DNA of 64,000 bases from positions 22,968 to 86,967 of the IMG/VR virus record IMGVR_UViG_3300024346_000030, one strand, 5' to 3'. Below, one piece after another: positions 1 to 64,000 of this stretch; positions within the stretch are counted from its first letter, which is position 1; each line of letters begins with the position of its first letter. The DNA is from a virus (Duplodnaviria; Caudoviricetes). The translations under genes were made by a program, and so were the position numbers. The notes under the pieces are model-generated. The model made no database searches. It saw nothing but the letters and a program-made list of their open reading frames with translations, and had not been told where the DNA came from.

Positions 1-37
1 GACCATGGAACAAATGATCAATTTGGCGGGACAATAA
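1..37 (+). CDS. 3' end of an upstream gene (...TMEQMINLAGQ*), possibly a tail assembly chaperone
   Basis: Open frame ending TAA at 35-37. The position just upstream of the tape measure gene is where chaperones usually lie; function is inferred from position only. Confidence 0.3.
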   Translation, partial: TMEQMINLAGQ

Positions 38-47
38 TTAAATTTTG

Positions 48-54
48 GTGTAAT
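48..54 (+). promoter_or_regulatory. GTGTAA motif, putative phage late promoter for the tape measure operon
   Basis: AAATTTTG-GTGTAAT in the short intergenic gap, 27 nt before the ATG at 82. The same motif recurs upstream of other structural genes. Confidence 0.5.
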
Positions 55-81
55 TAGAACCAAGGATAAAAGGTTTCACCC

Positions 82-3000
82 ATGCCAGAATCAGTACCAT
101 TACCATTAAGAGGAGAATTAGAAAATGTTAGGCAGCTTGAAAGGCAGGTCCAATCATTAGCTAAAAAAGCTAGCAAAAATTTAAAAATAGATTTTGGTAG
201 TGGAAAGAAGAACATTGAAAGCTTATCTCAGCCTCTCGGTAGGATTACGGGAAAAGCCGACGAGTTTACAAAGTCAATGGAGGCAGCTAACGCTCGCGTT
301 ATTGCTTTCGGAGCTTCTGTTGGTATCCTTTCTGCGGTAACGCAAAGTTTTAAAGCATTAGTATCAACAACAATTGAAGTTGAACAAAAATTGGCTTCAA
401 TTAACGCCATTCTAAATACCAATGTCTCAGGCCTAGAGAAACTAAAAGGCCAAATTTTTGACATAGCTAGAAACACAGAACAAACATTCGATACTGTGGC
501 AGAGGCCGCACTTGAATTGTCTAGACAGGGTTTGTCTGCTTCTGAGGTAACGAAGAGACTGAACGACTCCTTGATTCTTGCTCGTTTGTCTGGTGTAGGT
601 GCAGCCGAGGCAGTTGGAAGTTTGACTGCTGCTGTTAACGGATTTTCTGCCTCTGGATTAACAACATCAGAGATACTCAACAAGGTTAGTGCCGCAGCAA
701 ACAAATTTGCTGTATCTGAAAGGGATTTGTTTGAAGGATTCAAGCGTTCGGCTTCTGTTGCTCAACAGGCTGGAGTAAGCCTAGATGAGCTTGGAGGTAT
801 TATTACTGCCGTCCAGCAAAAAACCGCCCGTGGTGGAGCTGTTATTGGAAACTCATTTAAAACAATTTTTACAAGGATTGGAAGATCCGAAAACCTAAAC
901 TTACTTGAATCTGTAGGTGTTCAAATTACTGACTTACAGGGTAATATACTTCCAGCAACAAAACTCATAGAGGGGTTAGCTCAACAATTATCTAGTTTAG
1001 ATGATGTACAGGTTAGATCAATAACTGAGAAGATTGGTGGAGGATTCCAGATAGCGCCGTTACTTGCTGCACTTCAAGATTACAGCTCTGAAAACTCAGT
1101 TGCTATTCAGGCCACTGAAGCTTTTGCCAACGCTACGGATGAGGCTTACAGAAAGAACATCGCTTTGAATCAGACGTTGTCTGCAGCTATACAGTCAACA
1201 TCTTTGACTGTAAAAGAGTTGGCTAATACTCTTGGTGAACTAGGTATTACAGATGTATTTGGCACTCTTTTGAGTTCTGTACAGAGTCTTATCTCAAATA
1301 TAACAGACTTGTTACAAGGGGATGGGCTAGGTTCTACTTTTGCAAGAGGTTTTGTTAAGGGTGTTAGTGGTTTAATACTACCAGCTATTGGTTTGGTGTT
1401 GGTAATTATAGGAAAGTTATCAAAAGACTTGATTAAGTTTGGCATAGATTCCCTCAAAACATTTTTGGGTCTTGGCAACGCAGCAGAAAGACTTAAGTCC
1501 GTAGAGCAAAAAACATTTCAGGTACTCCTTAACAATGAAGCTGTAAGGAAACAAATTTTAGCTATAGAGAACTCATCTATAACCGTTGAACAGAAAAGAT
1601 TACTGCAGTCGGAGCTTTTTACAAAATCTCTATTAGGGCAAAGAACTCTTCTACAAGAACTGCAACAAATATCAGCTAGGGTTGCTCCTGGGATAATTGC
1701 TGGTGTTGGAGCTGGTAAGTCTAGGGTTGGGCGGAGTGCTGGTGGATTTTTACCAGTAGGAGCCGAGAAGAGTGATATTTCAAGAGGTGTAGGAGGAGCT
1801 CCTTCTTCAGCTAAACCAGTTGTTATTCCTAACTTCGCATTTGGCGGAGGACAAAAAGGAACAATGGTCGCTAATAGTAGTGAATATATAGTTCCTAACT
1901 TTGCTGGTGGTGGATCTGCTATATTTAACCAAGACATGGTTAAGTCAATGGGCTTACCAAGTGGAGCAAAGAAGATAAACGCGGCTGGAGGGTTTATACC
2001 AAACTTTGCTTTTGGAAATTCGTATAGTTTAGATAGGATTGAAAACAGAAGCACCCCTTCTGATTTTTATTCAAAGGGTGTACTAAAAGATTCGGCTAGA
2101 AATTTTATAGACAAAAACCCAAAAGACCCAAGAGCTGCAGCTATTTTAGCTAAAGACCCAAAGAAAAAAGCAGCAGGTCAATTAGATTTATCTGTTAACG
2201 GCAGAAGATATGGAATAGCTTCTATAGGTACCGACCTTAAAGCTGGTAACGAAACACCATTCGATATAGCCCCAAAACCTTTATCCTCTTTTGCATCCTC
2301 TTCATCTTTATCTTCTCCGACAGCTAAGGCTTTGATTGAGCAAGGTTATAACACAATAAGTTTTAGAAAGGTTCAGGTAAAATCTTTACAAGAGAACGAG
2401 TTACAAAATGCTGTAGAAAAAAACAGAAATAGGCTTTTTGATTATTTTTTACAACCACTAGCATCTTACGGCAAGGACTTGCTGGGTAGTTCTGGGCTAT
2501 TCAAAGGTAACGATCTTAATGATGCCACAAAACTTATAGACACAAAGAATAATAAGAAATTATTTTCTAAAGGTGCCGAAGGAGGAATATTTGAGTCTGC
2601 CGTTGATTTAATAACAAAGGGGATTTCTGGCTTGCCTTCAATCGGAGACTCAGAAACCTCTCCTTTTGATTTCGAAGAAACTGGATCTGCTTCAAGCGAG
2701 CTAAAAAAGGCTTTTGGTTTTAGTAATGCATTAAAAAAGGCAGACGCCAAAAGAACAGCCTCCACTACTACTGTTGGTAGTGTAGTAGGTAAAGCTTTAA
2801 GGGATGGAGAAGAATCTTCATACATAAAAAGTTTAGCTAAAAGAAGGTTAAAATCGGTCGCCAAAAAAGCATCTACTGGCTACATCCCTAACTTTGCAAT
2901 GAGTCCTATCGATGACGCTATTCAACGCGAAAAAGATGCTGGAGTTCCTGTCAATCAAATTAGAATAAATCAAAGCGGCAAATTAAGAAGCAGCCAAAAC

Positions 3001-6000
3001 CCAAATGGTGTTGCTGTTACTAATACAAGAGATGAACCTACTGGAAGAATACCTCAAACTGCGGCTAGAGGTTTTGTTCCTAACTTTGTGGGGACTTTCA
3101 TGGCAGATAGCGCTCGCAAAGCCAACAAAAACAGCAATAACTCAAACGGAGGAAATAGTGATAATGGTGAAGCTGCGAGTGACGCTTCTGGTAGACTTTT
3201 TGCATTAAGTACTGCAGCGTTTGTTTTGCAGGGAGCTTTTAGTAGTGTCGGTGAGGAAGCCACAGGAGCATCCAAAACAATGTCTGAACTAGCGGCGGGA
3301 GCCTCAAAGGCTGTTACTACTCTTTTACTTTTACAGGGTTTTGGTGTTAAATTGGGTAGGGGTCAGGGATTTATACCAGAAAAGACGCCATCGCTTGGAC
3401 TTGGGGAGGACGGAAAAATTGGTAAAATTTTTGGAGTTCTCGGTAAGGTTCTGCCTGGTTTAGGTAAGGGGTTTGGCTTTTTTGCAAAGCTTCTTCCTAG
3501 ATTAATTCCTGGAGTAGGACAGGCTGTTATTGCGTTCCAGATTTTATCACCAATCATAAAATCGCTTGCTAATAAATTTAAACCACTTGGAAATGCTCTA
3601 GATTACTTTAAAGATAAATTACTTGAGTTTGCGGGCCTTATACCTGGAATTGATTCTCCCCAAGAAAGAGAAGCAAAAAAAAGAGCAAAAGAATCGAAAA
3701 CAGATCTTTCAAAGATACTTACTAATAAAGAATTTGGTAAAAATATTTTTGCTGGCAAAAACAGAAGAGCAGACGAGATAAGGAGGGGAGTTGCAGATGA
3801 AAACACAGGTACTGATCAAGCAGGTAAGGATCAGGTTTTAGTTAACTCAATAGAGAGGGAAATAAGCAGAATATCACCTACGGCTGAAACTTCAGACACC
3901 GTTAACGGTATTATTGCTACATTTTCAGAATTTCAAAGATCGACTCTTGCTGATGACCCAGGAAGTTTAGAGCGGTTAATAAACCAACAACTTTCGAAGT
4001 TACCACAAGATAAGCAGGGGCAGTTTGGCAAAGTTACAGATGCTATATCGGAGAAAAAAGCTCAACTTAAGTCAGAAAAACGACCAGAATCAAGAACAAG
4101 GATTAAACAAGAATTAATTGAACAAGAAAAAATTAGAGAGAGTTTAGTCGACCTTCTTTTGAAGGAAGCCAAGGTTGCCGAAGAGACAGAACAAATAGAA
4201 ATAAGAAAAATATCAACCCTTAAAGCTATAGACGATTTAAGAAGAAGTGCGTTTCTTTCTGCTTCAAAAGCATTGATTGGAACTACTAGTGAGCTTGAAT
4301 TTCAATTGAAACTTCAAAATTCTCTAAAACAAACTTCTGACTTAACAAAGTCTTCAAGCGAAAGACAACTGAGATCCATAGATCAAGAAAAGAAAAAAAG
4401 AATAGAGCTTTTAGATGTTTTTGATGCGTCTGTAACTCAGAATAAAGAGCTTCAAGTAAGTGCTCTGCCTGGAGGTAAACTTATTAAGGATTCAGACATA
4501 AAGCGAAGAGATGATGCTTTGGCATCGGCTAGATTTCAGGTTCAAGAAACTGGAACATTTGATGAGAATCAATTAAGAAGTGAACTTGAAAATTCTGGCT
4601 TAGTAAAAGGCAATCTAGAAGATATCATTAAATTAGCCAAGGAAAGTTTTAAAATAAGAAGCGCAGAAATAAATGCACAGAACGCGGAAATAAATATACA
4701 AAAAGAAAACTTAAAACTGATTAAGCTTGCTGTCCAAGAAGAAAAAAATAGAGAAACTATTACCCAGAGGATACTGGATCTAAAAGGAGAGGAATTAAGT
4801 AGACAGCGAACTAGCGCCGAAATTCAGAGGGATCTGGATATAAGCAACATAAAGCTAAAAGGTGGATCTATACAGAGCGAAGGACAAGCATTCGCCCAAG
4901 AAAAAGCAATAAACAATGTAAACAAAAACTTTACACGTAACGACTTTGAAAGACAGCGAGGATTGGCACAGGAAACCTTACTAAAAGATGTCATAAACAC
5001 ATTGAAGGATCAGGGTGTTAACGTAGATAGAGCCACACAAGGAAGCTTAAGAGAAAGCCTTCAAGGAGAAGGAGGATCATTAGGTAGTTTTAAGCAAGCT
5101 GCCGATAAACTTGTTACAGACTTAAACACAGAAAGAAAGCAAGAGAAAACAGATGCCATACAAGCAAAAATAGAAGCTAAGGAATCTTTGTTACAAAATA
5201 TAAGGCTAAATCAAAACATAAGCAATAAGAATAGAGATGCTGCAGATATACAATTACAAGCTGCTAAATTAAATCTTCAGGCTTCCGATCCAGCTGCAGC
5301 CGCCAATGAAAACTCTTTTGGATCTTTGACTCTGTCTGAGTTGCGGGAAAAATTATCAAAAATTCAAAGTGATACATTATCTAAAAGAGATGAATTGGGT
5401 AGGTTGTCGGGAGAGTTTGGTCCTGGTAAAGAAACCGATGAACAAATAAAATTAATAAAAGCAAATAACGAACTAGAATCCACTATTCAAGCTTTTATAA
5501 AGATAAGAGCATCAAATGCAACTGTTGTTTTTGACAAAACATTAGAAAAATCGGTTAAGGCAGGTCTAACTGGTTTGAAGGAGGATCTTGCAGCTGCTAA
5601 AAAAGAAACTGGTAGCGGCGCTACAGGTATAGACAGTTTTACATCCTCTTTAAAAGATTACGAAGCAAAAAGAGCGGGTCTTGAAAAGCTTGAAAGAATA
5701 GCTCTTAACGATTTTGAATTAGCGATAAGAGACGCTTCTGGTGGCCTTACAATATTTGGTAATCTTTTGTTAAAGGAGATTGCTAATTCTGAACCAAGAA
5801 GACAGCAGGCTCTTTTTCAAGCAAAAACCAGTACAGACCCAAGTCAAATACTTTCAGGTTTGATTGGAGCTAGAAGAGAGTCGGTACTTCAGTCTAGTGG
5901 TAGTGTAGCAGAAGCGAATGAATCTCAATTATTGCTTGAGAAAAAATTAACCTTAATAGAGGCTACAAGTACAGCCCAAAGAATACAAGCAGAGGAAGAA

Positions 6001-7854
6001 TATAATATTAATCTGCAAATATTAAAGATAAGGTCAACTATAAATAAATCTTCGACACCAGATGAAATTGAAGCTGCCGTCAAGAGGATAAAAACCCTGC
6101 TAGCAGAGCCCGACACACTTGGACAAGGACTTGTTAAGGCTCTGGCTGTAGACGGCACTCAGGCGTCCTTAAACATAAGGAACACACTTATTGATGGTGC
6201 TGTTCAATTCAAGGATACTTTAATTGACGGAATTTTAGAAGCCACACAAAGAGGGGGCGATCTAAAGGACATACTTTTAGGTGCAGCCACTGAATTCTTA
6301 AACAAAATTGCAAGAACGCAATTAGATAATGCTTTTGGTGGTATTGCCGATGCAATAGGAATTGTTACGGGGAGCATAAAAAAACGTGCTTCTGGTGGAA
6401 TGATTAATGGAGGTTCTGGCACAAAGGACGATGTTCCTGCTCTCTTAATGGGTGGAGAATACGTAGTCAGAAAAAGTGCTGTAGAAAAATATGGACCATC
6501 TTTCATGGATCAGATCAACGGAGGAAAGATAGAAAAATTTGCCTCAGGAGGTCTTGTCGGTGGAAACTTTGCAGATATATATGGGAGACCATTTGAAGCC
6601 AACACTAGAAATAGATTTGAGTCTTCAAGCGCTTATGGCAATCCTCTTGAAAGCGGTAAATTGGCTGTACAAACTGGGCAAGGCGGGTTCTTCGGCCCTG
6701 GTATACGTGGAGGAGGAGCCATAAAAGGAGCTGATGATTTGATTGCTTTTGCTGGTCAAGGTTTTACACAGGGTTTAAGTGATACTAAAAGATTTAGCAG
6801 TGCAAGAGGTGGAGGAGCAGCTTCAATAGACCTAGAGCCTGAAAGCGTAAGGCTAACAAACTTTGGAAGATCTAGAGGGGCACCGTTACAAAGATTGACT
6901 CAGGAATCAAAAGGTCAAGCTTTCGACGCTTTCACAAAAGAAAATAGTGAAAGAACAAGGCTTAAGCTGGAAGAAAAACAGAGGAAAAAAGAAAGAAAAG
7001 ATGCGTTTAAAAACGCAATCATCGGCGCTGTTGTTAGTACTGTATTCGGTGCTATAGCACAGTCGGCTACAGCTGGATTCCAAAACAAGTTTGCAGAAAC
7101 AAGGGTACAGGGCGGCGGCGCTGGCAATCTTTTAAAATCTATAGGCTCTGGACTTAAGGGTGTATTCACTGGAGGGGAAATAAAAGGTCTTGATGGGAAC
7201 TTTGGTGGTCTTGTTAATATATTCAGTGAAAAAGGAAACCTCACAACTACAAACTTATCATCGTTCTTCGAAAAAAACCCAACTAGTAAAATTGCTGATC
7301 AGTATATAGCTAATAACCCTAATAGCCCGTTAGCTAAAGAGGTTATTAATAACAGATTGCTTTCTACCTCTCTTGGTGAAAATGCATCGTTCTCTAGCAG
7401 TGCTCTTAGTAGAGAGGCTAGGAATAATGCTAAGGAGATAACTATAAGTCGGGCTACTGGAGGTTACGTTCCATCTACCGCTGGTATTGATAACGTTCCT
7501 ACGATGCTCTCTGGAGGAGAGTTTGTAATGAACTCTGCAGCAACACAAAGAATTGGGCAAGGAAATCTTGAAAACCTAAATGCTGGATTCCAGGAAGCAC
7601 AAACAGAAAATTCAGAAGAACTTTTGGACAAAATTCAAGAACTTATAGACATCAATAAAGAGTCTGGTGGAGGGTCTGGAGATATCAGCATTACGGTTAA
7701 TTCTACGTCATCAGGTGCGTCTAGTGGAGAATCCGAAGAGTCCTCTGATGGAACAAGTAAAAAAGACCAAGAGCTTGCAAGAAAAATCAAGGATCAGGTT
7801 CTTCAGGTTATCAATGAAGAAAAAAGACTTGGAGGAACACTTAGAAGGATATAA
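82..7854 (+). CDS. Tail tape measure protein (TP901/PhageMin_Tail-type core), 2590 aa
   Basis: N-terminal core (IFDIARNTEQTFDTVAEAALELSRQG...TAVQQKTARGGAVIGNSFKTIFTRI), long Ala/Gly/Lys-rich helical body, and C-terminal A(S/T)GG..G...D.VP.LL.GGE.V motifs typical of tape measure proteins. Followed by tail genes. Confidence 0.93.
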   Translation: MPESVPLPLRGELENVRQLERQVQSLAKKASKNLKIDFGSGKKNIESLSQPLGRITGKADEFTKSMEAANARVIAFGASVGILSAVTQSFKALVSTTIEVEQKLASINAILNTNVSGLEKLKGQIFDIARNTEQTFDTVAEAALELSRQGLSASEVTKRLNDSLILARLSGVGAAEAVGSLTAAVNGFSASGLTTSEILNKVSAAANKFAVSERDLFEGFKRSASVAQQAGVSLDELGGIITAVQQKTARGGAVIGNSFKTIFTRIGRSENLNLLESVGVQITDLQGNILPATKLIEGLAQQLSSLDDVQVRSITEKIGGGFQIAPLLAALQDYSSENSVAIQATEAFANATDEAYRKNIALNQTLSAAIQSTSLTVKELANTLGELGITDVFGTLLSSVQSLISNITDLLQGDGLGSTFARGFVKGVSGLILPAIGLVLVIIGKLSKDLIKFGIDSLKTFLGLGNAAERLKSVEQKTFQVLLNNEAVRKQILAIENSSITVEQKRLLQSELFTKSLLGQRTLLQELQQISARVAPGIIAGVGAGKSRVGRSAGGFLPVGAEKSDISRGVGGAPSSAKPVVIPNFAFGGGQKGTMVANSSEYIVPNFAGGGSAIFNQDMVKSMGLPSGAKKINAAGGFIPNFAFGNSYSLDRIENRSTPSDFYSKGVLKDSARNFIDKNPKDPRAAAILAKDPKKKAAGQLDLSVNGRRYGIASIGTDLKAGNETPFDIAPKPLSSFASSSSLSSPTAKALIEQGYNTISFRKVQVKSLQENELQNAVEKNRNRLFDYFLQPLASYGKDLLGSSGLFKGNDLNDATKLIDTKNNKKLFSKGAEGGIFESAVDLITKGISGLPSIGDSETSPFDFEETGSASSELKKAFGFSNALKKADAKRTASTTTVGSVVGKALRDGEESSYIKSLAKRRLKSVAKKASTGYIPNFAMSPIDDAIQREKDAGVPVNQIRINQSGKLRSSQNPNGVAVTNTRDEPTGRIPQTAARGFVPNFVGTFMADSARKANKNSNNSNGGNSDNGEAASDASGRLFALSTAAFVLQGAFSSVGEEATGASKTMSELAAGASKAVTTLLLLQGFGVKLGRGQGFIPEKTPSLGLGEDGKIGKIFGVLGKVLPGLGKGFGFFAKLLPRLIPGVGQAVIAFQILSPIIKSLANKFKPLGNALDYFKDKLLEFAGLIPGIDSPQEREAKKRAKESKTDLSKILTNKEFGKNIFAGKNRRADEIRRGVADENTGTDQAGKDQVLVNSIEREISRISPTAETSDTVNGIIATFSEFQRSTLADDPGSLERLINQQLSKLPQDKQGQFGKVTDAISEKKAQLKSEKRPESRTRIKQELIEQEKIRESLVDLLLKEAKVAEETEQIEIRKISTLKAIDDLRRSAFLSASKALIGTTSELEFQLKLQNSLKQTSDLTKSSSERQLRSIDQEKKKRIELLDVFDASVTQNKELQVSALPGGKLIKDSDIKRRDDALASARFQVQETGTFDENQLRSELENSGLVKGNLEDIIKLAKESFKIRSAEINAQNAEINIQKENLKLIKLAVQEEKNRETITQRILDLKGEELSRQRTSAEIQRDLDISNIKLKGGSIQSEGQAFAQEKAINNVNKNFTRNDFERQRGLAQETLLKDVINTLKDQGVNVDRATQGSLRESLQGEGGSLGSFKQAADKLVTDLNTERKQEKTDAIQAKIEAKESLLQNIRLNQNISNKNRDAADIQLQAAKLNLQASDPAAAANENSFGSLTLSELREKLSKIQSDTLSKRDELGRLSGEFGPGKETDEQIKLIKANNELESTIQAFIKIRASNATVVFDKTLEKSVKAGLTGLKEDLAAAKKETGSGATGIDSFTSSLKDYEAKRAGLEKLERIALNDFELAIRDASGGLTIFGNLLLKEIANSEPRRQQALFQAKTSTDPSQILSGLIGARRESVLQSSGSVAEANESQLLLEKKLTLIEATSTAQRIQAEEEYNINLQILKIRSTINKSSTPDEIEAAVKRIKTLLAEPDTLGQGLVKALAVDGTQASLNIRNTLIDGAVQFKDTLIDGILEATQRGGDLKDILLGAATEFLNKIARTQLDNAFGGIADAIGIVTGSIKKRASGGMINGGSGTKDDVPALLMGGEYVVRKSAVEKYGPSFMDQINGGKIEKFASGGLVGGNFADIYGRPFEANTRNRFESSSAYGNPLESGKLAVQTGQGGFFGPGIRGGGAIKGADDLIAFAGQGFTQGLSDTKRFSSARGGGAASIDLEPESVRLTNFGRSRGAPLQRLTQESKGQAFDAFTKENSERTRLKLEEKQRKKERKDAFKNAIIGAVVSTVFGAIAQSATAGFQNKFAETRVQGGGAGNLLKSIGSGLKGVFTGGEIKGLDGNFGGLVNIFSEKGNLTTTNLSSFFEKNPTSKIADQYIANNPNSPLAKEVINNRLLSTSLGENASFSSSALSREARNNAKEITISRATGGYVPSTAGIDNVPTMLSGGEFVMNSAATQRIGQGNLENLNAGFQEAQTENSEELLDKIQELIDINKESGGGSGDISITVNSTSSGASSGESEESSDGTSKKDQELARKIKDQVLQVINEEKRLGGTLRRI

Positions 7855-8648
7855 TGTTTGATTTAAAATTAAATGACGAAGTTAGATTCTTCTTGGGCGG
7901 CTATGAGTTGTCTGGGGTAGAATCTCTTTCTGTTGTAAACTCAAGCACAGCTTCAAATATATTTCCACTTGGAACTAGAAGAGGCTTAACCTCTGTGGAT
8001 TCAAAGCAGTCTCAGTCCGTTAGTTTTTCTAGGTATCTTACTTATGAAGACCCTGTTTTAGATTATACTGGTGTATTACCTATTTCTGGTGATGTGTATT
8101 ACGAAAATTCTCACTACGGTTTTGCCTCTTCCTATTTGTCTAGTTATGCGGTTAATTGTGCCGTAGGTGCTGCACCTAGAGTTTCTGTAACATTAGATGT
8201 GCTTGATGAGATGTCAATAGACCTAGACACAAGCAATAATCTTTTACCGCTGCAACACCCTCCGATAGATATCCCCTCTCAGGGGTCTATTGTTGCTACT
8301 TGCGAGCAGTCTGCGACAAACAGAATAACAAGCTTTAATTACTCTTTAAAACCAAGAAGAAAATATTATTATACAATAGGTTCTAATGTTCCTTCTGCAG
8401 TAGAAAGATTTTCACCTATGGAATATTTAGCTGATATAACAATAGATGTGGATGACGCTTTTCTACAGGACGGGTTTTCCTTTTTGGAAGAAAGAGAAAA
8501 CAAAAATGTATCACTATCTATAAACGGTAGAAACGGGTTGCCAATACAAACTTTAACGGTTCCTAACGCAAGTTTAATTTCCGAGAACTTGTCGGTATCT
8601 TCCGAAGGAGGGGCAACATTAACACTAAACTATAAGGGTCATATTTAA
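7854..8648 (+). CDS. Tail tube-like structural protein (paralog of 9591..10691)
   Basis: Beta-rich two-lobed sequence. ITSFNYSLKPRRKYYYTIGS..PMEYLADITIDV aligns with LQNFNFSFSLDRVDLYGLGS..YPVRGSVTINSV of the 366-aa ORF. Stop/start overlap with the tape measure gene. Confidence 0.55.
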   Translation: MFDLKLNDEVRFFLGGYELSGVESLSVVNSSTASNIFPLGTRRGLTSVDSKQSQSVSFSRYLTYEDPVLDYTGVLPISGDVYYENSHYGFASSYLSSYAVNCAVGAAPRVSVTLDVLDEMSIDLDTSNNLLPLQHPPIDIPSQGSIVATCEQSATNRITSFNYSLKPRRKYYYTIGSNVPSAVERFSPMEYLADITIDVDDAFLQDGFSFLEERENKNVSLSINGRNGLPIQTLTVPNASLISENLSVSSEGGATLTLNYKGHI

Positions 8649-9589
8649 TGTCTGAAGAATATTTTTATAATAGAGTAGCCAACTTTTCTGGTGTTTCTAC
8701 AGTAGACCTTACAGGCAAAAAACCTGACTACGGTTCAACTGTTAATTTTACTGCCACAAATTTAAAATTAGATGTCCATGATAATCATTTATATGTTATA
8801 CCGCTTGGTATTAATAGTTTAAAGGCTTCATTTAATCTTTTATATAAAACAAGTGAATCTGGTGCTAGGGAATTAGCAAACACGTTTGAGCAATCAAGTG
8901 GAACAAATACTATATCCTTTTCTGTAGATGGAGACATTTACAAAAACAACTTTGGTTACTGCGACGCATATGCAATAAATCACAAAAGCTTAGACGATAT
9001 AGAAGTTGCAGCTTCAATACAGGTTTCTGACGCGCCGAACATACTGAACTGGAGTGGTACAAGTTTTCTTAATTACGAATTAGAAAAGTGGTCTGGTTCT
9101 AAAAGTTATGAAACATTTGATATAGTTTATACTGGAGTAAACCAAAACAAGCTTAATAATTTTTATTACTGCACTGGCGACCATGTTTCTTCTCCAGAAA
9201 ATTCTCCAACTGGAGTCAATTCTGCTTGGGGGAGCGATACTGATTTTTTCTGGTGTCCAGACGCTGGACTGCAGAACGAGGTTACATTTGATACCGTAAA
9301 GTTTGGAGAAAGGTATATAAAAAGACAAACGGTCAAAAAGAACACAGCACTAGTACCTATATCTTATAATTTTACAGATTTGCCTACCAAGCAGGCTTTT
9401 TCATTATTACATTTTTTAGAAAATAAAGCTGGTTATAGGAGGTTTAGGCATTTAATACCATCTGTATATAACAGGCCTAAAGTTTATATATGTCAAGACT
9501 GGACCCATGAGTTCAAGTCGTTTAATGCTCATAATATACAAGTTTCTTTCATAGAAGATCCCTTAGGTATAATTTACGAAGACAGTTAA
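8648..9589 (+). CDS. Minor tail protein, lambda gpM-like (distal tail), two tandem domains
   Basis: C-terminal half FFWCPD...VKFGERYIKR...LLHFLENKAGYRRFRH.IP...YICQDWTH...HNIQVSFIEDP matches the gpM pattern. N-terminal half (PDYGSTV..PLGINSLKASFNL..ARELANTFE) is a second degenerate copy. Confidence 0.7.
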   Translation: MSEEYFYNRVANFSGVSTVDLTGKKPDYGSTVNFTATNLKLDVHDNHLYVIPLGINSLKASFNLLYKTSESGARELANTFEQSSGTNTISFSVDGDIYKNNFGYCDAYAINHKSLDDIEVAASIQVSDAPNILNWSGTSFLNYELEKWSGSKSYETFDIVYTGVNQNKLNNFYYCTGDHVSSPENSPTGVNSAWGSDTDFFWCPDAGLQNEVTFDTVKFGERYIKRQTVKKNTALVPISYNFTDLPTKQAFSLLHFLENKAGYRRFRHLIPSVYNRPKVYICQDWTHEFKSFNAHNIQVSFIEDPLGIIYEDS

Positions 9590-9590
9590 A

Positions 9591-10691
9591 ATGGATAGGG
9601 TTAATTTAAAAAGTAACAATACTGCAGTTTTGGCTGGTACATCTCCAGCTTTTAAGACTGTTGATGAAACGGCAATTCTATTTGGTGGAGTACAATCTAG
9701 TTCTTTTTCTATACCTGGAAACAGAGAAGTAAAAAAACAAGTTGGATCTTGTTATTATGCTGTTGATGATCTACCAAGACATCCAGATATAGATTTATCT
9801 ATTAATTATCTTTATTCTCCAAGCATGGAAAATGAAAAGATTTTAGGTTTGAACGCAGATTACACTAGCATAGATTTATTACCGTCAAGTCTCGATGGGT
9901 CTTTTGTTTCTGGAGTTGAGTTGTTTTCTAATAACTTTTATTTTTACAATCATCCAGACCAGGGTTCAGACGCTATAGAATATTTAACATCCAGTGAAAT
10001 AACAAATCCTAACAGCGGAGAAATAATATCATTTGGTAATTGTTTTTTGACTGATTATGGTATTTCTTTTGAAGTTGGTAATTTACCCACTGTTTCTACT
10101 AGCTATAAATGTTCGAATATGAAGGCTGAACTTTATACTGGTAATATAGAAATGCCATCTATAAACTTATCTTCTGGAAACAATATAGGCGTAGGCGATT
10201 TAGATTTTACTGGTTTATTAACCAAGAGGGAAAATTACTTGGGTTTAGGAATAGATGTAGACTTGGCTAACCCTAAAACAGTAGAACCAGGGGATTTACA
10301 GTTATTTTTAGAAGATCTTCAGGTAGGAGGACAAAGTTTATTACAGTCAAAGCAGATTTTACAAAACTTTAATTTTAGTTTCAGTTTAGATAGGGTTGAT
10401 CTTTATGGATTAGGATCTGATTATGTCTTCAATAGAAAAGTCCAGTATCCAGTCAGGGGCAGTGTTACTATAAACTCTGTTGTAGCCAATTATGAAACTG
10501 GGTTTATTTCAGGAATGCTTAAGGATGAATCAAGTTACGATTTTACTATAAAAGCTTTAGACTGTGAACAAATTGTGGAGTGTGAATTTAATTTTGATGA
10601 TTTGAAGCTTGAGACATTTAACTATTCCTTAGATGTGAATAATGATATGCAATACTCTGCTTCTTTTTCTTTTGCAATGTATAATAAATAA
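9591..10691 (+). CDS. Major tail tube-like structural protein
   Basis: Beta-strand-rich with an internal two-domain repeat (GGVQSSSFS..R..KQVG / LQNFNFSFSLDR..LYGLG), located in the tail operon. Confidence 0.6.
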   Translation: MDRVNLKSNNTAVLAGTSPAFKTVDETAILFGGVQSSSFSIPGNREVKKQVGSCYYAVDDLPRHPDIDLSINYLYSPSMENEKILGLNADYTSIDLLPSSLDGSFVSGVELFSNNFYFYNHPDQGSDAIEYLTSSEITNPNSGEIISFGNCFLTDYGISFEVGNLPTVSTSYKCSNMKAELYTGNIEMPSINLSSGNNIGVGDLDFTGLLTKRENYLGLGIDVDLANPKTVEPGDLQLFLEDLQVGGQSLLQSKQILQNFNFSFSLDRVDLYGLGSDYVFNRKVQYPVRGSVTINSVVANYETGFISGMLKDESSYDFTIKALDCEQIVECEFNFDDLKLETFNYSLDVNNDMQYSASFSFAMYNK

Positions 10692-10692
10692 C

Positions 10693-13110
10693 ATGAGAGT
10701 TAGAGTTACATATAATATAGAAGGTGGTGTTCCAGAGAATCAACCTCCCATAATAACAGACATTCCTGCACAGACCAACAATGAAGAAGATGTAATTTCT
10801 TTACAGGTGAACGCCACAGATCCAGACGGTAATAATCTTTCTTATTCGGCCACGGGTTTACCAGCTGGTCTCTCTATAAATCCATCTACAGGTTTAATAT
10901 CAGGAACAATAACTATTGGCGCTGAAACTTCAAGTCCGTATACTGTTACGGTAACTGTCCAAGATGATGGATCTCCAGTTAAAAGCACTGACGAAATATT
11001 TAGTTGGGGTGTTTCTGCGGTCGCCGTTAATCAACCTCCAGTTATAACGCCTATATCAAACCAATCAAACACAGAAGAAGATGTAGTTTCACTACAGGTT
11101 AATGCAACAGACCCAGAAAATGGAGTATTGACTTATTCTGTATCAAGTTTGCCGACAGGACTATCTATAAATTCATCGACAGGATTGATATCTGGAACTA
11201 TAAGCGTAGGAGCTGAAGCTTCAAGTCCATACATTACTACCATAACAGTTACAGATGATGGATCTCCAATAGAGAGTTCTCAAATATTAGTCACATGGAC
11301 TGTTTCTACCGTTAACCAAGCACCAGTCATAACAACTATACCTACTCAAAACGATGATGAGGGTGATGTAATTTCATTACAGGTAAGTGCTACAGACCCA
11401 GAAGGAAATAATTTATCTTATTCTGCTACAGGATTACCAGCTGGATTGTCAATAAACTCGTCAACAGGACTTATATCTGGAACTGTAAGCGTTGGATCTC
11501 AATCATCAAGCCCTTATACAGTTACGGTAACCGTAACCGATGATGGTTCTCCCATTGAAAGCTCTAATGAAGTATTTACTTGGAATGTGTCTGTTCCTGT
11601 TACGGGTGGTCCAGTAGATACATCTCTTTATGACTCTTCAGGAAACCAAATAGCAGGAAGTGTAGTTAATGGAGACATACCAAACGACTATTATTCATTA
11701 GGAGCAAATGGAGCGTCTACAGGTGTACGTGTTGAGTTTGGTACATCTTGTAATAGTATTGGAGACTATGCTTTCGGAGGTGGTAATTATACTCTTGACG
11801 GTCCCATAATTATAGGAGATGGAGTTGCAAATAGTATCACTAACATTGGAAGTAATGCGTTTTATTATTGTACTGCGTTATTTGGACCAGTTGTAATAGG
11901 AAATACTGTTACGAGTATTGGGGACTATGTGTTTGCGTTCAATTGTCCTCTTGACGAACTTTATTTGGATGTGCCATCTACCGCGTTTACTTCAATTGGT
12001 GCATTTGACAACCAATTTGGTGTTGGTATATTCGATAAAGTTATTTATGTTTCCCCAACATACTTTGGGGTTGGAAGTAATTACGACACTGCATGGAGAT
12101 CCGCACAATCGTTAAGCTCAGGATCCACTATTGTTAACTGGGATAACTATCCTAACCCAATACCAAATAATCCAATAAACCAAGCTCCGATACTAAGCCC
12201 TATAGGAAATCAAACTAATGAAGAATCAGATGTTGTTTCCCTTCAGGTGAGTGCTACAGATCCAGAAAACGACAACTTAACCTATTCCTCGACTGGTTTG
12301 CCAACAGGTTTAAGTATAAATAGCACAACTGGATTAATTTCAGGAACAATAAGTGTTGGCGCAGAAGCATCCAGCCCATATACCACAACGGTTACTGTCA
12401 CAGACGATGGTTCACCGATTGAAAGCACTAACGAGGTATTTACATGGAATGTATCAGCTGTGGTTGCCTTAACAGACACCATTATTTATGATGCTGGAGA
12501 TAACTTCTTAGATTCTATTCCTGGACCTATACCCGCAAACTGGGACAGGTTTTCACCTTTTCCAGCTACCCGTTTAGAGATCGGAACATCCTGCACAAGT
12601 ATCGGGAGTTATGCTTTTTATCAAAGAACTGGCTATCTTAGTTCATTAGATATCCCAAGTAGTGTCGTAACTATTGGGAATTATGCTTTTGGTTCTACCA
12701 ACTTTACTAGTCCTTTGGTGCTTCCAGACAGTGTCACAAGTATTGGCATTTATGCTTTTGGTAATTGTTTTGGTATCCCAAATACCGTATTGGAGCTCCC
12801 AGATAATGCTGTGACAGTATCTAGCTCTGCTTTTGCTTATTTGCAAATAACTGACGTTGTCGCTGTCAATACTGCAACAAACCTAGCTGGCGCCTCGTTC
12901 TTTGGTTCTACTGTTGCAACTGCATATTTAGCTCCATCTTTTTCAAGCGTTAATTCTCTGCCATTTACTTATTGCGGCAACTTCTCAACGGTGTATGCCA
13001 AAGACGCAGTAGCTAACGGTTGGACATTAGGGGCGGGACAAAACATACTAGGAGCATCAAATGTTACTGTGTTTAACTGGGATAACTATCCTGTCGCAAC
13101 ACCAAATTAA
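10693..13110 (+). CDS. Virion decoration/adhesin with 4 He_PIG (putative Ig) repeats and 2 BspA-like LRR modules
   Basis: Four NQ(P/A)P.I..I..Q.N.E.DV.SLQV.ATDP...L.YS..GLP.GLSIN.STGLISGT repeats, plus (C/V)TSIG.YAF LRR_5-type repeats. Start moved from 10642 to ATG 10693 to follow the upstream stop. Confidence 0.8.
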   Translation: MRVRVTYNIEGGVPENQPPIITDIPAQTNNEEDVISLQVNATDPDGNNLSYSATGLPAGLSINPSTGLISGTITIGAETSSPYTVTVTVQDDGSPVKSTDEIFSWGVSAVAVNQPPVITPISNQSNTEEDVVSLQVNATDPENGVLTYSVSSLPTGLSINSSTGLISGTISVGAEASSPYITTITVTDDGSPIESSQILVTWTVSTVNQAPVITTIPTQNDDEGDVISLQVSATDPEGNNLSYSATGLPAGLSINSSTGLISGTVSVGSQSSSPYTVTVTVTDDGSPIESSNEVFTWNVSVPVTGGPVDTSLYDSSGNQIAGSVVNGDIPNDYYSLGANGASTGVRVEFGTSCNSIGDYAFGGGNYTLDGPIIIGDGVANSITNIGSNAFYYCTALFGPVVIGNTVTSIGDYVFAFNCPLDELYLDVPSTAFTSIGAFDNQFGVGIFDKVIYVSPTYFGVGSNYDTAWRSAQSLSSGSTIVNWDNYPNPIPNNPINQAPILSPIGNQTNEESDVVSLQVSATDPENDNLTYSSTGLPTGLSINSTTGLISGTISVGAEASSPYTTTVTVTDDGSPIESTNEVFTWNVSAVVALTDTIIYDAGDNFLDSIPGPIPANWDRFSPFPATRLEIGTSCTSIGSYAFYQRTGYLSSLDIPSSVVTIGNYAFGSTNFTSPLVLPDSVTSIGIYAFGNCFGIPNTVLELPDNAVTVSSSAFAYLQITDVVAVNTATNLAGASFFGSTVATAYLAPSFSSVNSLPFTYCGNFSTVYAKDAVANGWTLGAGQNILGASNVTVFNWDNYPVATPN
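10738..12459 (+). repeat. Four ~95-aa He_PIG coding repeats starting at 10738, 11029, 11314 and 12178
   Basis: Repeated protein and DNA motifs seen directly, e.g. acagatgatggatctcca / accgatgatggttctccc / acagacgatggttcaccg. Confidence 0.9.
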
Positions 13111-13269
13111 ATGAAACAAAAACCTAAAATAACAAAGAATTTGGAATCTGGACTTTATAATGCCAGTATAACTTATGATGGTAAGTTTTATTCTGCAGAA
13201 GGCAAAACCAGCACAGAGGCTTTAAAAAAACTACTAAAACAACATGAAAAAAGTTTTGGCTTTGGATGA
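13111..13269 (+). CDS. Small 52-aa protein missed by the ORF track (MKQKPKITKNLESGLYNASITYDGKFYSAEGKTSTEALKKLLKQHEKSFGFG)
   Basis: ATG immediately after the upstream TAA, TGA at 13267-13269; fills the gap between convergent operons. Confidence 0.55.
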   Translation: MKQKPKITKNLESGLYNASITYDGKFYSAEGKTSTEALKKLLKQHEKSFGFG

Positions 13270-13295
13270 TGTGGTAGGTAAAAGCCAGTTTGGTT

Positions 13296-13688
13296 TTAAT
13301 CGCTGTAATCAACCTTAACGTTTTTGCTTTCGTAGCCTTTCGATTTAATTTCGTCGAGGTGTTTAGCTCCGCTTCTTGCTTTTGAGTAATCAGCAAAATG
13401 CTTTTCTTTGACTGGGTCTATTCCACCATTTGACTCTGATCTTCTTTCGCTCATTTCTTTGCTATAATTCATCATTTCTCCAAAAGTTCCTTTTTTGCCT
13501 CCAGTTTTATCAACAAACTCTTTAGAGCTGTGAGGGTCAATATGGGTATCTATAGATGCATTGGGTATTGTGAATATCCTCTTCCATTCGAGGCCGTCTG
13601 AGTCGAAGTGGATGTGCTCATCATTCATGCCCTGAACAACTTCTGTATATTTTTCTTCTTCTGGGTGCTTGTAGATATATATTGGCAT
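13296..13688 (-). CDS. FmdB-like (MPIY.Y) small regulatory-type protein lacking the Zn-binding cysteines
   Basis: N-terminus MPIYIYKHPEEEKYTEVVQGMND follows the FmdB/CxxC_CxxC_SSSS start pattern without the CxxC pairs. Confidence 0.55.
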   Translation of the reverse strand: MPIYIYKHPEEEKYTEVVQGMNDEHIHFDSDGLEWKRIFTIPNASIDTHIDPHSSKEFVDKTGGKKGTFGEMMNYSKEMSERRSESNGGIDPVKEKHFADYSKARSGAKHLDEIKSKGYESKNVKVDYSD

Positions 13689-13693
13689 ATTAT

Positions 13694-13722
13694 ATTATAC
13701 GACAACAGGGGCAGTATTTCTA
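13694..13722 (-). promoter_or_regulatory. Sigma70-like promoter TAGAAA-N17-TATAAT, 5 nt before the ATG at 13688
   Basis: Read from the minus strand; perfect -10 box. Confidence 0.5.
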
Positions 13723-13741
13723 CTAACCCCTGTTGTTTTTT
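13702..13741. terminator. Intrinsic terminator-like hairpin
   Basis: ACAACAGGGG (13702-13711) and CCCCTGTTGT (13727-13736) form a perfect 10-bp stem followed by TTTTTT on the + strand; lies 24 nt downstream of the hsp20 stop. Confidence 0.65.
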
Positions 13742-13759
13742 GTTTGTGTTTATTTAAGT

Positions 13760-14089
13760 TTAATTAATTTCAATTTCAAACACCTCTTTAGACTCAAGCT
13801 CCTTCTTTGGCATTGTTACCGTGAGTAAGCCATTTGACATCTTGGATTGGATCTTTGATGTCGAGACAAGCTCGTTTAACTTTACAGAGAAAGTTTTGAC
13901 GTTGTCGCCTTTCTTAGCCTCTATTTTAAGAAGTTCGTTTGTTGCAGTAATTTTTACATCCTTCTTTGAAAAGCCAGCTAATTCAAACTCCGTCGTGTAG
14001 ACATCGTTACTACTTTTAATAAATTGAATTTGCTGTTTATCTTGTTCAAATACAGGATCCCTAAATAATTCGTCGAATAATGTTCTCAT
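13760..14089 (-). CDS. hsp20: Small heat shock protein (Hsp20/alpha-crystallin)
   Basis: ELAGFSKKDVKIT...LKIEA...SKMSNGLLTVTMPK...IEIN is the alpha-crystallin signature. Likely start MRTLFDELF at 14089. Confidence 0.9.
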   Translation of the reverse strand: MRTLFDELFRDPVFEQDKQQIQFIKSSNDVYTTEFELAGFSKKDVKITATNELLKIEAKKGDNVKTFSVKLNELVSTSKIQSKMSNGLLTVTMPKKELESKEVFEIEIN

Positions 14090-14102
14090 ATATTTTATAT
14101 AT

Positions 14103-14118
14103 TGCAGGTTGCATGCCA
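14103..14118 (-). promoter_or_regulatory. Sigma54 (-24/-12)-like promoter of hsp20: TGGCATG-CAAC-CTGCA
   Basis: GG and GC dinucleotides have exactly the spacing of the TGGCACG-N4-TTGCW consensus; sits in the 39-bp gap just before hsp20. Confidence 0.55.
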
Positions 14119-14128
14119 ATTGAAAAAC

Positions 14129-15184
14129 CTAGGAAATAAGGGATAAAATACCATCAACCGTATTAGAATAGGTAAATTTGTCCGCTAACTTTTGTCCCTC
14201 TGTGTTTATTTGTCCCACCTTCTTTTCTGCTTCCTCCATGGCTGAAATTGCCTGATCCTCGGTCCAGTTATAAAAGGTTCCTTGATTAAAAGAGTTTCCT
14301 TCTACAAAGAATTTTTGATCATAACAAGGAAACTCAGAATCAGACTCTACAATAATAGAATTACTTTTGTCAGCCCAGTCTTTGTGTGATGTTTCATTTA
14401 ACACAATACTCCACTTGCCTAAACAAGTAGCATTAAAGGCTGGCAGATTCCAACCCTCAGCCCCAGATAAACCAGTTAGGTCTATATCTATAGAATTCAA
14501 AAAATCGTTGACATCTTTATTCTTAGGTAAAAATGGAAGAAAATTTATATTAGTATAACTTTCACCGCCCAAACAGTTATGTAAAAGGGAATTCATTTCT
14601 TCGTTGCTGAAGAATGGATTGCCAACACAACAGGTTAACTGGTACTTATTATTGTTTCCATATTTTTTAGCCCATGTAGAGATGATATTTGCTGTATGCT
14701 TTCTCTTCTCAAACTTACCCATTAATCCAAAGTGAACAACATCGTTAAGATACTTTTTTTCTGTAACATTGAAGTCTTGATCAAACCCCAGCGGTACATA
14801 TTTTGCGTCTAACATTTCAGCTGCGCATGACGAACTAAAGATGGAAGTTGCCTGATGATTACAGATTTTTTTCTCAACTTCAGTTGGTTGGTTACATTCA
14901 TAAAAACTATAAAGATATTGATCTTTGTTCTTTTTGTCTTCTGATCCGTTAATGTGCCATATTTTTAACTGTGGAATATCATCAGATAGATAATCATATC
15001 TGTTATCTACAGCATCTTTAATTTTTGATAAGAGGTTTTTATCTTCGTCAAAGGTGCTTAGATCTACCTTCCCAATTGGGAATATACCTATGTCGTGGCC
15101 CTTGCCAACCAGCTCTCGTACAATGTTATAACTAACATTGCCGAGGCTGAGTGGATTCAAGGGGGCTTCTACTAGAAGTTTCAT
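14129..15184 (-). CDS. Glycosyltransferase, GT-B fold (GT4-like)
   Basis: VHFGLMGKFEKRKH and SGAEGWNLPAFNATCLG (EGFGLP..EA..G-like motif). Confidence 0.75.
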   Translation of the reverse strand: MKLLVEAPLNPLSLGNVSYNIVRELVGKGHDIGIFPIGKVDLSTFDEDKNLLSKIKDAVDNRYDYLSDDIPQLKIWHINGSEDKKNKDQYLYSFYECNQPTEVEKKICNHQATSIFSSSCAAEMLDAKYVPLGFDQDFNVTEKKYLNDVVHFGLMGKFEKRKHTANIISTWAKKYGNNNKYQLTCCVGNPFFSNEEMNSLLHNCLGGESYTNINFLPFLPKNKDVNDFLNSIDIDLTGLSGAEGWNLPAFNATCLGKWSIVLNETSHKDWADKSNSIIVESDSEFPCYDQKFFVEGNSFNQGTFYNWTEDQAISAMEEAEKKVGQINTEGQKLADKFTYSNTVDGILSLIS

Positions 15185-15564
15185 TAAAATGGGATTTCTT
15201 CTTCTACTGCAGAAGATTTTGGTGCAGTAGCTGATGCAGAATTCGATGAGTCGTCATCTTTAGATCCTCCAGTATTTAGAAACTTAAATGTGTTTCCTCT
15301 AATGAAGTTCTTGCTATACTTCTTGCCCTCTTTTTCCCAAGAGGATTGCTTCAACTCTCCATTTAGAATGATACTTCTCCCTTTCTTAAGGTATTCGTTA
15401 GCCACTTCGGCTTGACGATCCCAAACTTCTACATCAATAAAACAAGGATCTTTTGCCTTGTTGTCAGAGATGCACATGCGCATTTTGCACACTTTCGAAC
15501 CACCCACTTCTCTCATTTCTGGATCAGAGACCAGGTATCCTGCTGTTACTATTGTATTATACAT
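15184..15564 (-). CDS. ssb: Single-stranded DNA-binding protein
   Basis: OB-fold SSB (GYLVSDPEMR...FIDVEVWDRQAEVANEYLKKGRSI..NGELKQ.SWE) with acidic C-terminal EEEIPF. Confidence 0.95.
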   Translation of the reverse strand: MYNTIVTAGYLVSDPEMREVGGSKVCKMRMCISDNKAKDPCFIDVEVWDRQAEVANEYLKKGRSIILNGELKQSSWEKEGKKYSKNFIRGNTFKFLNTGGSKDDDSSNSASATAPKSSAVEEEIPF

Positions 15565-16132
15565 TGTTTTTGTTTATTTGTGTTTTTACTTTTTCGATGA
15601 ATTTATTGTGAATATTGATGCAGCCTTGAATACTTAAACCTAAAGCATCGGAGACTTGCCTCCACGGAACTAACTTAGTATTGCTTGTTTTGTATCTAAT
15701 GTCAAGTATTTTTTTGATCCTTTTGTCCTTTTCTTTTTTAAGCATATCGAAGAAAATATCAAATGTTTCGTTAATAACGAGTAACTCAAACGAATTAGAT
15801 TCGCCGCTTTCCATATTGTATATAGATTCGATCCCAACTTCTTTCTTTTTGTTTGAGGAATTAATCTCGTTGAGGCATTTCCATTTTGTTTGATTCGCTA
15901 AAAATGTAGAGAACTTGCTATTCTTTTCTGGTTTGTATTCTATTGCGGATTTATATATAATGTAATCCTTGTCCTGTAAAATGAAATCTCTACTTATTGG
16001 GCAGTTCCTGCTTTTTGTAAACTGATCTACAATGTAAACATATATTCCAGAGTGCCTGTCAATCAGCGCATTTAGACATGATTCATCGTTTTCGTTTTTC
16101 AGTTTGTTTATGAGTGACAGGTCGCTTTCCAT
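15557..16132 (-). CDS. Phage-encoded sigma70/ECF-like RNA polymerase sigma factor
   Basis: Region 2-like (LNALIDRHSGI...YKPEKNSKFSTFLANQTKWKC) and region 4 HTH-like (RIKKILDIRY..PWRQVSDALGLSIQGCINIHNKFIEKVK). Confidence 0.75.
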   Translation of the reverse strand: MESDLSLINKLKNENDESCLNALIDRHSGIYVYIVDQFTKSRNCPISRDFILQDKDYIIYKSAIEYKPEKNSKFSTFLANQTKWKCLNEINSSNKKKEVGIESIYNMESGESNSFELLVINETFDIFFDMLKKEKDKRIKKILDIRYKTSNTKLVPWRQVSDALGLSIQGCINIHNKFIEKVKTQINKNNV

Positions 16133-16695
16133 GATTTAAATATTGTTCCTGTTAAGAGTTTATCAAGTATCTCGTTGCTTGTCAAGTATATAATATTGTC
16201 GTCCTCAAAGTTGCCGATGTGAAATGTTAGGTCAACAACATCTTTTATCTTTTTGTTTTCCTCTTCCTCATAGGGGTTTGCTGGCTCCACACCCTCCCTG
16301 CTTAGAAAAACAGTAAGGCCGCCATTGTCTTTAACCCAGCTTATTTCATTTTCAAACCTTGCATCCGTAATTATGTTAACGCAGTCATCTGATAAATTTG
16401 ATTCAAGCTTATTGATCCAACAAGACTTATCAATAGACCTCATAACTTCGGTTCCCCAAAAAACAAGAAATGGTCTGATTATCTTTTTTTCCTCATCCTT
16501 CTCGGTAAATGCAGAAATACCCAATTTAGATATTAAAAACTCATCAACAGATGATTTGAGTTCATTCGCAAAAGATACCGTCTTAGCTTTTATACCTTGT
16601 TCCTCCAATATTTTAACCATATTGTTTCCAAGTGTATCTTTACCAGACCTGGCGTTACCAGATATGCTTATAATTTTGTATTTAGATTGTTTCAT
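16108..16695 (-). CDS. Deoxynucleoside monophosphate kinase
   Basis: P-loop GNARSGKDT, SFANELK, RPFLVFWGTEVMR and IITDARFENE match T4 gp1-type dNMP kinases. Likely start MKQSK at 16695. Confidence 0.85.
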   Translation of the reverse strand: MKQSKYKIISISGNARSGKDTLGNNMVKILEEQGIKAKTVSFANELKSSVDEFLISKLGISAFTEKDEEKKIIRPFLVFWGTEVMRSIDKSCWINKLESNLSDDCVNIITDARFENEISWVKDNGGLTVFLSREGVEPANPYEEEENKKIKDVVDLTFHIGNFEDDNIIYLTSNEILDKLLTGTIFKSWKATCHS

Positions 16696-16709
16696 GATCG
16701 CTGAACCAT

Positions 16710-16737
16710 ATTTTAACACAAGTATATACTTGGTCAA
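16710..16737 (-). promoter_or_regulatory. Sigma70-like promoter TTGACC-N16-TAAAAT with a 14-bp palindrome (CAAGTATATACTTG, 16719-16732) in the spacer
   Basis: Read from the minus strand; heads the leftward operon. Confidence 0.55.
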
Positions 16738-16795
16738 TACATTTAATGTCTTTATTAATTATATATGTAATACCTTTAATACTATATACCTCATT

Positions 16796-16808
16796 GCGCC
16801 TTCGGCGC
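16796..16808. other. GC-rich hairpin GCGCC-TTC-GGCGC within a very AT-rich divergent intergenic region
   Basis: Perfect 5-bp GC stem followed by TTATTTATTTT on the + strand. Confidence 0.4.
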
Positions 16809-16989
16809 GTTATTTATTTTAAATTGCATTTAAAAAAATAACTATAGGTGTATATGTTATTTTGCCAATAGAGGTATTTTCTTTCTGTTCCGTTGTTCCT
16901 TTCGAAGTTATTATATAAAAGCCGTCTACTTTTTTCTACAACAAAATTAATTTTTATTTTCAACTTAAAAAAAATGCTAAATTTTCTCG

Positions 16990-17022
16990 TTGACTAGGAA
17001 CTAAAATCAGCTAATGTGTAAC
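16990..17022 (+). promoter_or_regulatory. RNR operon promoter: TTGACT-N16-TAATGT overlapping a GTGTAA motif (17016-17021)
   Basis: Both elements are seen in the intergenic region before nrdB. Confidence 0.5.
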
Positions 17023-17096
17023 TTATACCAGCGACCACTTTTGGGGCATCGTCGCGGCCGAAATTAAATTAACAATAAACAAAAAAAACACTGAAA

Positions 17097-18074
17097 ATGA
17101 GCATATTCGAAGAACAGATATCAAGAAAACCTAATAATTATCCATGGGCTGAAGACTTTATTGAAGTTATGCATAATGGTTTTTGGACCGACAAGGAGTT
17201 CAGTTTCTCTTCAGATGTTCAGGACTTCAATATATCAATGGATGACCAAGAAAGGGAGATAATTATAAGGACCCTCTCAGCTATTGGTCAAATCGAGGTT
17301 GCAGTTAAAAAGTTTTGGGCTAAACTGGGCGATAATCTGCCCCACCCATCCCTTACTGATCTTGGTTACGTAATGGCAAATACAGAGGTTATTCATAATA
17401 ATGCTTACGAAAGACTACTCAAGGTTCTTGGTTTGGAAGACGTATTCGAAGAAAACCTAAAACTAGACTTTATTGAGGGCCGTGTTAAATATTTGCGTAA
17501 GTATACACACAGGTTTTACAAGGACTCTAAGAAGCAGTATCTATATGCTCTTATTCTGTTTACCCTGTTTGTAGAGAACGTGTCTCTAATGAGTCAATTC
17601 TACGTTATAAATTGGTTTTCCAGAAATAAAAACGTACTCAAGGACACTGAGCAACAAGTGAGATATACAAGGAACGAAGAAAACATCCATGCCCAAGTAG
17701 GAATTAAAATTATCAAAACAATAAGAGAAGAGCACCCAGAGCTTTTTGATGCTGAACTAGAGGAAAGAATTCTTCATGAAGCCGAGCAAGCCTATATTGC
17801 AGAAGCTAAAATTATTGATTGGATGGTAAATGGTATATACGAAAAAGGTCTTAGTGCTCCAGTCCTCAAGGAATTCATTAAAAGTAGGATTAATGAATCA
17901 TTAGAACAAATTTCATTTAAAAAGGCATTTGATGTTGACAACACCCTAATTAAAGATACAATGTGGTTTGAAGAGGAGTTGATGGGCAACAACTCTACAG
18001 ATTTCTTCCATTCTCGCCCAGTAGAGTATTCAAAAAAATCACAAACATTTGACTTAGACAGCGTATTTGCATGA
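17097..18074 (+). CDS. nrdB: Ribonucleotide reductase class Ia beta subunit
   Basis: W...E......D, QIEVAV, EVIHNNAY, VENVSLMSQF and RNEENIH di-iron/tyrosyl motifs. Confidence 0.95.
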   Translation: MSIFEEQISRKPNNYPWAEDFIEVMHNGFWTDKEFSFSSDVQDFNISMDDQEREIIIRTLSAIGQIEVAVKKFWAKLGDNLPHPSLTDLGYVMANTEVIHNNAYERLLKVLGLEDVFEENLKLDFIEGRVKYLRKYTHRFYKDSKKQYLYALILFTLFVENVSLMSQFYVINWFSRNKNVLKDTEQQVRYTRNEENIHAQVGIKIIKTIREEHPELFDAELEERILHEAEQAYIAEAKIIDWMVNGIYEKGLSAPVLKEFIKSRINESLEQISFKKAFDVDNTLIKDTMWFEEELMGNNSTDFFHSRPVEYSKKSQTFDLDSVFA

Positions 18075-19741
18075 AAAAATATTATTGGAACAACGAAACT
18101 TCGCAGCGGATCTTAAATAGAGGATATCTTGACGGCGAAAGCTTGATTAGTAGAGTATTAAGTGTAGGGGAGACATTTCAGAAAGATTTTGTATCTCGCG
18201 CACCTTCTGAGCACAAAGGAAAATTTTCTGATTTGTGTGAGAAGTTTGAGCATTATATGTCTCTTGGATTCTTTTCTTTGTCTAGCCCTGTTTGGGCTAA
18301 CTATGGAAGAGTTAGGGGTTTACCTGTTTCTTGTAATGGTGTTTTTGTGCCTGACACAATGGAGGGTATTTTAACAAAACAGTCTGAGGTTGGCATGCAA
18401 ACCAAGCACGGAGCTGGAACTTCTGGTTATTTCGGTGAATTGAGAGGTAGGGGTAAGTCTATTAGTACAGGAGGAAGCTCATCTGGCTCGGTTCACTTTA
18501 TGGAGTTGTTTGACAAGGTCACTTCAGTAGTCTCCCAGAGTAGCGTTCGAAGAGGTTCTTTTGCTGCCTATCTCCCTGTCGATCATCCAGATATCGAAGA
18601 GTTTCTTCGTATTAGGTCTGATGGACACCCTATTCAGGATCTTTCATTTGCGGTTACCATTACAGATGAATGGATGGAAAGTATGAAGGATGGGGATATT
18701 GACAAGAGAAAGATATGGGCAAAGATCGTTCAGAAGAAGTTCGAATCTGGTTATCCATACCTATTCTTCCAAGACACCGCAAATAAAAATGCGCCTCAAG
18801 TATATAAAGATAAAAACATGAAGATATATGCTTCAAATCTTTGTAACGAAATTGCGCTACCTTCTTCACCAGAAGAGTCGTTTGTCTGTTGTTTATCTTC
18901 TCTTAATTTGGAGAGGTGGGATGAGATTGTTGAAACTGATGCTATTGAAACAATGGTTTACTTTCTTGATTCCGTCATGGAGGAATACATTAACAAAACT
19001 GAGGATATTCCTTATATGGAATTTGATCACAATTTTGCAAAGCGTCATAGGGCACTTGGAATGGGTGTTCTTGGCTGGCACTCTTATTTGCAGGATAATA
19101 TGATTTCTTTTGAGAGTATGGAGGCTAAAATGAAAAATGCAGAAATCTTCAGAACAATCAGAGAAAGAGCAGATAAAGCTACCGAAGAGTTAGCTAAAAT
19201 ATTTGGAGAACCAGAAGTATTAAAAGGCTACGGGAGAAGAAACACAACAACAATGGCTGTTGCTCCCACAACTACAAGTTCACTAATTCTCGGTCAAGTG
19301 TCTCAAGGAATTGAGCCTACTGTTAATTATTATACAAAGAACTCAGCAAAAGGAAAATTCACAATTAGAAGTCCACATTTAGAGAAACTTCTTGAATGTA
19401 AAGGTAAAAACACAGAAGCCGTATGGAAATCTATCTTAGTTAGGGATGGATCAGTCCAGCACCTTAGCTTTTTAGACGAACATGAAAAGAATGTATTTAA
19501 AACGTTTTCCGAAGTATCTCAGAAAGAGATAGTTATACAGGCTTCTCAGCGCCAAAAATATATTGACCAAGGGCAATCTTTGAATTTAATGGTTCACCCT
19601 AAAGCATCACCAAAAGAAGTTAGCGACCTGATGATTTTCGGTTGGGAAATAGGCCTTAAGGGATTTTATTACCAAAGAAGCACAAACCCCAGCCAAGCCC
19701 TAGCACAATCCATTATGGAATGTACATCTTGCGAAGGTTAA
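18071..19741 (+). CDS. nrdA: Ribonucleotide reductase class I alpha subunit (no ATP cone)
   Basis: PVSCN, SNLCNEI, CCLSSLNL, APTTTSS, FYY and C-terminal CTSCEG redox pair. Confidence 0.95.
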   Translation: MKKYYWNNETSQRILNRGYLDGESLISRVLSVGETFQKDFVSRAPSEHKGKFSDLCEKFEHYMSLGFFSLSSPVWANYGRVRGLPVSCNGVFVPDTMEGILTKQSEVGMQTKHGAGTSGYFGELRGRGKSISTGGSSSGSVHFMELFDKVTSVVSQSSVRRGSFAAYLPVDHPDIEEFLRIRSDGHPIQDLSFAVTITDEWMESMKDGDIDKRKIWAKIVQKKFESGYPYLFFQDTANKNAPQVYKDKNMKIYASNLCNEIALPSSPEESFVCCLSSLNLERWDEIVETDAIETMVYFLDSVMEEYINKTEDIPYMEFDHNFAKRHRALGMGVLGWHSYLQDNMISFESMEAKMKNAEIFRTIRERADKATEELAKIFGEPEVLKGYGRRNTTTMAVAPTTTSSLILGQVSQGIEPTVNYYTKNSAKGKFTIRSPHLEKLLECKGKNTEAVWKSILVRDGSVQHLSFLDEHEKNVFKTFSEVSQKEIVIQASQRQKYIDQGQSLNLMVHPKASPKEVSDLMIFGWEIGLKGFYYQRSTNPSQALAQSIMECTSCEG

Positions 19742-19764
19742 CATTTCATTATTTTAAAATTTTA

Positions 19765-19770
19765 GTGTAA
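19765..19770 (+). promoter_or_regulatory. GTGTAA motif, 9 nt before the ATG at 19780
   Basis: AAAATTTTA-GTGTAA, the same context as the motif at 48. Confidence 0.5.
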
Positions 19771-19779
19771 AGAATTAAT

Positions 19780-20748
19780 ATGGAATACGATTTTTCAGAA
19801 CAAGCAAAAGAGTTTTTAGAAAGCCATTCAGCTAAAAGACCAGGACCTAAAGGTTCCGCTCAAACTCCGTCTAAAAAAGACGAGAAAAAAGAGGGTTCGA
19901 GCAAAAACGAGAAAGGTAGTGCTGGCAAAGATGGTAAAAAAATAACATTTTCAGATAAGATCATATCAGCTTTAAAAACAAAAGTTAAAGAACACAACGA
20001 AAAACATTCCAAAAAAGTAACATTAGCTCAACTTAAAAAAGTATACAGAAGAGGTGCTGGTGCTTTTAGCTCTAGCCACAGACCTGGTATGACCAGGGGT
20101 CAATGGGCAATGGCTAGAGTAAATATGTTTCTTAAAATGACCAGAGGTGGTAAAGTTAAAAAATCGTATAAAGCTGCTGATAAAGACGTAGCTAATGGTT
20201 CAGAAGATTATTACATTGAAAAAGAAGGAGAAGCATTTTTCGCCTTTGAAGACATTGACTTTCAGCTTGCTAAAATTGATTTGGTAAAAGCTGGTATTGA
20301 AGTATGGGATCAAGACCAAGAAGCTGAAGAACTTGAATATTCAGAGGCTGAGAAAAAAACCCTTAACAAACCTTTTAGACTCAAAGGAGAAAAAAAGAAA
20401 TTCGGTGTTTATGTTAAAAGTCCCAAAACAGGTAACGTTATTGTAGTTAAGTTTGGTGACCCAAATATGGAAATCAAAAGAGATGATCCTGATCGTCGTA
20501 GAAGTTTTAGAGCTAGACACAAGTGTGACACAGCTAAAGACAAAACCACACCTCGTTATTGGTCTTGCAAGATGTGGAGCAAAAAGCCAGTCAATAAATC
20601 AGTTTCCTCTGAAGCTTTAGAGTGGGACGAGGAAGAACTAATCAGCGAGTGGGGCTGGGATGAATCTTGTGTTCTCGAAAACGGAGATGATTTCCTATCT
20701 TATGATCATTTAAAAGATTGTAAAACAGTTGAAGAAGATGGAGTATGA
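19780..20748 (+). CDS. Basic two-domain viral protein of unknown function
   Basis: Lys-rich N-terminus. Domain 1 LKKVYRRGAGAF..SHRPG..RGQWAMARVN.FL; domain 2 KKFGVYVK...VVKFGDPNM.IK..DP.RR.SFRARHKC...TPRYWSC.MW. Both recalled as viral DUF-type domains, unverified. Confidence 0.6.
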   Translation: MEYDFSEQAKEFLESHSAKRPGPKGSAQTPSKKDEKKEGSSKNEKGSAGKDGKKITFSDKIISALKTKVKEHNEKHSKKVTLAQLKKVYRRGAGAFSSSHRPGMTRGQWAMARVNMFLKMTRGGKVKKSYKAADKDVANGSEDYYIEKEGEAFFAFEDIDFQLAKIDLVKAGIEVWDQDQEAEELEYSEAEKKTLNKPFRLKGEKKKFGVYVKSPKTGNVIVVKFGDPNMEIKRDDPDRRRSFRARHKCDTAKDKTTPRYWSCKMWSKKPVNKSVSSEALEWDEEELISEWGWDESCVLENGDDFLSYDHLKDCKTVEEDGV

Positions 20749-20756
20749 TATATAAT
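20729..20756 (+). promoter_or_regulatory. Sigma70-like promoter TTGAAG-N16-TATAAT, 5 nt before the GTG at 20762
   Basis: Perfect -10 box heading the glycan cluster. Confidence 0.5.
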
Positions 20757-20761
20757 ATTGC

Positions 20762-21511
20762 GTGTCCAGCGTTATATTAACTTCATATTTCACCAAAAAG
20801 AAACACCCAAACAGTCCGCAAGACAATCATGTTGTCGGTCGTGATAAAGACGGGTTTATTTCTAAGGACGATTTCTCATATATAGAGCCTTGGTACAACT
20901 CTGTTAATAGTTTAAAGTTATCGGGATATATATTTCACGATGGTTTATCGAGTGAATTTGTATCTACTTATGAGACAGATAATGTAAAGTTTATACAAGT
21001 AGAAGATTCAGAGTGGTCTAACTTAGATTATAGGTGGTTTTGCTACAAAGATTTTTTAGACAATAATCAATTTGAAAACGTCTTTCTAACTGATTGTTCA
21101 GATGTTAAAATAGTAAAAAACCCATCTTTAATTCTTGATGAGTTTCCAGAAGTTGATATCTTTCTTTGCAAGGACTCAATAATGCTAAATCAGTTTCCTT
21201 ATATTGATTTTCATGATTCGTTTAACTTGGAAGATAGAGTTTGGTTTTTAATCAACCAAAACAGATTAGAACTAATTAATATGGGGGTGATCGGAGGTTC
21301 TTATAAAAACATAAAAACCTTCCTCGATTCTTACAAAACAGTAAGAGAGGGTTTAAAAAATAAGGAGTTTGGACAAGCTGACATGTTTGTTGGTCAGTAT
21401 CTCTTTAGAAGGGTTCTCAAAGAGAAAAAACTATTGATAGGAAGCCCTTTTTGTAGCGAGTTTAAAGGTTACCAAGAAGATAGGGACGACGTATATTTTA
21501 TCCATAAGTAA
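20762..21511 (+). CDS. Putative nucleotide-diphospho-sugar transferase (GT-A-like)
   Basis: RWFCYKDFL...VFLTDCSDVKIVKNP and INMGVIGG resemble DxD-type GT-A motifs; glycan gene context. Confidence 0.5.
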   Translation: MSSVILTSYFTKKKHPNSPQDNHVVGRDKDGFISKDDFSYIEPWYNSVNSLKLSGYIFHDGLSSEFVSTYETDNVKFIQVEDSEWSNLDYRWFCYKDFLDNNQFENVFLTDCSDVKIVKNPSLILDEFPEVDIFLCKDSIMLNQFPYIDFHDSFNLEDRVWFLINQNRLELINMGVIGGSYKNIKTFLDSYKTVREGLKNKEFGQADMFVGQYLFRRVLKEKKLLIGSPFCSEFKGYQEDRDDVYFIHK

Positions 21512-21513
21512 AT

Positions 21514-22134
21514 ATGAAAGATTTTAAAGACAAACATAAAGGCAAGACCTTTGTAATTTTCGGTTCTGGACCAAGCCTATTAGATTGGGATGATTCGTTT
21601 TGTGGAGATGTTATCAAGGTAGGTTGCAATACGGTGTTTATGCATAAGCCAAACCTTGACTATTATCTAATACAAGATTCAGGTCTCATGACTGGAAGCA
21701 AGAATGGATACTGCAAATTTAAGAACAAGTATGACAAATACCAACCATCCATTAAAAAGTTTTATGGAGTTTCTTATTTTGATAAAGGAAGGCTTCACGG
21801 GCATTCGCTATCTCCACAAGACGTAAAAGATGGTGAGGCTTTAACTTATTCAGTTGGTTCTGTCGGTAGTGATTCTGACTTTATTGAGTTTTATTCAGTT
21901 ATATTTTCTTGCTTACAATTTGCAGATTTGTGTGGGGCAGAAAAGATCATCGTAGTTGGTTGCGACGTTACAAACAACATTAGGGTGGGCGAAGAACAAG
22001 AACACAACGGATACAAAATAACCAATCTAAAGAAAAGGTGGGAAAATTTTAAAAATTTTTATCCACACCTAAATATTAAAGTTTTCAAGCCAATGGGATT
22101 AAAGGATTTATTTAAAGAATATAAAATATCATGA
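21514..22134 (+). CDS. DUF115/MptE-like (Maf-type) putative sugar transferase
   Basis: FKDKHKGKTFVIFGSGPSL...IKVGCN and SVIFSCLQFA..CGAEKIIVVGCD pattern. Confidence 0.6.
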   Translation: MKDFKDKHKGKTFVIFGSGPSLLDWDDSFCGDVIKVGCNTVFMHKPNLDYYLIQDSGLMTGSKNGYCKFKNKYDKYQPSIKKFYGVSYFDKGRLHGHSLSPQDVKDGEALTYSVGSVGSDSDFIEFYSVIFSCLQFADLCGAEKIIVVGCDVTNNIRVGEEQEHNGYKITNLKKRWENFKNFYPHLNIKVFKPMGLKDLFKEYKIS

Positions 22135-22697
22135 AAAAAGTAAAATTTTTAAGCAAAAAACACAGAGCACTATTTATCCACATACCCAAAACAGGTGGCG
22201 CAACCATTAAACACCACCTTATTAAGGACTTTGACAGAATATTTGACGCACCACCAAAGCACATATATGATTTTTCTTTTGCGTTTGTCAGAAATCCTTT
22301 TACAAGATTTTGTAGTGCTTTATCAATGTTTAAACATGGTTCTATTTGGGTAAAAAACGAAGATAAATATTTATCTGTAGATAAAGCCATTTCTATTCTA
22401 GAGGATGAATCAATAGGTCATGCTAATATAGCATCTGACTTCAATCAATATTTAAAACATCATATGATACCGATGACCCATCCTTATAATTGTATTGACT
22501 TGGCTGGAAAAACATATAAATTTGAAGAATATAGCGATGCTTATAAAGACATAAGCGATAGATTAGGGATTTGCAAACCAGAAAAACAAATCAATAAATC
22601 TAAATGTGATCTTGATTACAAAGAAATCTTATCAAAAGACCAAACAAAAAAAATAGAAGAAATCTTCAAAGATGATTTTGAGGCCTTTAATTATTAA
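22131..22697 (+). CDS. Sulfotransferase (Sulfotransfer_2 family)
   Basis: PAPS-binding LFIHIPKTGGATI and FAFVRNPFTRFCSA motifs. Confidence 0.85.
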   Translation: MKKVKFLSKKHRALFIHIPKTGGATIKHHLIKDFDRIFDAPPKHIYDFSFAFVRNPFTRFCSALSMFKHGSIWVKNEDKYLSVDKAISILEDESIGHANIASDFNQYLKHHMIPMTHPYNCIDLAGKTYKFEEYSDAYKDISDRLGICKPEKQINKSKCDLDYKEILSKDQTKKIEEIFKDDFEAFNY

Positions 22698-22708
22698 AAC
22701 AATACAAC

Positions 22709-23257
22709 ATGAAAGAAATAAAACAAAAATTTGACTCTGATTTTTTTCAGAAGGTCTACGAAGAAGAGGACTGGTATGGAAATGCAGCTGCTGGCAGATG
22801 TCCAGGTACAAGGCTATTTCCTTTGTATGAAAGAAACATAGAAGGTAAGGTTCTTGATGTTGGTTGTGGGAGGGGCGATGTTGTAAACTTATTAAGATCA
22901 AAGGGTTTTGAAGCAGATGGTATAGATCAAATAAACCTAGACAACGGAATGATTGTGGGGTCAATATTAGAGCCATTTGAGGATGGAAAATATGACACCA
23001 TGATTTGTATAGATGTTATAGAACATATAGAAAAAGAATATGAAGACATATTATTCGAAAACCTCAGTAAAAGCAAAACTCAAATATTTGCTATACATAA
23101 TGGACCATCAATCACCAAAGGTGAAGATATACATGTAAACAAAAGAAGCTGGAGTGAATGGCAAGAAAAAATTGAAACTCTCTTTGAAATAAAAAGAAAA
23201 ATAAGGATTCATGCTGAACAGTATCTTTATGTAACAGAACCAAAACAAAAAAGATAA
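22709..23257 (+). CDS. Class I SAM-dependent methyltransferase
   Basis: KVLDVGCGRG, GID, and YDTMICIDVIEHI motifs. Confidence 0.85.
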   Translation: MKEIKQKFDSDFFQKVYEEEDWYGNAAAGRCPGTRLFPLYERNIEGKVLDVGCGRGDVVNLLRSKGFEADGIDQINLDNGMIVGSILEPFEDGKYDTMICIDVIEHIEKEYEDILFENLSKSKTQIFAIHNGPSITKGEDIHVNKRSWSEWQEKIETLFEIKRKIRIHAEQYLYVTEPKQKR

Positions 23258-23259
23258 AA

Positions 23260-24288
23260 ATGAAGAAGGCAATAATTACAGGAGTAACAGGTCAAGATGG
23301 TAGTCACATGGTAGACTACTTGTTGGCGAACACAGACATTGATATCATCGCAGGAGTACGCCGACTTAGCGTTAAAAATCACGAGAATATAAAACACTTG
23401 TCTGACAGCCCAAGATTTAGACTAATCGACCTTGATATAACTGATCAATCAAATGTCAATCGTGTTATCGAGGAAGAGAAGCCAGACTACTTTATTAATT
23501 TTGCAGCAAATTCATTTGTTGGTGTTAGTTGGGACATGCCAGAGAACCACATGAATACAAACTGCATGGCGGTATTGTACCAGCTTGAGGCTATCCGCAA
23601 ATACTGCCCAGATTGCCGTTATTACAACGCTGGTTCATCCGAAGAGTTTGGCGACGTAGTTACTGCCCCACAGGACGAGACGCACCCACTGCGCCCTAGA
23701 AGCCCCTATGGAGCATCCAAAGCGGCAGCAAGACACCTAGTTAAAGTATGGCGTGAAAGTTATAATTTATACGCCATTCAAGGTTGGCTTTTTAATCACG
23801 AAGGAATTCGTAGAGGTGAAGAATTTCTTACCCGAAAAGTCACTAAAGGTGTGGCTGAGATATTTTGGAAAAACAGCATCGGAGATGACTTCAAACCCAT
23901 TAAGCTTGGAAACCTTGAAGCAAAAAGAGACTGGTCTGATGCGGAGGATTTTGTAGATGGTATTTGGAAGATGCTTAATCAAAAAGAGCCAAAGGAATAT
24001 GTTCTAGCCTCTGGAGAGACCCATACAATCAGAGAGTTTGTGGAAACTGCTTTTGCTTATGCTGGCTACGGTGCTGAAAAATGCAAATGGGTTGGTGAAG
24101 GTCTAGACGAAAAATATATTCACGGTAATCAATTACTTGTTGAGATTAACCCTAAATATTACAGACCCGCCGAGGTAGAGCTTTTATTAGGAGACCCTTC
24201 CAGAGCAGAAAAAGAGCTTGGCTGGATCAGAAAAACAAATTTTCAAGGGCTTGTAAAAAAGATGGTTGACAACGATATCAGTTTGTGA
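23260..24288 (+). CDS. gmd: GDP-mannose 4,6-dehydratase
   Basis: GVTGQDGSH, NFAANSFV.VSW, AGSSEEFG, PRSPYGASK, LFNHEG.RRG..F.TRK, LGNLEAKRDW and RPAEVELLLGD. Confidence 0.95.
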   Translation: MKKAIITGVTGQDGSHMVDYLLANTDIDIIAGVRRLSVKNHENIKHLSDSPRFRLIDLDITDQSNVNRVIEEEKPDYFINFAANSFVGVSWDMPENHMNTNCMAVLYQLEAIRKYCPDCRYYNAGSSEEFGDVVTAPQDETHPLRPRSPYGASKAAARHLVKVWRESYNLYAIQGWLFNHEGIRRGEEFLTRKVTKGVAEIFWKNSIGDDFKPIKLGNLEAKRDWSDAEDFVDGIWKMLNQKEPKEYVLASGETHTIREFVETAFAYAGYGAEKCKWVGEGLDEKYIHGNQLLVEINPKYYRPAEVELLLGDPSRAEKELGWIRKTNFQGLVKKMVDNDISL

Positions 24289-24294
24289 TATCGT
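24266..24294 (+). promoter_or_regulatory. Sigma70-like promoter TTGACA-N17-TATCGT, 6 nt before the ATG at 24301, overlapped by a 10-bp inverted repeat
   Basis: AACGATATCA-gtttg-TGATATCGTT at 24271-24295. Confidence 0.6.
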
Positions 24295-24300
24295 TATCCC

Positions 24301-24741
24301 ATGCCTAGGGGTAAAAAAGAGTGTCCATCATGCAAAAGTCTCATAGGAGTGAGGCTCGAAAGCTGTGCGTGTGGACACGTATTTTCCAAAAAGAAAAAAG
24401 CAGAAAGTAAGATAAGTAAAATGTCTATACTTAACAGGCTTATTTTGGTACCAGATAAAAATAAGAGGCCCTTCTATGCGAGGGAAATGAAAATGCTAAA
24501 CATCCTCTGCGAGAGATACTCTCTTGAGTTTATTAACATAGTGGAGTTTGGTAAAAAGTTTGATTCGTTTGCTTATATTTCGAGTCCAAAACTTAAGGAT
24601 GTTATGGATATGAAATGGAGGGCTTTTAATTATAAGGTTGACAAAAATAAATATACGGAATATAATATTGGTGAAAAGGTAGGGAAAGACAAACAAATAA
24701 CAAAAAGAAACAAAACAACAAAAGATTTTTTAAATGAGTGA
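24301..24741 (+). CDS. Hypothetical protein with N-terminal zinc ribbon
   Basis: CPSC...CACGH; heads the recombination/replication operon. Confidence 0.6.
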   Translation: MPRGKKECPSCKSLIGVRLESCACGHVFSKKKKAESKISKMSILNRLILVPDKNKRPFYAREMKMLNILCERYSLEFINIVEFGKKFDSFAYISSPKLKDVMDMKWRAFNYKVDKNKYTEYNIGEKVGKDKQITKRNKTTKDFLNE

Positions 24742-25852
24742 TAAACTAAATTCAACTAACCTATTAGGCAACTTCCTAAAAGCAAACAAGGAAGACCATT
24801 ACAATTTCGAAGAAGAGATTGATTATAAAATCTCAAGCGGGTCACTTCAATTTGACCTCCATTTAGGAGGCGGCTTTGGACCAGGTCTTCATAGGTTTTG
24901 TGGTATGAACGAAGGAGGTAAGACTTCCGAAGCTTTGGAGGTTATGAAAAACTTCTTAATTACCCTGCCTAAATCAAAAGCGGTTTACTTCAAAGCTGAA
25001 GGTAGGCTTTCTCCAGAGATGAAGAAGAGGTCTGGCGTTAAGTTCGTTTCCAAAGCTGAAGATTGGGTAGAGGGTACGTGTTTTGTCTTTGAGTCAAACA
25101 TTTACGAGACTGTCGTAGATCTAATGAGGCAGCTTGTAACCAATAACGAGGACGAAACGAAATACTGTTTCCTTTTAGATTCTGTTGATGGATTGATTTT
25201 AAAAAATGACATCGATAAACCCTTTGAGGATTCATCAAAGATAGCTGGTGGAGCAGTTGTTGCTGGAACCTTCATGAAGAAAATGTCAATAGCCTTAGCT
25301 AAACGTGGTCACATGGCTATTTTCATTTCGCAGGTTAGGGCTGACATAAAATTAGATCCCTACAGCAAAGCTCCAATTAGGCAAACTAGCGCTACAGGCG
25401 GTAACGCATTATTGCATTTTGCTAACTGGATTATAGAATTCGAAGCTAGATATAATAAAGACTGTATTCTTAAAAACCCATCAATCAAAAAGATGGACGC
25501 AAAGAAAAACCCAGCAATAGGCCACTTCGCCGTTGTTACAGTTAAAAAATCACCAAACGAAAAAACTAATACTAAAATTACATACCCAATCAGGTATGGT
25601 AGGTCTGATGGTACATCTATATGGATTGAAAAAGAAATAGTAGATTTACTTTTTGCTTGGGAGTTCTTAATTAAGAAAGGTTCATGGATACAAGCGACAG
25701 AAGAATTCCTTGAGATAATTTCAGAAAACAACTTAGAGTTTCCAGAAAAAATCCAAGGAGAAAACAACGTTTTCAAGCAAATAGAAGGTGATGAGAAGCT
25801 TTCTGATTTCCTAGTTGATTATTTCAAAAAAGCGATCAATGAATTTTCATGA
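24734..25852 (+). CDS. recA: RecA/UvsX-like recombinase
   Basis: ISSGSLQFD..LGGG, Walker A GMNEGGKT, Walker B FLLDSV, IFISQVR and TGGNALLH. Confidence 0.88.
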   Translation: MSDKLNSTNLLGNFLKANKEDHYNFEEEIDYKISSGSLQFDLHLGGGFGPGLHRFCGMNEGGKTSEALEVMKNFLITLPKSKAVYFKAEGRLSPEMKKRSGVKFVSKAEDWVEGTCFVFESNIYETVVDLMRQLVTNNEDETKYCFLLDSVDGLILKNDIDKPFEDSSKIAGGAVVAGTFMKKMSIALAKRGHMAIFISQVRADIKLDPYSKAPIRQTSATGGNALLHFANWIIEFEARYNKDCILKNPSIKKMDAKKNPAIGHFAVVTVKKSPNEKTNTKITYPIRYGRSDGTSIWIEKEIVDLLFAWEFLIKKGSWIQATEEFLEIISENNLEFPEKIQGENNVFKQIEGDEKLSDFLVDYFKKAINEFS

Positions 25853-26256
25853 AGTTTTATGATTCATATGGAAAAACAAGAAACCTAAAAAACCCCAAAA
25901 AATATCTAATAGATTGGGATGGCTCTAGTCGAAGTAAATTTCAAAATAATGTGAAAAACTTTTTAAGAGACTACTGGTTTAACGATATTGTTTTTGAAGA
26001 ATTCCGAGTTGTTGGCTCCAGATTGTCTCTTGACTTTTATAACGCAAACAAAAAGATTGCAATTGAGGTTCAAGGAGCTCAACATTTAAAATACGTCAAG
26101 CACTTTCACAAAAACAAATTAAAATATTTAGATCAATTGAAAAGAGATCAGAAAAAGCTTGATTTCTGTGAGATCAATGGTATAAAGCTTGTAGAGATAT
26201 ACCCAAAAGATAAACTAAGCCCAACATACTTTACAGACCAAGATATATATTTATGA
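25849..26256 (+). CDS. DUF559/Vsr-like PD-(D/E)XK endonuclease
   Basis: EEFRV...LSLDFY....KIAIEVQG.QH...RDQKK..FC..NGIKLVEI. Confidence 0.7.
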   Translation: MKFYDSYGKTRNLKNPKKYLIDWDGSSRSKFQNNVKNFLRDYWFNDIVFEEFRVVGSRLSLDFYNANKKIAIEVQGAQHLKYVKHFHKNKLKYLDQLKRDQKKLDFCEINGIKLVEIYPKDKLSPTYFTDQDIYL

Positions 26257-26474
26257 ATGAAGAAGCAGTATTTGTGATACCAGAAAATTTTTTAGATAAG
26301 TTGTACGAGTTTACGGGTTCGGCTGACAAGTATAAAGGTTTAATATTGGTCCATTGTGACGAGAAGGGTAGACCTATCATATTTAATAATTGCGAGTCTC
26401 AAATTATTGAGTCAGGACTAATGAAAGCAATGAGCTCATACCTAAAAAGATACGACAATATACAAACAAAATGA
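26253..26474 (+). CDS. Hypothetical protein
   Basis: ATGA overlaps with both neighbours. Confidence 0.6.
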   Translation: MNEEAVFVIPENFLDKLYEFTGSADKYKGLILVHCDEKGRPIIFNNCESQIIESGLMKAMSSYLKRYDNIQTK

Positions 26475-27979
26475 TTTACAATCTAGAACTAGAAAAACAG
26501 CTGCTAGCTGGTCTTATAAAAGATCCAGATTCCTTTTCTGAAATATCAAACTTCATCAATAATGATGATTTCTATTCAGAAGAGAGCAATCTGCACAAAA
26601 CCATTTTTACTGTAATAAAGCAAGCACATCAGTCTGGTGAGGATATCGATGAGATTATCGTTGCTGACAGAATAGCGAGCATAGGGTTATCTTTTGAAGA
26701 TAATTTAAACCCCTCTGATTATATTAAGTCGTTAGCATTAAGGAAGGTTCCTGTTGGTAATGTAATTAAAACAGCAAAAGAACTCAAAAAGACTTCGGTA
26801 AGAAGAGGTATTTACAAAGCCGCTCAAGATGTGGCTAGTGAGATGAAGAAGATTTCTCCAGAAATTCCATATACAGAAATCATAGAAAAAGCAGACCAGG
26901 TTTACAATTCTAAAATAAATCTATACGAAGCTGGTGATAATTTACCAGAAAACATATATGATGAAATGGAGTTCGTTATCGAGGATAGGGGTAATAACCC
27001 TGTCGTAGAGTTTGGCATGATGGGACCACACCCAACAGTTAATAAGATTTACGGGTCACTTCTTAGGCCTGGTAATATTACGGTTATTGTTGCAAGATCT
27101 GGTGTTGGTAAAACTCAGTTTTGCATGGATTATGCCACTAAGGTAAGCTTAAAATACGACGTTCCTGTTTTGCATTTTGATAACGGAGAGATGAGTAAAG
27201 AGGAACTTATAATGAGGCAGTGTGCTTCTTTATCTGGCGTACCGATGCATCTACTTGAAAGCGGTAAGTGGAGACAAGCTGGTAGCGATGTTGTAGATAA
27301 AGTTCGTTCTGTTTGGCCTAAGGTTAAAAACCTAAAATTTTATTACTATAATGTTGGAGGTCTAGATGTTGACTCAATGGTTAATACATTGAAGCGCTTT
27401 TACTTCTCCAAAGTAGGCAGAGGCAACAAGATGATTTTTTCTTTTGACTACATCAAAACCACAAGCGAAGCTTCCGCCAATAAAAACGAGTGGCAGATTG
27501 TTGGGGAAATGGTCGACAAGTTCAAGAAGTGTGTCCAGAAAGAAATACTTCATGAAGGCGAACCTATCATACCAATGATAACCTCTGTCCAGTCCAATAG
27601 GTATGGAATAACGAACAACAGAAACGCTCAGAATGTGGTTGACGATGAGAGCATCGTGTCTCTCTCTGATAGAATTATTCAATTCTGTTCTCACATGTTT
27701 ATCCTAAGAAGTAAAACTGCTGATGAAATAGAAATTGAAGGGAGCAACTTTGGAACCCATAAGTTAGTCAACATTAAAAGCAGACACTTAGGACAAGACA
27801 TCGCTGGAGCTCTGGAACCTATCCAAGTCGGAGACACTCTTCGTAAAAACTTTATAAACCTCAACTTTGCTAACTTTAACATTACGGAAAGAGGAGATCT
27901 TCGTGATATAGTTAGGTCTGACGAAGGTCATGCAGAGATAGATGGGTCAGAAGTACAACAGGTTCCTAGTTTTGAATGA
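26471..27979 (+). CDS. dnaB: DnaB-like replicative helicase
   Basis: N-terminal LELEKQLLAGLI domain, Walker A ARSGVGKT, HFDNGEM, FDYI and SVQSNR. Confidence 0.9.
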   Translation: MIYNLELEKQLLAGLIKDPDSFSEISNFINNDDFYSEESNLHKTIFTVIKQAHQSGEDIDEIIVADRIASIGLSFEDNLNPSDYIKSLALRKVPVGNVIKTAKELKKTSVRRGIYKAAQDVASEMKKISPEIPYTEIIEKADQVYNSKINLYEAGDNLPENIYDEMEFVIEDRGNNPVVEFGMMGPHPTVNKIYGSLLRPGNITVIVARSGVGKTQFCMDYATKVSLKYDVPVLHFDNGEMSKEELIMRQCASLSGVPMHLLESGKWRQAGSDVVDKVRSVWPKVKNLKFYYYNVGGLDVDSMVNTLKRFYFSKVGRGNKMIFSFDYIKTTSEASANKNEWQIVGEMVDKFKKCVQKEILHEGEPIIPMITSVQSNRYGITNNRNAQNVVDDESIVSLSDRIIQFCSHMFILRSKTADEIEIEGSNFGTHKLVNIKSRHLGQDIAGALEPIQVGDTLRKNFINLNFANFNITERGDLRDIVRSDEGHAEIDGSEVQQVPSFE

Positions 27980-27989
27980 TATAGCAGAC

Positions 27990-29015
27990 ATGAAACAAAT
28001 CCTAGAAAACATTGGTTACAATCTTGTTGATTGCGGTAACCATTGGAGAACCAGGGCTGTGTATAGGGATGGAGACAACCCTACGGCGCTGCAGATATAT
28101 AAAAACACAGGGGTATGGATAGACTTTATTCAAGGCAATAAGTCAAAACCTTTTGAAGCTCTTATACAGCTTACATTAAAAGACGATAAAGATAAATTAA
28201 AAACAATCCTAAAGTCGATAGACTCAAACTCTGAAGATTTTACTGAATACAAACAAAAAGCATTAATACAAATGGAGAAAACTTACGACAATTCTGTTTT
28301 AGATAAATTGTTCCCTAACTACAATTTTTATAAATGCAAAAAAATATCAGAGTCAACACAGTCTGCTTTCAAGGTTGGTCTAGCTGGCTCTGGTCAGATG
28401 TATCGCAGAATGGTTTTCCCTGTTTATAATGAACACTCTCAAATTATAGGTTTCTCAGGTAGAAGAGTTGATGACAATGATTTTGCAAAATGGAAACACT
28501 TAGGTAAAAAAAATAACTGGATATACCCAGCCTATATACCAAACGAAGAGAGTGTAGACTCTATAATAACAAAGTCTAAAGAAGTGTATCTTGTAGAAAG
28601 TATTGGTGATGCAATGTCCCTTTATGAAGAAGGCATAAAGAATGTGTTAGTTATTTTTGGTCTTTCTGTCAGTGCTTCAATTATAACTTATTTATCTAGT
28701 AAAAGTTTAGAAAGAATAATTATAGCTGGTAACAATGATTTCAATTCGAAAGAGAATAGGGGTTTGATGGCTTCGATTAAAAACTTTTTAAAACTCTCAG
28801 CTTATTTTGATCTTGATTCTATTCAAATTAAAAACCCACCGAAAGGTTTTAATGATCTTGGAGAGGCACATGAGTCTGGTAAATCTTTAAAAGACTGGTC
28901 TAATGATAAAGTTGATATAAAAAAGCAAAGGTCTTTTATATCCAGCTTCGTTTCGGAGAACTACCAGAAGTTTTCTAAAAGCCATATTAAAAAAGCAAAA
29001 AAAATAAATGAGTGA
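27990..29015 (+). CDS. dnaG: DnaG-like primase (Toprim) with degenerate zinc-binding domain
   Basis: RMVFPVYNEHSQIIGFSGR, KWKH, VYLVESIGDAMSL, IIAGNND. Start at ATG 27990 or TTG 27972. Confidence 0.85.
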   Translation: MKQILENIGYNLVDCGNHWRTRAVYRDGDNPTALQIYKNTGVWIDFIQGNKSKPFEALIQLTLKDDKDKLKTILKSIDSNSEDFTEYKQKALIQMEKTYDNSVLDKLFPNYNFYKCKKISESTQSAFKVGLAGSGQMYRRMVFPVYNEHSQIIGFSGRRVDDNDFAKWKHLGKKNNWIYPAYIPNEESVDSIITKSKEVYLVESIGDAMSLYEEGIKNVLVIFGLSVSASIITYLSSKSLERIIIAGNNDFNSKENRGLMASIKNFLKLSAYFDLDSIQIKNPPKGFNDLGEAHESGKSLKDWSNDKVDIKKQRSFISSFVSENYQKFSKSHIKKAKKINE

Positions 29016-30033
29016 ACCAATAACAACATTATCAGCTAGCAGAATCAAGACAGCAGAGAGTTGTTCCTGGTTGTATTGGGCTAAGTATAAATTAAAACTT
29101 CCAGACAGGAGTAATGATGGGGCTAGGAGGGGTTCTATATGCCACTTAATCTTTGAGGTGCTCGGTGAAAAAAGAAGAAGACATTATTTCGACGAGATCG
29201 TAAGAACGCTTGACGTATTTAGCGTACCTTCTATTAAAAGGTTGATCATGAAACACGCTATCAGAGAAGGCGTAGATGATGAAGATAATGTTCAAATGAT
29301 GAAGGAAATGACCCTCAATGGTTTGATGTATGATTTCTTTGGAAACACTGATCAAGAGCCCACTGAAGAACATTCTGAGAAAGACTTCCATATTGTAGTT
29401 AATGATGGAACTGTTAAATATAAAATAAGAGGTTTTATCGACAAGCTGTTCTTATACAAAGACAAAAAGTTTGCCTTGATTAGAGACTTTAAAACCAGTA
29501 AGGAAACATTTAAAGGTAAAGATGCAGAGGACAACATGCAAGACCTTATGTATAGCCTCGCTGTAAAGCATTTATTCCCAGAGTACGAGACAAAACAAAG
29601 TGAATTCTTGTTCTTGAAGTTTGACTTGATTCCAGATGTCAAAAAAAGCGGTATTGTTAGGATGGAGCCTCTTGATGAGCATGATCTTCACGGTTTTGAA
29701 CACCACTTAACAGAGATACAAAAATATCTAGACAACTTCAATGAGGAGTCTGCCACTAAAAACATGGCTGCATATAAAGGTTTTCCTAGTGATGGATCAT
29801 TTAGCTGTAAACTTCTTTGTGGTTTTGCCAAGGAAAAAGGACAACTTAAGAAAGATGGTTCGCCAATGTGGCATTGCGGAATGAAGTTTGACTTCTTTTA
29901 TTATGACATTAAGGACGCGGAAGGTAACTTTTACAAGTCTTGTTTTGATGATGAGTTTTCTGAGGATCTAGTTCCAGAAGGAGGTACTTATGAAATGAAA
30001 TATTATGCAGGATGCCCAGCACATTCTTCTTGA
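29008..30033 (+). CDS. Cas4/RecB-like PD-(D/E)XK exonuclease
   Basis: LSASRI..A..C, RGFIDKL, IRDFKTS and several C-terminal Cys (possible Fe-S cluster). Confidence 0.8.
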   Translation: MSEPITTLSASRIKTAESCSWLYWAKYKLKLPDRSNDGARRGSICHLIFEVLGEKRRRHYFDEIVRTLDVFSVPSIKRLIMKHAIREGVDDEDNVQMMKEMTLNGLMYDFFGNTDQEPTEEHSEKDFHIVVNDGTVKYKIRGFIDKLFLYKDKKFALIRDFKTSKETFKGKDAEDNMQDLMYSLAVKHLFPEYETKQSEFLFLKFDLIPDVKKSGIVRMEPLDEHDLHGFEHHLTEIQKYLDNFNEESATKNMAAYKGFPSDGSFSCKLLCGFAKEKGQLKKDGSPMWHCGMKFDFFYYDIKDAEGNFYKSCFDDEFSEDLVPEGGTYEMKYYAGCPAHSS

Positions 30034-30058
30034 CTTTTTTATATTATGATGTTACCAT
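30030..30058 (+). promoter_or_regulatory. Sigma70-like promoter TTGACT-N17-TACCAT, 6 nt before the ATG at 30065, with an 8-bp inverted repeat over the -10 box
   Basis: TTATGATG-ttac-CATCATAA at 30044-30063. Confidence 0.6.
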
Positions 30059-30064
30059 CATAAC

Positions 30065-30778
30065 ATGATCAAGCCCATATTTAAGTCGACATACTCTACA
30101 GGTAAGAGTATATTGACTCTAGATGAGATAATAGATATCTGCGATGAAGGAGACATGAATAATGTCACCATCGTTGAGGATAACTTAACCAGCTTTATGA
30201 AAGCTTTTCACTTGTGCAAACAAAGAGGAAAAGACCTAACTTATGGCCTTAGGATTACTCTTTGTAATGAAGACCTAGAAGATGATTCTGATCATAAGGC
30301 CGTGATATTCGCAATGAATGATTTAGGCTGCAAACTCCTAAATAAGATATACTCTTTGGCTTTTGTCGAGAACGGCGGAAAGCTTACTTATAAGGATTTG
30401 AAATCATTTTGGGATAATGAATCCTTATGTTTTGTGGTCCCTTTTTATGACAGCTTTATACATCAGAACAACCTTTATTTAAAGAACTGTATTCCAGACC
30501 TGGAGGGGTTAAATCCTAGGTTTTGGGTTGAGAATAACAACTTACCTTATGATCGCCTTATTTGTCAAAAAGTTTTAGAGTATGCGGAAGACTGTTATGA
30601 CATGAGTCATGTTAAGTCTATATACTATAAGAACAAAGAAGATGTAGAAGCTCTGCAGACTTACAAAATTCTCTGCAATAGAACATTTGGTAGGCAAGCT
30701 ACATTATCATGCCCTAACCTAAGCCACTTCTCTAGCGATGAGTTTTGCTGGGAATCATATAAAGAATTATCAAAATGA
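30065..30778 (+). CDS. Stand-alone PHP domain of DNA polymerase III alpha (degenerate)
   Basis: PIFKSTYSTGKSIL (HxHxxYS-like), EDNLTSF, YGLRI, IFAMN..G.K.L.KIYS.A and NNLPYD match the DnaE N-terminal PHP layout. Confidence 0.75.
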   Translation: MIKPIFKSTYSTGKSILTLDEIIDICDEGDMNNVTIVEDNLTSFMKAFHLCKQRGKDLTYGLRITLCNEDLEDDSDHKAVIFAMNDLGCKLLNKIYSLAFVENGGKLTYKDLKSFWDNESLCFVVPFYDSFIHQNNLYLKNCIPDLEGLNPRFWVENNNLPYDRLICQKVLEYAEDCYDMSHVKSIYYKNKEDVEALQTYKILCNRTFGRQATLSCPNLSHFSSDEFCWESYKELSK

Positions 30779-31404
30779 ACGAACTATTAAGATTCAATAG
30801 AAAGCAAAAATATATAATCTTCGACACTGAAACCGAAGGTTTAAATTTAGTAAAGTCAAAACCATGGCAAGCTGCCTGGATCGTTGCTGAAGGCAGCAAG
30901 GTCATCAAGAAATATGACAAGCTCATCAAGTGGGACGATCTTAAAGTCTCTAAGGATGCTGCAAGAATAACAGGTTTTGACAAAAAAAATTATGAAGACA
31001 ACGCAGAAGACCCAAGGTCTGTATGGAATGAATTTTCAAAATATCTTTTTGACGACTCCTATTTAATAGTTGGCCAGAACCTACTAGGCTTTGATGTTTA
31101 TATGATAGATGTATGGAGAAAGCTTATTGGAGAGCCTCTGAATCAAGACTATATTAATAGAATCATTGACACTAAAGCAATTGCTACGGCCATTGCTAAG
31201 GAGTCTCCAGTAGACAAAGCTAATTTTATTTACTGGCAATACAGGTGGCTTAATTATAGAGAAAGAGGACTTAAAACATCTCAATTGACATTGCTTAAAA
31301 AATACGGCATTGACTTTGATCAAAAGAGATTGCATGATGCACTTTACGACATTGAAATGAACCTTGAGATTTTTCACAAACAACTTTACGATATTGAATT
31401 ATGA
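30775..31404 (+). CDS. dnaQ: DEDDh 3'-5' exonuclease (Pol III epsilon-like)
   Basis: ExoI FDTETEG, ExoII GQNLLGFD, ExoIII LHDALYD. Confidence 0.85.
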   Translation: MNELLRFNRKQKYIIFDTETEGLNLVKSKPWQAAWIVAEGSKVIKKYDKLIKWDDLKVSKDAARITGFDKKNYEDNAEDPRSVWNEFSKYLFDDSYLIVGQNLLGFDVYMIDVWRKLIGEPLNQDYINRIIDTKAIATAIAKESPVDKANFIYWQYRWLNYRERGLKTSQLTLLKKYGIDFDQKRLHDALYDIEMNLEIFHKQLYDIEL

Positions 31405-33944
31405 GATATGAAAACCCATTCCCAGTAGGGGTCAAGCTACCAGAGATTAGCGTACCAGACAACACACTAGAATCACTTGGTTTAAAGAACGGAAGCTCCA
31501 GCTTAGAAATATTGAAACAGCTTTGCAGAAAGGGTCTTAGAGATAAGCTTCTTATCGAAGCCGAAAACAGAAAAGATTATTATGATCGAGTCCAGATGGA
31601 AATCGACATTTTAGATGACCTTGGTTTTGTAGATTATATACTCCTTAACTGGGATATTATGGATTACTGTCAGAGAAGCGGTATTCCTACTGGTGCTGGC
31701 AGGGGAAGTGCTGCTGGTAGTTTAGTTCTTTTTCTTCTTGGTGTAACAAACATTGACCCTATTAAATATGAATTATTTTTTGAGAGATTCGTCTCTAAAA
31801 GCAGAGCCAGAAAAATTGAGCATAACGGAGAAGTCTTTCTTGACGGTTCTCTACTTGCTGACATTGATAACGATATTTCTTATGATAGGAGGGCTGAAGT
31901 TATTAAGTATATTGAAGATAAGTACGAAGGTAGAACCTCCAAAATCTTAACACTTAACACACTAAGTTCCAAGCTCTGTATGAAAGAGTGCGGTAAGATT
32001 ATCGGCGAACTATCTGAAATGGAAGTAAACCAAATTAGCGATACAATACCAAAGCACTTTGGCAAGGTTGTAAAACTAGATGTGGCTTATGAAGAAAGTG
32101 AAGCCTTTAAGGTTTTCGCTGACAAGCATGAAAAATCCTACAAAATAGCAAAAAAGCTAGAAGGTTTAATTAAGAATACTGGCGTTCACCCTTCTGGTAT
32201 ATCAATCAGTTATTACAACCAAGGGGACATAATGCCGCTACAAAAAACAAACGATGGAGCTTTGGTTTCAGGTTATGATATGGACGATGTAGCCAGTCTT
32301 AGTGTTAAGTTCGATATACTCGGACTGAGGACGCTTTCGGTTGTTAATGATACTTGTAACCAATTAGGCATTAAGGCCTCTGACATCGACCCAGGGCACG
32401 AAAGCATCTATGCTGCGTTAGCTTGTCTCCAACAACCCAAAGGATTGTTTCAGATTGAGGCGGATGTAAACTTCAAGGTTTGCAAACAAGTTTCGCCCAG
32501 AAACCTAGAGCAGCTTTCAGCTGTTGTTGCTATTGCAAGACCTGGAGCGTTGGATTTTAAAGACATGTATGCTGATTATGTCAGAACAGGAGAGTTTAAT
32601 TGTGTGCATGAGTTCTTTGATGATATACTTAGTTATACTGGAGGCATTCCTCTTTACCAAGAGCAGTTGATGAAGATGGCTGTTAAGGTTGGTTTTAGCC
32701 TAGACGAGTCCGAACAGCTTCGAAGGATAGTTGGAAAAAAGAAGGTAGAAGATATGCCAGCTTGGAAAGCCAAGATTGAAGAGAAAATCAAGGAAAAAAA
32801 TCTAGACCCAGTTATAGGAGATGTTTTATGGAAAGTGGCAGAAGATTCTGCTAACTACTCCTTCAACAAGTCTCATAGTATTTCTTACGCATATCTAGCA
32901 GCTATAACAGTCTACCTTAAATTCAACCACCCTCAAGAATTCTTCCTCAGTCTTCTCAAGATGGCTAGGTTTGAGCCAAATTCACACGAAGAGATTGCTA
33001 AGATATCTCAAGAGCTTTCGTTTTTTGACGTAACTCTATTACCTCCAGATTTGAATCTTTCAGACTTTGACTTTAAAATTGAAGGAAAGAACATAAGGTA
33101 TGGGTTAAATTCCATCAAGGGTGTTTCTGGTAAAATTATTGAATCATTAATTGAGTTTAGGGAGAATAACTTTGAAAACAAGTATGATGTTTTCTCAGCT
33201 GCAAAAGATTGTGGCGTAAACATCGGTACAATGTCAGCGTTCGTACAGGCTGGTCTATTAGATTCTTTTGTAACCACTGACCGTTGTCGATTAGTTCTTG
33301 AGGCTCAGAGCTTCAACATACTAACTGACAGAGAAAAAAGAAACATAATAGAGGTTGGTGATCGTTTTAATTACGACGTACTAAACACGATACAACATTT
33401 TAGAAGTGATAACGCTCCAGCTGATGATGGCAAGCTTCTATTCACTGACAGAAGGTTCGGGACATTCAAAAAGAAATATGACCAATATAAAAATATTTAT
33501 AAACAGAATTCTAGCCACATTAAGTTTGCTAATTGGCATTTTGAGACTCAATTGCTGGGTTACAGTTACTCATATAACATAAGGGAGATATTCACAAGCG
33601 GAGACGAAGCTACATTGAATACATCAGAACAAGTTAGAAACAGTTCCGACAGACAAAGAATTAAGTTCGTTGGTCAGGTAACAGACATTACAAAAAGAAC
33701 AAGTCGAAACGGCAATAAATATGCTAGAATTGAAATGCAAGATGAGCTAGGTCCTATTTGTGGATTGTTTTTAGACTCAGATAGAGAAGAAAGGTTGACA
33801 GACTATCTAAACTCTGGTAAAAAGTTACCTACCAAAGGTAGTATTGCAATAATAACTGGCAGTGCTGGTGACGATATAATCTTTGTAGATAAGATAAAAA
33901 CAATAGAAGAGAAAATATATATGAAACTTTCCGAACTAAAATGA
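31401..33944 (+). CDS. dnaE: DNA polymerase III alpha catalytic core lacking PHP
   Basis: GAGRGSAAGSLV.FLLGVT.IDP, ADIDND, HPSG, KFDILGLRTL, YQEQLM, YSFNKSHS and C-terminal OB fold. Confidence 0.95.
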   Translation: MRYENPFPVGVKLPEISVPDNTLESLGLKNGSSSLEILKQLCRKGLRDKLLIEAENRKDYYDRVQMEIDILDDLGFVDYILLNWDIMDYCQRSGIPTGAGRGSAAGSLVLFLLGVTNIDPIKYELFFERFVSKSRARKIEHNGEVFLDGSLLADIDNDISYDRRAEVIKYIEDKYEGRTSKILTLNTLSSKLCMKECGKIIGELSEMEVNQISDTIPKHFGKVVKLDVAYEESEAFKVFADKHEKSYKIAKKLEGLIKNTGVHPSGISISYYNQGDIMPLQKTNDGALVSGYDMDDVASLSVKFDILGLRTLSVVNDTCNQLGIKASDIDPGHESIYAALACLQQPKGLFQIEADVNFKVCKQVSPRNLEQLSAVVAIARPGALDFKDMYADYVRTGEFNCVHEFFDDILSYTGGIPLYQEQLMKMAVKVGFSLDESEQLRRIVGKKKVEDMPAWKAKIEEKIKEKNLDPVIGDVLWKVAEDSANYSFNKSHSISYAYLAAITVYLKFNHPQEFFLSLLKMARFEPNSHEEIAKISQELSFFDVTLLPPDLNLSDFDFKIEGKNIRYGLNSIKGVSGKIIESLIEFRENNFENKYDVFSAAKDCGVNIGTMSAFVQAGLLDSFVTTDRCRLVLEAQSFNILTDREKRNIIEVGDRFNYDVLNTIQHFRSDNAPADDGKLLFTDRRFGTFKKKYDQYKNIYKQNSSHIKFANWHFETQLLGYSYSYNIREIFTSGDEATLNTSEQVRNSSDRQRIKFVGQVTDITKRTSRNGNKYARIEMQDELGPICGLFLDSDREERLTDYLNSGKKLPTKGSIAIITGSAGDDIIFVDKIKTIEEKIYMKLSELK

Positions 33945-36379
33945 GTGTAGATAATAATGTGATATTTCAAGATTTCAACCTTACCCCTAGGGCGAAAAAA
34001 GCATACTCGGACGCCAAACAAATATCTGAAGAGTTTGGCCACAAAACCATAAACAACTTACATATAATGTATGGTTGCCTAAAAAACATGTCTAAAGATT
34101 TAGACGACTATCTTTTTGATAATGGTTATGTGTTGTCTCACGAAGATGTAAAAGATAGCTTTAGTTTTGCAGTTTTAAATGAAAAAGATAAATTTTATAG
34201 TAACAAAAACTCAGAGATATGGCACAAAGAAGTAGTTGACTCAATAAAAGAATCTAACAGAATATCAAAAAAACACGGACAGCATTATATTAGCATAGAG
34301 CATGTTGTGTGTGCTATATCATCTACATCCTCGTATATATTTGAATACATAGACGATTTCTTTGATTGTAAAGGCTTTCATCAAGTACTTTCTCAATTTA
34401 TCAATGAGGAGCATTACAACCCCGATGAAATTGAGCAAGACTTAGATCAAAGCGTAAACCTAGAAAGCATAGAAAATTTACTTGCTGAAAATTTTGAGCC
34501 TTTATCTATACCAGATTTTGTATCAAACATGAATCTCCTTTATATTGATGGTAAGGTTGATGATGTTCATGGTAGGGAAGAAGAGGTTACGTCTTTAGTA
34601 GAAACATTATCCAAGAAGAATAAATGTAACGCTATACTTACTGGTGATCCAGGTGTTGGCAAGACTGCCATTATAGAAGCTTTGGTTAAAAAAGTATGCG
34701 ATGGTGATGTTCCAGCAAACCTACTTAATATAGAAATCTTAAGTGTAGATTTAGGCGCTATGATTTCAGGAACTCAATACAGAGGTCAGTTCGAAGAAAA
34801 ATTCAAGTCGTTATTGAACATGGCTAAAAGCAATCCATCTATAGTTTTGTTTTTTGATGAGATACATACTATCTTCGGAACAGGAGGAAACAACCAGGAG
34901 GGCAGCCTGGATGCCGCCAACATGTTGAAACCACTTCTAGCAAGGGGCGAGATCAGGTGTGTCGGAGCGACCACTACAGACGAATACAGGAAGATATTCG
35001 AAAAAGATGGAGCTATAAAAAGAAGATTCTTAAATATTGACGTTTTAGAGCCCAGTAAAGATGAGACCAAGCATATCTTATATAACTGCAAGAAGAAGTA
35101 TGAAAAATTTCATGGTGTTTATTTCAGAAAAGACACAATAGATCACATTGTAGATCTTTGTGATTTATTCTTAACAAACAAGAAGTTTCCAGATAAGGCT
35201 TTTGATGTTCTGGATTTAGTGGCTGCTAAAGTAAAGATAGCTAACTTAGAACCAACATCTGTAATCAAAGACGCACATAAAGGTTTTGTTTCTGACATAT
35301 CCAAAAAAAACATTAGCGAATCAGAGATAAGAGAAACTTTCAAAGACTTCATGCAAACGCTAGAAGGTTTTAGTCAAAACAAAAATAAGAAAGCATCATT
35401 GGTTAAGAAGAAAGATGTTACAAACTTAATTTCTAAAATGGCTAAAGTGTCTATAAATGAATTATCAAATCAAAAAAACAGCTTTGATAAGTTTGTAAAC
35501 AAGATGTCGTCGGAGGTTTTTGGTCAAAAAGAAGTAATAGAAGAAGTTAATAACCTCTTATCTTGTTGTAAGGTTGGCTTACACGACGAACAAAAACCAT
35601 TGGCTAGTATGTTTTTTGTAGGCCCAACAAGTGTTGGCAAAACATACACAGCAAAGAAAATAGCAAAACACTATTTTGGCAACGAAAAAGCTTTCTTGCA
35701 GATAAATATGAGTGAGCTTTACGACAAGACAGGGATTAGCAAACTTATTGGTTCTAATTCTGGTTATGTTGGTTATGAGAACGGGGGTTTATTAACTAAC
35801 TTCGTGAAAGATAACCCAAACTGTGTTATATTATTTGACGAAGCTGAAAAAGCTGACCCACAAATTCTCAATATACTCCTGCAGATACTTGACGAGGGTT
35901 ATATAGAAGATAGCAAAAACAATAAAATAAACTTTTCAAAATCAATAATAATATTCACAAGCAATGCTGGTCATGACTTAGTGACAAAGAAGACCATGGG
36001 TTTTATTGAGGAGGAGGTTAACGCAAATAAAACTTACGTATCCTCTGTCAAAAAATATCTAAAACCAGAACTTGTTGCTCGCATAGATAAAGTCATGGCG
36101 TTCAATTCTATAGGTGAAAATGAATTTAAAATGATAATAAAGAGAGAGCTTCAAATCATAAAAGAAAAACTTGCGAAAATAAACATCAAATTTAATTTCA
36201 ATGACTCAACAATTAAATCCTTAAAACAACAAATGGAAGATAAAAATTTCCATGCCAGAGAAATAAACTCTTTCATAAAAGAAAAGGTAAAAGTTCCAAT
36301 TTCCAAGTTCCTTGTCAAAAATAAAAACATTCGAAAATTATCTATAAAACATGTTGACAATGATACGAAGGTGTGTTAA
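33941..36379 (+). CDS. clpC: ClpA/ClpC-like AAA+ unfoldase
   Basis: Clp N-domain (LTPRAKKA...HIMYG; YISIEHV), NBD1 GDPGVGKT, GTQYRGQFEE, FFDEIH, NBD2 GPTSVGKT, LFDEAEK, and a ClpP-docking-type MGF loop at 35996-36004. Confidence 0.88.
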   Translation: MSVDNNVIFQDFNLTPRAKKAYSDAKQISEEFGHKTINNLHIMYGCLKNMSKDLDDYLFDNGYVLSHEDVKDSFSFAVLNEKDKFYSNKNSEIWHKEVVDSIKESNRISKKHGQHYISIEHVVCAISSTSSYIFEYIDDFFDCKGFHQVLSQFINEEHYNPDEIEQDLDQSVNLESIENLLAENFEPLSIPDFVSNMNLLYIDGKVDDVHGREEEVTSLVETLSKKNKCNAILTGDPGVGKTAIIEALVKKVCDGDVPANLLNIEILSVDLGAMISGTQYRGQFEEKFKSLLNMAKSNPSIVLFFDEIHTIFGTGGNNQEGSLDAANMLKPLLARGEIRCVGATTTDEYRKIFEKDGAIKRRFLNIDVLEPSKDETKHILYNCKKKYEKFHGVYFRKDTIDHIVDLCDLFLTNKKFPDKAFDVLDLVAAKVKIANLEPTSVIKDAHKGFVSDISKKNISESEIRETFKDFMQTLEGFSQNKNKKASLVKKKDVTNLISKMAKVSINELSNQKNSFDKFVNKMSSEVFGQKEVIEEVNNLLSCCKVGLHDEQKPLASMFFVGPTSVGKTYTAKKIAKHYFGNEKAFLQINMSELYDKTGISKLIGSNSGYVGYENGGLLTNFVKDNPNCVILFDEAEKADPQILNILLQILDEGYIEDSKNNKINFSKSIIIFTSNAGHDLVTKKTMGFIEEEVNANKTYVSSVKKYLKPELVARIDKVMAFNSIGENEFKMIIKRELQIIKEKLAKINIKFNFNDSTIKSLKQQMEDKNFHAREINSFIKEKVKVPISKFLVKNKNIRKLSIKHVDNDTKVC

Positions 36380-36382
36380 TAT
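36354..36382 (+). promoter_or_regulatory. Sigma70-like promoter TTGACA-N17-TAATAT (TGn-extended), 6 nt before the ATG at 36389
   Basis: Seen directly. Confidence 0.6.
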
Positions 36383-36388
36383 ATGCTC

Positions 36389-36616
36389 ATGAATAAAACA
36401 ACGCAAAACAAAATCATGAAGGCAATCCGATCAAGCAAAGGCCGCTTCTTTGGTCTCTATACCAAAAGTGGAGAGTCCCTAAATGCACAATTTGTTTCCG
36501 AGACCCCTCAGTATGTGACTGTATATGACAGAAACAACAGCAAAAAAAGGAAGTTTGCAAAAACAAGCCTTTGTGCTCTAAGGTTGAAGAACGAGAAGAT
36601 TGGTAAGCTAGTATAG
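36389..36616 (+). CDS. Small basic hypothetical protein
   Basis: MNKTTQNKIMKAIRSSKGRFFGLYTK...; the second ATG is preferred because of the promoter spacing. Confidence 0.65.
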   Translation: MNKTTQNKIMKAIRSSKGRFFGLYTKSGESLNAQFVSETPQYVTVYDRNNSKKRKFAKTSLCALRLKNEKIGKLV

Positions 36617-36631
36617 ATTTGAATTAACGGT

Positions 36632-36660
36632 TTGAAAAACCACAGCCCTGCCCGTATAAT
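36632..36660 (+). promoter_or_regulatory. Sigma70-like promoter TTGAAA-N17-TATAAT, 6 nt before the ATG at 36667
   Basis: Near-consensus boxes with ideal spacing. Confidence 0.7.
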
Positions 36661-36666
36661 AATTGA

Positions 36667-37746
36667 ATGAACGCACACCAATTATTTGCTGGCAGGGCTT
36701 ATGTTTTTAATGAGTTTAGCGAATTGCTGACTGACTCAGCAGAGTTTTTGCTTATAGAGAAGTTATCGCAACGTTTTAAGATACCTTTCTCATTATTCTC
36801 TGCGGAAACTCTAGGTGGAACGGAAGATTTCGATATTTACAAGTTAAATAGTTTAGGTAAAAACTACCTACTTAAAATTTCTTTTGACAGTTCTAGCGCG
36901 CAGATGATAAACGAGTCAAACATATTAAAGAACAATGAATCAATCACAATACAGAAACACGTTGATTCAGGTGAGGTTTCTGTAGGTCAACCCTTGAGGT
37001 TTATCCTTACCGAGCTTGACGATTTTGGTAGCCTTGAAGATTACGGGGTCAGTTTCCCAATTTCACGTATTGGCTCTTTACTTGCTTCATTCAACACTTA
37101 TACATCTCTAAAAGGCGGTTTCAGCTTCCAAGAATATTGTTCTAAATTACTCGACAAGATAGACCCAAATAAATGGTCCACCTTCGTCAGAGGTTCTGTA
37201 TTTTCTTTTTACGAATACAAAAAGATAATGTCAGTATACGAAAGCCTTCTTAAAGAAATGAATTCTTTAAGGACTGAGGATTTTTTAAATAGTGACAAAC
37301 TCATAAACCCAAACATAGGTCCAGAGAATATAAGTTCTAATGGAACTATTTTTAGGTTCTTAGACTGCAGCGATTCCTTTAGGTCTAGCAGCATACTGGG
37401 TTTATGCTTTATTTGTATAAACTATGGCTTAAAAAAGAAAGCAAGAAAAAAACTATTCAAGTTGTATTGTGATATTGAAAAAATAGAATACAAAGACATC
37501 AAACAGGAACTCAAAAAAAGCATGAAAGTTGCTTGTTGTATTTTCTTGTTTGATTCCTTTTATAAATTCATAATAGAAGAGTGTATTTTTGAATCATCAA
37601 GACCCAAAAAAATAATAGGTCTGAACTTAACCCTTTCGAATTGCTTTGATATTTGCTCTTGTTTAGATTGTTACGAAGATATACGATTACCAATCAAAGA
37701 AATGTTCATTAGGCCTATAATTGAAGATTCAGAAGACCGTATTTAA
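36667..37746 (+). CDS. APH/choline kinase-like fold, probably a pseudokinase
   Basis: LGGTEDFDIYKL....YLLKIS N-lobe. Catalytic-loop position reads LINPNIGPENI (HGD absent), followed by RFLD. Confidence 0.5.
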   Translation: MNAHQLFAGRAYVFNEFSELLTDSAEFLLIEKLSQRFKIPFSLFSAETLGGTEDFDIYKLNSLGKNYLLKISFDSSSAQMINESNILKNNESITIQKHVDSGEVSVGQPLRFILTELDDFGSLEDYGVSFPISRIGSLLASFNTYTSLKGGFSFQEYCSKLLDKIDPNKWSTFVRGSVFSFYEYKKIMSVYESLLKEMNSLRTEDFLNSDKLINPNIGPENISSNGTIFRFLDCSDSFRSSSILGLCFICINYGLKKKARKKLFKLYCDIEKIEYKDIKQELKKSMKVACCIFLFDSFYKFIIEECIFESSRPKKIIGLNLTLSNCFDICSCLDCYEDIRLPIKEMFIRPIIEDSEDRI

Positions 37747-37769
37747 ATTAAGCATTTCAAATATTTATA

Positions 37770-37797
37770 TAGAATTTCTATTGATTTAATTTATCAT
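37770..37797 (+). promoter_or_regulatory. Possible sigma70-like promoter TAGAAT-N16-TATCAT, 7 nt before the ATG at 37805
   Basis: Weaker match in an AT-rich gap. Confidence 0.35.
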
Positions 37798-37804
37798 AGT
37801 TTAT

Positions 37805-38272
37805 ATGATAAACTTCTACAAACCTAACTCGAAGAACTCAGGAAGCGCTTTTGGATTCAGACTTGGAATACAGGGCAAAAGCGAAGAGCCTTGTCTGTAT
37901 ATGACGGCAGTCAAACAATTTTCCTGGGACTCGAACAAAAAAAGTGGATCTTTTTCCAACAACTCAAAAGACCCAGACAAATCAGCAAGTGTTAAATTTA
38001 ATGAAACAGAATTAGGAGGTTTTATATATGCCATAGAAAACTATGAAAAGTTTAGTGCTTTCCATAGTTACGATCAAAACTCAACATCCATATCTCTATC
38101 TCCCTACAAAAAATCTGATGGCACAAAAGCTTTTTCATTCTCACTAACAAGAAACTCTTCAAACAAGTTTGGGTTGGGACTTGAGATGTCTGAGGCCTAT
38201 CTTATTTCCGAGTACTTTAAATTTGTCCTTAAAGAACTATTTATATTTAGAACAAACTCCCAGAAAAAATGA
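37805..38272 (+). CDS. Conserved-looking hypothetical protein, possibly PC4/Whirly-like ssDNA-binding
   Basis: Repeated beta-beta-helix pattern (LYMTAVKQFSWD..VKFNETELGGF; FSFSLTR..FGLGLEMSEAYLI). The fold guess is inference. Confidence 0.45.
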   Translation: MINFYKPNSKNSGSAFGFRLGIQGKSEEPCLYMTAVKQFSWDSNKKSGSFSNNSKDPDKSASVKFNETELGGFIYAIENYEKFSAFHSYDQNSTSISLSPYKKSDGTKAFSFSLTRNSSNKFGLGLEMSEAYLISEYFKFVLKELFIFRTNSQKK

Positions 38273-40122
38273 GAAAAAAAACAATACTTCTACATTCTAA
38301 TTTCTGCAAAGCCCTCACTGGTTTTGGTAAAAACAAAAAAAACATATTAAAATATCTCTATAAGACAGGTAAATATAGAATTGTAGAGGCGGCTAACGGT
38401 AGGCCTATGGGAAGCAAAGAACTTGACTGCCTACCTTGGGAGTGCATAGGAACTCTTGACAGAAGAGGCAACGTCCCAGAAGAATCTCAGAGAGAGAATA
38501 GTTATGGAGGTTTACTTATTGATGAAATCATCGAAGATGTGAGGCCAGATGTATATATAGGTATTGAGGATATATGGGCATTTAAAAATTTTCACCACAA
38601 GCCTTGGTGGAATAAGGTAAATACCATGATTTGGACTACGTTGGACAGTTTACCAATATTACCAGAAGCGGTAGAATACGCGCCAAAAATTAAAAACTAC
38701 TATGTGTGGTCTAATTTCGCTGAGAAAGGGTTCAAAGATATTGGTTATGAACATGTGAAAACCTTAAGGGGTTCATTGGATACTGACAACTTCTACAGGT
38801 TAGACGATAATACTAGATCAGTATTGAGGGACCGTCACGGCATAAACAAAAACGACTTCATTATTGGTTTTGTATTTAGAAATCAGTTAAGAAAATCCGT
38901 GCCAAACCTTCTAGACGGCTTTAAAAAATTCAAGAAAAACAACCATAACTGCAAATTACTATTACATACATCTTGGTCTGAGGGTTGGGATATACCAAGA
39001 CTTCTTGAGGAGAAAGGCATAAACAGAAATGACGTATTAACAAGTTACTTCTGCGATGACTGCGGAAGCTACAAAGTGCAGCCCTTCACTTCAGATAAAA
39101 GCAATTGTACTAGCTGCGGTGGTAAAAACAACCATACGACAAACGTAGTCAATGGGGTTAGCGAGAAACAGCTGAACGAAGTTTATAATCTAATGGATGT
39201 TTACTGCCACCCTTTTACAAGCGGAGGTCAGGAGATACCTATACAAGAAGCGAAGCTAACCGAACTTATAACTCTGGTTACTGATTATTCTTGTGGCGAA
39301 GATAGCTGTAGCGAAGAGAGCGGCGGCTTGCCTCTTTCTTGGAATGAATATAGAGAACCTGGTACCCAATTCATTAAAGCATCTACGGATCCAGACAGCA
39401 TTAATCAAATGCTTCAAACAGTTTTTGATATGCCTAATGATCAAAAACTAGAAGAAGGAAAAAAATCTAGACAATGGGTTATTGATAATTTTTCGATTGA
39501 TGTTATAGGTTCTTCTTTAGAGAAGATTATAGATGAAATGCCTTTTCTGGATGATAATGTAGATATTAAGACAGTGTCTTACAACGAAGACTTCCCGTTT
39601 CCAGTAGGTTTAAGTAATGAAGATATTGTAACTGTTTTGTATAAAGAAATACTAAACGACGAAGTAGATACAAATACTCCAGGATTCAAAAAGTGGACCT
39701 CGGATTTAAATAACCGCAAAATATCCCAAGAAGAATTACATAGCCATTTTGTAAAGGTAGCCATAGAGAACAATAAAAATAAAAATATAAACTTTGAAGA
39801 CGTTTTAAGTAAAGATGACGAAGGAAGAAGGATTGCCGTAGTTGTACCTGAAGACAGTGTTGATGTTATTCTTGTTAACTCATTACTTGCCAATTTACAA
39901 AAGAAACACAAAAAACATAATATTTACATTTTTACAAATAAAAGTTATTTCGACCACATAGAAGATAACCCTCATGTTTATAAATGCATACCTTACTCAA
40001 AGTCTTTAAGCAACCCGCTGGTTCTTGAGGGAAGCGGTGCTCATAAAGGTTTTTTTGAGGCCGCATATTATCCTACAGTTACGACAAGATCAATACCATG
40101 CAACAATCACAACGGATTATAA
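38269..40122 (+). CDS. Glycosyltransferase GT4-like with zinc ribbon and C-terminal extension
   Basis: TGFG, IGFVFRNQLRKSVP.LL..F, CDDC/CTSC, YNLMDVYCHPFTSGGQEIPIQEAK. Confidence 0.8.
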   Translation: MRKKTILLHSNFCKALTGFGKNKKNILKYLYKTGKYRIVEAANGRPMGSKELDCLPWECIGTLDRRGNVPEESQRENSYGGLLIDEIIEDVRPDVYIGIEDIWAFKNFHHKPWWNKVNTMIWTTLDSLPILPEAVEYAPKIKNYYVWSNFAEKGFKDIGYEHVKTLRGSLDTDNFYRLDDNTRSVLRDRHGINKNDFIIGFVFRNQLRKSVPNLLDGFKKFKKNNHNCKLLLHTSWSEGWDIPRLLEEKGINRNDVLTSYFCDDCGSYKVQPFTSDKSNCTSCGGKNNHTTNVVNGVSEKQLNEVYNLMDVYCHPFTSGGQEIPIQEAKLTELITLVTDYSCGEDSCSEESGGLPLSWNEYREPGTQFIKASTDPDSINQMLQTVFDMPNDQKLEEGKKSRQWVIDNFSIDVIGSSLEKIIDEMPFLDDNVDIKTVSYNEDFPFPVGLSNEDIVTVLYKEILNDEVDTNTPGFKKWTSDLNNRKISQEELHSHFVKVAIENNKNKNINFEDVLSKDDEGRRIAVVVPEDSVDVILVNSLLANLQKKHKKHNIYIFTNKSYFDHIEDNPHVYKCIPYSKSLSNPLVLEGSGAHKGFFEAAYYPTVTTRSIPCNNHNGL

Positions 40123-40123
40123 A

Positions 40124-41287
40124 ATGTCTCATCTATTAAAAGAATACCAAAACAGTTTAGGTGTCTCAGCAGAGAAGCCTATAATTAACAAGCACTTCTA
40201 TCCCATTACCTGTGAAAAGTTTATTGTTTTTTACAATGATGGCTTTGATAGTGATAAATTTTACCATCATTACGACCTTGTTCTTGGTTTGATATATGAC
40301 TTCGTAGTTGATAATGATATCAAGGTTGTTTTTATTGGCGAAGATAAAGGGTGTCCTCTGCAGGCTGACTTTGTTTTGAGCAACCTAACTTTCAGGCAAA
40401 GTTGCTACGTCATATCCAAAGCTTCTGTTTTGATTTCTAGCGACAACTCGCTTAGTCATTATGCCAGCTCTGTTGGTGTTCCTATTGTAAACCTAATAAG
40501 CAAAAATTATCCTAGCGTAGCGAAACCTTTTTGGTCTACTGATAATAAAAATGCAATTAATATTAGCCCTAAATGGAGTGTCAAGCCATATCTGGTAACA
40601 AAAGACATGGAAGATTCTATAAACACTATACCAGCTGAAAGCGTGGCTAACTCCATTATAGGGTTGATTACTAACTGGACGGCTAAAAAGCTTAAATTCA
40701 AAACCAAACAAACAAATTCAATAAAGTCTCCAAAGGCTGATGTAATACCTAGTTGCGTTATCAATTCAACCGTACTTAATGAGTTTGAATATTTAAATGT
40801 AAGGTTGGATCTTTTAAATGAAGATTTGGATTCGAAAGCTTTGTTGCAGCTATTAGAGAGGCACAAATGCACCTTGTTTACAAAAGACAACTTAATAAAC
40901 ATTGATCCCCTTGCTCCTTACGCTTCTAATATAGAGAAAGTTTGCGTAATCTTAAACGAAGAACCTCCCCAAATAGAAGATTCGTATTTTGAGAAACTCA
41001 GAAGACTAAATATCGATTTTGAATTCTTGGTTGAGAACGAATTAATTCTAGATAAAGTAAGGCTCGATTATTTCGAGCAAATAGTTTCTTTCAAAGAAAA
41101 AGAAATTAAAAAACCAAAAAACACATCAAAAGAAGACAAGTTTCTTTCGTGTCGTTTTGTTATAGACGGTAATAAAGTTTACCATTCTATGGCTCACTGG
41201 AAAAAAGGTCTTGACAATGATGTAAATATAGTAGATAATGATGACTTCTGGGAAGAATCAAATTATTTTTATATTTATGAAGACTAA
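40124..41287 (+). CDS. GT9 (heptosyltransferase)-like protein
   Basis: LTFRQSCYVISKASVLISSDNSLSHYASSVGVPIV is the GT9 signature. Start moved to ATG 40124. Confidence 0.7.
   Translation: MSHLLKEYQNSLGVSAEKPIINKHFYPITCEKFIVFYNDGFDSDKFYHHYDLVLGLIYDFVVDNDIKVVFIGEDKGCPLQADFVLSNLTFRQSCYVISKASVLISSDNSLSHYASSVGVPIVNLISKNYPSVAKPFWSTDNKNAINISPKWSVKPYLVTKDMEDSINTIPAESVANSIIGLITNWTAKKLKFKTKQTNSIKSPKADVIPSCVINSTVLNEFEYLNVRLDLLNEDLDSKALLQLLERHKCTLFTKDNLINIDPLAPYASNIEKVCVILNEEPPQIEDSYFEKLRRLNIDFEFLVENELILDKVRLDYFEQIVSFKEKEIKKPKNTSKEDKFLSCRFVIDGNKVYHSMAHWKKGLDNDVNIVDNDDFWEESNYFYIYED
41211..41239 (+). promoter_or_regulatory. Sigma70-like promoter TTGACA-N17-GATAAT
   Basis: Inside the 3' end of the GT9 gene, upstream of the ATG at 41277. 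Shares TTGACAATGAT with the promoter at 36354. Confidence 0.45.
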
Positions 41288-42113
41288 AACAACAACCAAA
41301 ATGGCTCCAAAGAAAGCAGCAACTAAAAAAACAGCGAAGAAAACAACCAAGGCTAAAAAGCTTTTCGGACCAGATGTTTACAAGAGAGATGAGCATGGTC
41401 TTCTTGAGTGCGTCGATTATGTTTTTAACGATGATGGATCAGTAAACTGGAGGGCCATGATCAAACCCGAGTTCCTCTACCCTAATAAGGGTTGGTTTGA
41501 TATGCGAAATCAAAGCGTACCCACATCTACAGAAGGACTTAAAGATAACCAGCTTTTAATTATGCTGGGTGGAATTAAAGATCTAGCTAGGTTAAGAGGT
41601 TTTCACACCGTAGGTTATGATGTAAGAAACGTAGAAGACGGTTATGTTACCGCTCGTTGTGATATAGAGTGGATTGGCAATTATGAGTCGTCTAATAACA
41701 ATGTCTGTTACGAAGATTATGCCAACGCATCTCTAGAAAACACGGATGCATTTTGCGAGAAGTTCTTAGAAACCATTGCTTGCAATAGAGCTTTTGTTCG
41801 TTGCGTTAGGAACTTCCTTAACATCCACATTGTAGGTGCTGATGAAATCGACAAGTCTGGAAACCGTTCTTCATCAAACCAATCCGCACCATCACCTAGC
41901 ACCGCCAGCAGTACGCCTATAACGCCTTCTGGCTTGCTTGAGAAAACCTTGCAGGAAAAGCACGGCGTAGATTCATTCGACTCATTTAAAGAGATGCTAA
42001 GGGAATTGTGGAAGTCTGGCAAATACAACAATGACGATGTCAAGAATTGGTCTTCCTTTGGTGATATTTCAGCCAAGGAGGCTAGGAAACTTATTAGTGT
42101 GATATCTAAGTGA
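41277..42113 (+). CDS. Rad52/Erf-like single-strand annealing protein with a histone H1-like basic N-terminal tail
   Basis: GYVTARCDIEW...EDYANAS...LETIACNRAFVRCVRNFLNI resembles the Rad52-type core. N-terminus KTKTTTKMAPKKAATKKTAKKTTKAKK. Confidence 0.5.
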   Translation: MKTKTTTKMAPKKAATKKTAKKTTKAKKLFGPDVYKRDEHGLLECVDYVFNDDGSVNWRAMIKPEFLYPNKGWFDMRNQSVPTSTEGLKDNQLLIMLGGIKDLARLRGFHTVGYDVRNVEDGYVTARCDIEWIGNYESSNNNVCYEDYANASLENTDAFCEKFLETIACNRAFVRCVRNFLNIHIVGADEIDKSGNRSSSNQSAPSPSTASSTPITPSGLLEKTLQEKHGVDSFDSFKEMLRELWKSGKYNNDDVKNWSSFGDISAKEARKLISVISK

Positions 42114-42568
42114 TCAAAAGAATAACAAATCCAAAAGAAGCCGATGCTCTAGCTAAAGACATTAGGGATATATTTTCTTCTGAAGAAGACGAATCTATAG
42201 GTCATTATTTCTTAGAACACAACGTCGATTCAATTTTAGAGGTTTTTAATAATAAACAATCTTTATATTGTAGTTGTTTTGTTTGGGCCAACGAAGAAAA
42301 TTCAAAGTTTGATTCTGTGGTTATATTTTTAAGAGATAACAACCCAAAGTTTGGGCGCGAAATATTCACAGAGTATCTATGGCTCTCCAAGAACCCTAAG
42401 ATAGGTTTTAAGTTACTTAAAACAGCAATTAATTTTGCTAGGGCTAATAACTTTGAATATATATCAGTATCACATACAGAGAAAAATCCACAAAAAGAAA
42501 AACTCGCAAAACTATACAATAAATTAGGTTTTAAAAAGGATTGCGTATCATACATAGGAAAATTATGA
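42110..42568 (+). CDS. GNAT-family acetyltransferase-like protein
   Basis: EYLWLS..PKIGFKLLKTAINFAR...LAKLYNKLGFK motifs; GTG start overlapping the upstream stop. Confidence 0.6.
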   Translation: MIKRITNPKEADALAKDIRDIFSSEEDESIGHYFLEHNVDSILEVFNNKQSLYCSCFVWANEENSKFDSVVIFLRDNNPKFGREIFTEYLWLSKNPKIGFKLLKTAINFARANNFEYISVSHTEKNPQKEKLAKLYNKLGFKKDCVSYIGKL

Positions 42569-42726
42569 ACAACAGAATAGCAAAAAAAATCAGAAAAATT
42601 ACGGGTTGCGGAGACAAGATAACAAGAAAAGTATACCGAAGAACTAAAAAACAGTATACCAAGACGCCAAGACACCTAAGACAAAACTTTTTAGATACAT
42701 TAAAAGATATGCTAGGGTCCTCCTAA
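42565..42726 (+). CDS. Small very basic protein
   Basis: MNNRIAKKIRK...RKVYRRTKKQY; ATGA overlap with the upstream gene. Confidence 0.55.
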   Translation: MNNRIAKKIRKITGCGDKITRKVYRRTKKQYTKTPRHLRQNFLDTLKDMLGSS

Positions 42727-42745
42727 TCAAAAGGAGCGTTTTAGT

Positions 42746-45700
42746 TTACAATTCTATTATATCCATTTCAGAGATAAGGGAGGGGTCGCCCTGATTTGAT
42801 TGATTTTGCAAATCAATTACCTGTATGTTTTCTTCTCCTATTTCTGAATCGTAATATCTAGTATTAAAGTTTTGATTATCAAAAGGTAAGCCCTTTGCTT
42901 CTACTCTGCATTTATATTTACCTATAGAGTATAGGTCATCTAATACACACGAAGTGCTTAACAATCCTAACTTGCTAATTCTCTGTCCGTTAGGCAAAAC
43001 AAACTCAACATTGTAACTCGTAGCTCCCACTGAACTGGTCCAACTAGCTGATATGAAGTTATCGTAAACACCTTGAGAATAACCTTGTGATAGAGTTACG
43101 GTTGGTTCTTCTATCTTAATGTAAGAAACTGCCGAAACATTAAACTGATCCTGATAATAACCAAAATTGTCAAAAGGATCTTCAACCGAAGATGGTTTTT
43201 CTATTTGGTCGTATCTATCACTAAGAAACTTAACTGCCTCTACTGTATATTTATTATCGGATTCTTCCCTTGTACCAACTATTTTGTATATTTGATCTTC
43301 TCTGTTTTTGTTTTTAAATCTGTAAGATGTGCCTAAAGGGACAAAAGACAATAAAGACAAAGTGGGATCATTTTGATCTAAGTAAACAAGATCTCCAAAT
43401 TCTTTAGCATTAGTACCAGTTACTTTAAAGTCGTAAACTTGAGTTGCGCTAGTTATATCTATATCAGCTTCGCTGATACCTTGAGTGTAGTCTAAGTCTC
43501 CTTCTACTGAATCCCTGAACAAGCCTTGTCCATTGAAAACAAAAGATGCTCTTCTGTCTGCTTGGGCTGTGTCATAAGTCATTATGTCTGACTCAGATTC
43601 TGTACCAGGGTTTGGATTTGTTATTTCTGAAAAACTAAAAGTGTCCCCCTGAACTATATATTTATCATAAATATTATTATCTGAAAGTGGTGAACCAGTA
43701 GAGAAAACCCAACCAGTTGCGCCTGTACTAAACCAAACAAAACTTTCATTGTTTGGCCCCCCTTTATATAATCCATATTCATTTTGGGGTTCAGAACCAA
43801 CATTTAAATCAGAGAAACCTTCTGTATATCTTTCGAAGCTATAATCTCCAACAAAATTGGAATTAAACGTGTTGTTTGAAGTTGATAAAATTTCAAAACC
43901 ATACGTTCTAGATCTAACAAGGCTTGTTAAATCAGAAACATCCTGTATGTTTTGCTTGGCCACAGGCACATACATAGTTATATAGTCCTCATAATCTCCA
44001 CTAACAAAAGGTTGACTTGTTCTTATTGTGTAATTTTCAGTATCTATTTCTAATATTCTTCCGAAATTGGAATCTAAAGATTTCAAATCATCCTCTATTA
44101 TTATCAAATCTCCAGGAGAAACTAATAGAGACTCCAAGCCTACCACAAACCCAACAGCTTGATCTTCTTTTGTTCCTTGAAAAAGAACATGCCTAGCAAG
44201 TCTGTTTGCTTGTGATTTTGATGTTATACCAAATCCATTTACCGTTTTCTTAAATGTGCCTCTTCTAGAGACATCTTCCTCATCCTCTACATATTCGACT
44301 TTCGTTTTGAATCCGTCGTACTTGTCTATGTAAGGAACTTCTATGGCATTGAATTTTTCATCTCTTTTTAAATTAGAGTAACTAAAAACGCCTTCTTCGA
44401 CCATTGAGTTTGTGAAAACAGCAATAGGGTCTTTGAATCTGTCGTCTGAGAAACTAATCTCTGAATTTTGATAATAAACAAAACCCCTAAATATAGAAGC
44501 GATGGTGTTTATGGAATCAAATATTCTTGTCCCTTGACTGAACATTATATTACAAGCAAACCTTGGTTCTAATCCTCCACGACCATCATCTACGCCCTCA
44601 TAAACTCCATCTTTATTTACAGAGTCGCAGAACCTACCTATTTTATACAAATCCCATTTATTGACCTGTTCTTCTCTTAGGTGTTCCCCTAATCCATAAC
44701 GAGTAGAGACTATCATATCATACAAAATCCAAGCAGGGTTGTCAGTCCATTCGTACTTGAATGTTCCATCCCAATCTCCCTTGTATATTCTGAGCTTTTC
44801 TTGGGAAAGATTGTCTATCTCGTTTTTCTGGTCCCAATATCTTAAGTCTTTGTCATTCTTGTCTGTCGGAAAATAATTAGAAGGTACCCTTATCATTTTC
44901 AACTTGCAATCATAAGTTCTTGTTGGTGGAGATTCAAAAGACCTTGAGTCTATTTTCATTCCAGCTATAGCAGAATATGGATATTCCATCCTTAATGGCA
45001 TTATCTCTGTCACCTTTAGTAGTGTCATTTTTTTCTGAACTAGTATACTTGATGTCTCTGTCGACAATCTAGTTACCCTTATAAATCTTTTGGTTTTTAC
45101 GTCTTCCGATCTACTTGTGTCATTTGGATCGGCTGGGGTATGAGCTGGAGGTAACGGAAATGGGTCAAACAAATCAAAATCTGAACCTTGACAGGAAGAG
45201 TCAGCTTTTTCATCTCGGTTTATTTCTCTAAGAAAATCAAAATCATCTATAGCCGACCTGTTGTCTGGGTTCCCTATATCTAATAGCGCTGGAGATTCTA
45301 CAATAGAACTTATTTTATAAGCTATATCTAATGTAGTTTCAAAATCGCCTAAAGAATTTACATAACCAACCTCAACCTTGAAGTTCATTGTTCCAGGTAT
45401 CCTTGCTCCTGCTCTGAACGTCGGGTCTTCTGGGTCTCCGATATCTTGCTGTACAGTATCCGAAAGTGCGTCTACTCTAAGTGTAATAAAAACTTCGTCT
45501 ACATTGTTGTTGTAGATGATATGAGTTAGCGGTTGAGCACTCTCTTCAAAATTTGGAGCTTTATCGTTCCAGTCGTCAAAACTTTCTCTCCCTTCTCTAG
45601 TCGACCTATCGTCATTAGAGCCTTCTCCTCTTCCTAAAATAGCACTTGTTGATAAGTTAAATTGACCTTGCGGAGAAAGCATTTTAGCACCTTGCCTGAT

Positions 45701-47548
45701 CTTTTCAACTTGACCGCTTTGTCTGAAAGGCCCCCAAAGTTGGCCGTCATATGTAAAATCAACGAATAGCTTTTTAAAATAATCAAGAGAATCCTGACTT
45801 TGTAAACCGTTACGAAACTCACAAAGAATATTGCTGTAATTAAATTTACTGGGCAGTTGTACAAAATTATCATCAGGGTCAATTTCTGCTTTTTCTACAC
45901 TGTATACTTTAAAACCCTTATTGGTTACAAAAAACTGAATATCCTTTTTTGATATCTTGCCTATAAATAAATCTGAATAGGGGCTTGTGATTCCAGGTAA
46001 AGATGTTCTTAGTTGTCTAAATAAGCCAAGTTCAACTAGATAAAACCCTTTTACATTTCCGTTCCAACTTCCATCGTTAGCCATTTCAGGGACAAGTAAA
46101 TTTATTGTCCTGCTACTTATTTCTCCCAATGTTGAATTTCTTACAGAGTCAAGGATAAGTCTCGCATCTGTATTAACTGCTGTTCCTGCTTGGTTTTGGA
46201 ATAAATCTGTTTGTGCCTGATTTAAATAAGCTTCAAGCTGACCAGATACTTTTATACATAAATACGGTCCAACCCTGTTGTTTGATTCTGCATCTGTAAA
46301 CCAATCCGTAAAGCTGGGGTCATAATTACCCCTTACTATGTCTTTTATAGCTGCAGTATCAAGAGTCTGAGTGGTCAGATCAAAACCATAATCTTTTAAT
46401 CTTTCAGTCAAATATGTGTATTCGGCTGACTGTGATGGTGTTATGTTAAGAATTTCATCAGCACCCCTACTAAGTGAACCCTGACTATCAAACATTTCAG
46501 ATATTGTGTTGACAGACATGCCAAAATTAACTTGATATTTAGAATTGGCATTGACTTCTATGTCAATATCATATATCGGTCTACCAGTTTGTGGGTCGGC
46601 TCCGTTCAATGTGTCTTGGTAAACGCCCAAATCCTCCGTTCTTGTATAAAACGCGTTAACATCTCTATCTAAAGACGAGTCTACTATATATCCTCCGCCT
46701 TGACCATCTACAACTATACCAGGAAGATTGTCTGCAGGATACCCTGTATAAGTATTAAAAGGATCAGTTGGGTTTCCATATGGTGCATCTTCAAATTCTT
46801 GTGTTGATGCGTTAAAAACTCGGTCTTTATACCAACCAGTTCCATTATACTTGTCACTAGTTGCAACAAGTTTCCAGAACCCAGGTCTTAAATCAGTTTC
46901 TAATTCATAATTAAGCCTTACTTGGTGAGCGTCCACGAAGCTTTCAGCTGACGTACCCGCATAATTGTTCTCCCATACCAAATTAGAGCCATCTCGAACC
47001 AGCTCTATAATTGATCCATTGTAGGATATACCAAAAACCGCCACAGCTGTTATCGGAGAGGCCAATAACCTAGGAGATCCGATAACATAATCATCTACCT
47101 GATAATAACTAGGTGCGGCTGATGAAGACTGGCTTGCGACGACACCATCGTTTGTGGTTACAACTAAAGCCGCAACAGAATCAAATACTTCTTTTACACC
47201 GCTTACTAGTGCTGGTTGTTGACTTTCGTTTATTTGTCCGTTTTCCCCACCCGCGACTAACTCGTCGAAAGGAACTAAGAAATTCTCTTGGCTTTCTTCT
47301 ACTGGTATACCGTCTAAATAAACGCCTTGCAAAAGATATTCAGGAGGTAATGGATAACCATTTTGGTTTACTAAACCCTTGATTGGCCCATCGCAAACCA
47401 AGTCTACGACTTCTAAATAACTAAATGAAGACAAAACCGAATAAGCCCCTAGCTCTGGTGGCACTAAAAATGCAGGTTTTGGTTTTGGTGGGTCTCCTCC
47501 TCCGAAACCAGCTCCCCTAAACGTATTTTTGAATTCGAAGTGCTTCAT
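42746..47548 (-). CDS. Tail tip protein J (host specificity/central fibre hub)
   Basis: GAGFGGG start, DLVCDGPIKGL, PYSAIAGMKIDSRSF..PTRTY, WDGTFK..WTDNPAWILYD...RYGLG and RFACN, plus a C-terminal FN3-like domain. Confidence 0.92.
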   Translation of the reverse strand: MKHFEFKNTFRGAGFGGGDPPKPKPAFLVPPELGAYSVLSSFSYLEVVDLVCDGPIKGLVNQNGYPLPPEYLLQGVYLDGIPVEESQENFLVPFDELVAGGENGQINESQQPALVSGVKEVFDSVAALVVTTNDGVVASQSSSAAPSYYQVDDYVIGSPRLLASPITAVAVFGISYNGSIIELVRDGSNLVWENNYAGTSAESFVDAHQVRLNYELETDLRPGFWKLVATSDKYNGTGWYKDRVFNASTQEFEDAPYGNPTDPFNTYTGYPADNLPGIVVDGQGGGYIVDSSLDRDVNAFYTRTEDLGVYQDTLNGADPQTGRPIYDIDIEVNANSKYQVNFGMSVNTISEMFDSQGSLSRGADEILNITPSQSAEYTYLTERLKDYGFDLTTQTLDTAAIKDIVRGNYDPSFTDWFTDAESNNRVGPYLCIKVSGQLEAYLNQAQTDLFQNQAGTAVNTDARLILDSVRNSTLGEISSRTINLLVPEMANDGSWNGNVKGFYLVELGLFRQLRTSLPGITSPYSDLFIGKISKKDIQFFVTNKGFKVYSVEKAEIDPDDNFVQLPSKFNYSNILCEFRNGLQSQDSLDYFKKLFVDFTYDGQLWGPFRQSGQVEKIRQGAKMLSPQGQFNLSTSAILGRGEGSNDDRSTREGRESFDDWNDKAPNFEESAQPLTHIIYNNNVDEVFITLRVDALSDTVQQDIGDPEDPTFRAGARIPGTMNFKVEVGYVNSLGDFETTLDIAYKISSIVESPALLDIGNPDNRSAIDDFDFLREINRDEKADSSCQGSDFDLFDPFPLPPAHTPADPNDTSRSEDVKTKRFIRVTRLSTETSSILVQKKMTLLKVTEIMPLRMEYPYSAIAGMKIDSRSFESPPTRTYDCKLKMIRVPSNYFPTDKNDKDLRYWDQKNEIDNLSQEKLRIYKGDWDGTFKYEWTDNPAWILYDMIVSTRYGLGEHLREEQVNKWDLYKIGRFCDSVNKDGVYEGVDDGRGGLEPRFACNIMFSQGTRIFDSINTIASIFRGFVYYQNSEISFSDDRFKDPIAVFTNSMVEEGVFSYSNLKRDEKFNAIEVPYIDKYDGFKTKVEYVEDEEDVSRRGTFKKTVNGFGITSKSQANRLARHVLFQGTKEDQAVGFVVGLESLLVSPGDLIIIEDDLKSLDSNFGRILEIDTENYTIRTSQPFVSGDYEDYITMYVPVAKQNIQDVSDLTSLVRSRTYGFEILSTSNNTFNSNFVGDYSFERYTEGFSDLNVGSEPQNEYGLYKGGPNNESFVWFSTGATGWVFSTGSPLSDNNIYDKYIVQGDTFSFSEITNPNPGTESESDIMTYDTAQADRRASFVFNGQGLFRDSVEGDLDYTQGISEADIDITSATQVYDFKVTGTNAKEFGDLVYLDQNDPTLSLLSFVPLGTSYRFKNKNREDQIYKIVGTREESDNKYTVEAVKFLSDRYDQIEKPSSVEDPFDNFGYYQDQFNVSAVSYIKIEEPTVTLSQGYSQGVYDNFISASWTSSVGATSYNVEFVLPNGQRISKLGLLSTSCVLDDLYSIGKYKCRVEAKGLPFDNQNFNTRYYDSEIGEENIQVIDLQNQSNQGDPSLISEMDIIEL

Positions 47549-48144
47549 AGTATAGTTCCTTTTGAGTAAGAAAAATCTGGAGAATCTGAATAAGAACTGC
47601 CAGCTATTATATCTTTCGGCACTTGGTTTCTTGGAAAGCTTTTAACGCAAGCCTGTATAACTTGAGTACCAACCCTCAATCGACCATAACCCACTGGAAC
47701 GGGTATACCCTGAGCAGCTACGTTTGCTTTATTTGCGAATATAAAAGATTGTTCAAAACCTCGAGCCGTCACACTAATATCTGGTGGTTCTGGAGGTTTG
47801 GGTGCCAACAGCAAAGCTATAGCTAAAGCTACAACAGCTATAACAACAGCAACAGCAACAGCAATAAGTATAGGAGCCAAAGGTCCAGATCCAGTTATCA
47901 AAGGAACTATATCTATAACTTTGTTATGTCCAATCAGCTCAAGCTGTGATTTTTCAGATATTCTCTTACCGTCTACAACGATGGCGTAATTGAAACCTTT
48001 TTTATGTAGGTCTATAATTCTTTTTTTAAAATTTGATCTGTTTGCTTCTATAACCGCGAACGCCTCTCTGGGTTTAGCTATCCTTGCTTTGAAGGAAGAG
48101 CCAAACTCATGCTTTAAAATTCCATGTAATCTAATTGTAGTCAT
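47545..48144 (-). CDS. Tail assembly protein I (lambda gpI-like)
   Basis: IRLHGILKHEFG, IDIVPLITGSG, hydrophobic stretch, and N.AAQGIPVPVGYGRLRVG. Confidence 0.9.
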   Translation of the reverse strand: MTTIRLHGILKHEFGSSFKARIAKPREAFAVIEANRSNFKKRIIDLHKKGFNYAIVVDGKRISEKSQLELIGHNKVIDIVPLITGSGPLAPILIAVAVAVVIAVVALAIALLLAPKPPEPPDISVTARGFEQSFIFANKANVAAQGIPVPVGYGRLRVGTQVIQACVKSFPRNQVPKDIIAGSSYSDSPDFSYSKGTIL

Positions 48145-48539
48145 ACGTACTCCTTAAACCTGTTTATCATTAATACATCTACTTCGTGTTTTTTTGGCAT
48201 ATAAATATTACTTTTTTTATTATTTAATGAATATATAAAAAATGGCAAGCAGCAATTTTCAGACATAACAACATCAAATTCAGATGGTTTTTCGTCTCCA
48301 GATATGTGGCTATGAAACAAAAAAAGAAAATCATTATCTTCCTGAAACAACAAATAATCAACAGGGCTTATAGCAAAATGATTAACTTTGTCATCAGCTA
48401 TGTTTTCGCACTGTCTAACAACAACTGAGTCTCCATTATAACCTACAAAACCACAGATTTCAGTGTGTTTGTTTTTCTCGCAAACCTCTACGATATAATC
48501 TATACAGTCCTTTTCGTTTTTTATTTTCTTGTCTATCAT
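48141..48539 (-). CDS. Tail assembly protein K-like JAB/MPN domain protein (no NlpC/P60 domain)
   Basis: EICGFV, FAISP.DY, FHSH...PSEFD motif; lies between gpL and gpI. Confidence 0.85.
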   Translation of the reverse strand: MIDKKIKNEKDCIDYIVEVCEKNKHTEICGFVGYNGDSVVVRQCENIADDKVNHFAISPVDYLLFQEDNDFLFLFHSHISGDEKPSEFDVVMSENCCLPFFIYSLNNKKSNIYMPKKHEVDVLMINRFKEYV

Positions 48540-48540
48540 C

Positions 48541-51500
48541 TTAAAGTTTAGTTCTGAACTGAAATGGGTCCGTACCAGGGAATCCTCCGAATGGAAGGCT
48601 ATAGCTATCTTGTGTTTTGCTTATTAATTTATTTTTTAGGCTTGTAGAATCTTTCAAGCACATATCGTAAAACATATCAGTATGCCACATTTTGTAGTTG
48701 TTTTCTTCGGGTCCAGCTATAAACGAGTTACATACAAACTTTTCTGGAGGGTTGGATATAATTGTTGACTCTATATCCCACCCGCACAGATAGAATCCAA
48801 CAGGAGGATTTATATTTGGGTATAAATCACCTATGTCGCCTGGGCAGTTACTAGAAAGGGCTGCTTGTGCTTGTTGATTAGAAATTTCTGCCGTTATCTG
48901 ACCGTCTGCACTTTCATAAGTTCCATAAACGCTCACGGGAAGCCCATCAGACTTTTCTAAGGATACGATCAGTTCCTGGGGTGATTCCCAAGGCTCAACA
49001 CCATTATCTGTGCAGTAATCTGCTGGTTGTTGTACAACTCCGTCGACATCCAACTGTATATTCAATGTGTAAATACCTGGCCCAGGTCCAAATTGAGGTG
49101 GCTGGAGGAAGCAAAAGTTATTTATGTTTGCTGGAATCTCGTCTTCAAGTGCTACATTGCCTGATGGGTCGGTACTAAAAACTTTAAAGCATTCAGTGGT
49201 ACCCAAAATGTCTATATCAACATAACCCTCAGAACAAAAACCCTCAGAAAACTGAGCGGAGTATCCAACTTTGTAAGTCCCACCGCCTTGAACGTCTACA
49301 TTGTATTCACAACCTGGATTCGTTAGGCAATCATCGGTAGAGCAATAGCGCGGTACAGATTCTGAACCATATTTTAATTCTGGCGAATAACATATTCCAG
49401 CGTCCCAGTAGCCAACTAAGTCTGTCAACAAGTCTGGGTAGTCGTTAGTTATTATAGATATAGGCTTTGTGTTTATTGAGCCTTTTAGATCAAAAAATAA
49501 AACTTCTTTCTTTTCTGTTGCTGTTAGTTTTCTTCTCCATATAGCCGTATTACTAAACACAGTTTTTGGTTCTTCCCATCCATAAGCTTGCGGTATTACA
49601 TTGTACAAGTGAGAACTAGCTGGAAAACGTTTGGTTTGGACTCCAGAATAAGGGTTCTCTAAACCTCCAGAAAAAGGAATAAGAGCTCCTCTTTTACCGT
49701 AATCTTTTGTTGAGAAAACACCCCCTTTAACACCACTACCATCAACAAAAAAAGAATTGTTTGTTGGATCAAAAACAAAAGCGCCCCTCCTGTCTGGCTG
49801 ATTTGTGTCATACTCCATTATGTGATTATCACCAGGAGAAAGCAAATTGTTTGGGTCTCCTAAATTAGCTAAATCGTGCAGTCCTGTGTAATTTACGATA
49901 TATTTATCGTTTACATTATCATCAAGTCCGTAATCACCTATAGAAAAAACCCAACCAGTAATGTCTTTGTTGAAATATATGTAAGAATTCCCGCCATTCC
50001 CACCTGAATATACAGCGTATTCATTCTGCTTGGCCAACAAGCCATCACCAACGCCGTCTATATACGGTCTTACATAATTTCCGTTTGAATCTCTGTCTGT
50101 TTCGTAACCTCTTGTGGTAATTGTAGAACTATACAAGCCTTCAAAATTACTATAAAAATCGGCCCAAGGGTCTGAAGGCTGAGTCGCAGGAGATTCTATT
50201 TCTAAGTTAGTGTACTTATAAGCCCTATAATTGTAACTCGGGCTTGTCTCCAATCCATCTGATTGGTCGTAGAATCTTGGTCCAGGAAGAATCCCAAGGC
50301 CCAGTTCATGGTAATCTATTACCAACTGCTGCCCAAGTGTATTTAAAGAGGTTGAGAAAACTGGAGTCTCATAACCATTTGATTGGAAGTTTGGCAGGTA
50401 AGCTTTCAAATCGCCACCATCATTTTCTATAAATAATGGTATTTCTGATTCTGTTTCAAGATTGTAAATAGACGTTATTACGTCTTTTCTGTTTATGTAG
50501 TTATTGCTTACATCTTTGCTTGTGTAATGCATAACTATACTTAATTTCGAATCATTATCAAACCTCTCGAAAGATAATCTCAAACCGTCGTATAAGTTCC
50601 AAGTGGTTTGTAATATACCGTTTTTATAATCATTAGCACCCTGCTCCTGAATCTTTAAAACCAGCATTAATGTAAAGTCTTGACTTCCATTAATTGCCGA
50701 TGCTAAATCATCAGCAGAATCACTATCAAAGGAATAGTTTCTTAAAACATCCCTGGGCGGGATTACAAATAAGTCTCCAGGTCCAGGAGGTAATGATCCT
50801 GGATCAATATCTTCAGAGCCAAGAGGTCTTCTCAGCAAGAGTCCCGCCTGCCTCCTTGGTTGATCTGTGCCGCCCTCTTGTAAAGCGGTGTTAGCTTGTC
50901 CTGTAAATTGATAAAGCCTGTGGTCTATCCTTTTTGATGGAAGAAATAAATCCTCCGTATAAGGATCGTAAAATCTAAGCTTGCAAGAGCTTACTTTTTT
51001 ATTGCAACCGTCCCTTTCCCAAAACTTTGGATTTTTCTCTGGATCGAAACCGCTTATGTTCTCTCTTGCCACATAATAAGTTAACATTGGCTTTGGGTCC
51101 TCTATTCCATTTGGATCAGCGATAGTTACCCTATTGTTCTCTTTAAATGCTATCTCTCCTTTTAAGTAGGCTCTTATTGGGTCATACAGATCTTCATAAT
51201 TTCCGTACTCAAAATCCAACTCACCACCACCTATGACACCCAATGTATTTTCTTGTGTGTCTACAAAGGGAGTTCCATCCGCTTTTTGTTTTGGGGGGCC
51301 TTGGTAACCACACCCTTCTCCCCTATACTTCCAGTAACAGTACCTAGCGAATATTCTCCTGTTGTTTACTTCAAATTCGTCTAAATCAAGAGGGCTTGTT
51401 AACTCTAATTCTACAAAATTTTTATTTTCTTGAATCTTCTGGGATACAAGGTATTCTTCGTTAAATAATTCTGCAGACGCATCTGCCTCTCCGAAAGGGT

Positions 51501-51867
51501 TTCCTCCATCAAAATTTATATCATCTAAGAATTTTACAAAAACCCTCTTTCTTATTACTTTGGCGTTTTTTAAATCATTATTATTCTGGGCAATATTGGT
51601 AACAAAATAATCATTATTTGATATCCTCATTTTAGGCCTATTCAGCCTACCGTTAGCATTGGTCTCGAAACCTTCCGCTTCTATCCCCATGGGTTGGTAT
51701 GTCAGACCCTGCCAAACCACGCCTCTACCAAAAACAGAACCATCATGTACATCGAAAAAGTAATTTGGTTTTGATATGTAATCAGGATACAATCTATAGA
51801 GGCTCAACAAAGACCCTGGCTGTAAGCTCATTAGCTCTCTTGCTGCTTTATCTCTACCCTCCGCCAT
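48541..51867 (-). CDS. Minor tail protein L (lambda gpL-like) with a ~790-aa insertion
   Basis: YQPMGIEAEGFE...LNRPKMRISN, VIRKRVFVKFLD, LELTSPLD, CYWKYRGEGCGY, GCNKKVSSCKLRF (4 Cys) and terminal PFGGFPGT. Confidence 0.88.
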   Translation of the reverse strand: MAEGRDKAARELMSLQPGSLLSLYRLYPDYISKPNYFFDVHDGSVFGRGVVWQGLTYQPMGIEAEGFETNANGRLNRPKMRISNNDYFVTNIAQNNNDLKNAKVIRKRVFVKFLDDINFDGGNPFGEADASAELFNEEYLVSQKIQENKNFVELELTSPLDLDEFEVNNRRIFARYCYWKYRGEGCGYQGPPKQKADGTPFVDTQENTLGVIGGGELDFEYGNYEDLYDPIRAYLKGEIAFKENNRVTIADPNGIEDPKPMLTYYVARENISGFDPEKNPKFWERDGCNKKVSSCKLRFYDPYTEDLFLPSKRIDHRLYQFTGQANTALQEGGTDQPRRQAGLLLRRPLGSEDIDPGSLPPGPGDLFVIPPRDVLRNYSFDSDSADDLASAINGSQDFTLMLVLKIQEQGANDYKNGILQTTWNLYDGLRLSFERFDNDSKLSIVMHYTSKDVSNNYINRKDVITSIYNLETESEIPLFIENDGGDLKAYLPNFQSNGYETPVFSTSLNTLGQQLVIDYHELGLGILPGPRFYDQSDGLETSPSYNYRAYKYTNLEIESPATQPSDPWADFYSNFEGLYSSTITTRGYETDRDSNGNYVRPYIDGVGDGLLAKQNEYAVYSGGNGGNSYIYFNKDITGWVFSIGDYGLDDNVNDKYIVNYTGLHDLANLGDPNNLLSPGDNHIMEYDTNQPDRRGAFVFDPTNNSFFVDGSGVKGGVFSTKDYGKRGALIPFSGGLENPYSGVQTKRFPASSHLYNVIPQAYGWEEPKTVFSNTAIWRRKLTATEKKEVLFFDLKGSINTKPISIITNDYPDLLTDLVGYWDAGICYSPELKYGSESVPRYCSTDDCLTNPGCEYNVDVQGGGTYKVGYSAQFSEGFCSEGYVDIDILGTTECFKVFSTDPSGNVALEDEIPANINNFCFLQPPQFGPGPGIYTLNIQLDVDGVVQQPADYCTDNGVEPWESPQELIVSLEKSDGLPVSVYGTYESADGQITAEISNQQAQAALSSNCPGDIGDLYPNINPPVGFYLCGWDIESTIISNPPEKFVCNSFIAGPEENNYKMWHTDMFYDMCLKDSTSLKNKLISKTQDSYSLPFGGFPGTDPFQFRTKL
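48893..49307 (-). repeat. Inverted repeat copy 1 (module shared with 56462-56887)
   Basis: Manual alignment: first block 100/110 identical; second block contains perfect runs of 45 bp (49062-49106 vs 56663-56707) and 37 bp. Confidence 0.92.
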
Positions 51868-51875
51868 ACTAAAAA

Positions 51876-51881
51876 ATACAC
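51876..51881 (-). promoter_or_regulatory. GTGTAT motif, 8 nt before the gpL ATG
   Basis: Minus strand reads AGTGTATTTTTTAGTATG. Confidence 0.5.
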
Positions 51882-51926
51882 TATTTATGTATAATATGAT
51901 ATATATATTTTTTTTAAACTTTTTTA

Positions 51927-51954
51927 TTGACTTTGTGCTTTGTTTGTTTATAAT
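51927..51954 (+). promoter_or_regulatory. Sigma70-like promoter TTGACT-N16-TATAAT
   Basis: In the divergent gap upstream of 51975. Confidence 0.6.
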
Positions 51955-51974
51955 AGTCCGAATACAAAATTAAA

Positions 51975-52169
51975 ATGAACGAATATATCTATAGAGTTTT
52001 TAACCATAAAGAAGATTATCAACAGAGTTACAGCCCATCTCTTGATGGTTCTCTCGATTGGGCTATAGACTGCGCCAAAAGAACAAACGGAAAAGTCTAC
52101 TTCTGCGAAATGAAAAACGGCATAACTATAAAAAGAAAACTAGTAGAGCCAGAAAAAGGTAAAAATTAA
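51975..52169 (+). CDS. Hypothetical protein
   Basis: ORF with a promoter directly upstream. Confidence 0.55.
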   Translation: MNEYIYRVFNHKEDYQQSYSPSLDGSLDWAIDCAKRTNGKVYFCEMKNGITIKRKLVEPEKGKN

Positions 52170-52172
52170 GAG

Positions 52173-52706
52173 GTGCCAATTATAAATTCGATAGAGTCTT
52201 ACGAAATTAGCAATTTAGACTACAGCAGTAAAGAATTCCTTCAAGACTTTCTTTCTTATTGTGTCCATTCCATACCAGAGGACGGCATGGAATCCAAATC
52301 TCTATCCGTAAGAATTAAGTTTACAAATATATTCTTACAAAAACTAAAGAAGTGCGATCACTCTTTGTTAATGAAAAATAAACAGGGAGAGAAAATGTGT
52401 TACATTTTTTTAAAAGAAGAAGACAAAGGCGAAGCCTTAATGATAGATTTCATATTCCCCTCTGAGAATATAAAGAACACAACCCATAAAGAAAAATCGA
52501 CATTGTTCACTATATCTGCAATTAAGCTGATGAAGCTTTTCGACGTTAGCACAATAAAAGGCAAAATAACTAGAACAAACAAAATAAAAGGTTACATAAC
52601 CTTTATAAAAAGATACATAAAGTATATAGAGTTGTCTGAAACCAACCAAAACATACAAGCTACGATAACAAAAGACAAAGTTTTACCCTATTATGCAAAA
52701 TTATAA
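52173..52706 (+). CDS. Hypothetical protein
   Basis: GTG start, tightly packed with neighbours. Confidence 0.55.
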   Translation: MPIINSIESYEISNLDYSSKEFLQDFLSYCVHSIPEDGMESKSLSVRIKFTNIFLQKLKKCDHSLLMKNKQGEKMCYIFLKEEDKGEALMIDFIFPSENIKNTTHKEKSTLFTISAIKLMKLFDVSTIKGKITRTNKIKGYITFIKRYIKYIELSETNQNIQATITKDKVLPYYAKL

Positions 52707-52944
52707 CTTTAAAATTGTAGCGGCAAACTCATCCACAAAGCGGTTGTTGAATGAGGAGTTCTTTTTGGGAGGCTTTGACTTTAATGGCTCAGTATTAACA
52801 CTGGAAGTAAATATTAAAGGTGAAATCTTTTTGATACAAGTTAAATCAATTATGTTTATAAAAGGTGTGTTTGCTATTAATTGTTTTTTAAGCTCTGAGA
52901 GCGGAGATTGTTCGGGTAAGGTTGTTTTAGAGCAATTGATATAA
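52693..52944 (+). CDS. Hypothetical protein
   Basis: Overlaps the 3' end of the upstream gene. Confidence 0.5.
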   Translation: MQNYNFKIVAANSSTKRLLNEEFFLGGFDFNGSVLTLEVNIKGEIFLIQVKSIMFIKGVFAINCFLSSESGDCSGKVVLEQLI

Positions 52945-52978
52945 GTTTTACTTTTTTTTATAGGTGTTTTAATATTCT

Positions 52979-52984
52979 GTGTAT
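52979..52984 (+). promoter_or_regulatory. GTGTAT motif, 8 nt before the ATG at 52993
   Basis: Seen directly in the intergenic gap. Confidence 0.5.
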
Positions 52985-52992
52985 CTATTTAC

Positions 52993-53244
52993 ATGGCAAC
53001 ATCTACCCAATCAAGTCTTTTAAAAACCCTTGGAGCTTATGGCGGCAAAAGGGTCGTCGGCAACCAAACTCTTTCTGGTAAATTTATGGCTATTCACGCC
53101 CTCGATGACACTACTATAGAAGCGGGGACAGTAGGTAACATTGAAGGTTTTGTAGGGGCAACTATAGTCTTAGGAGATGTTATAGTAGGCTCTTGGACTA
53201 CCTTGCATATTTCTGGAGAAGCTATAGTTTACTATGCAGATTAA
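52993..53244 (+). CDS. Small beta-rich virion-type protein
   Basis: GKFMAIHALDDTTI...GDVIVGSWTTLHISGEAIVY resembles small structural proteins common in aquatic phages (recalled, unverified). Confidence 0.55.
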   Translation: MATSTQSSLLKTLGAYGGKRVVGNQTLSGKFMAIHALDDTTIEAGTVGNIEGFVGATIVLGDVIVGSWTTLHISGEAIVYYAD

Positions 53245-53246
53245 TA

Positions 53247-53582
53247 ATGAGACTACTAAATATATTTGGTAACTCCGTTAGGAAAAGGTTTATTTCATCT
53301 GCAAAAAGGTGTTGTGGCTTTTCATGGTCTGATGATAAATTATGGCAAGAAGAATGCAGGTGGAAAGAACCCTTTTGCTGTTCTAGCTTGTGGTACAACT
53401 CTAACACATGGATCAACACTTGTATTTGGCCAGTAGGCACCCAAATAACTGGCACTTGTGCCTGGAATGAAGAAGATCTGTGGGTCAGTAGCGAGTCATT
53501 TATTATTTCGGATAATTGGAATGAAACAGATTCTTGGAATAGTAATGATTTTTGGGATTCCTGTCCTAATGACACACCTTAG
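53247..53582 (+). CDS. Trp/Cys-rich hexad-repeat protein
   Basis: 11 Trp, mostly 6 residues apart. Start moved to ATG 53247, just after the upstream stop. Confidence 0.6.
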   Translation: MRLLNIFGNSVRKRFISSAKRCCGFSWSDDKLWQEECRWKEPFCCSSLWYNSNTWINTCIWPVGTQITGTCAWNEEDLWVSSESFIISDNWNETDSWNSNDFWDSCPNDTP

Positions 53583-53643
53583 GGCGTATTGGTTTTTAGT
53601 GCAATATCAAATACAAAAAGTATTTGTTAAACAAGTTATTTTC

Positions 53644-53650
53644 GTGTAAT
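53644..53650 (+). promoter_or_regulatory. GTGTAAT motif upstream of the fibre cluster
   Basis: 31 nt before the ATG at 53681. Confidence 0.5.
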
Positions 53651-53680
53651 TAATTCAAAGCATCAAAATAAATTTTAAAT

Positions 53681-54103
53681 ATGTCATTACAACCCTTTAA
53701 CCCAGTACCAAACCAGACAACACACTCTGACGCGACAAGCCTAATCAATAGTAATTTTGTTGAAACAGAGCAAAGGCTTGCTTCTATGGAGGCCAGACAA
53801 AGCCAAAACACAGTAACATCTGTTAATGGAGTAGCTACATTTGATTCTTCAAGTATCTTAGCGAGCAAAATAACAATAACCGAAAACACCGAGATTGTTA
53901 TTTCAAACGCCACAGCTGGCGACTCAGGTATAATTATTATCAGAGAGGCAAGCCCAGGAGGTTTTGGCATTACAAGCAATCATGTAGTTTTAGGTGGAAG
54001 TCTTTCTTTGTTTGACTTTATCACCCCAGTAACTGGTGTTGGAACAATCAGCTGGTATTATGACGGCTCCGAATATCTTCTTTATGTTTCAGAAACCACC
54101 TAA
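53681..54103 (+). CDS. Short fibre/decoration protein
   Basis: N-terminal anchor (TTHSDATSLINSNFVETEQRL) shared with two fibres; C-terminal ITENTEIVISNATAGDSG..YYDGSEY beta domain. Confidence 0.65.
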   Translation: MSLQPFNPVPNQTTHSDATSLINSNFVETEQRLASMEARQSQNTVTSVNGVATFDSSSILASKITITENTEIVISNATAGDSGIIIIREASPGGFGITSNHVVLGGSLSLFDFITPVTGVGTISWYYDGSEYLLYVSETT

Positions 54104-54174
54104 CAACATAAAAAATCTTTCTCTTTACATAATAATAACCTAATCAATAAATTTAATTTAAAACCGACAGAACA

Positions 54175-57100
54175 ATGGCGCAAAACCCTATAGAAATAAC
54201 AGAAGGGTTAACAACCCACGAGAATGTTTTGGACTCAATGAATCTTAATTTTTTAGATTCAGAGTTAAGAATTTCAGCACTCGAAGACGCTGGCCCTGGT
54301 ACAGTAGGACCTGAAGGTCCTGAAGGTCCTGAAGGTCCAGCAGGTCCAGCAGGTGCTAATGGACCCCAGGGTATTCAGGGTATACAGGGTGTAGCTGGTA
54401 CTGATGGTATTGACGGAGCTACTGGCTCTACTGGTCCTACTGGCCCTAGGGGGATTCAAGGAATCCAAGGAGAACAGGGTTCTGCGGGTTCTGCAGGAAC
54501 TGGCGTAACATTTCTTGGAGATGTTCCTACAGTTGGTGATTTGCCTTTAACGGCAACACAAGGAGATGCATACATAGTTCAAGCTGACGATAGTTTTCAC
54601 ATTTATGATGGGGTCAATTTTATAAGCGGTGGTTCTATCCAAGGACCCCAAGGAATTCAGGGTCCCCAAGGAGTTCAAGGCGTTCAAGGTGAAGCTGGCG
54701 TTAACGGCGTTGACGGTTCTGAAGGTGCTACTGGTCCTGAAGGTCCACAAGGCATTCAGGGAATACAGGGTGTTGAAGGTCCAGCGGGTGATACTGGTCC
54801 CGAAGGCCCACAAGGCATTCAAGGTATTCAAGGAGAACAGGGCATCACTGGCCCTGCGGGTGATACTGGTGCGGTTGGTGCAACTGGTCCCGCTGGAGAA
54901 CAAGGTGTAACTGGACCCGCTGGCGCTGATGGTATTAATGGCAATGATGGTGCCGCTGGTAGTGACGGCGTTGACGGCAATGATGGTGCTGATGGAGCTA
55001 CTGGCCCACAGGGTCCAATTGGTCCTACTGGAGCCGACGGTGCTCAAGGCCCTACTGGATTAACAGGTTCTCAAGGACCACAAGGTCCAGAAGGCCCTAT
55101 AGGTCCAGCAGGTGTTGACGGTACTGACGGTGCTGATGGAGCTACTGGCCCCACTGGTGCTGACGGTGCTGACGGAGCCGTAGGTCCAACAGGATCTACT
55201 GGTCCTATCGGCCCTCAAGGCCAACAAGGAATAACTGGCCCACAAGGAATACAGGGAGTACAAGGGGAAGAGGGTCCTGCGGGATCTGCGGGAACTGGCG
55301 TAACATTTCTTGGAGATGTTCCTACAGTTGGTGACCTGCCTTTAAGTGCGACACAAGGAGATGCTTACATAGTTCAGGCCGACGATAGTTTTCACATTTA
55401 TGACGGTTCCGCTTTTGTAAGCGGAGGTTCAATTCAAGGCCCTCAAGGAATTCAGGGTGTTGATGGAATTCAAGGCATTCAAGGTATTCAAGGGGCAGAC
55501 GGTATTCAAGGAGATACTGGGGCTGCAGGCCCTCAAGGACCACAAGGAATCGCTGGTTCTGACGGAGCCACAGGTCCTCAAGGGCCTCAAGGTGTTCAAG
55601 GAGATGCTGGAGCCACGGGTCCTCAAGGCCCAGCAGGAGATAATGGTTCTGATGCGGTTGTTGATAATGCATCTTATGGAGAATCCTGGTCTAGCGATAC
55701 TACTCAAGCAGCTACCAGACAAGCCTTGTATAATAAATTAGAGGGTATAGTTAATGGTGGAGGAACAGACATAGTAGAATCATCCGTAGCCACCAACCCA
55801 GCTCTTATAGCCAAAGAAGACACACCTTATAACGACACTGTTTCTGGTCTTGTTAGAGGAAGTCAAGCTATTGATTTGCAACTTAGACGCCAAGCTAACA
55901 CAGATATAGCTGGCGGTAACATGTCGGTAATTGCTGGTGGTGATAGCAATGAAATTTCTAGCGCTGGAGGAGGAGCTAACGGGCAGTATGCAACTATTAT
56001 AGGAGGAGGATTTAATAAGGTCCTTGTCGGTCAATACAGTAGTGTGTTAGGAGGATATTTAAATCAGATTAACCCAGACAATGGCAATGCAAATTATTCT
56101 GTAGTGTGTGGAACACGGGCAGAAGCAAAGCACTCTAGGTCGTTTGTTTTTAATGATAATGAGGGTACACCTTTTACTTCTTTGCAGAGCAACACATTTA
56201 ACGTTCACGCAACTAATGGACTAAGGCTTATTACTGACGGTTCACAAACAGCTAATCAGGTTTTAACTTGTGATGCTGATGGTCACGGAACTTGGCAAGA
56301 TTTAAGTGGTCAAATAACGCTAGAAGATGCTTCTGCTTTAGTTTATGTTTCTAAGGATGGTGACGATGCTAATGATGGTCTTTCGATTGACAAACCAAAA
56401 CTAACTATAGGAAGCGCTATTACAGCTGCTGAAACTTTATCTACATCTACAATCGGTTCTCAATACAATGTAAACGTTCAAGGCGGTGGGACTTACGAAG
56501 TTGGATACCCCGCTCAGGTTTCTGAGGGTTTTTGTTCTGAAAATTATGTTGATATAGGTGTTTTGGGTACCCAAAGAAGCTTTGTAGCGTCAGATCCCAT
56601 CCCTGAACAGCCTTTATCATACAGCGACGAAGATCTAAACAAAACCTCCAACAATGCCTTCGTCCAGCCACCTCAATTTGGACCTGGGCCAGGTATTTAC
56701 ACATTGAGTATAGAGTTGGATGTCGACGGAGTTGCACAAGAACCAGCAGATTACTGCGCAGATAATGGTTTCGGGCCAGTTGAGCCTTGGGAATCACCCC
56801 AGCAATTGGTCGTAGTCTTAGAAAAGTCTGATGGGCTTCCTTTGGAATTTTATGGAACTTATGAAAGTGCAGACGGTCAGATAACAGCAACAGTCACAAA
56901 TACGCTTTCTACTGTAAGTTCTCCTGTTAAAATTGAGGTTCTTGATGGTGGTATTTATCAAGAAAATATAGTTTTAACTGACCTTATAAAGGTACACGCA
57001 CCTAGCGCAACTCTCTCTGGAAACCTTGGTATGATTGAAAACTGTGGAGCTGAGTTTTATAGGCATGATTTAGGTGTTGATGTTGGCAATTTCGCTTTAG

Positions 57101-58608
57101 TCTCCGTATCTGGTACGGGAGAAAAATTTTACAAATGTAGTATTATGGATACTACTGCTGACGGAACAGAGAGTGCCAATACAGCCATCTTTGTTTCGGG
57201 TAGTAGTAATTTCAATAGGCTTTGTGTTGATGTTGGATTAATAATTGTAGGCTTTTCATCTAAGGGCATAAATGCTGTATCGACAGGACTATATACAGAA
57301 CTGTTTGGAAGTATTGATCATATATCGCTTTACAAAAACAACTCAACAGCAATAAGTGTAAGTTCTCAATTTTCAAATACCAATAGCGTTTCGCTTAATA
57401 TAAATACCATAGACCAAGAAACTGGCCTTGGTTCTATCGTTAATTCGAAAGCTCTGCAAATTGACGGAGGCAATGTTACCTTAAGCTTAAACGAAATAGA
57501 TGCTGACATTGCATATAATATAGGTACATCAGGAAGATTGTATCTTGAATGTCTTAAAATAGCTGGATCAAAAACAGGAACCCCACTACTAGAGATTTCT
57601 GAAGATACATATGGAGTTGCATCAGCATTAGCATACAATGCAGGTAACACTGATTCTATAGAAATCGGTGCATTAGACAGCACTACTGAGACAGGTCCAA
57701 ATTCCATAACCATACAAGGTAGTAGAGGACTTGCTACGCAAGTAGCTTCAGGAACTAATTCTATAGCAATTGGAACGAACACAAAAGCAGAGGGGGATCA
57801 AGCAGTTGCTATTGGTGTCGGGAGCCAAGCTACAGATAATAACGGAACAGCTGTAGGCTCAAACACCCAAGCTTCTTCACCGCATTCTACAGCAGTAGGT
57901 ACCTTTTCGAGAGCACAAGGAGGTTATGGATCTTGTGCGTTTGGTCACTCAACTTTATCTGATGGTGTGGGATCTTTAGCTTATGGATATAACTGCCAAG
58001 CTAAACAAAATGGCTCTGCGGTATTTGGTAGAAACGTAATTAATAATACAGCAAATACTATAGAAATTGGACATTGGGCGGATACTGGCAACACTGGCAG
58101 AACAGGTGCGGTTCGGATGGACTCACAAAGAAATGTATCATTTAGTATTAAGGATACAGCTGTAGTTATGATAGATGGTGGAAGCCCGAATGGTTCTGAA
58201 GCAGTAAACACGCTCGGCCGTCAAATGATTGCCTTTAGGCGTAATGGCGATGATATTTACGTTGATTCAAATGATGCTGTGGGTAATATTACAACAACGC
58301 AACTCGGTGGAGATGGATCTTCAGTTAATAATGTCGCTACTGTAACAACAATTACCCATTTACAGCCTGTTGGCAACACACATACAATATATAATGATAC
58401 AACCGCTGGTGCAGATATCACATCTGAACTAATGTCGGCATCAGATCACGTTGGAACATCTGTACATAAGAAAATAGGAGATAGCCACAACGTTGTTATA
58501 ACAGCACCAGTTGGCAGCACAATCGATGGCCAACAAACATTCACATTATCCTTTAAAAACGAAAGCGTAAGCATTTTTTCTGATGGATCAAACTTTTACA
58601 TAATCTAA
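54175..58608 (+). CDS. Collagen-like tail fibre/adhesin with beta-helix-type and YadA-head-like domains
   Basis: Long G-X-Y runs; two [15 protein letters not shown] spacer modules; [20 protein letters not shown] motif; SIAIG/AVAIG/TAVG head repeats at about 57755-58030. Confidence 0.85.
54496..55403 (+). repeat. Direct repeat of a 113-bp spacer module (54496-54608 and 55291-55403)
   Basis: About 90% identical DNA encoding [37 protein letters not shown]. Confidence 0.9.
55545..55596 (+). repeat. 52-bp perfect direct repeat shared with 60022-60073 in the next fibre gene
   Basis: aggaatcgctggttctgacggagccacaggtcctcaagggcctcaaggtgtt is identical at both sites. Confidence 0.9.
56462..56887 (+). 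repeat. Inverted repeat copy 2 (module shared with gpL)
   Basis: Encodes [15 protein letters not shown]...[14 protein letters not shown]...[13 protein letters not shown], nearly identical to the gpL segment. Confidence 0.92.
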
Positions 58609-58609
58609 A

Positions 58610-61270
<2,661 letters not shown>

Positions 61271-61290
61271 ATTTAATTTAATTTAATTAA

Positions 61291-62628
61291 ATGCAAATCA
61301 ATTCATACATTCTTAAACCAGGGGGCGAACCTTTGTTAACTCCAGTAATAAATACTATTACTAATAAGACTAATGATGCTGGAACATCTAGAACTATTAC
61401 ACCTAGTATAACAGCAGCCTCTACAACCAGCTACACCTATACATGGAGTGCAACTGGATTACCTTCTGGGATAACCATAAGAGCTTCTGACGGAAGAATA
61501 TCAGGAACAATAGATTCAAGTTTAGATACGCAAATCTTTAATGTAGTAGTAACTGTAAGTGTTACTAATGGAAGCGAAACGAAAACTGACACAGAATTAT
61601 TCAACTGGACTGTAAATAAACCTCTTGAGGGCCAACAAAACACAGAAATTCAAAGATCAGCTGGATATAACGATAGGGATTACTTTCATGCCATAACGGA
61701 CAATATTGGATTTGGGGGGGTGTTAGAGTTCTCCATTTCAAGAAAGGGAGATGGTTTTACTTATACATGGAATGGGGGAGAAGCAGCTCAGATAACAGGT
61801 TCAAGCCATAAAGTCCCAGATAACTGGTGCGTGACCCTTAACGGATGGGCGTACAGTGGAAGGTATTTAGTATTGGGTAACGGGTTGACAGAAATCGGAA
61901 ATCGTGCATTCAGCTTTCTTCCCAACCCTGGATATTTTCAAGGTGGAGGCGTTAACTATGATCTTCGAATTAAAAAACAAGATGGATGGCCTGACTTGGT
62001 GTGGCCTGCTAAATTAATTAAGATTAATACTTATGCTTTTACTTCCAGAGTAGCACTTTTGAACGAATTTGATAACGTTTGCGAAATACCTGGCCGTGTT
62101 ACATATATTGGAATTGATGCCTTCGCAGGTGTCTGGATTAAAAAACTGATTCTTAAAGAGGGTTTAAAAGTAATAAAAGACGGTGCATTCGCAGGTAAAA
62201 TAGGAACCAACTTTGGGGGTGGTAATGCAAATTTGGATCAACCATTATTAAAAATACCAGACAGTGTGACTGAGATGAGCGCCACACTCGGCACGGCGAT
62301 TACTGTGGCTAATTATGGAGGAGATTTTTATCACGGCCCCAATGTTAGCGCCTATGACATCTCAAATGGTATAGGGAAAAGCGCGAATACGGCGCCATTC
62401 AAAAATGTTTACATCAAAGCTTCTCCACCTGGTGGTTGTGCGAACAATTACTCGGGCTTTACCAATACTTCAAGTCGTCTTTATATTCATCCAGATTATT
62501 TCCAAGAGTGGAAAAATGCTAGTAATTATTTTATATGTGTGGGATTTGCGATACCGCCACTAGAATGGACGAGTTATCCAGATGCAATGGATGGAGCATG
62601 GCTAGGGGAAGATTGGGAGATAACTTAA
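61291..62628 (+). CDS. Putative adhesin: N-terminal docking peptide, He_PIG domain and BspA-like LRR
   Basis: MQINSYILKPGG start; YTWSATGLPSGITI...G.ISGT; LTEIGNRAF, VTYIGIDAF, LKVIKDGAF, IPDSVT. Confidence 0.75.
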   Translation: MQINSYILKPGGEPLLTPVINTITNKTNDAGTSRTITPSITAASTTSYTYTWSATGLPSGITIRASDGRISGTIDSSLDTQIFNVVVTVSVTNGSETKTDTELFNWTVNKPLEGQQNTEIQRSAGYNDRDYFHAITDNIGFGGVLEFSISRKGDGFTYTWNGGEAAQITGSSHKVPDNWCVTLNGWAYSGRYLVLGNGLTEIGNRAFSFLPNPGYFQGGGVNYDLRIKKQDGWPDLVWPAKLIKINTYAFTSRVALLNEFDNVCEIPGRVTYIGIDAFAGVWIKKLILKEGLKVIKDGAFAGKIGTNFGGGNANLDQPLLKIPDSVTEMSATLGTAITVANYGGDFYHGPNVSAYDISNGIGKSANTAPFKNVYIKASPPGGCANNYSGFTNTSSRLYIHPDYFQEWKNASNYFICVGFAIPPLEWTSYPDAMDGAWLGEDWEIT

Positions 62629-62656
62629 TTTAAACCAATAACTCAATAAGATTACT

Positions 62657-62662
62657 GTGTAA
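62657..62662 (+). promoter_or_regulatory. GTGTAA motif upstream of the mini-ORF
   Basis: 20 nt before the ATG at 62683. Confidence 0.45.
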
Positions 62663-62682
62663 TGTATTAATGGAGACTTTAA

Positions 62683-62748
62683 ATGCATATCAATTCATAC
62701 ATACTCAAACCAGGAGGCGGAGCTTGGTTAGAGTCTGACTTTTTATAA
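62683..62748 (+). pseudogene. 21-aa mini-ORF MHINSYILKPGGGAWLESDFL, a truncated copy of the 61291 N-terminus
   Basis: 11 of the first 12 aa are identical to MQINSYILKPGG; the DNA differs mostly at synonymous sites. Could be a functional micro-gene or a remnant. Confidence 0.65.
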
Positions 62749-62796
62749 GATAATTAATAAAGATACAGCAACCAGAAACAAAAAATAAAAGTTCTT

Positions 62797-62802
62797 GTGT
62801 AT
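62797..62802 (+). promoter_or_regulatory. GTGTAT motif inside a 12-bp imperfect hairpin (62791-62817) upstream of the ATG at 62836
   Basis: gttcttgtgtat-aat-atatataagaac. Confidence 0.45.
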
Positions 62803-62835
62803 AATATATATAAGAACAACTCTCAAAAATAAAAA

Positions 62836-64000
62836 ATGCCACAAGAAACATTTATACCAGCAGTAGACGGAAGTTCTACACACCTGGACGCAAGAAACGT
62901 TATAAACAATAACGCTAATGATGCTGAGTCGCGTATAAGCAACCTAGAGACGAGGCTAGATTTAGAAACTCACGACATTAACTCTTCATATGGAGAAGGG
63001 GAAACGTTTTATTTTGGTGGCTCCTCTTATAGGGTTAATGATGGCGAAACATTAGCTATTGGTGAAACTCCAACAACCAACCCAGAGAAAGTAACACAAC
63101 TTGATCTTGGTGGTTCCGCTGGCGCTGATGGTGCTGACGGTGCTGACGGCGCGGACGGTGCTGATGGCAAAACAGTTCTTAGTGATGCTGTAGTGCCGAC
63201 AACAGAGGGCGTTGATGGAGATTTTTTCATTAGAACTGACACATCAGAAATTTATGGTCCTAAAACTGGTGGAGCATGGGGCGCTCCCACATCTTTGATT
63301 GGAGCCGATGGAGCCGATGGAGCCGATGGAGCCGATGGAGCCGATGGAGCCGATGGAGCCGATGGAGCCGATGGAGCTGCTGGTGCCGATGGCGCAGATG
63401 GTGCAGACAACGCTACTCTTGATTCAGTCACAAGCAACGGAGCAACAACTCTGAACGATATTCAAGTTGGCAGGATTGCAACATTGCACTCAACAAATCC
63501 AGTAAATGATAACATTGCTACAGGCAGCAGCAGTGCGTCTATTGGGGGGACTGCAAACCAAGCCACGGGCAACAGAACAGGAACTTTTGGTGGAAGATCA
63601 AACAATGTAAGTGGTAATGATTCTTCTTCATTTGGTGGTCTGAGTCAGGCAGTAATAGGACACGAATCTGAAGCATTTGGTGGAACAAGCGTCACTCTAA
63701 ATACAAAATACACAAACACAGTAGGGGGAGCTAATCATGTAATAGGATTGGCAACTTCGGGTGCTGGCACTTCAGTAGCAAAACACAGCATTACAGTAGG
63801 CGGGGAAAACTCAATAATTGAAGATGCAATTCAGAGCGCAGTTGTGGCAGGAGATGGTCACAAAGTCCAAACTGGACATGATCGCTCTGTAATCCTTGGT
63901 GGTCAGAATATTACAACTGATGCAACTGATACAGTTTACGTTCCAAGTATTAATGTAGGTGCAGGATTTAAAATGCCAACTGGCGCGATTGCCAATTACG
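62836..64000 (+). CDS. Collagen-like/trimeric adhesin fibre, 3'-truncated by the window end (absent from the ORF track)
   Basis: Open frame from ATG 62836 to the end: MPQETF...STHLDARNVINNNANDAESRISNLE, GAD runs, GDFFIRTDTSEIYGPKTGGAWG module, and GG..N beta-roll repeats. Confidence 0.85.
   Translation, partial: MPQETFIPAVDGSSTHLDARNVINNNANDAESRISNLETRLDLETHDINSSYGEGETFYFGGSSYRVNDGETLAIGETPTTNPEKVTQLDLGGSAGADGADGADGADGADGKTVLSDAVVPTTEGVDGDFFIRTDTSEIYGPKTGGAWGAPTSLIGADGADGADGADGADGADGADGADGAAGADGADGADNATLDSVTSNGATTLNDIQVGRIATLHSTNPVNDNIATGSSSASIGGTANQATGNRTGTFGGRSNNVSGNDSSSFGGLSQAVIGHESEAFGGTSVTLNTKYTNTVGGANHVIGLATSGAGTSVAKHSITVGGENSIIEDAIQSAVVAGDGHKVQTGHDRSVILGGQNITTDATDTVYVPSINVGAGFKMPTGAIANY
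63301..63372 (+). repeat. Perfect tandem repeat (GGAGCCGAT)x8 encoding (GAD)8
   Basis: Counted directly. Confidence 0.95.

Follow-up and report, generated by a model that had tools for sequence, protein, structure and literature searches.

Probable recent, patchwise conversion of a domain shared by two tail proteins, gpL and a collagen-like fibre, of an uncultured marine phage

In the window analysed here (the whole 64-kb stretch of DNA), the same domain occurs in gpL, a minor tail protein, and in a collagen-like fibre, and we consider it probable that this is an old domain of two virion proteins in which three blocks were recently homogenised by conversion and the core between blocks 1 and 2 stayed gene-specific, no dedicated switch being involved. 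Parts of the domain were thus probably copied recently between two tail genes by ordinary homologous recombination, as patchy and probably repeated conversion. The mosaic of the two copies, its age as measured against the nearest relative and the co-variation of the copies by genome are direct observations, which point to an exchange within one genome.

The module in its two tail genes

The gpL of this phage (hereafter W) scores 142.8 bits against the PF05100 profile, for which the cut-off is 25. Its lambda-type minor tail protein L core comprises aa 1 to ~300 and the last ~20 aa and is interrupted by an insertion of ~790 aa (aa ~300-1088) which contains the shared module; alignment with three canonical gpLs places this insertion between 'CKLRF' (aa 295-299) and 'LPFGGFPG' (aa 1091-1098). 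Members of the lambda gpL family (PF05100) have in common the N-terminal core, the cysteine pairs C177/C186 and C288/C295 and a C-terminal 'FGGFP', whereas the gpL studied here is five times longer, carries the large insertion before the last motif and has a further insertion of ~80 aa between the cysteine pairs. None of the 1185 matching isolate phage records extends past gpL aa ~227. The rest of the tail-tip operon (42746-48539, minus strand) gave matches to Prok-JAB, phrog_30, phrog_32, phrog_31 and Phage-tail_3.

The fibre, which is matched by many PHROG tail-fibre families and has P0006 and P0015 as orthologues, is laid out as an N-terminal anchor, collagen stalks with two knob repeats, a non-collagen body containing the module and a YadA-head repeat region; an IMG/VR scan with the fibre body returned only distant fibres. 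A previous, sequence-only reading of this DNA had named both genes in the same way, and the Phage_tail_L domain of gpL and the Collagen and YadA_head domains of the fibre bear it out. The ~140-aa module that it described as common to the two genes in equivalent frames is likewise recovered, both copies being in frame and 59% identical over 172 aa when the gpL module is compared with the fibre module by BLASTP (E 4e-56).

Because gpL and the fibre gene are transcribed divergently, the module copies form an inverted repeat (48887-49314 / 56455-56891), 7.1 kb apart and in frame in both genes. This pair is the strongest self-match of the window (402 bits), the module is present twice only, and a repeat search resolved it into three collinear inverted arm pairs (Table 1). 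The whole arms, of ~430 bp, are 81% identical over 439 nt by blastn and 79% identical over 436 aligned columns by MAFFT. Within the MAFFT alignment, the three blocks are identical at 104/116, 102/108 and 99/113 nt (range 88-94%), the 90-nt core separating blocks 1 and 2 is identical at 40/90 (44% nt), and the copies differ by one 9-nt (3-codon) indel; in codons, the blocks measure 39, 37 and 39 and the core 29. The 102/108 block had previously been read as 100/110, which is about right, and the perfect runs of 45 and 37 nt noticed at that time lie at 49062-49106 / 56663-56707 and 48893-48929 / 56849-56885, respectively.

The module is an orphan domain whose fold was not recognised. It had no match in Pfam, PDB sequences or the ESM atlas, gave weak library matches to multi-repeat CHB_HEX_C_1 proteins (E 3e-6 to 7e-4 over ~40 residues) with an hhalign probability of 9% against CHB_HEX_C_1, an Ig-like-type decoration domain, and yielded an all-beta AlphaFold model with a pLDDT of 39, too low for use. 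An antisense ORF coextensive with the fibre module (56447-56890, 147 aa) was attributed to chance, since its wobble falls on sense position 2, another position being the most variable, and the corresponding frame is interrupted in gpL. Insertion of the module as a mobile element with a duplicated TLST target was also rejected, the duplication not being conserved in the fibres of the comparison lineages E and J, where the module is preceded by TLSSTST and followed by TVTL, which is no repeat of it.

Table 1. Features of the window considered in this analysis
Feature	Position	Strand	Size	Remarks
gpL, P0001 (giant)	48541-51867	-	1108 aa	Pfam Phage_tail_L aa 43-205, E 1e-41; phrog_18
gpK-like JAB protein	48141-48539	-		downstream of gpL, tail-tip operon
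gpI-like assembly protein	47545-48144	-		tail-tip operon
gpJ-like central fibre, P0004	42746-47548	-		tail-tip operon
Collagen-like fibre, P0002	54175-58608	+	1477 aa	Pfam Collagen E 1e-48, YadA_head E 2e-13
Module copy in gpL	48883-49314	-		gpL aa 852-995
gpL copy, block 1	49198-49314	-
gpL copy, core	49111-49197	-
gpL copy, block 2	49000-49110	-
gpL copy, block 3	48883-48999	-
Module copy in fibre	56455-56895	+		fibre aa 761-907
Fibre copy, block 1	56455-56571	+
Fibre copy, core	56572-56658	+
Fibre copy, block 2	56659-56769	+
Fibre copy, 3-codon insertion	56770-56778	+
Fibre copy, block 3	56779-56895	+
Arm pair	48889-48999 / 56779-56889		111 nt	89%
Arm pair	48992-49111 / 56658-56777		120 nt	93%
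Arm pair	49198-49314 / 56455-56571		117 nt	90%
Segment between arms	49315-56454		7.1 kb	gpL 5' part, five small ORFs, fibre 5' part
Five small ORFs	52173-54103	+		inside the segment; no PHROG or Pfam match
UvsX/RecA-like recombinase	24734-25852	+		phrog_97 E 7e-34
Exonuclease	29008-30033	+		phrog_69, phrog_1218
Single-strand DNA-binding protein (SSB)	15184-15564	-		Pfam SSB E 9e-18

Probable exchange between the two copies

Only two outside lineages are known to carry the module, E in gpL P0005 and fibre P0006 and J in gpL P0014 (= L003) and fibre P0015. They are close to each other, with near-identical fibres, and we infer that P0005 and P0006 lie on one contig (the longest contig of each is 14362 nt). 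Relative DNA was available for gpL alone (L003), so the fibre side of the comparison is made with proteins. Searches of isolate phages by megablast or tblastn gave no match to the module, an IMG/VR scan with the module found nothing, and a metagenome scan yielded L001 and L002, both of them short contigs; there was no third carrier in the searched collections. As both genes of the relatives contain the module with gene-specific cores, the duplication predates the W/E/J split and is old, the recent event being patchwise homogenisation.

Examination of identity per block showed that the gpL and fibre copies of W are 77, 75 and 79% identical in amino acids in blocks 1-3, versus 36-69% to their orthologues, and that in the pre, core and post regions the grouping follows the gene. 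Core amino acid identity is 69% between W and E gpL and 62% between W and E fibres; between the two W copies it is 17%. Block 2 of both W copies is of the gpL type (60-69% to E and J gpL versus 41-45% to the E fibre). A quartet test partitioned 11 sites by genome and 3 by gene in the blocks, compared to 0 by genome and 21 by gene outside them (Fisher p = 9e-7, blocks versus outside), and in a three-sequence DNA test W gpL agreed with the W fibre at 92 sites and with J gpL at 50, these 92 + 50 informative sites forming 30 runs (permutation p<1e-5) with the J-type sites concentrated in the core. Greater similarity of paralogues than of orthologues, the mark of concerted evolution, is confined to the affected tract; discordant sites are clustered, as in the mosaic tracts of gene conversion; and in both gpL and the fibre the sharpest fall in orthologue identity comes exactly at the module. 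Co-evolution of the copies across strains, which the sequence-only reading had named as a check, is therefore seen in the three blocks by identity per block, by the three-sequence test and by the quartet test.

Homogenisation reaches synonymous sites, a further mark of gene conversion, and is younger than the W/J split. Between the W copies, dS is 0.083 in the blocks and 0.0 in block 2; between W and J gpL it is 0.265 over aa 1-840 (outside the module) and 0.34-0.70 in the blocks. The earlier statements that synonymous sites are largely preserved and that the exchange was recent agree with these values (0.08 between the copies versus 0.27 to gpL of the nearest relative). For the core, gpL orthologues have a dS of 0.12 and a dN of 0.32, values that fit vertical descent with amino-acid diversification. 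The residual differences in the blocks are mostly non-synonymous (27.8 versus 6.2), with 20 of the 34 at codon position 1 (binomial p 0.002), and since conversion plus purifying selection does not predict this excess, diversifying selection or selective retention of gene-specific residues is needed. The sequence-only reading had mentioned neither this excess nor the gene-specific core. It had raised gene conversion or simple domain copying alongside inversion; conversion is strongly supported, but simple copying is too simple because the duplication is old and its recent part is patchy homogenisation.

Inversion and other rival readings

The 5' parts of gpL and of the divergent fibre gene lie between the arms, and a crossover would therefore yield in-frame chimeras; this geometry had been described correctly, and a Mu G-like receptor switch had been proposed from it. 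In the Mu G and P1 C systems a constant N-terminal exon is joined to alternative C-terminal exons, with the serine invertases Gin and Cin, ~34-bp crossover sites and an enhancer. The W arrangement is like these in that inverted repeats bracket tail-gene parts and a flip would change the distal receptor-binding region; unlike them, it has no invertase, its repeats are 430 bp long and coding, the two genes are unrelated and one orientation is seen. We judge it very unlikely that a phage recombinase flips 49.3-56.5 kb as a programmed or regular switch between two alternative chimeric receptor-binding proteins. The geometry would suit such a switch, since the arms keep the reading frame, surround the 5' half and promoter of each gene and include long perfect runs, and the phage encodes a UvsX-like recombinase; yet resolvase/invertase, integrase and tyrosine recombinase families were absent from the ORFs scanned across the window, no recombinase gene lies within the 7.1-kb segment, and no inverted crossover sites of ~26-34 bp were found at its borders, the other inverted pairs being short, at chance level and none of them bracketing the region. 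Contig L001 stops inside the repeat, at gpL aa 881, as a branching assembly graph would make it do, although any repeat has this effect. In the near and shorter length classes of a collection of 5.8 billion clustered proteins there was no chimeric gpL-fibre protein. Among assembled contigs, the second orientation was seen neither in the 4 with the exact P0001 gpL sequence nor in E, J and L003, all intact and collinear (L003 has the five small ORFs in identical order and orientation), so that looking for the alternative orientation in related contigs yielded only the collinear form. Because the module sits inside the gpL-fold insertion, a crossover would sever the gpL core from the conserved C-terminal 'PLxFGxFP' motif, which substantiates the earlier caveat that splitting gpL may be harmful. 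A crossover in block 1 would, moreover, join the 5' part of one gene to the core, blocks 2-3 and 3' end of the other, whereas the core is strictly gene-specific. The proposed switch is accordingly not supported.

In the blocks, the two W copies are strongly divergent from their E and J orthologues, so that foreign input into the W lineage is conceivable, and the mosaic nature of phage tail genes is well known. Independent import of the same blocks into both genes from one or more other phages during co-infection is nevertheless unlikely: it requires at least two parallel imports into two genes, both ending at an identical core boundary, from a third carrier that the searched collections do not contain, and the gpL-type block 2 of both copies fits a donor within the genome. 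We are slightly more doubtful of a pilE/pilS-like cassette architecture for host-range diversification, in which the blocks are kept alike as homology arms for swapping cores between the genes or co-infecting relatives. A 90-nt hypervariable core, in which dN exceeds dS between orthologues, does lie between conserved arms of 116 and ~220 nt, and amino-acid change is in excess within the module, but the core is gene-specific in every genome seen, that of W gpL matches J gpL at synonymous sites (dS 0.12) so that no swap is observed, the arms of E and J are not alike (41-72% aa) and the architecture is thus not conserved, and silent cassettes are absent. The same doubt applies to blocks maintained as recombination arms through which general recombination repeatedly reshuffles both virion proteins by core swapping or occasional inversion; if true, a virulent-type marine phage would have a receptor-diversification device that is driven by homology and independent of a recombinase. 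An origin without recombination, by recent duplication with fast core divergence or by convergent selection on the blocks, has nothing beyond the similarity itself to recommend it and is exceedingly improbable, given that the gene-specific cores in both genes of the relatives put the duplication before the W/E/J split and that identity extends to synonymous sites (dS 0.083; block 2, 0), an outcome not produced by convergence. A diversity-generating retroelement was rejected as well, there being no RT among the annotated ORFs and no adenine specificity in the mismatches between copies (A>G 8, G>A 7, C>G 3, G>C 3, T>G 2, G>T 2 and others).

A model of conversion and its known parallels

Under the conversion reading, an old, fast-evolving domain of ~145 residues would have been built into the gpL insertion and the fibre body, and in this lineage its three scaffold blocks would have been homogenised by non-reciprocal homologous recombination during replication, probably in at least two events and possibly in both directions. 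General recombination would have carried out the exchange, through the phage UvsX-like recombinase (the likely catalyst), the exonuclease (a possible end-processing partner) and SSB, or through host RecA. Identity before conversion may have been ~40-70%, as in E and J, which is low for RecA-type exchange, so that either short identical patches would have sufficed or homogenisation would have been continuous. The 29-codon core would be too diverged to pair, at 44% nt, and would have remained gene-specific; since it differs between the genes and changes at the amino-acid level, it plausibly makes the ligand contacts of a domain that presumably binds a host-surface ligand. Inversion by homologous crossover may take place occasionally and unselected, which is compatible with consensus assemblies; if it does, it would be an infrequent side product, and probably a defective one.

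When phage tail proteins have a domain in common, the usual interpretation is that it was shuffled between phages long ago. In W, the age of the exchange, the structure of the tracts and their co-variation are all measurable, and they indicate that exchange between two structural genes of one genome was recent and probably recurrent, with a short variable core that stays distinct despite the exchange between gpL and the fibre. This provides a concrete case in which phages may spread scaffold changes over several host-recognition proteins, their specificities being kept separate, and it singles out the orphan, fast-evolving domain and a gpL with an unprecedented five-fold enlargement as likely elements of host contact in a group of uncultured marine phages. 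It also warns against taking every long in-frame inverted repeat in divergent genes for a switch.

In T-even gp37/gp38 and in the Streptococcus thermophilus phage host-specificity gene VR2, variable segments lie between conserved motifs or collagen-like repeats, and exchange occurs between phages at the same locus. The W module is similar in that conserved stretches with recombination flank a hypervariable segment, which in those systems determines specificity, and differs in that exchange involves two separate genes within a single genome. Gene conversion and concerted evolution are recognised by within-genome paralogues more alike than orthologues, mosaic tracts bounded by heterology and homogenised synonymous sites, and the W copies likewise show within-genome likeness, mosaic tracts and homogenised synonymous sites. 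To our knowledge, conversion between two different, inverted structural genes inside one virulent-type phage genome has rarely been documented, and a literature search for concerted evolution of phage tail genes returned only a domain-transfer proposal for Bacillus phage 0305phi8-36, with no tail case described in such terms. For that phage, Hardies et al. (2007, PMC2147016) proposed intragenomic transfer of a domain, in copies that are 41% identical, between the virion proteins gp142 and gp209, and called the event ancient. As in 0305phi8-36, one domain is found in two virion proteins, inserted in a vertically conserved structural gene and explained by within-genome recombination. Unlike in 0305phi8-36, an old duplication has here been re-homogenised recently in patches (~90% nt, dS 0.08), co-variation by genome can be demonstrated, and the variable core is protected.

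The shared module and its two host genes

The window phage (W) is uncultured and siphovirus-like, with ~36% G+C, and none of the isolate phages is similar to the window at the DNA level. Profile matches identified a lambda-type tail-tip operon on the minus strand, and the collagen-like fibre P0002 on the plus strand is followed by further collagen fibres. The inverted repeat between gpL (P0001) and this fibre, described in the sequence-only reading, was borne out by both repeat search and alignment, with three collinear inverted arms linking the two genes and with the perfect 45-nt and 37-nt runs lying where that reading had placed them. The three blocks are identical at 104/116, 102/108 and 99/113 positions between the gpL and fibre copies; blocks 1 and 2 are separated by a 90-nt core (40/90 identical), and blocks 2 and 3 by a 3-codon indel. 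Each copy of this module keeps the reading frame of its gene (aa 852-995 of gpL and aa 761-907 of the fibre; BLASTP E 4e-56), and the pair is the top-scoring self-match within the window, where the module occurs only twice. An antisense ORF (147 aa, TTG start) spans the same extent as the fibre copy; it is probably a chance ORF, as the gpL copy has no intact equivalent frame (98 aa at the longest), and its codon-position pattern does not match either.

Coordinates of the genes and sequence features in the window
Feature	Position	Strand	Remarks
Tape measure and next tail proteins	82-13110	+	tape measure 2590 aa
Tail protein ORF	10642-13110		822 aa
Tandem copies in this ORF	10753-12461	+	3-4 copies
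SSB	15184-15564
UvsX-like recombinase	24734-25852
Exonuclease	29008-30033
gpL-K-I-J	42746-51867	-
gpJ, P0004	42746-47548	-	tail-tip operon member
gpI-like protein	47545-48144	-	tail-tip operon member
gpK-like JAB protein	48141-48539	-	tail-tip operon member
gpL, P0001	48541-51867	-	1108 aa; Phage_tail_L aa 43-205, E 1e-41
Five small ORFs	52173-54103		divergent from gpL; without any family match
Fibre P0002	54175-58608	+	1477 aa; collagen repeats and YadA-head repeats
Inverted arms	48889-49314 and 56455-56889
Module copies, with the homogenised blocks	48883-49314 and 56455-56895
Module shared by gpL and gpJ	49768-50028 and 43532-43786	-	gpL aa 614-700, gpJ aa 1255-1339
Antisense ORF	56447-56890	-
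Direct repeat in fibre	54439-54690 and 55234-55485	+	252 nt
YadA-head-repeat stretch in fibre	57622-58329	+	aa ~1150-1385

The tail genes are split in a layout unusual for a lambda-type tail module, with the tape measure group at the window start lying ~35 kb away from gpL-K-I-J and nucleotide-metabolism, glycan-synthesis and replication genes separating the two. The tandem copies in the 822-aa tail protein are ~290 nt long and 70-74% identical.

The canonical gpL ending reads 'CK.R(F/Q) - 9 to 11 residues - PL.FG.FPA'. Alignment of W gpL with three others, from IMG/VR phage L004, from Acinetobacter phage Silvergun and from a Ralstonia phage, placed 'CKLRF' at aa 295-299 and the C-terminal 'LPFGGFPG' at aa 1091-1098; from these motif positions, roughly aa 300-1088, module included, represent a ~790-aa insertion within the gpL fold. 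A second insertion of ~80 aa lies between the two cysteine pairs, W gpL is ~5x the usual length, and 0 of 1185 matching records from isolate phages reach past its aa ~227. Additionally, gpL and gpJ share a second module (43% identical over 90 aa, E 3e-15), and thus the gpL insertion is built from domains found in other tail-tip proteins too.

In fibre P0002 itself, a direct repeat (84%) set among the collagen stretches doubles a non-collagen knob, '[35 protein letters not shown]', and a similar knob is present again in the next fibre, P0003. The module in fibre P0002 has '[14 protein letters not shown]' on one side and '[17 protein letters not shown]' on the other. We take this site to resemble an insertion in the cap at the N-terminal end of a beta-helix, as in pectate-lyase-like proteins. 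The module matched nothing in Pfam, among PDB sequences or in the atlas search; its AlphaFold model is all-beta (pLDDT 39), and weak matches of ~40 residues were found to CHB_HEX_C_1 repeat proteins. Its exposed sites in two tail proteins, fast amino-acid evolution and variable core suggest that it binds the host surface.

Relatives, mosaic structure and timing of exchange

Relatives of the module were sought by word-indexed searches of a 5.8-billion-protein collection and by exhaustive phmmer of its 1.8 billion representatives. In these searches the module proved rare, with clear relatives, besides the window's own proteins, in two protein clusters only. These comprise the gpL orthologues P0005 from an ENA relative (E) and P0014 from a JGI relative (J; positions 2158-5490 of relative L003), and the fibre orthologues P0006 (ENA) and P0015 (JGI, on an 11,251-nt contig); P0005 and P0006 probably share one contig, as the longest contig of each measures 14,362 nt. 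Since the module is present in all four proteins, its duplication into gpL and fibre is older than the split of W, E and J. The putative duplicated TLST target at the module shows no conservation in E or J. The W fibre and P0006 are otherwise collinear, with a YadA-head-repeat stretch of ~230 aa present in W and absent from E.

Orthologue identity is ~80-95% along both genes and falls to 38-65% exactly at the module. Per-block identities group the pre-module sequence, the 29-residue core and the post-module sequence by gene, with core amino-acid identities of 69% for W and E gpL and 62% for W and E fibre vs. 17% for W gpL and W fibre. Within blocks 1-3, the two W copies are 77, 75 and 79% identical, and orthologue pairs involving W reach only 36-69%. 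In a three-sequence DNA comparison of W gpL, W fibre and J gpL, W gpL matched its own fibre at 92 informative sites and J gpL at 50; these sites form 30 runs (p<1e-5 by permutation), with the core taken up by J-type sites. Quartet counts inside the blocks gave 11 sites partitioning by genome and 3 by gene, vs. 0 and 21 outside (Fisher p 9e-7), so that co-evolution of the two copies, which had been proposed as a check on exchange, is found in the blocks only.

Nei-Gojobori estimates for the module and for gpL
Comparison	Region	dS	dN
W gpL vs W fibre	blocks 1-3	0.083	0.113
W gpL vs W fibre	block 2 alone	0.0	0.073
W vs J gpL	aa 1-840	0.265	0.056
W vs J gpL	three blocks	0.34-0.70	0.27-0.51
W vs J gpL	core	0.12	0.32

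These values indicate that the exchange of blocks between gpL and fibre postdates the W/J split, and that the core appears to have descended vertically with quick amino-acid change. The exchange likely took at least two events, because heteroduplex cannot cross 90 nt at 44% identity and because dS between the W copies differs among the three blocks (0.079, 0.0 and 0.174). In block 2 both W copies are of gpL type (60-69% to E/J gpL vs. 41-45% to E fibre), and in block 3 they lean to the fibre type (62-69% vs. 54-59%); the margins are small, and hint at exchange in both directions.

Inversion, conversion and selection

The sequence-only reading had offered two accounts of the repeat, a Mu G-like invertible segment of 7 kb, or gene conversion and domain copying. 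An inversion switch found no support in the consensus sequences compared. The window ORFs that were scanned gave no match to a resolvase/invertase or integrase family, and the five that lie within the 7.1-kb segment matched no family at all. A chimeric gpL/fibre protein did not occur among the entries of similar or smaller length in the 5.8-billion-protein collection. The exact W gpL occurs on four contigs; from gpJ to the last ORF before the fibre, L003 and the window are collinear, and both genes are intact in E and J. Metagenome contig L001 (UPTG01016291.1; 3157 nt), whose sequence is identical to that of the window, stops within block 1 (gpL aa 881), which is probably a repeat-induced assembly break and carries no orientation information. 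Furthermore, as the module lies in an insertion inside the gpL fold, a crossover would strip the gpL core of its C-terminal motif and place that motif on the collagen stalk, making a useful switch unlikely on functional grounds.

We favor gene conversion that recurs between the old paralogous domains carried by these two tail proteins, which would be fairly ordinary biology. General homologous recombination during replication would exchange the gpL and fibre blocks, and the UvsX-like recombinase, exonuclease and SSB may take part. Conversion followed by neutral drift does not account for all of the data: the remaining block differences comprise 27.8 non-synonymous vs. 6.2 synonymous, where ~4.7 non-synonymous would be expected at the gene's background ratio, dN/dS in the homogenised blocks is ~1.4, and codon position 1 takes 20 of the 34 nucleotide differences in the blocks, whereas position 3 takes only 6 (p 0.002, binomial). 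Neither the position-1 excess nor this dN/dS is explained by such drift, and we read them as diversifying selection, or as retention of gene-specific residues, added to conversion.

Comparison with known systems

On none of the defining features tested does the window repeat match Mu G or P1 C inversion, and comparison of the two copies led us to reject a DGR for the gpL/fibre module pair. The nearest case that we found described in the literature is Bacillus phage 0305phi8-36, for which intragenomic domain transfer was proposed for virion proteins, the copies being 41% identical and the transfer ancient (PMC2147016); in the window phage, by contrast, exchange took place recently and in patches, and it can be measured.
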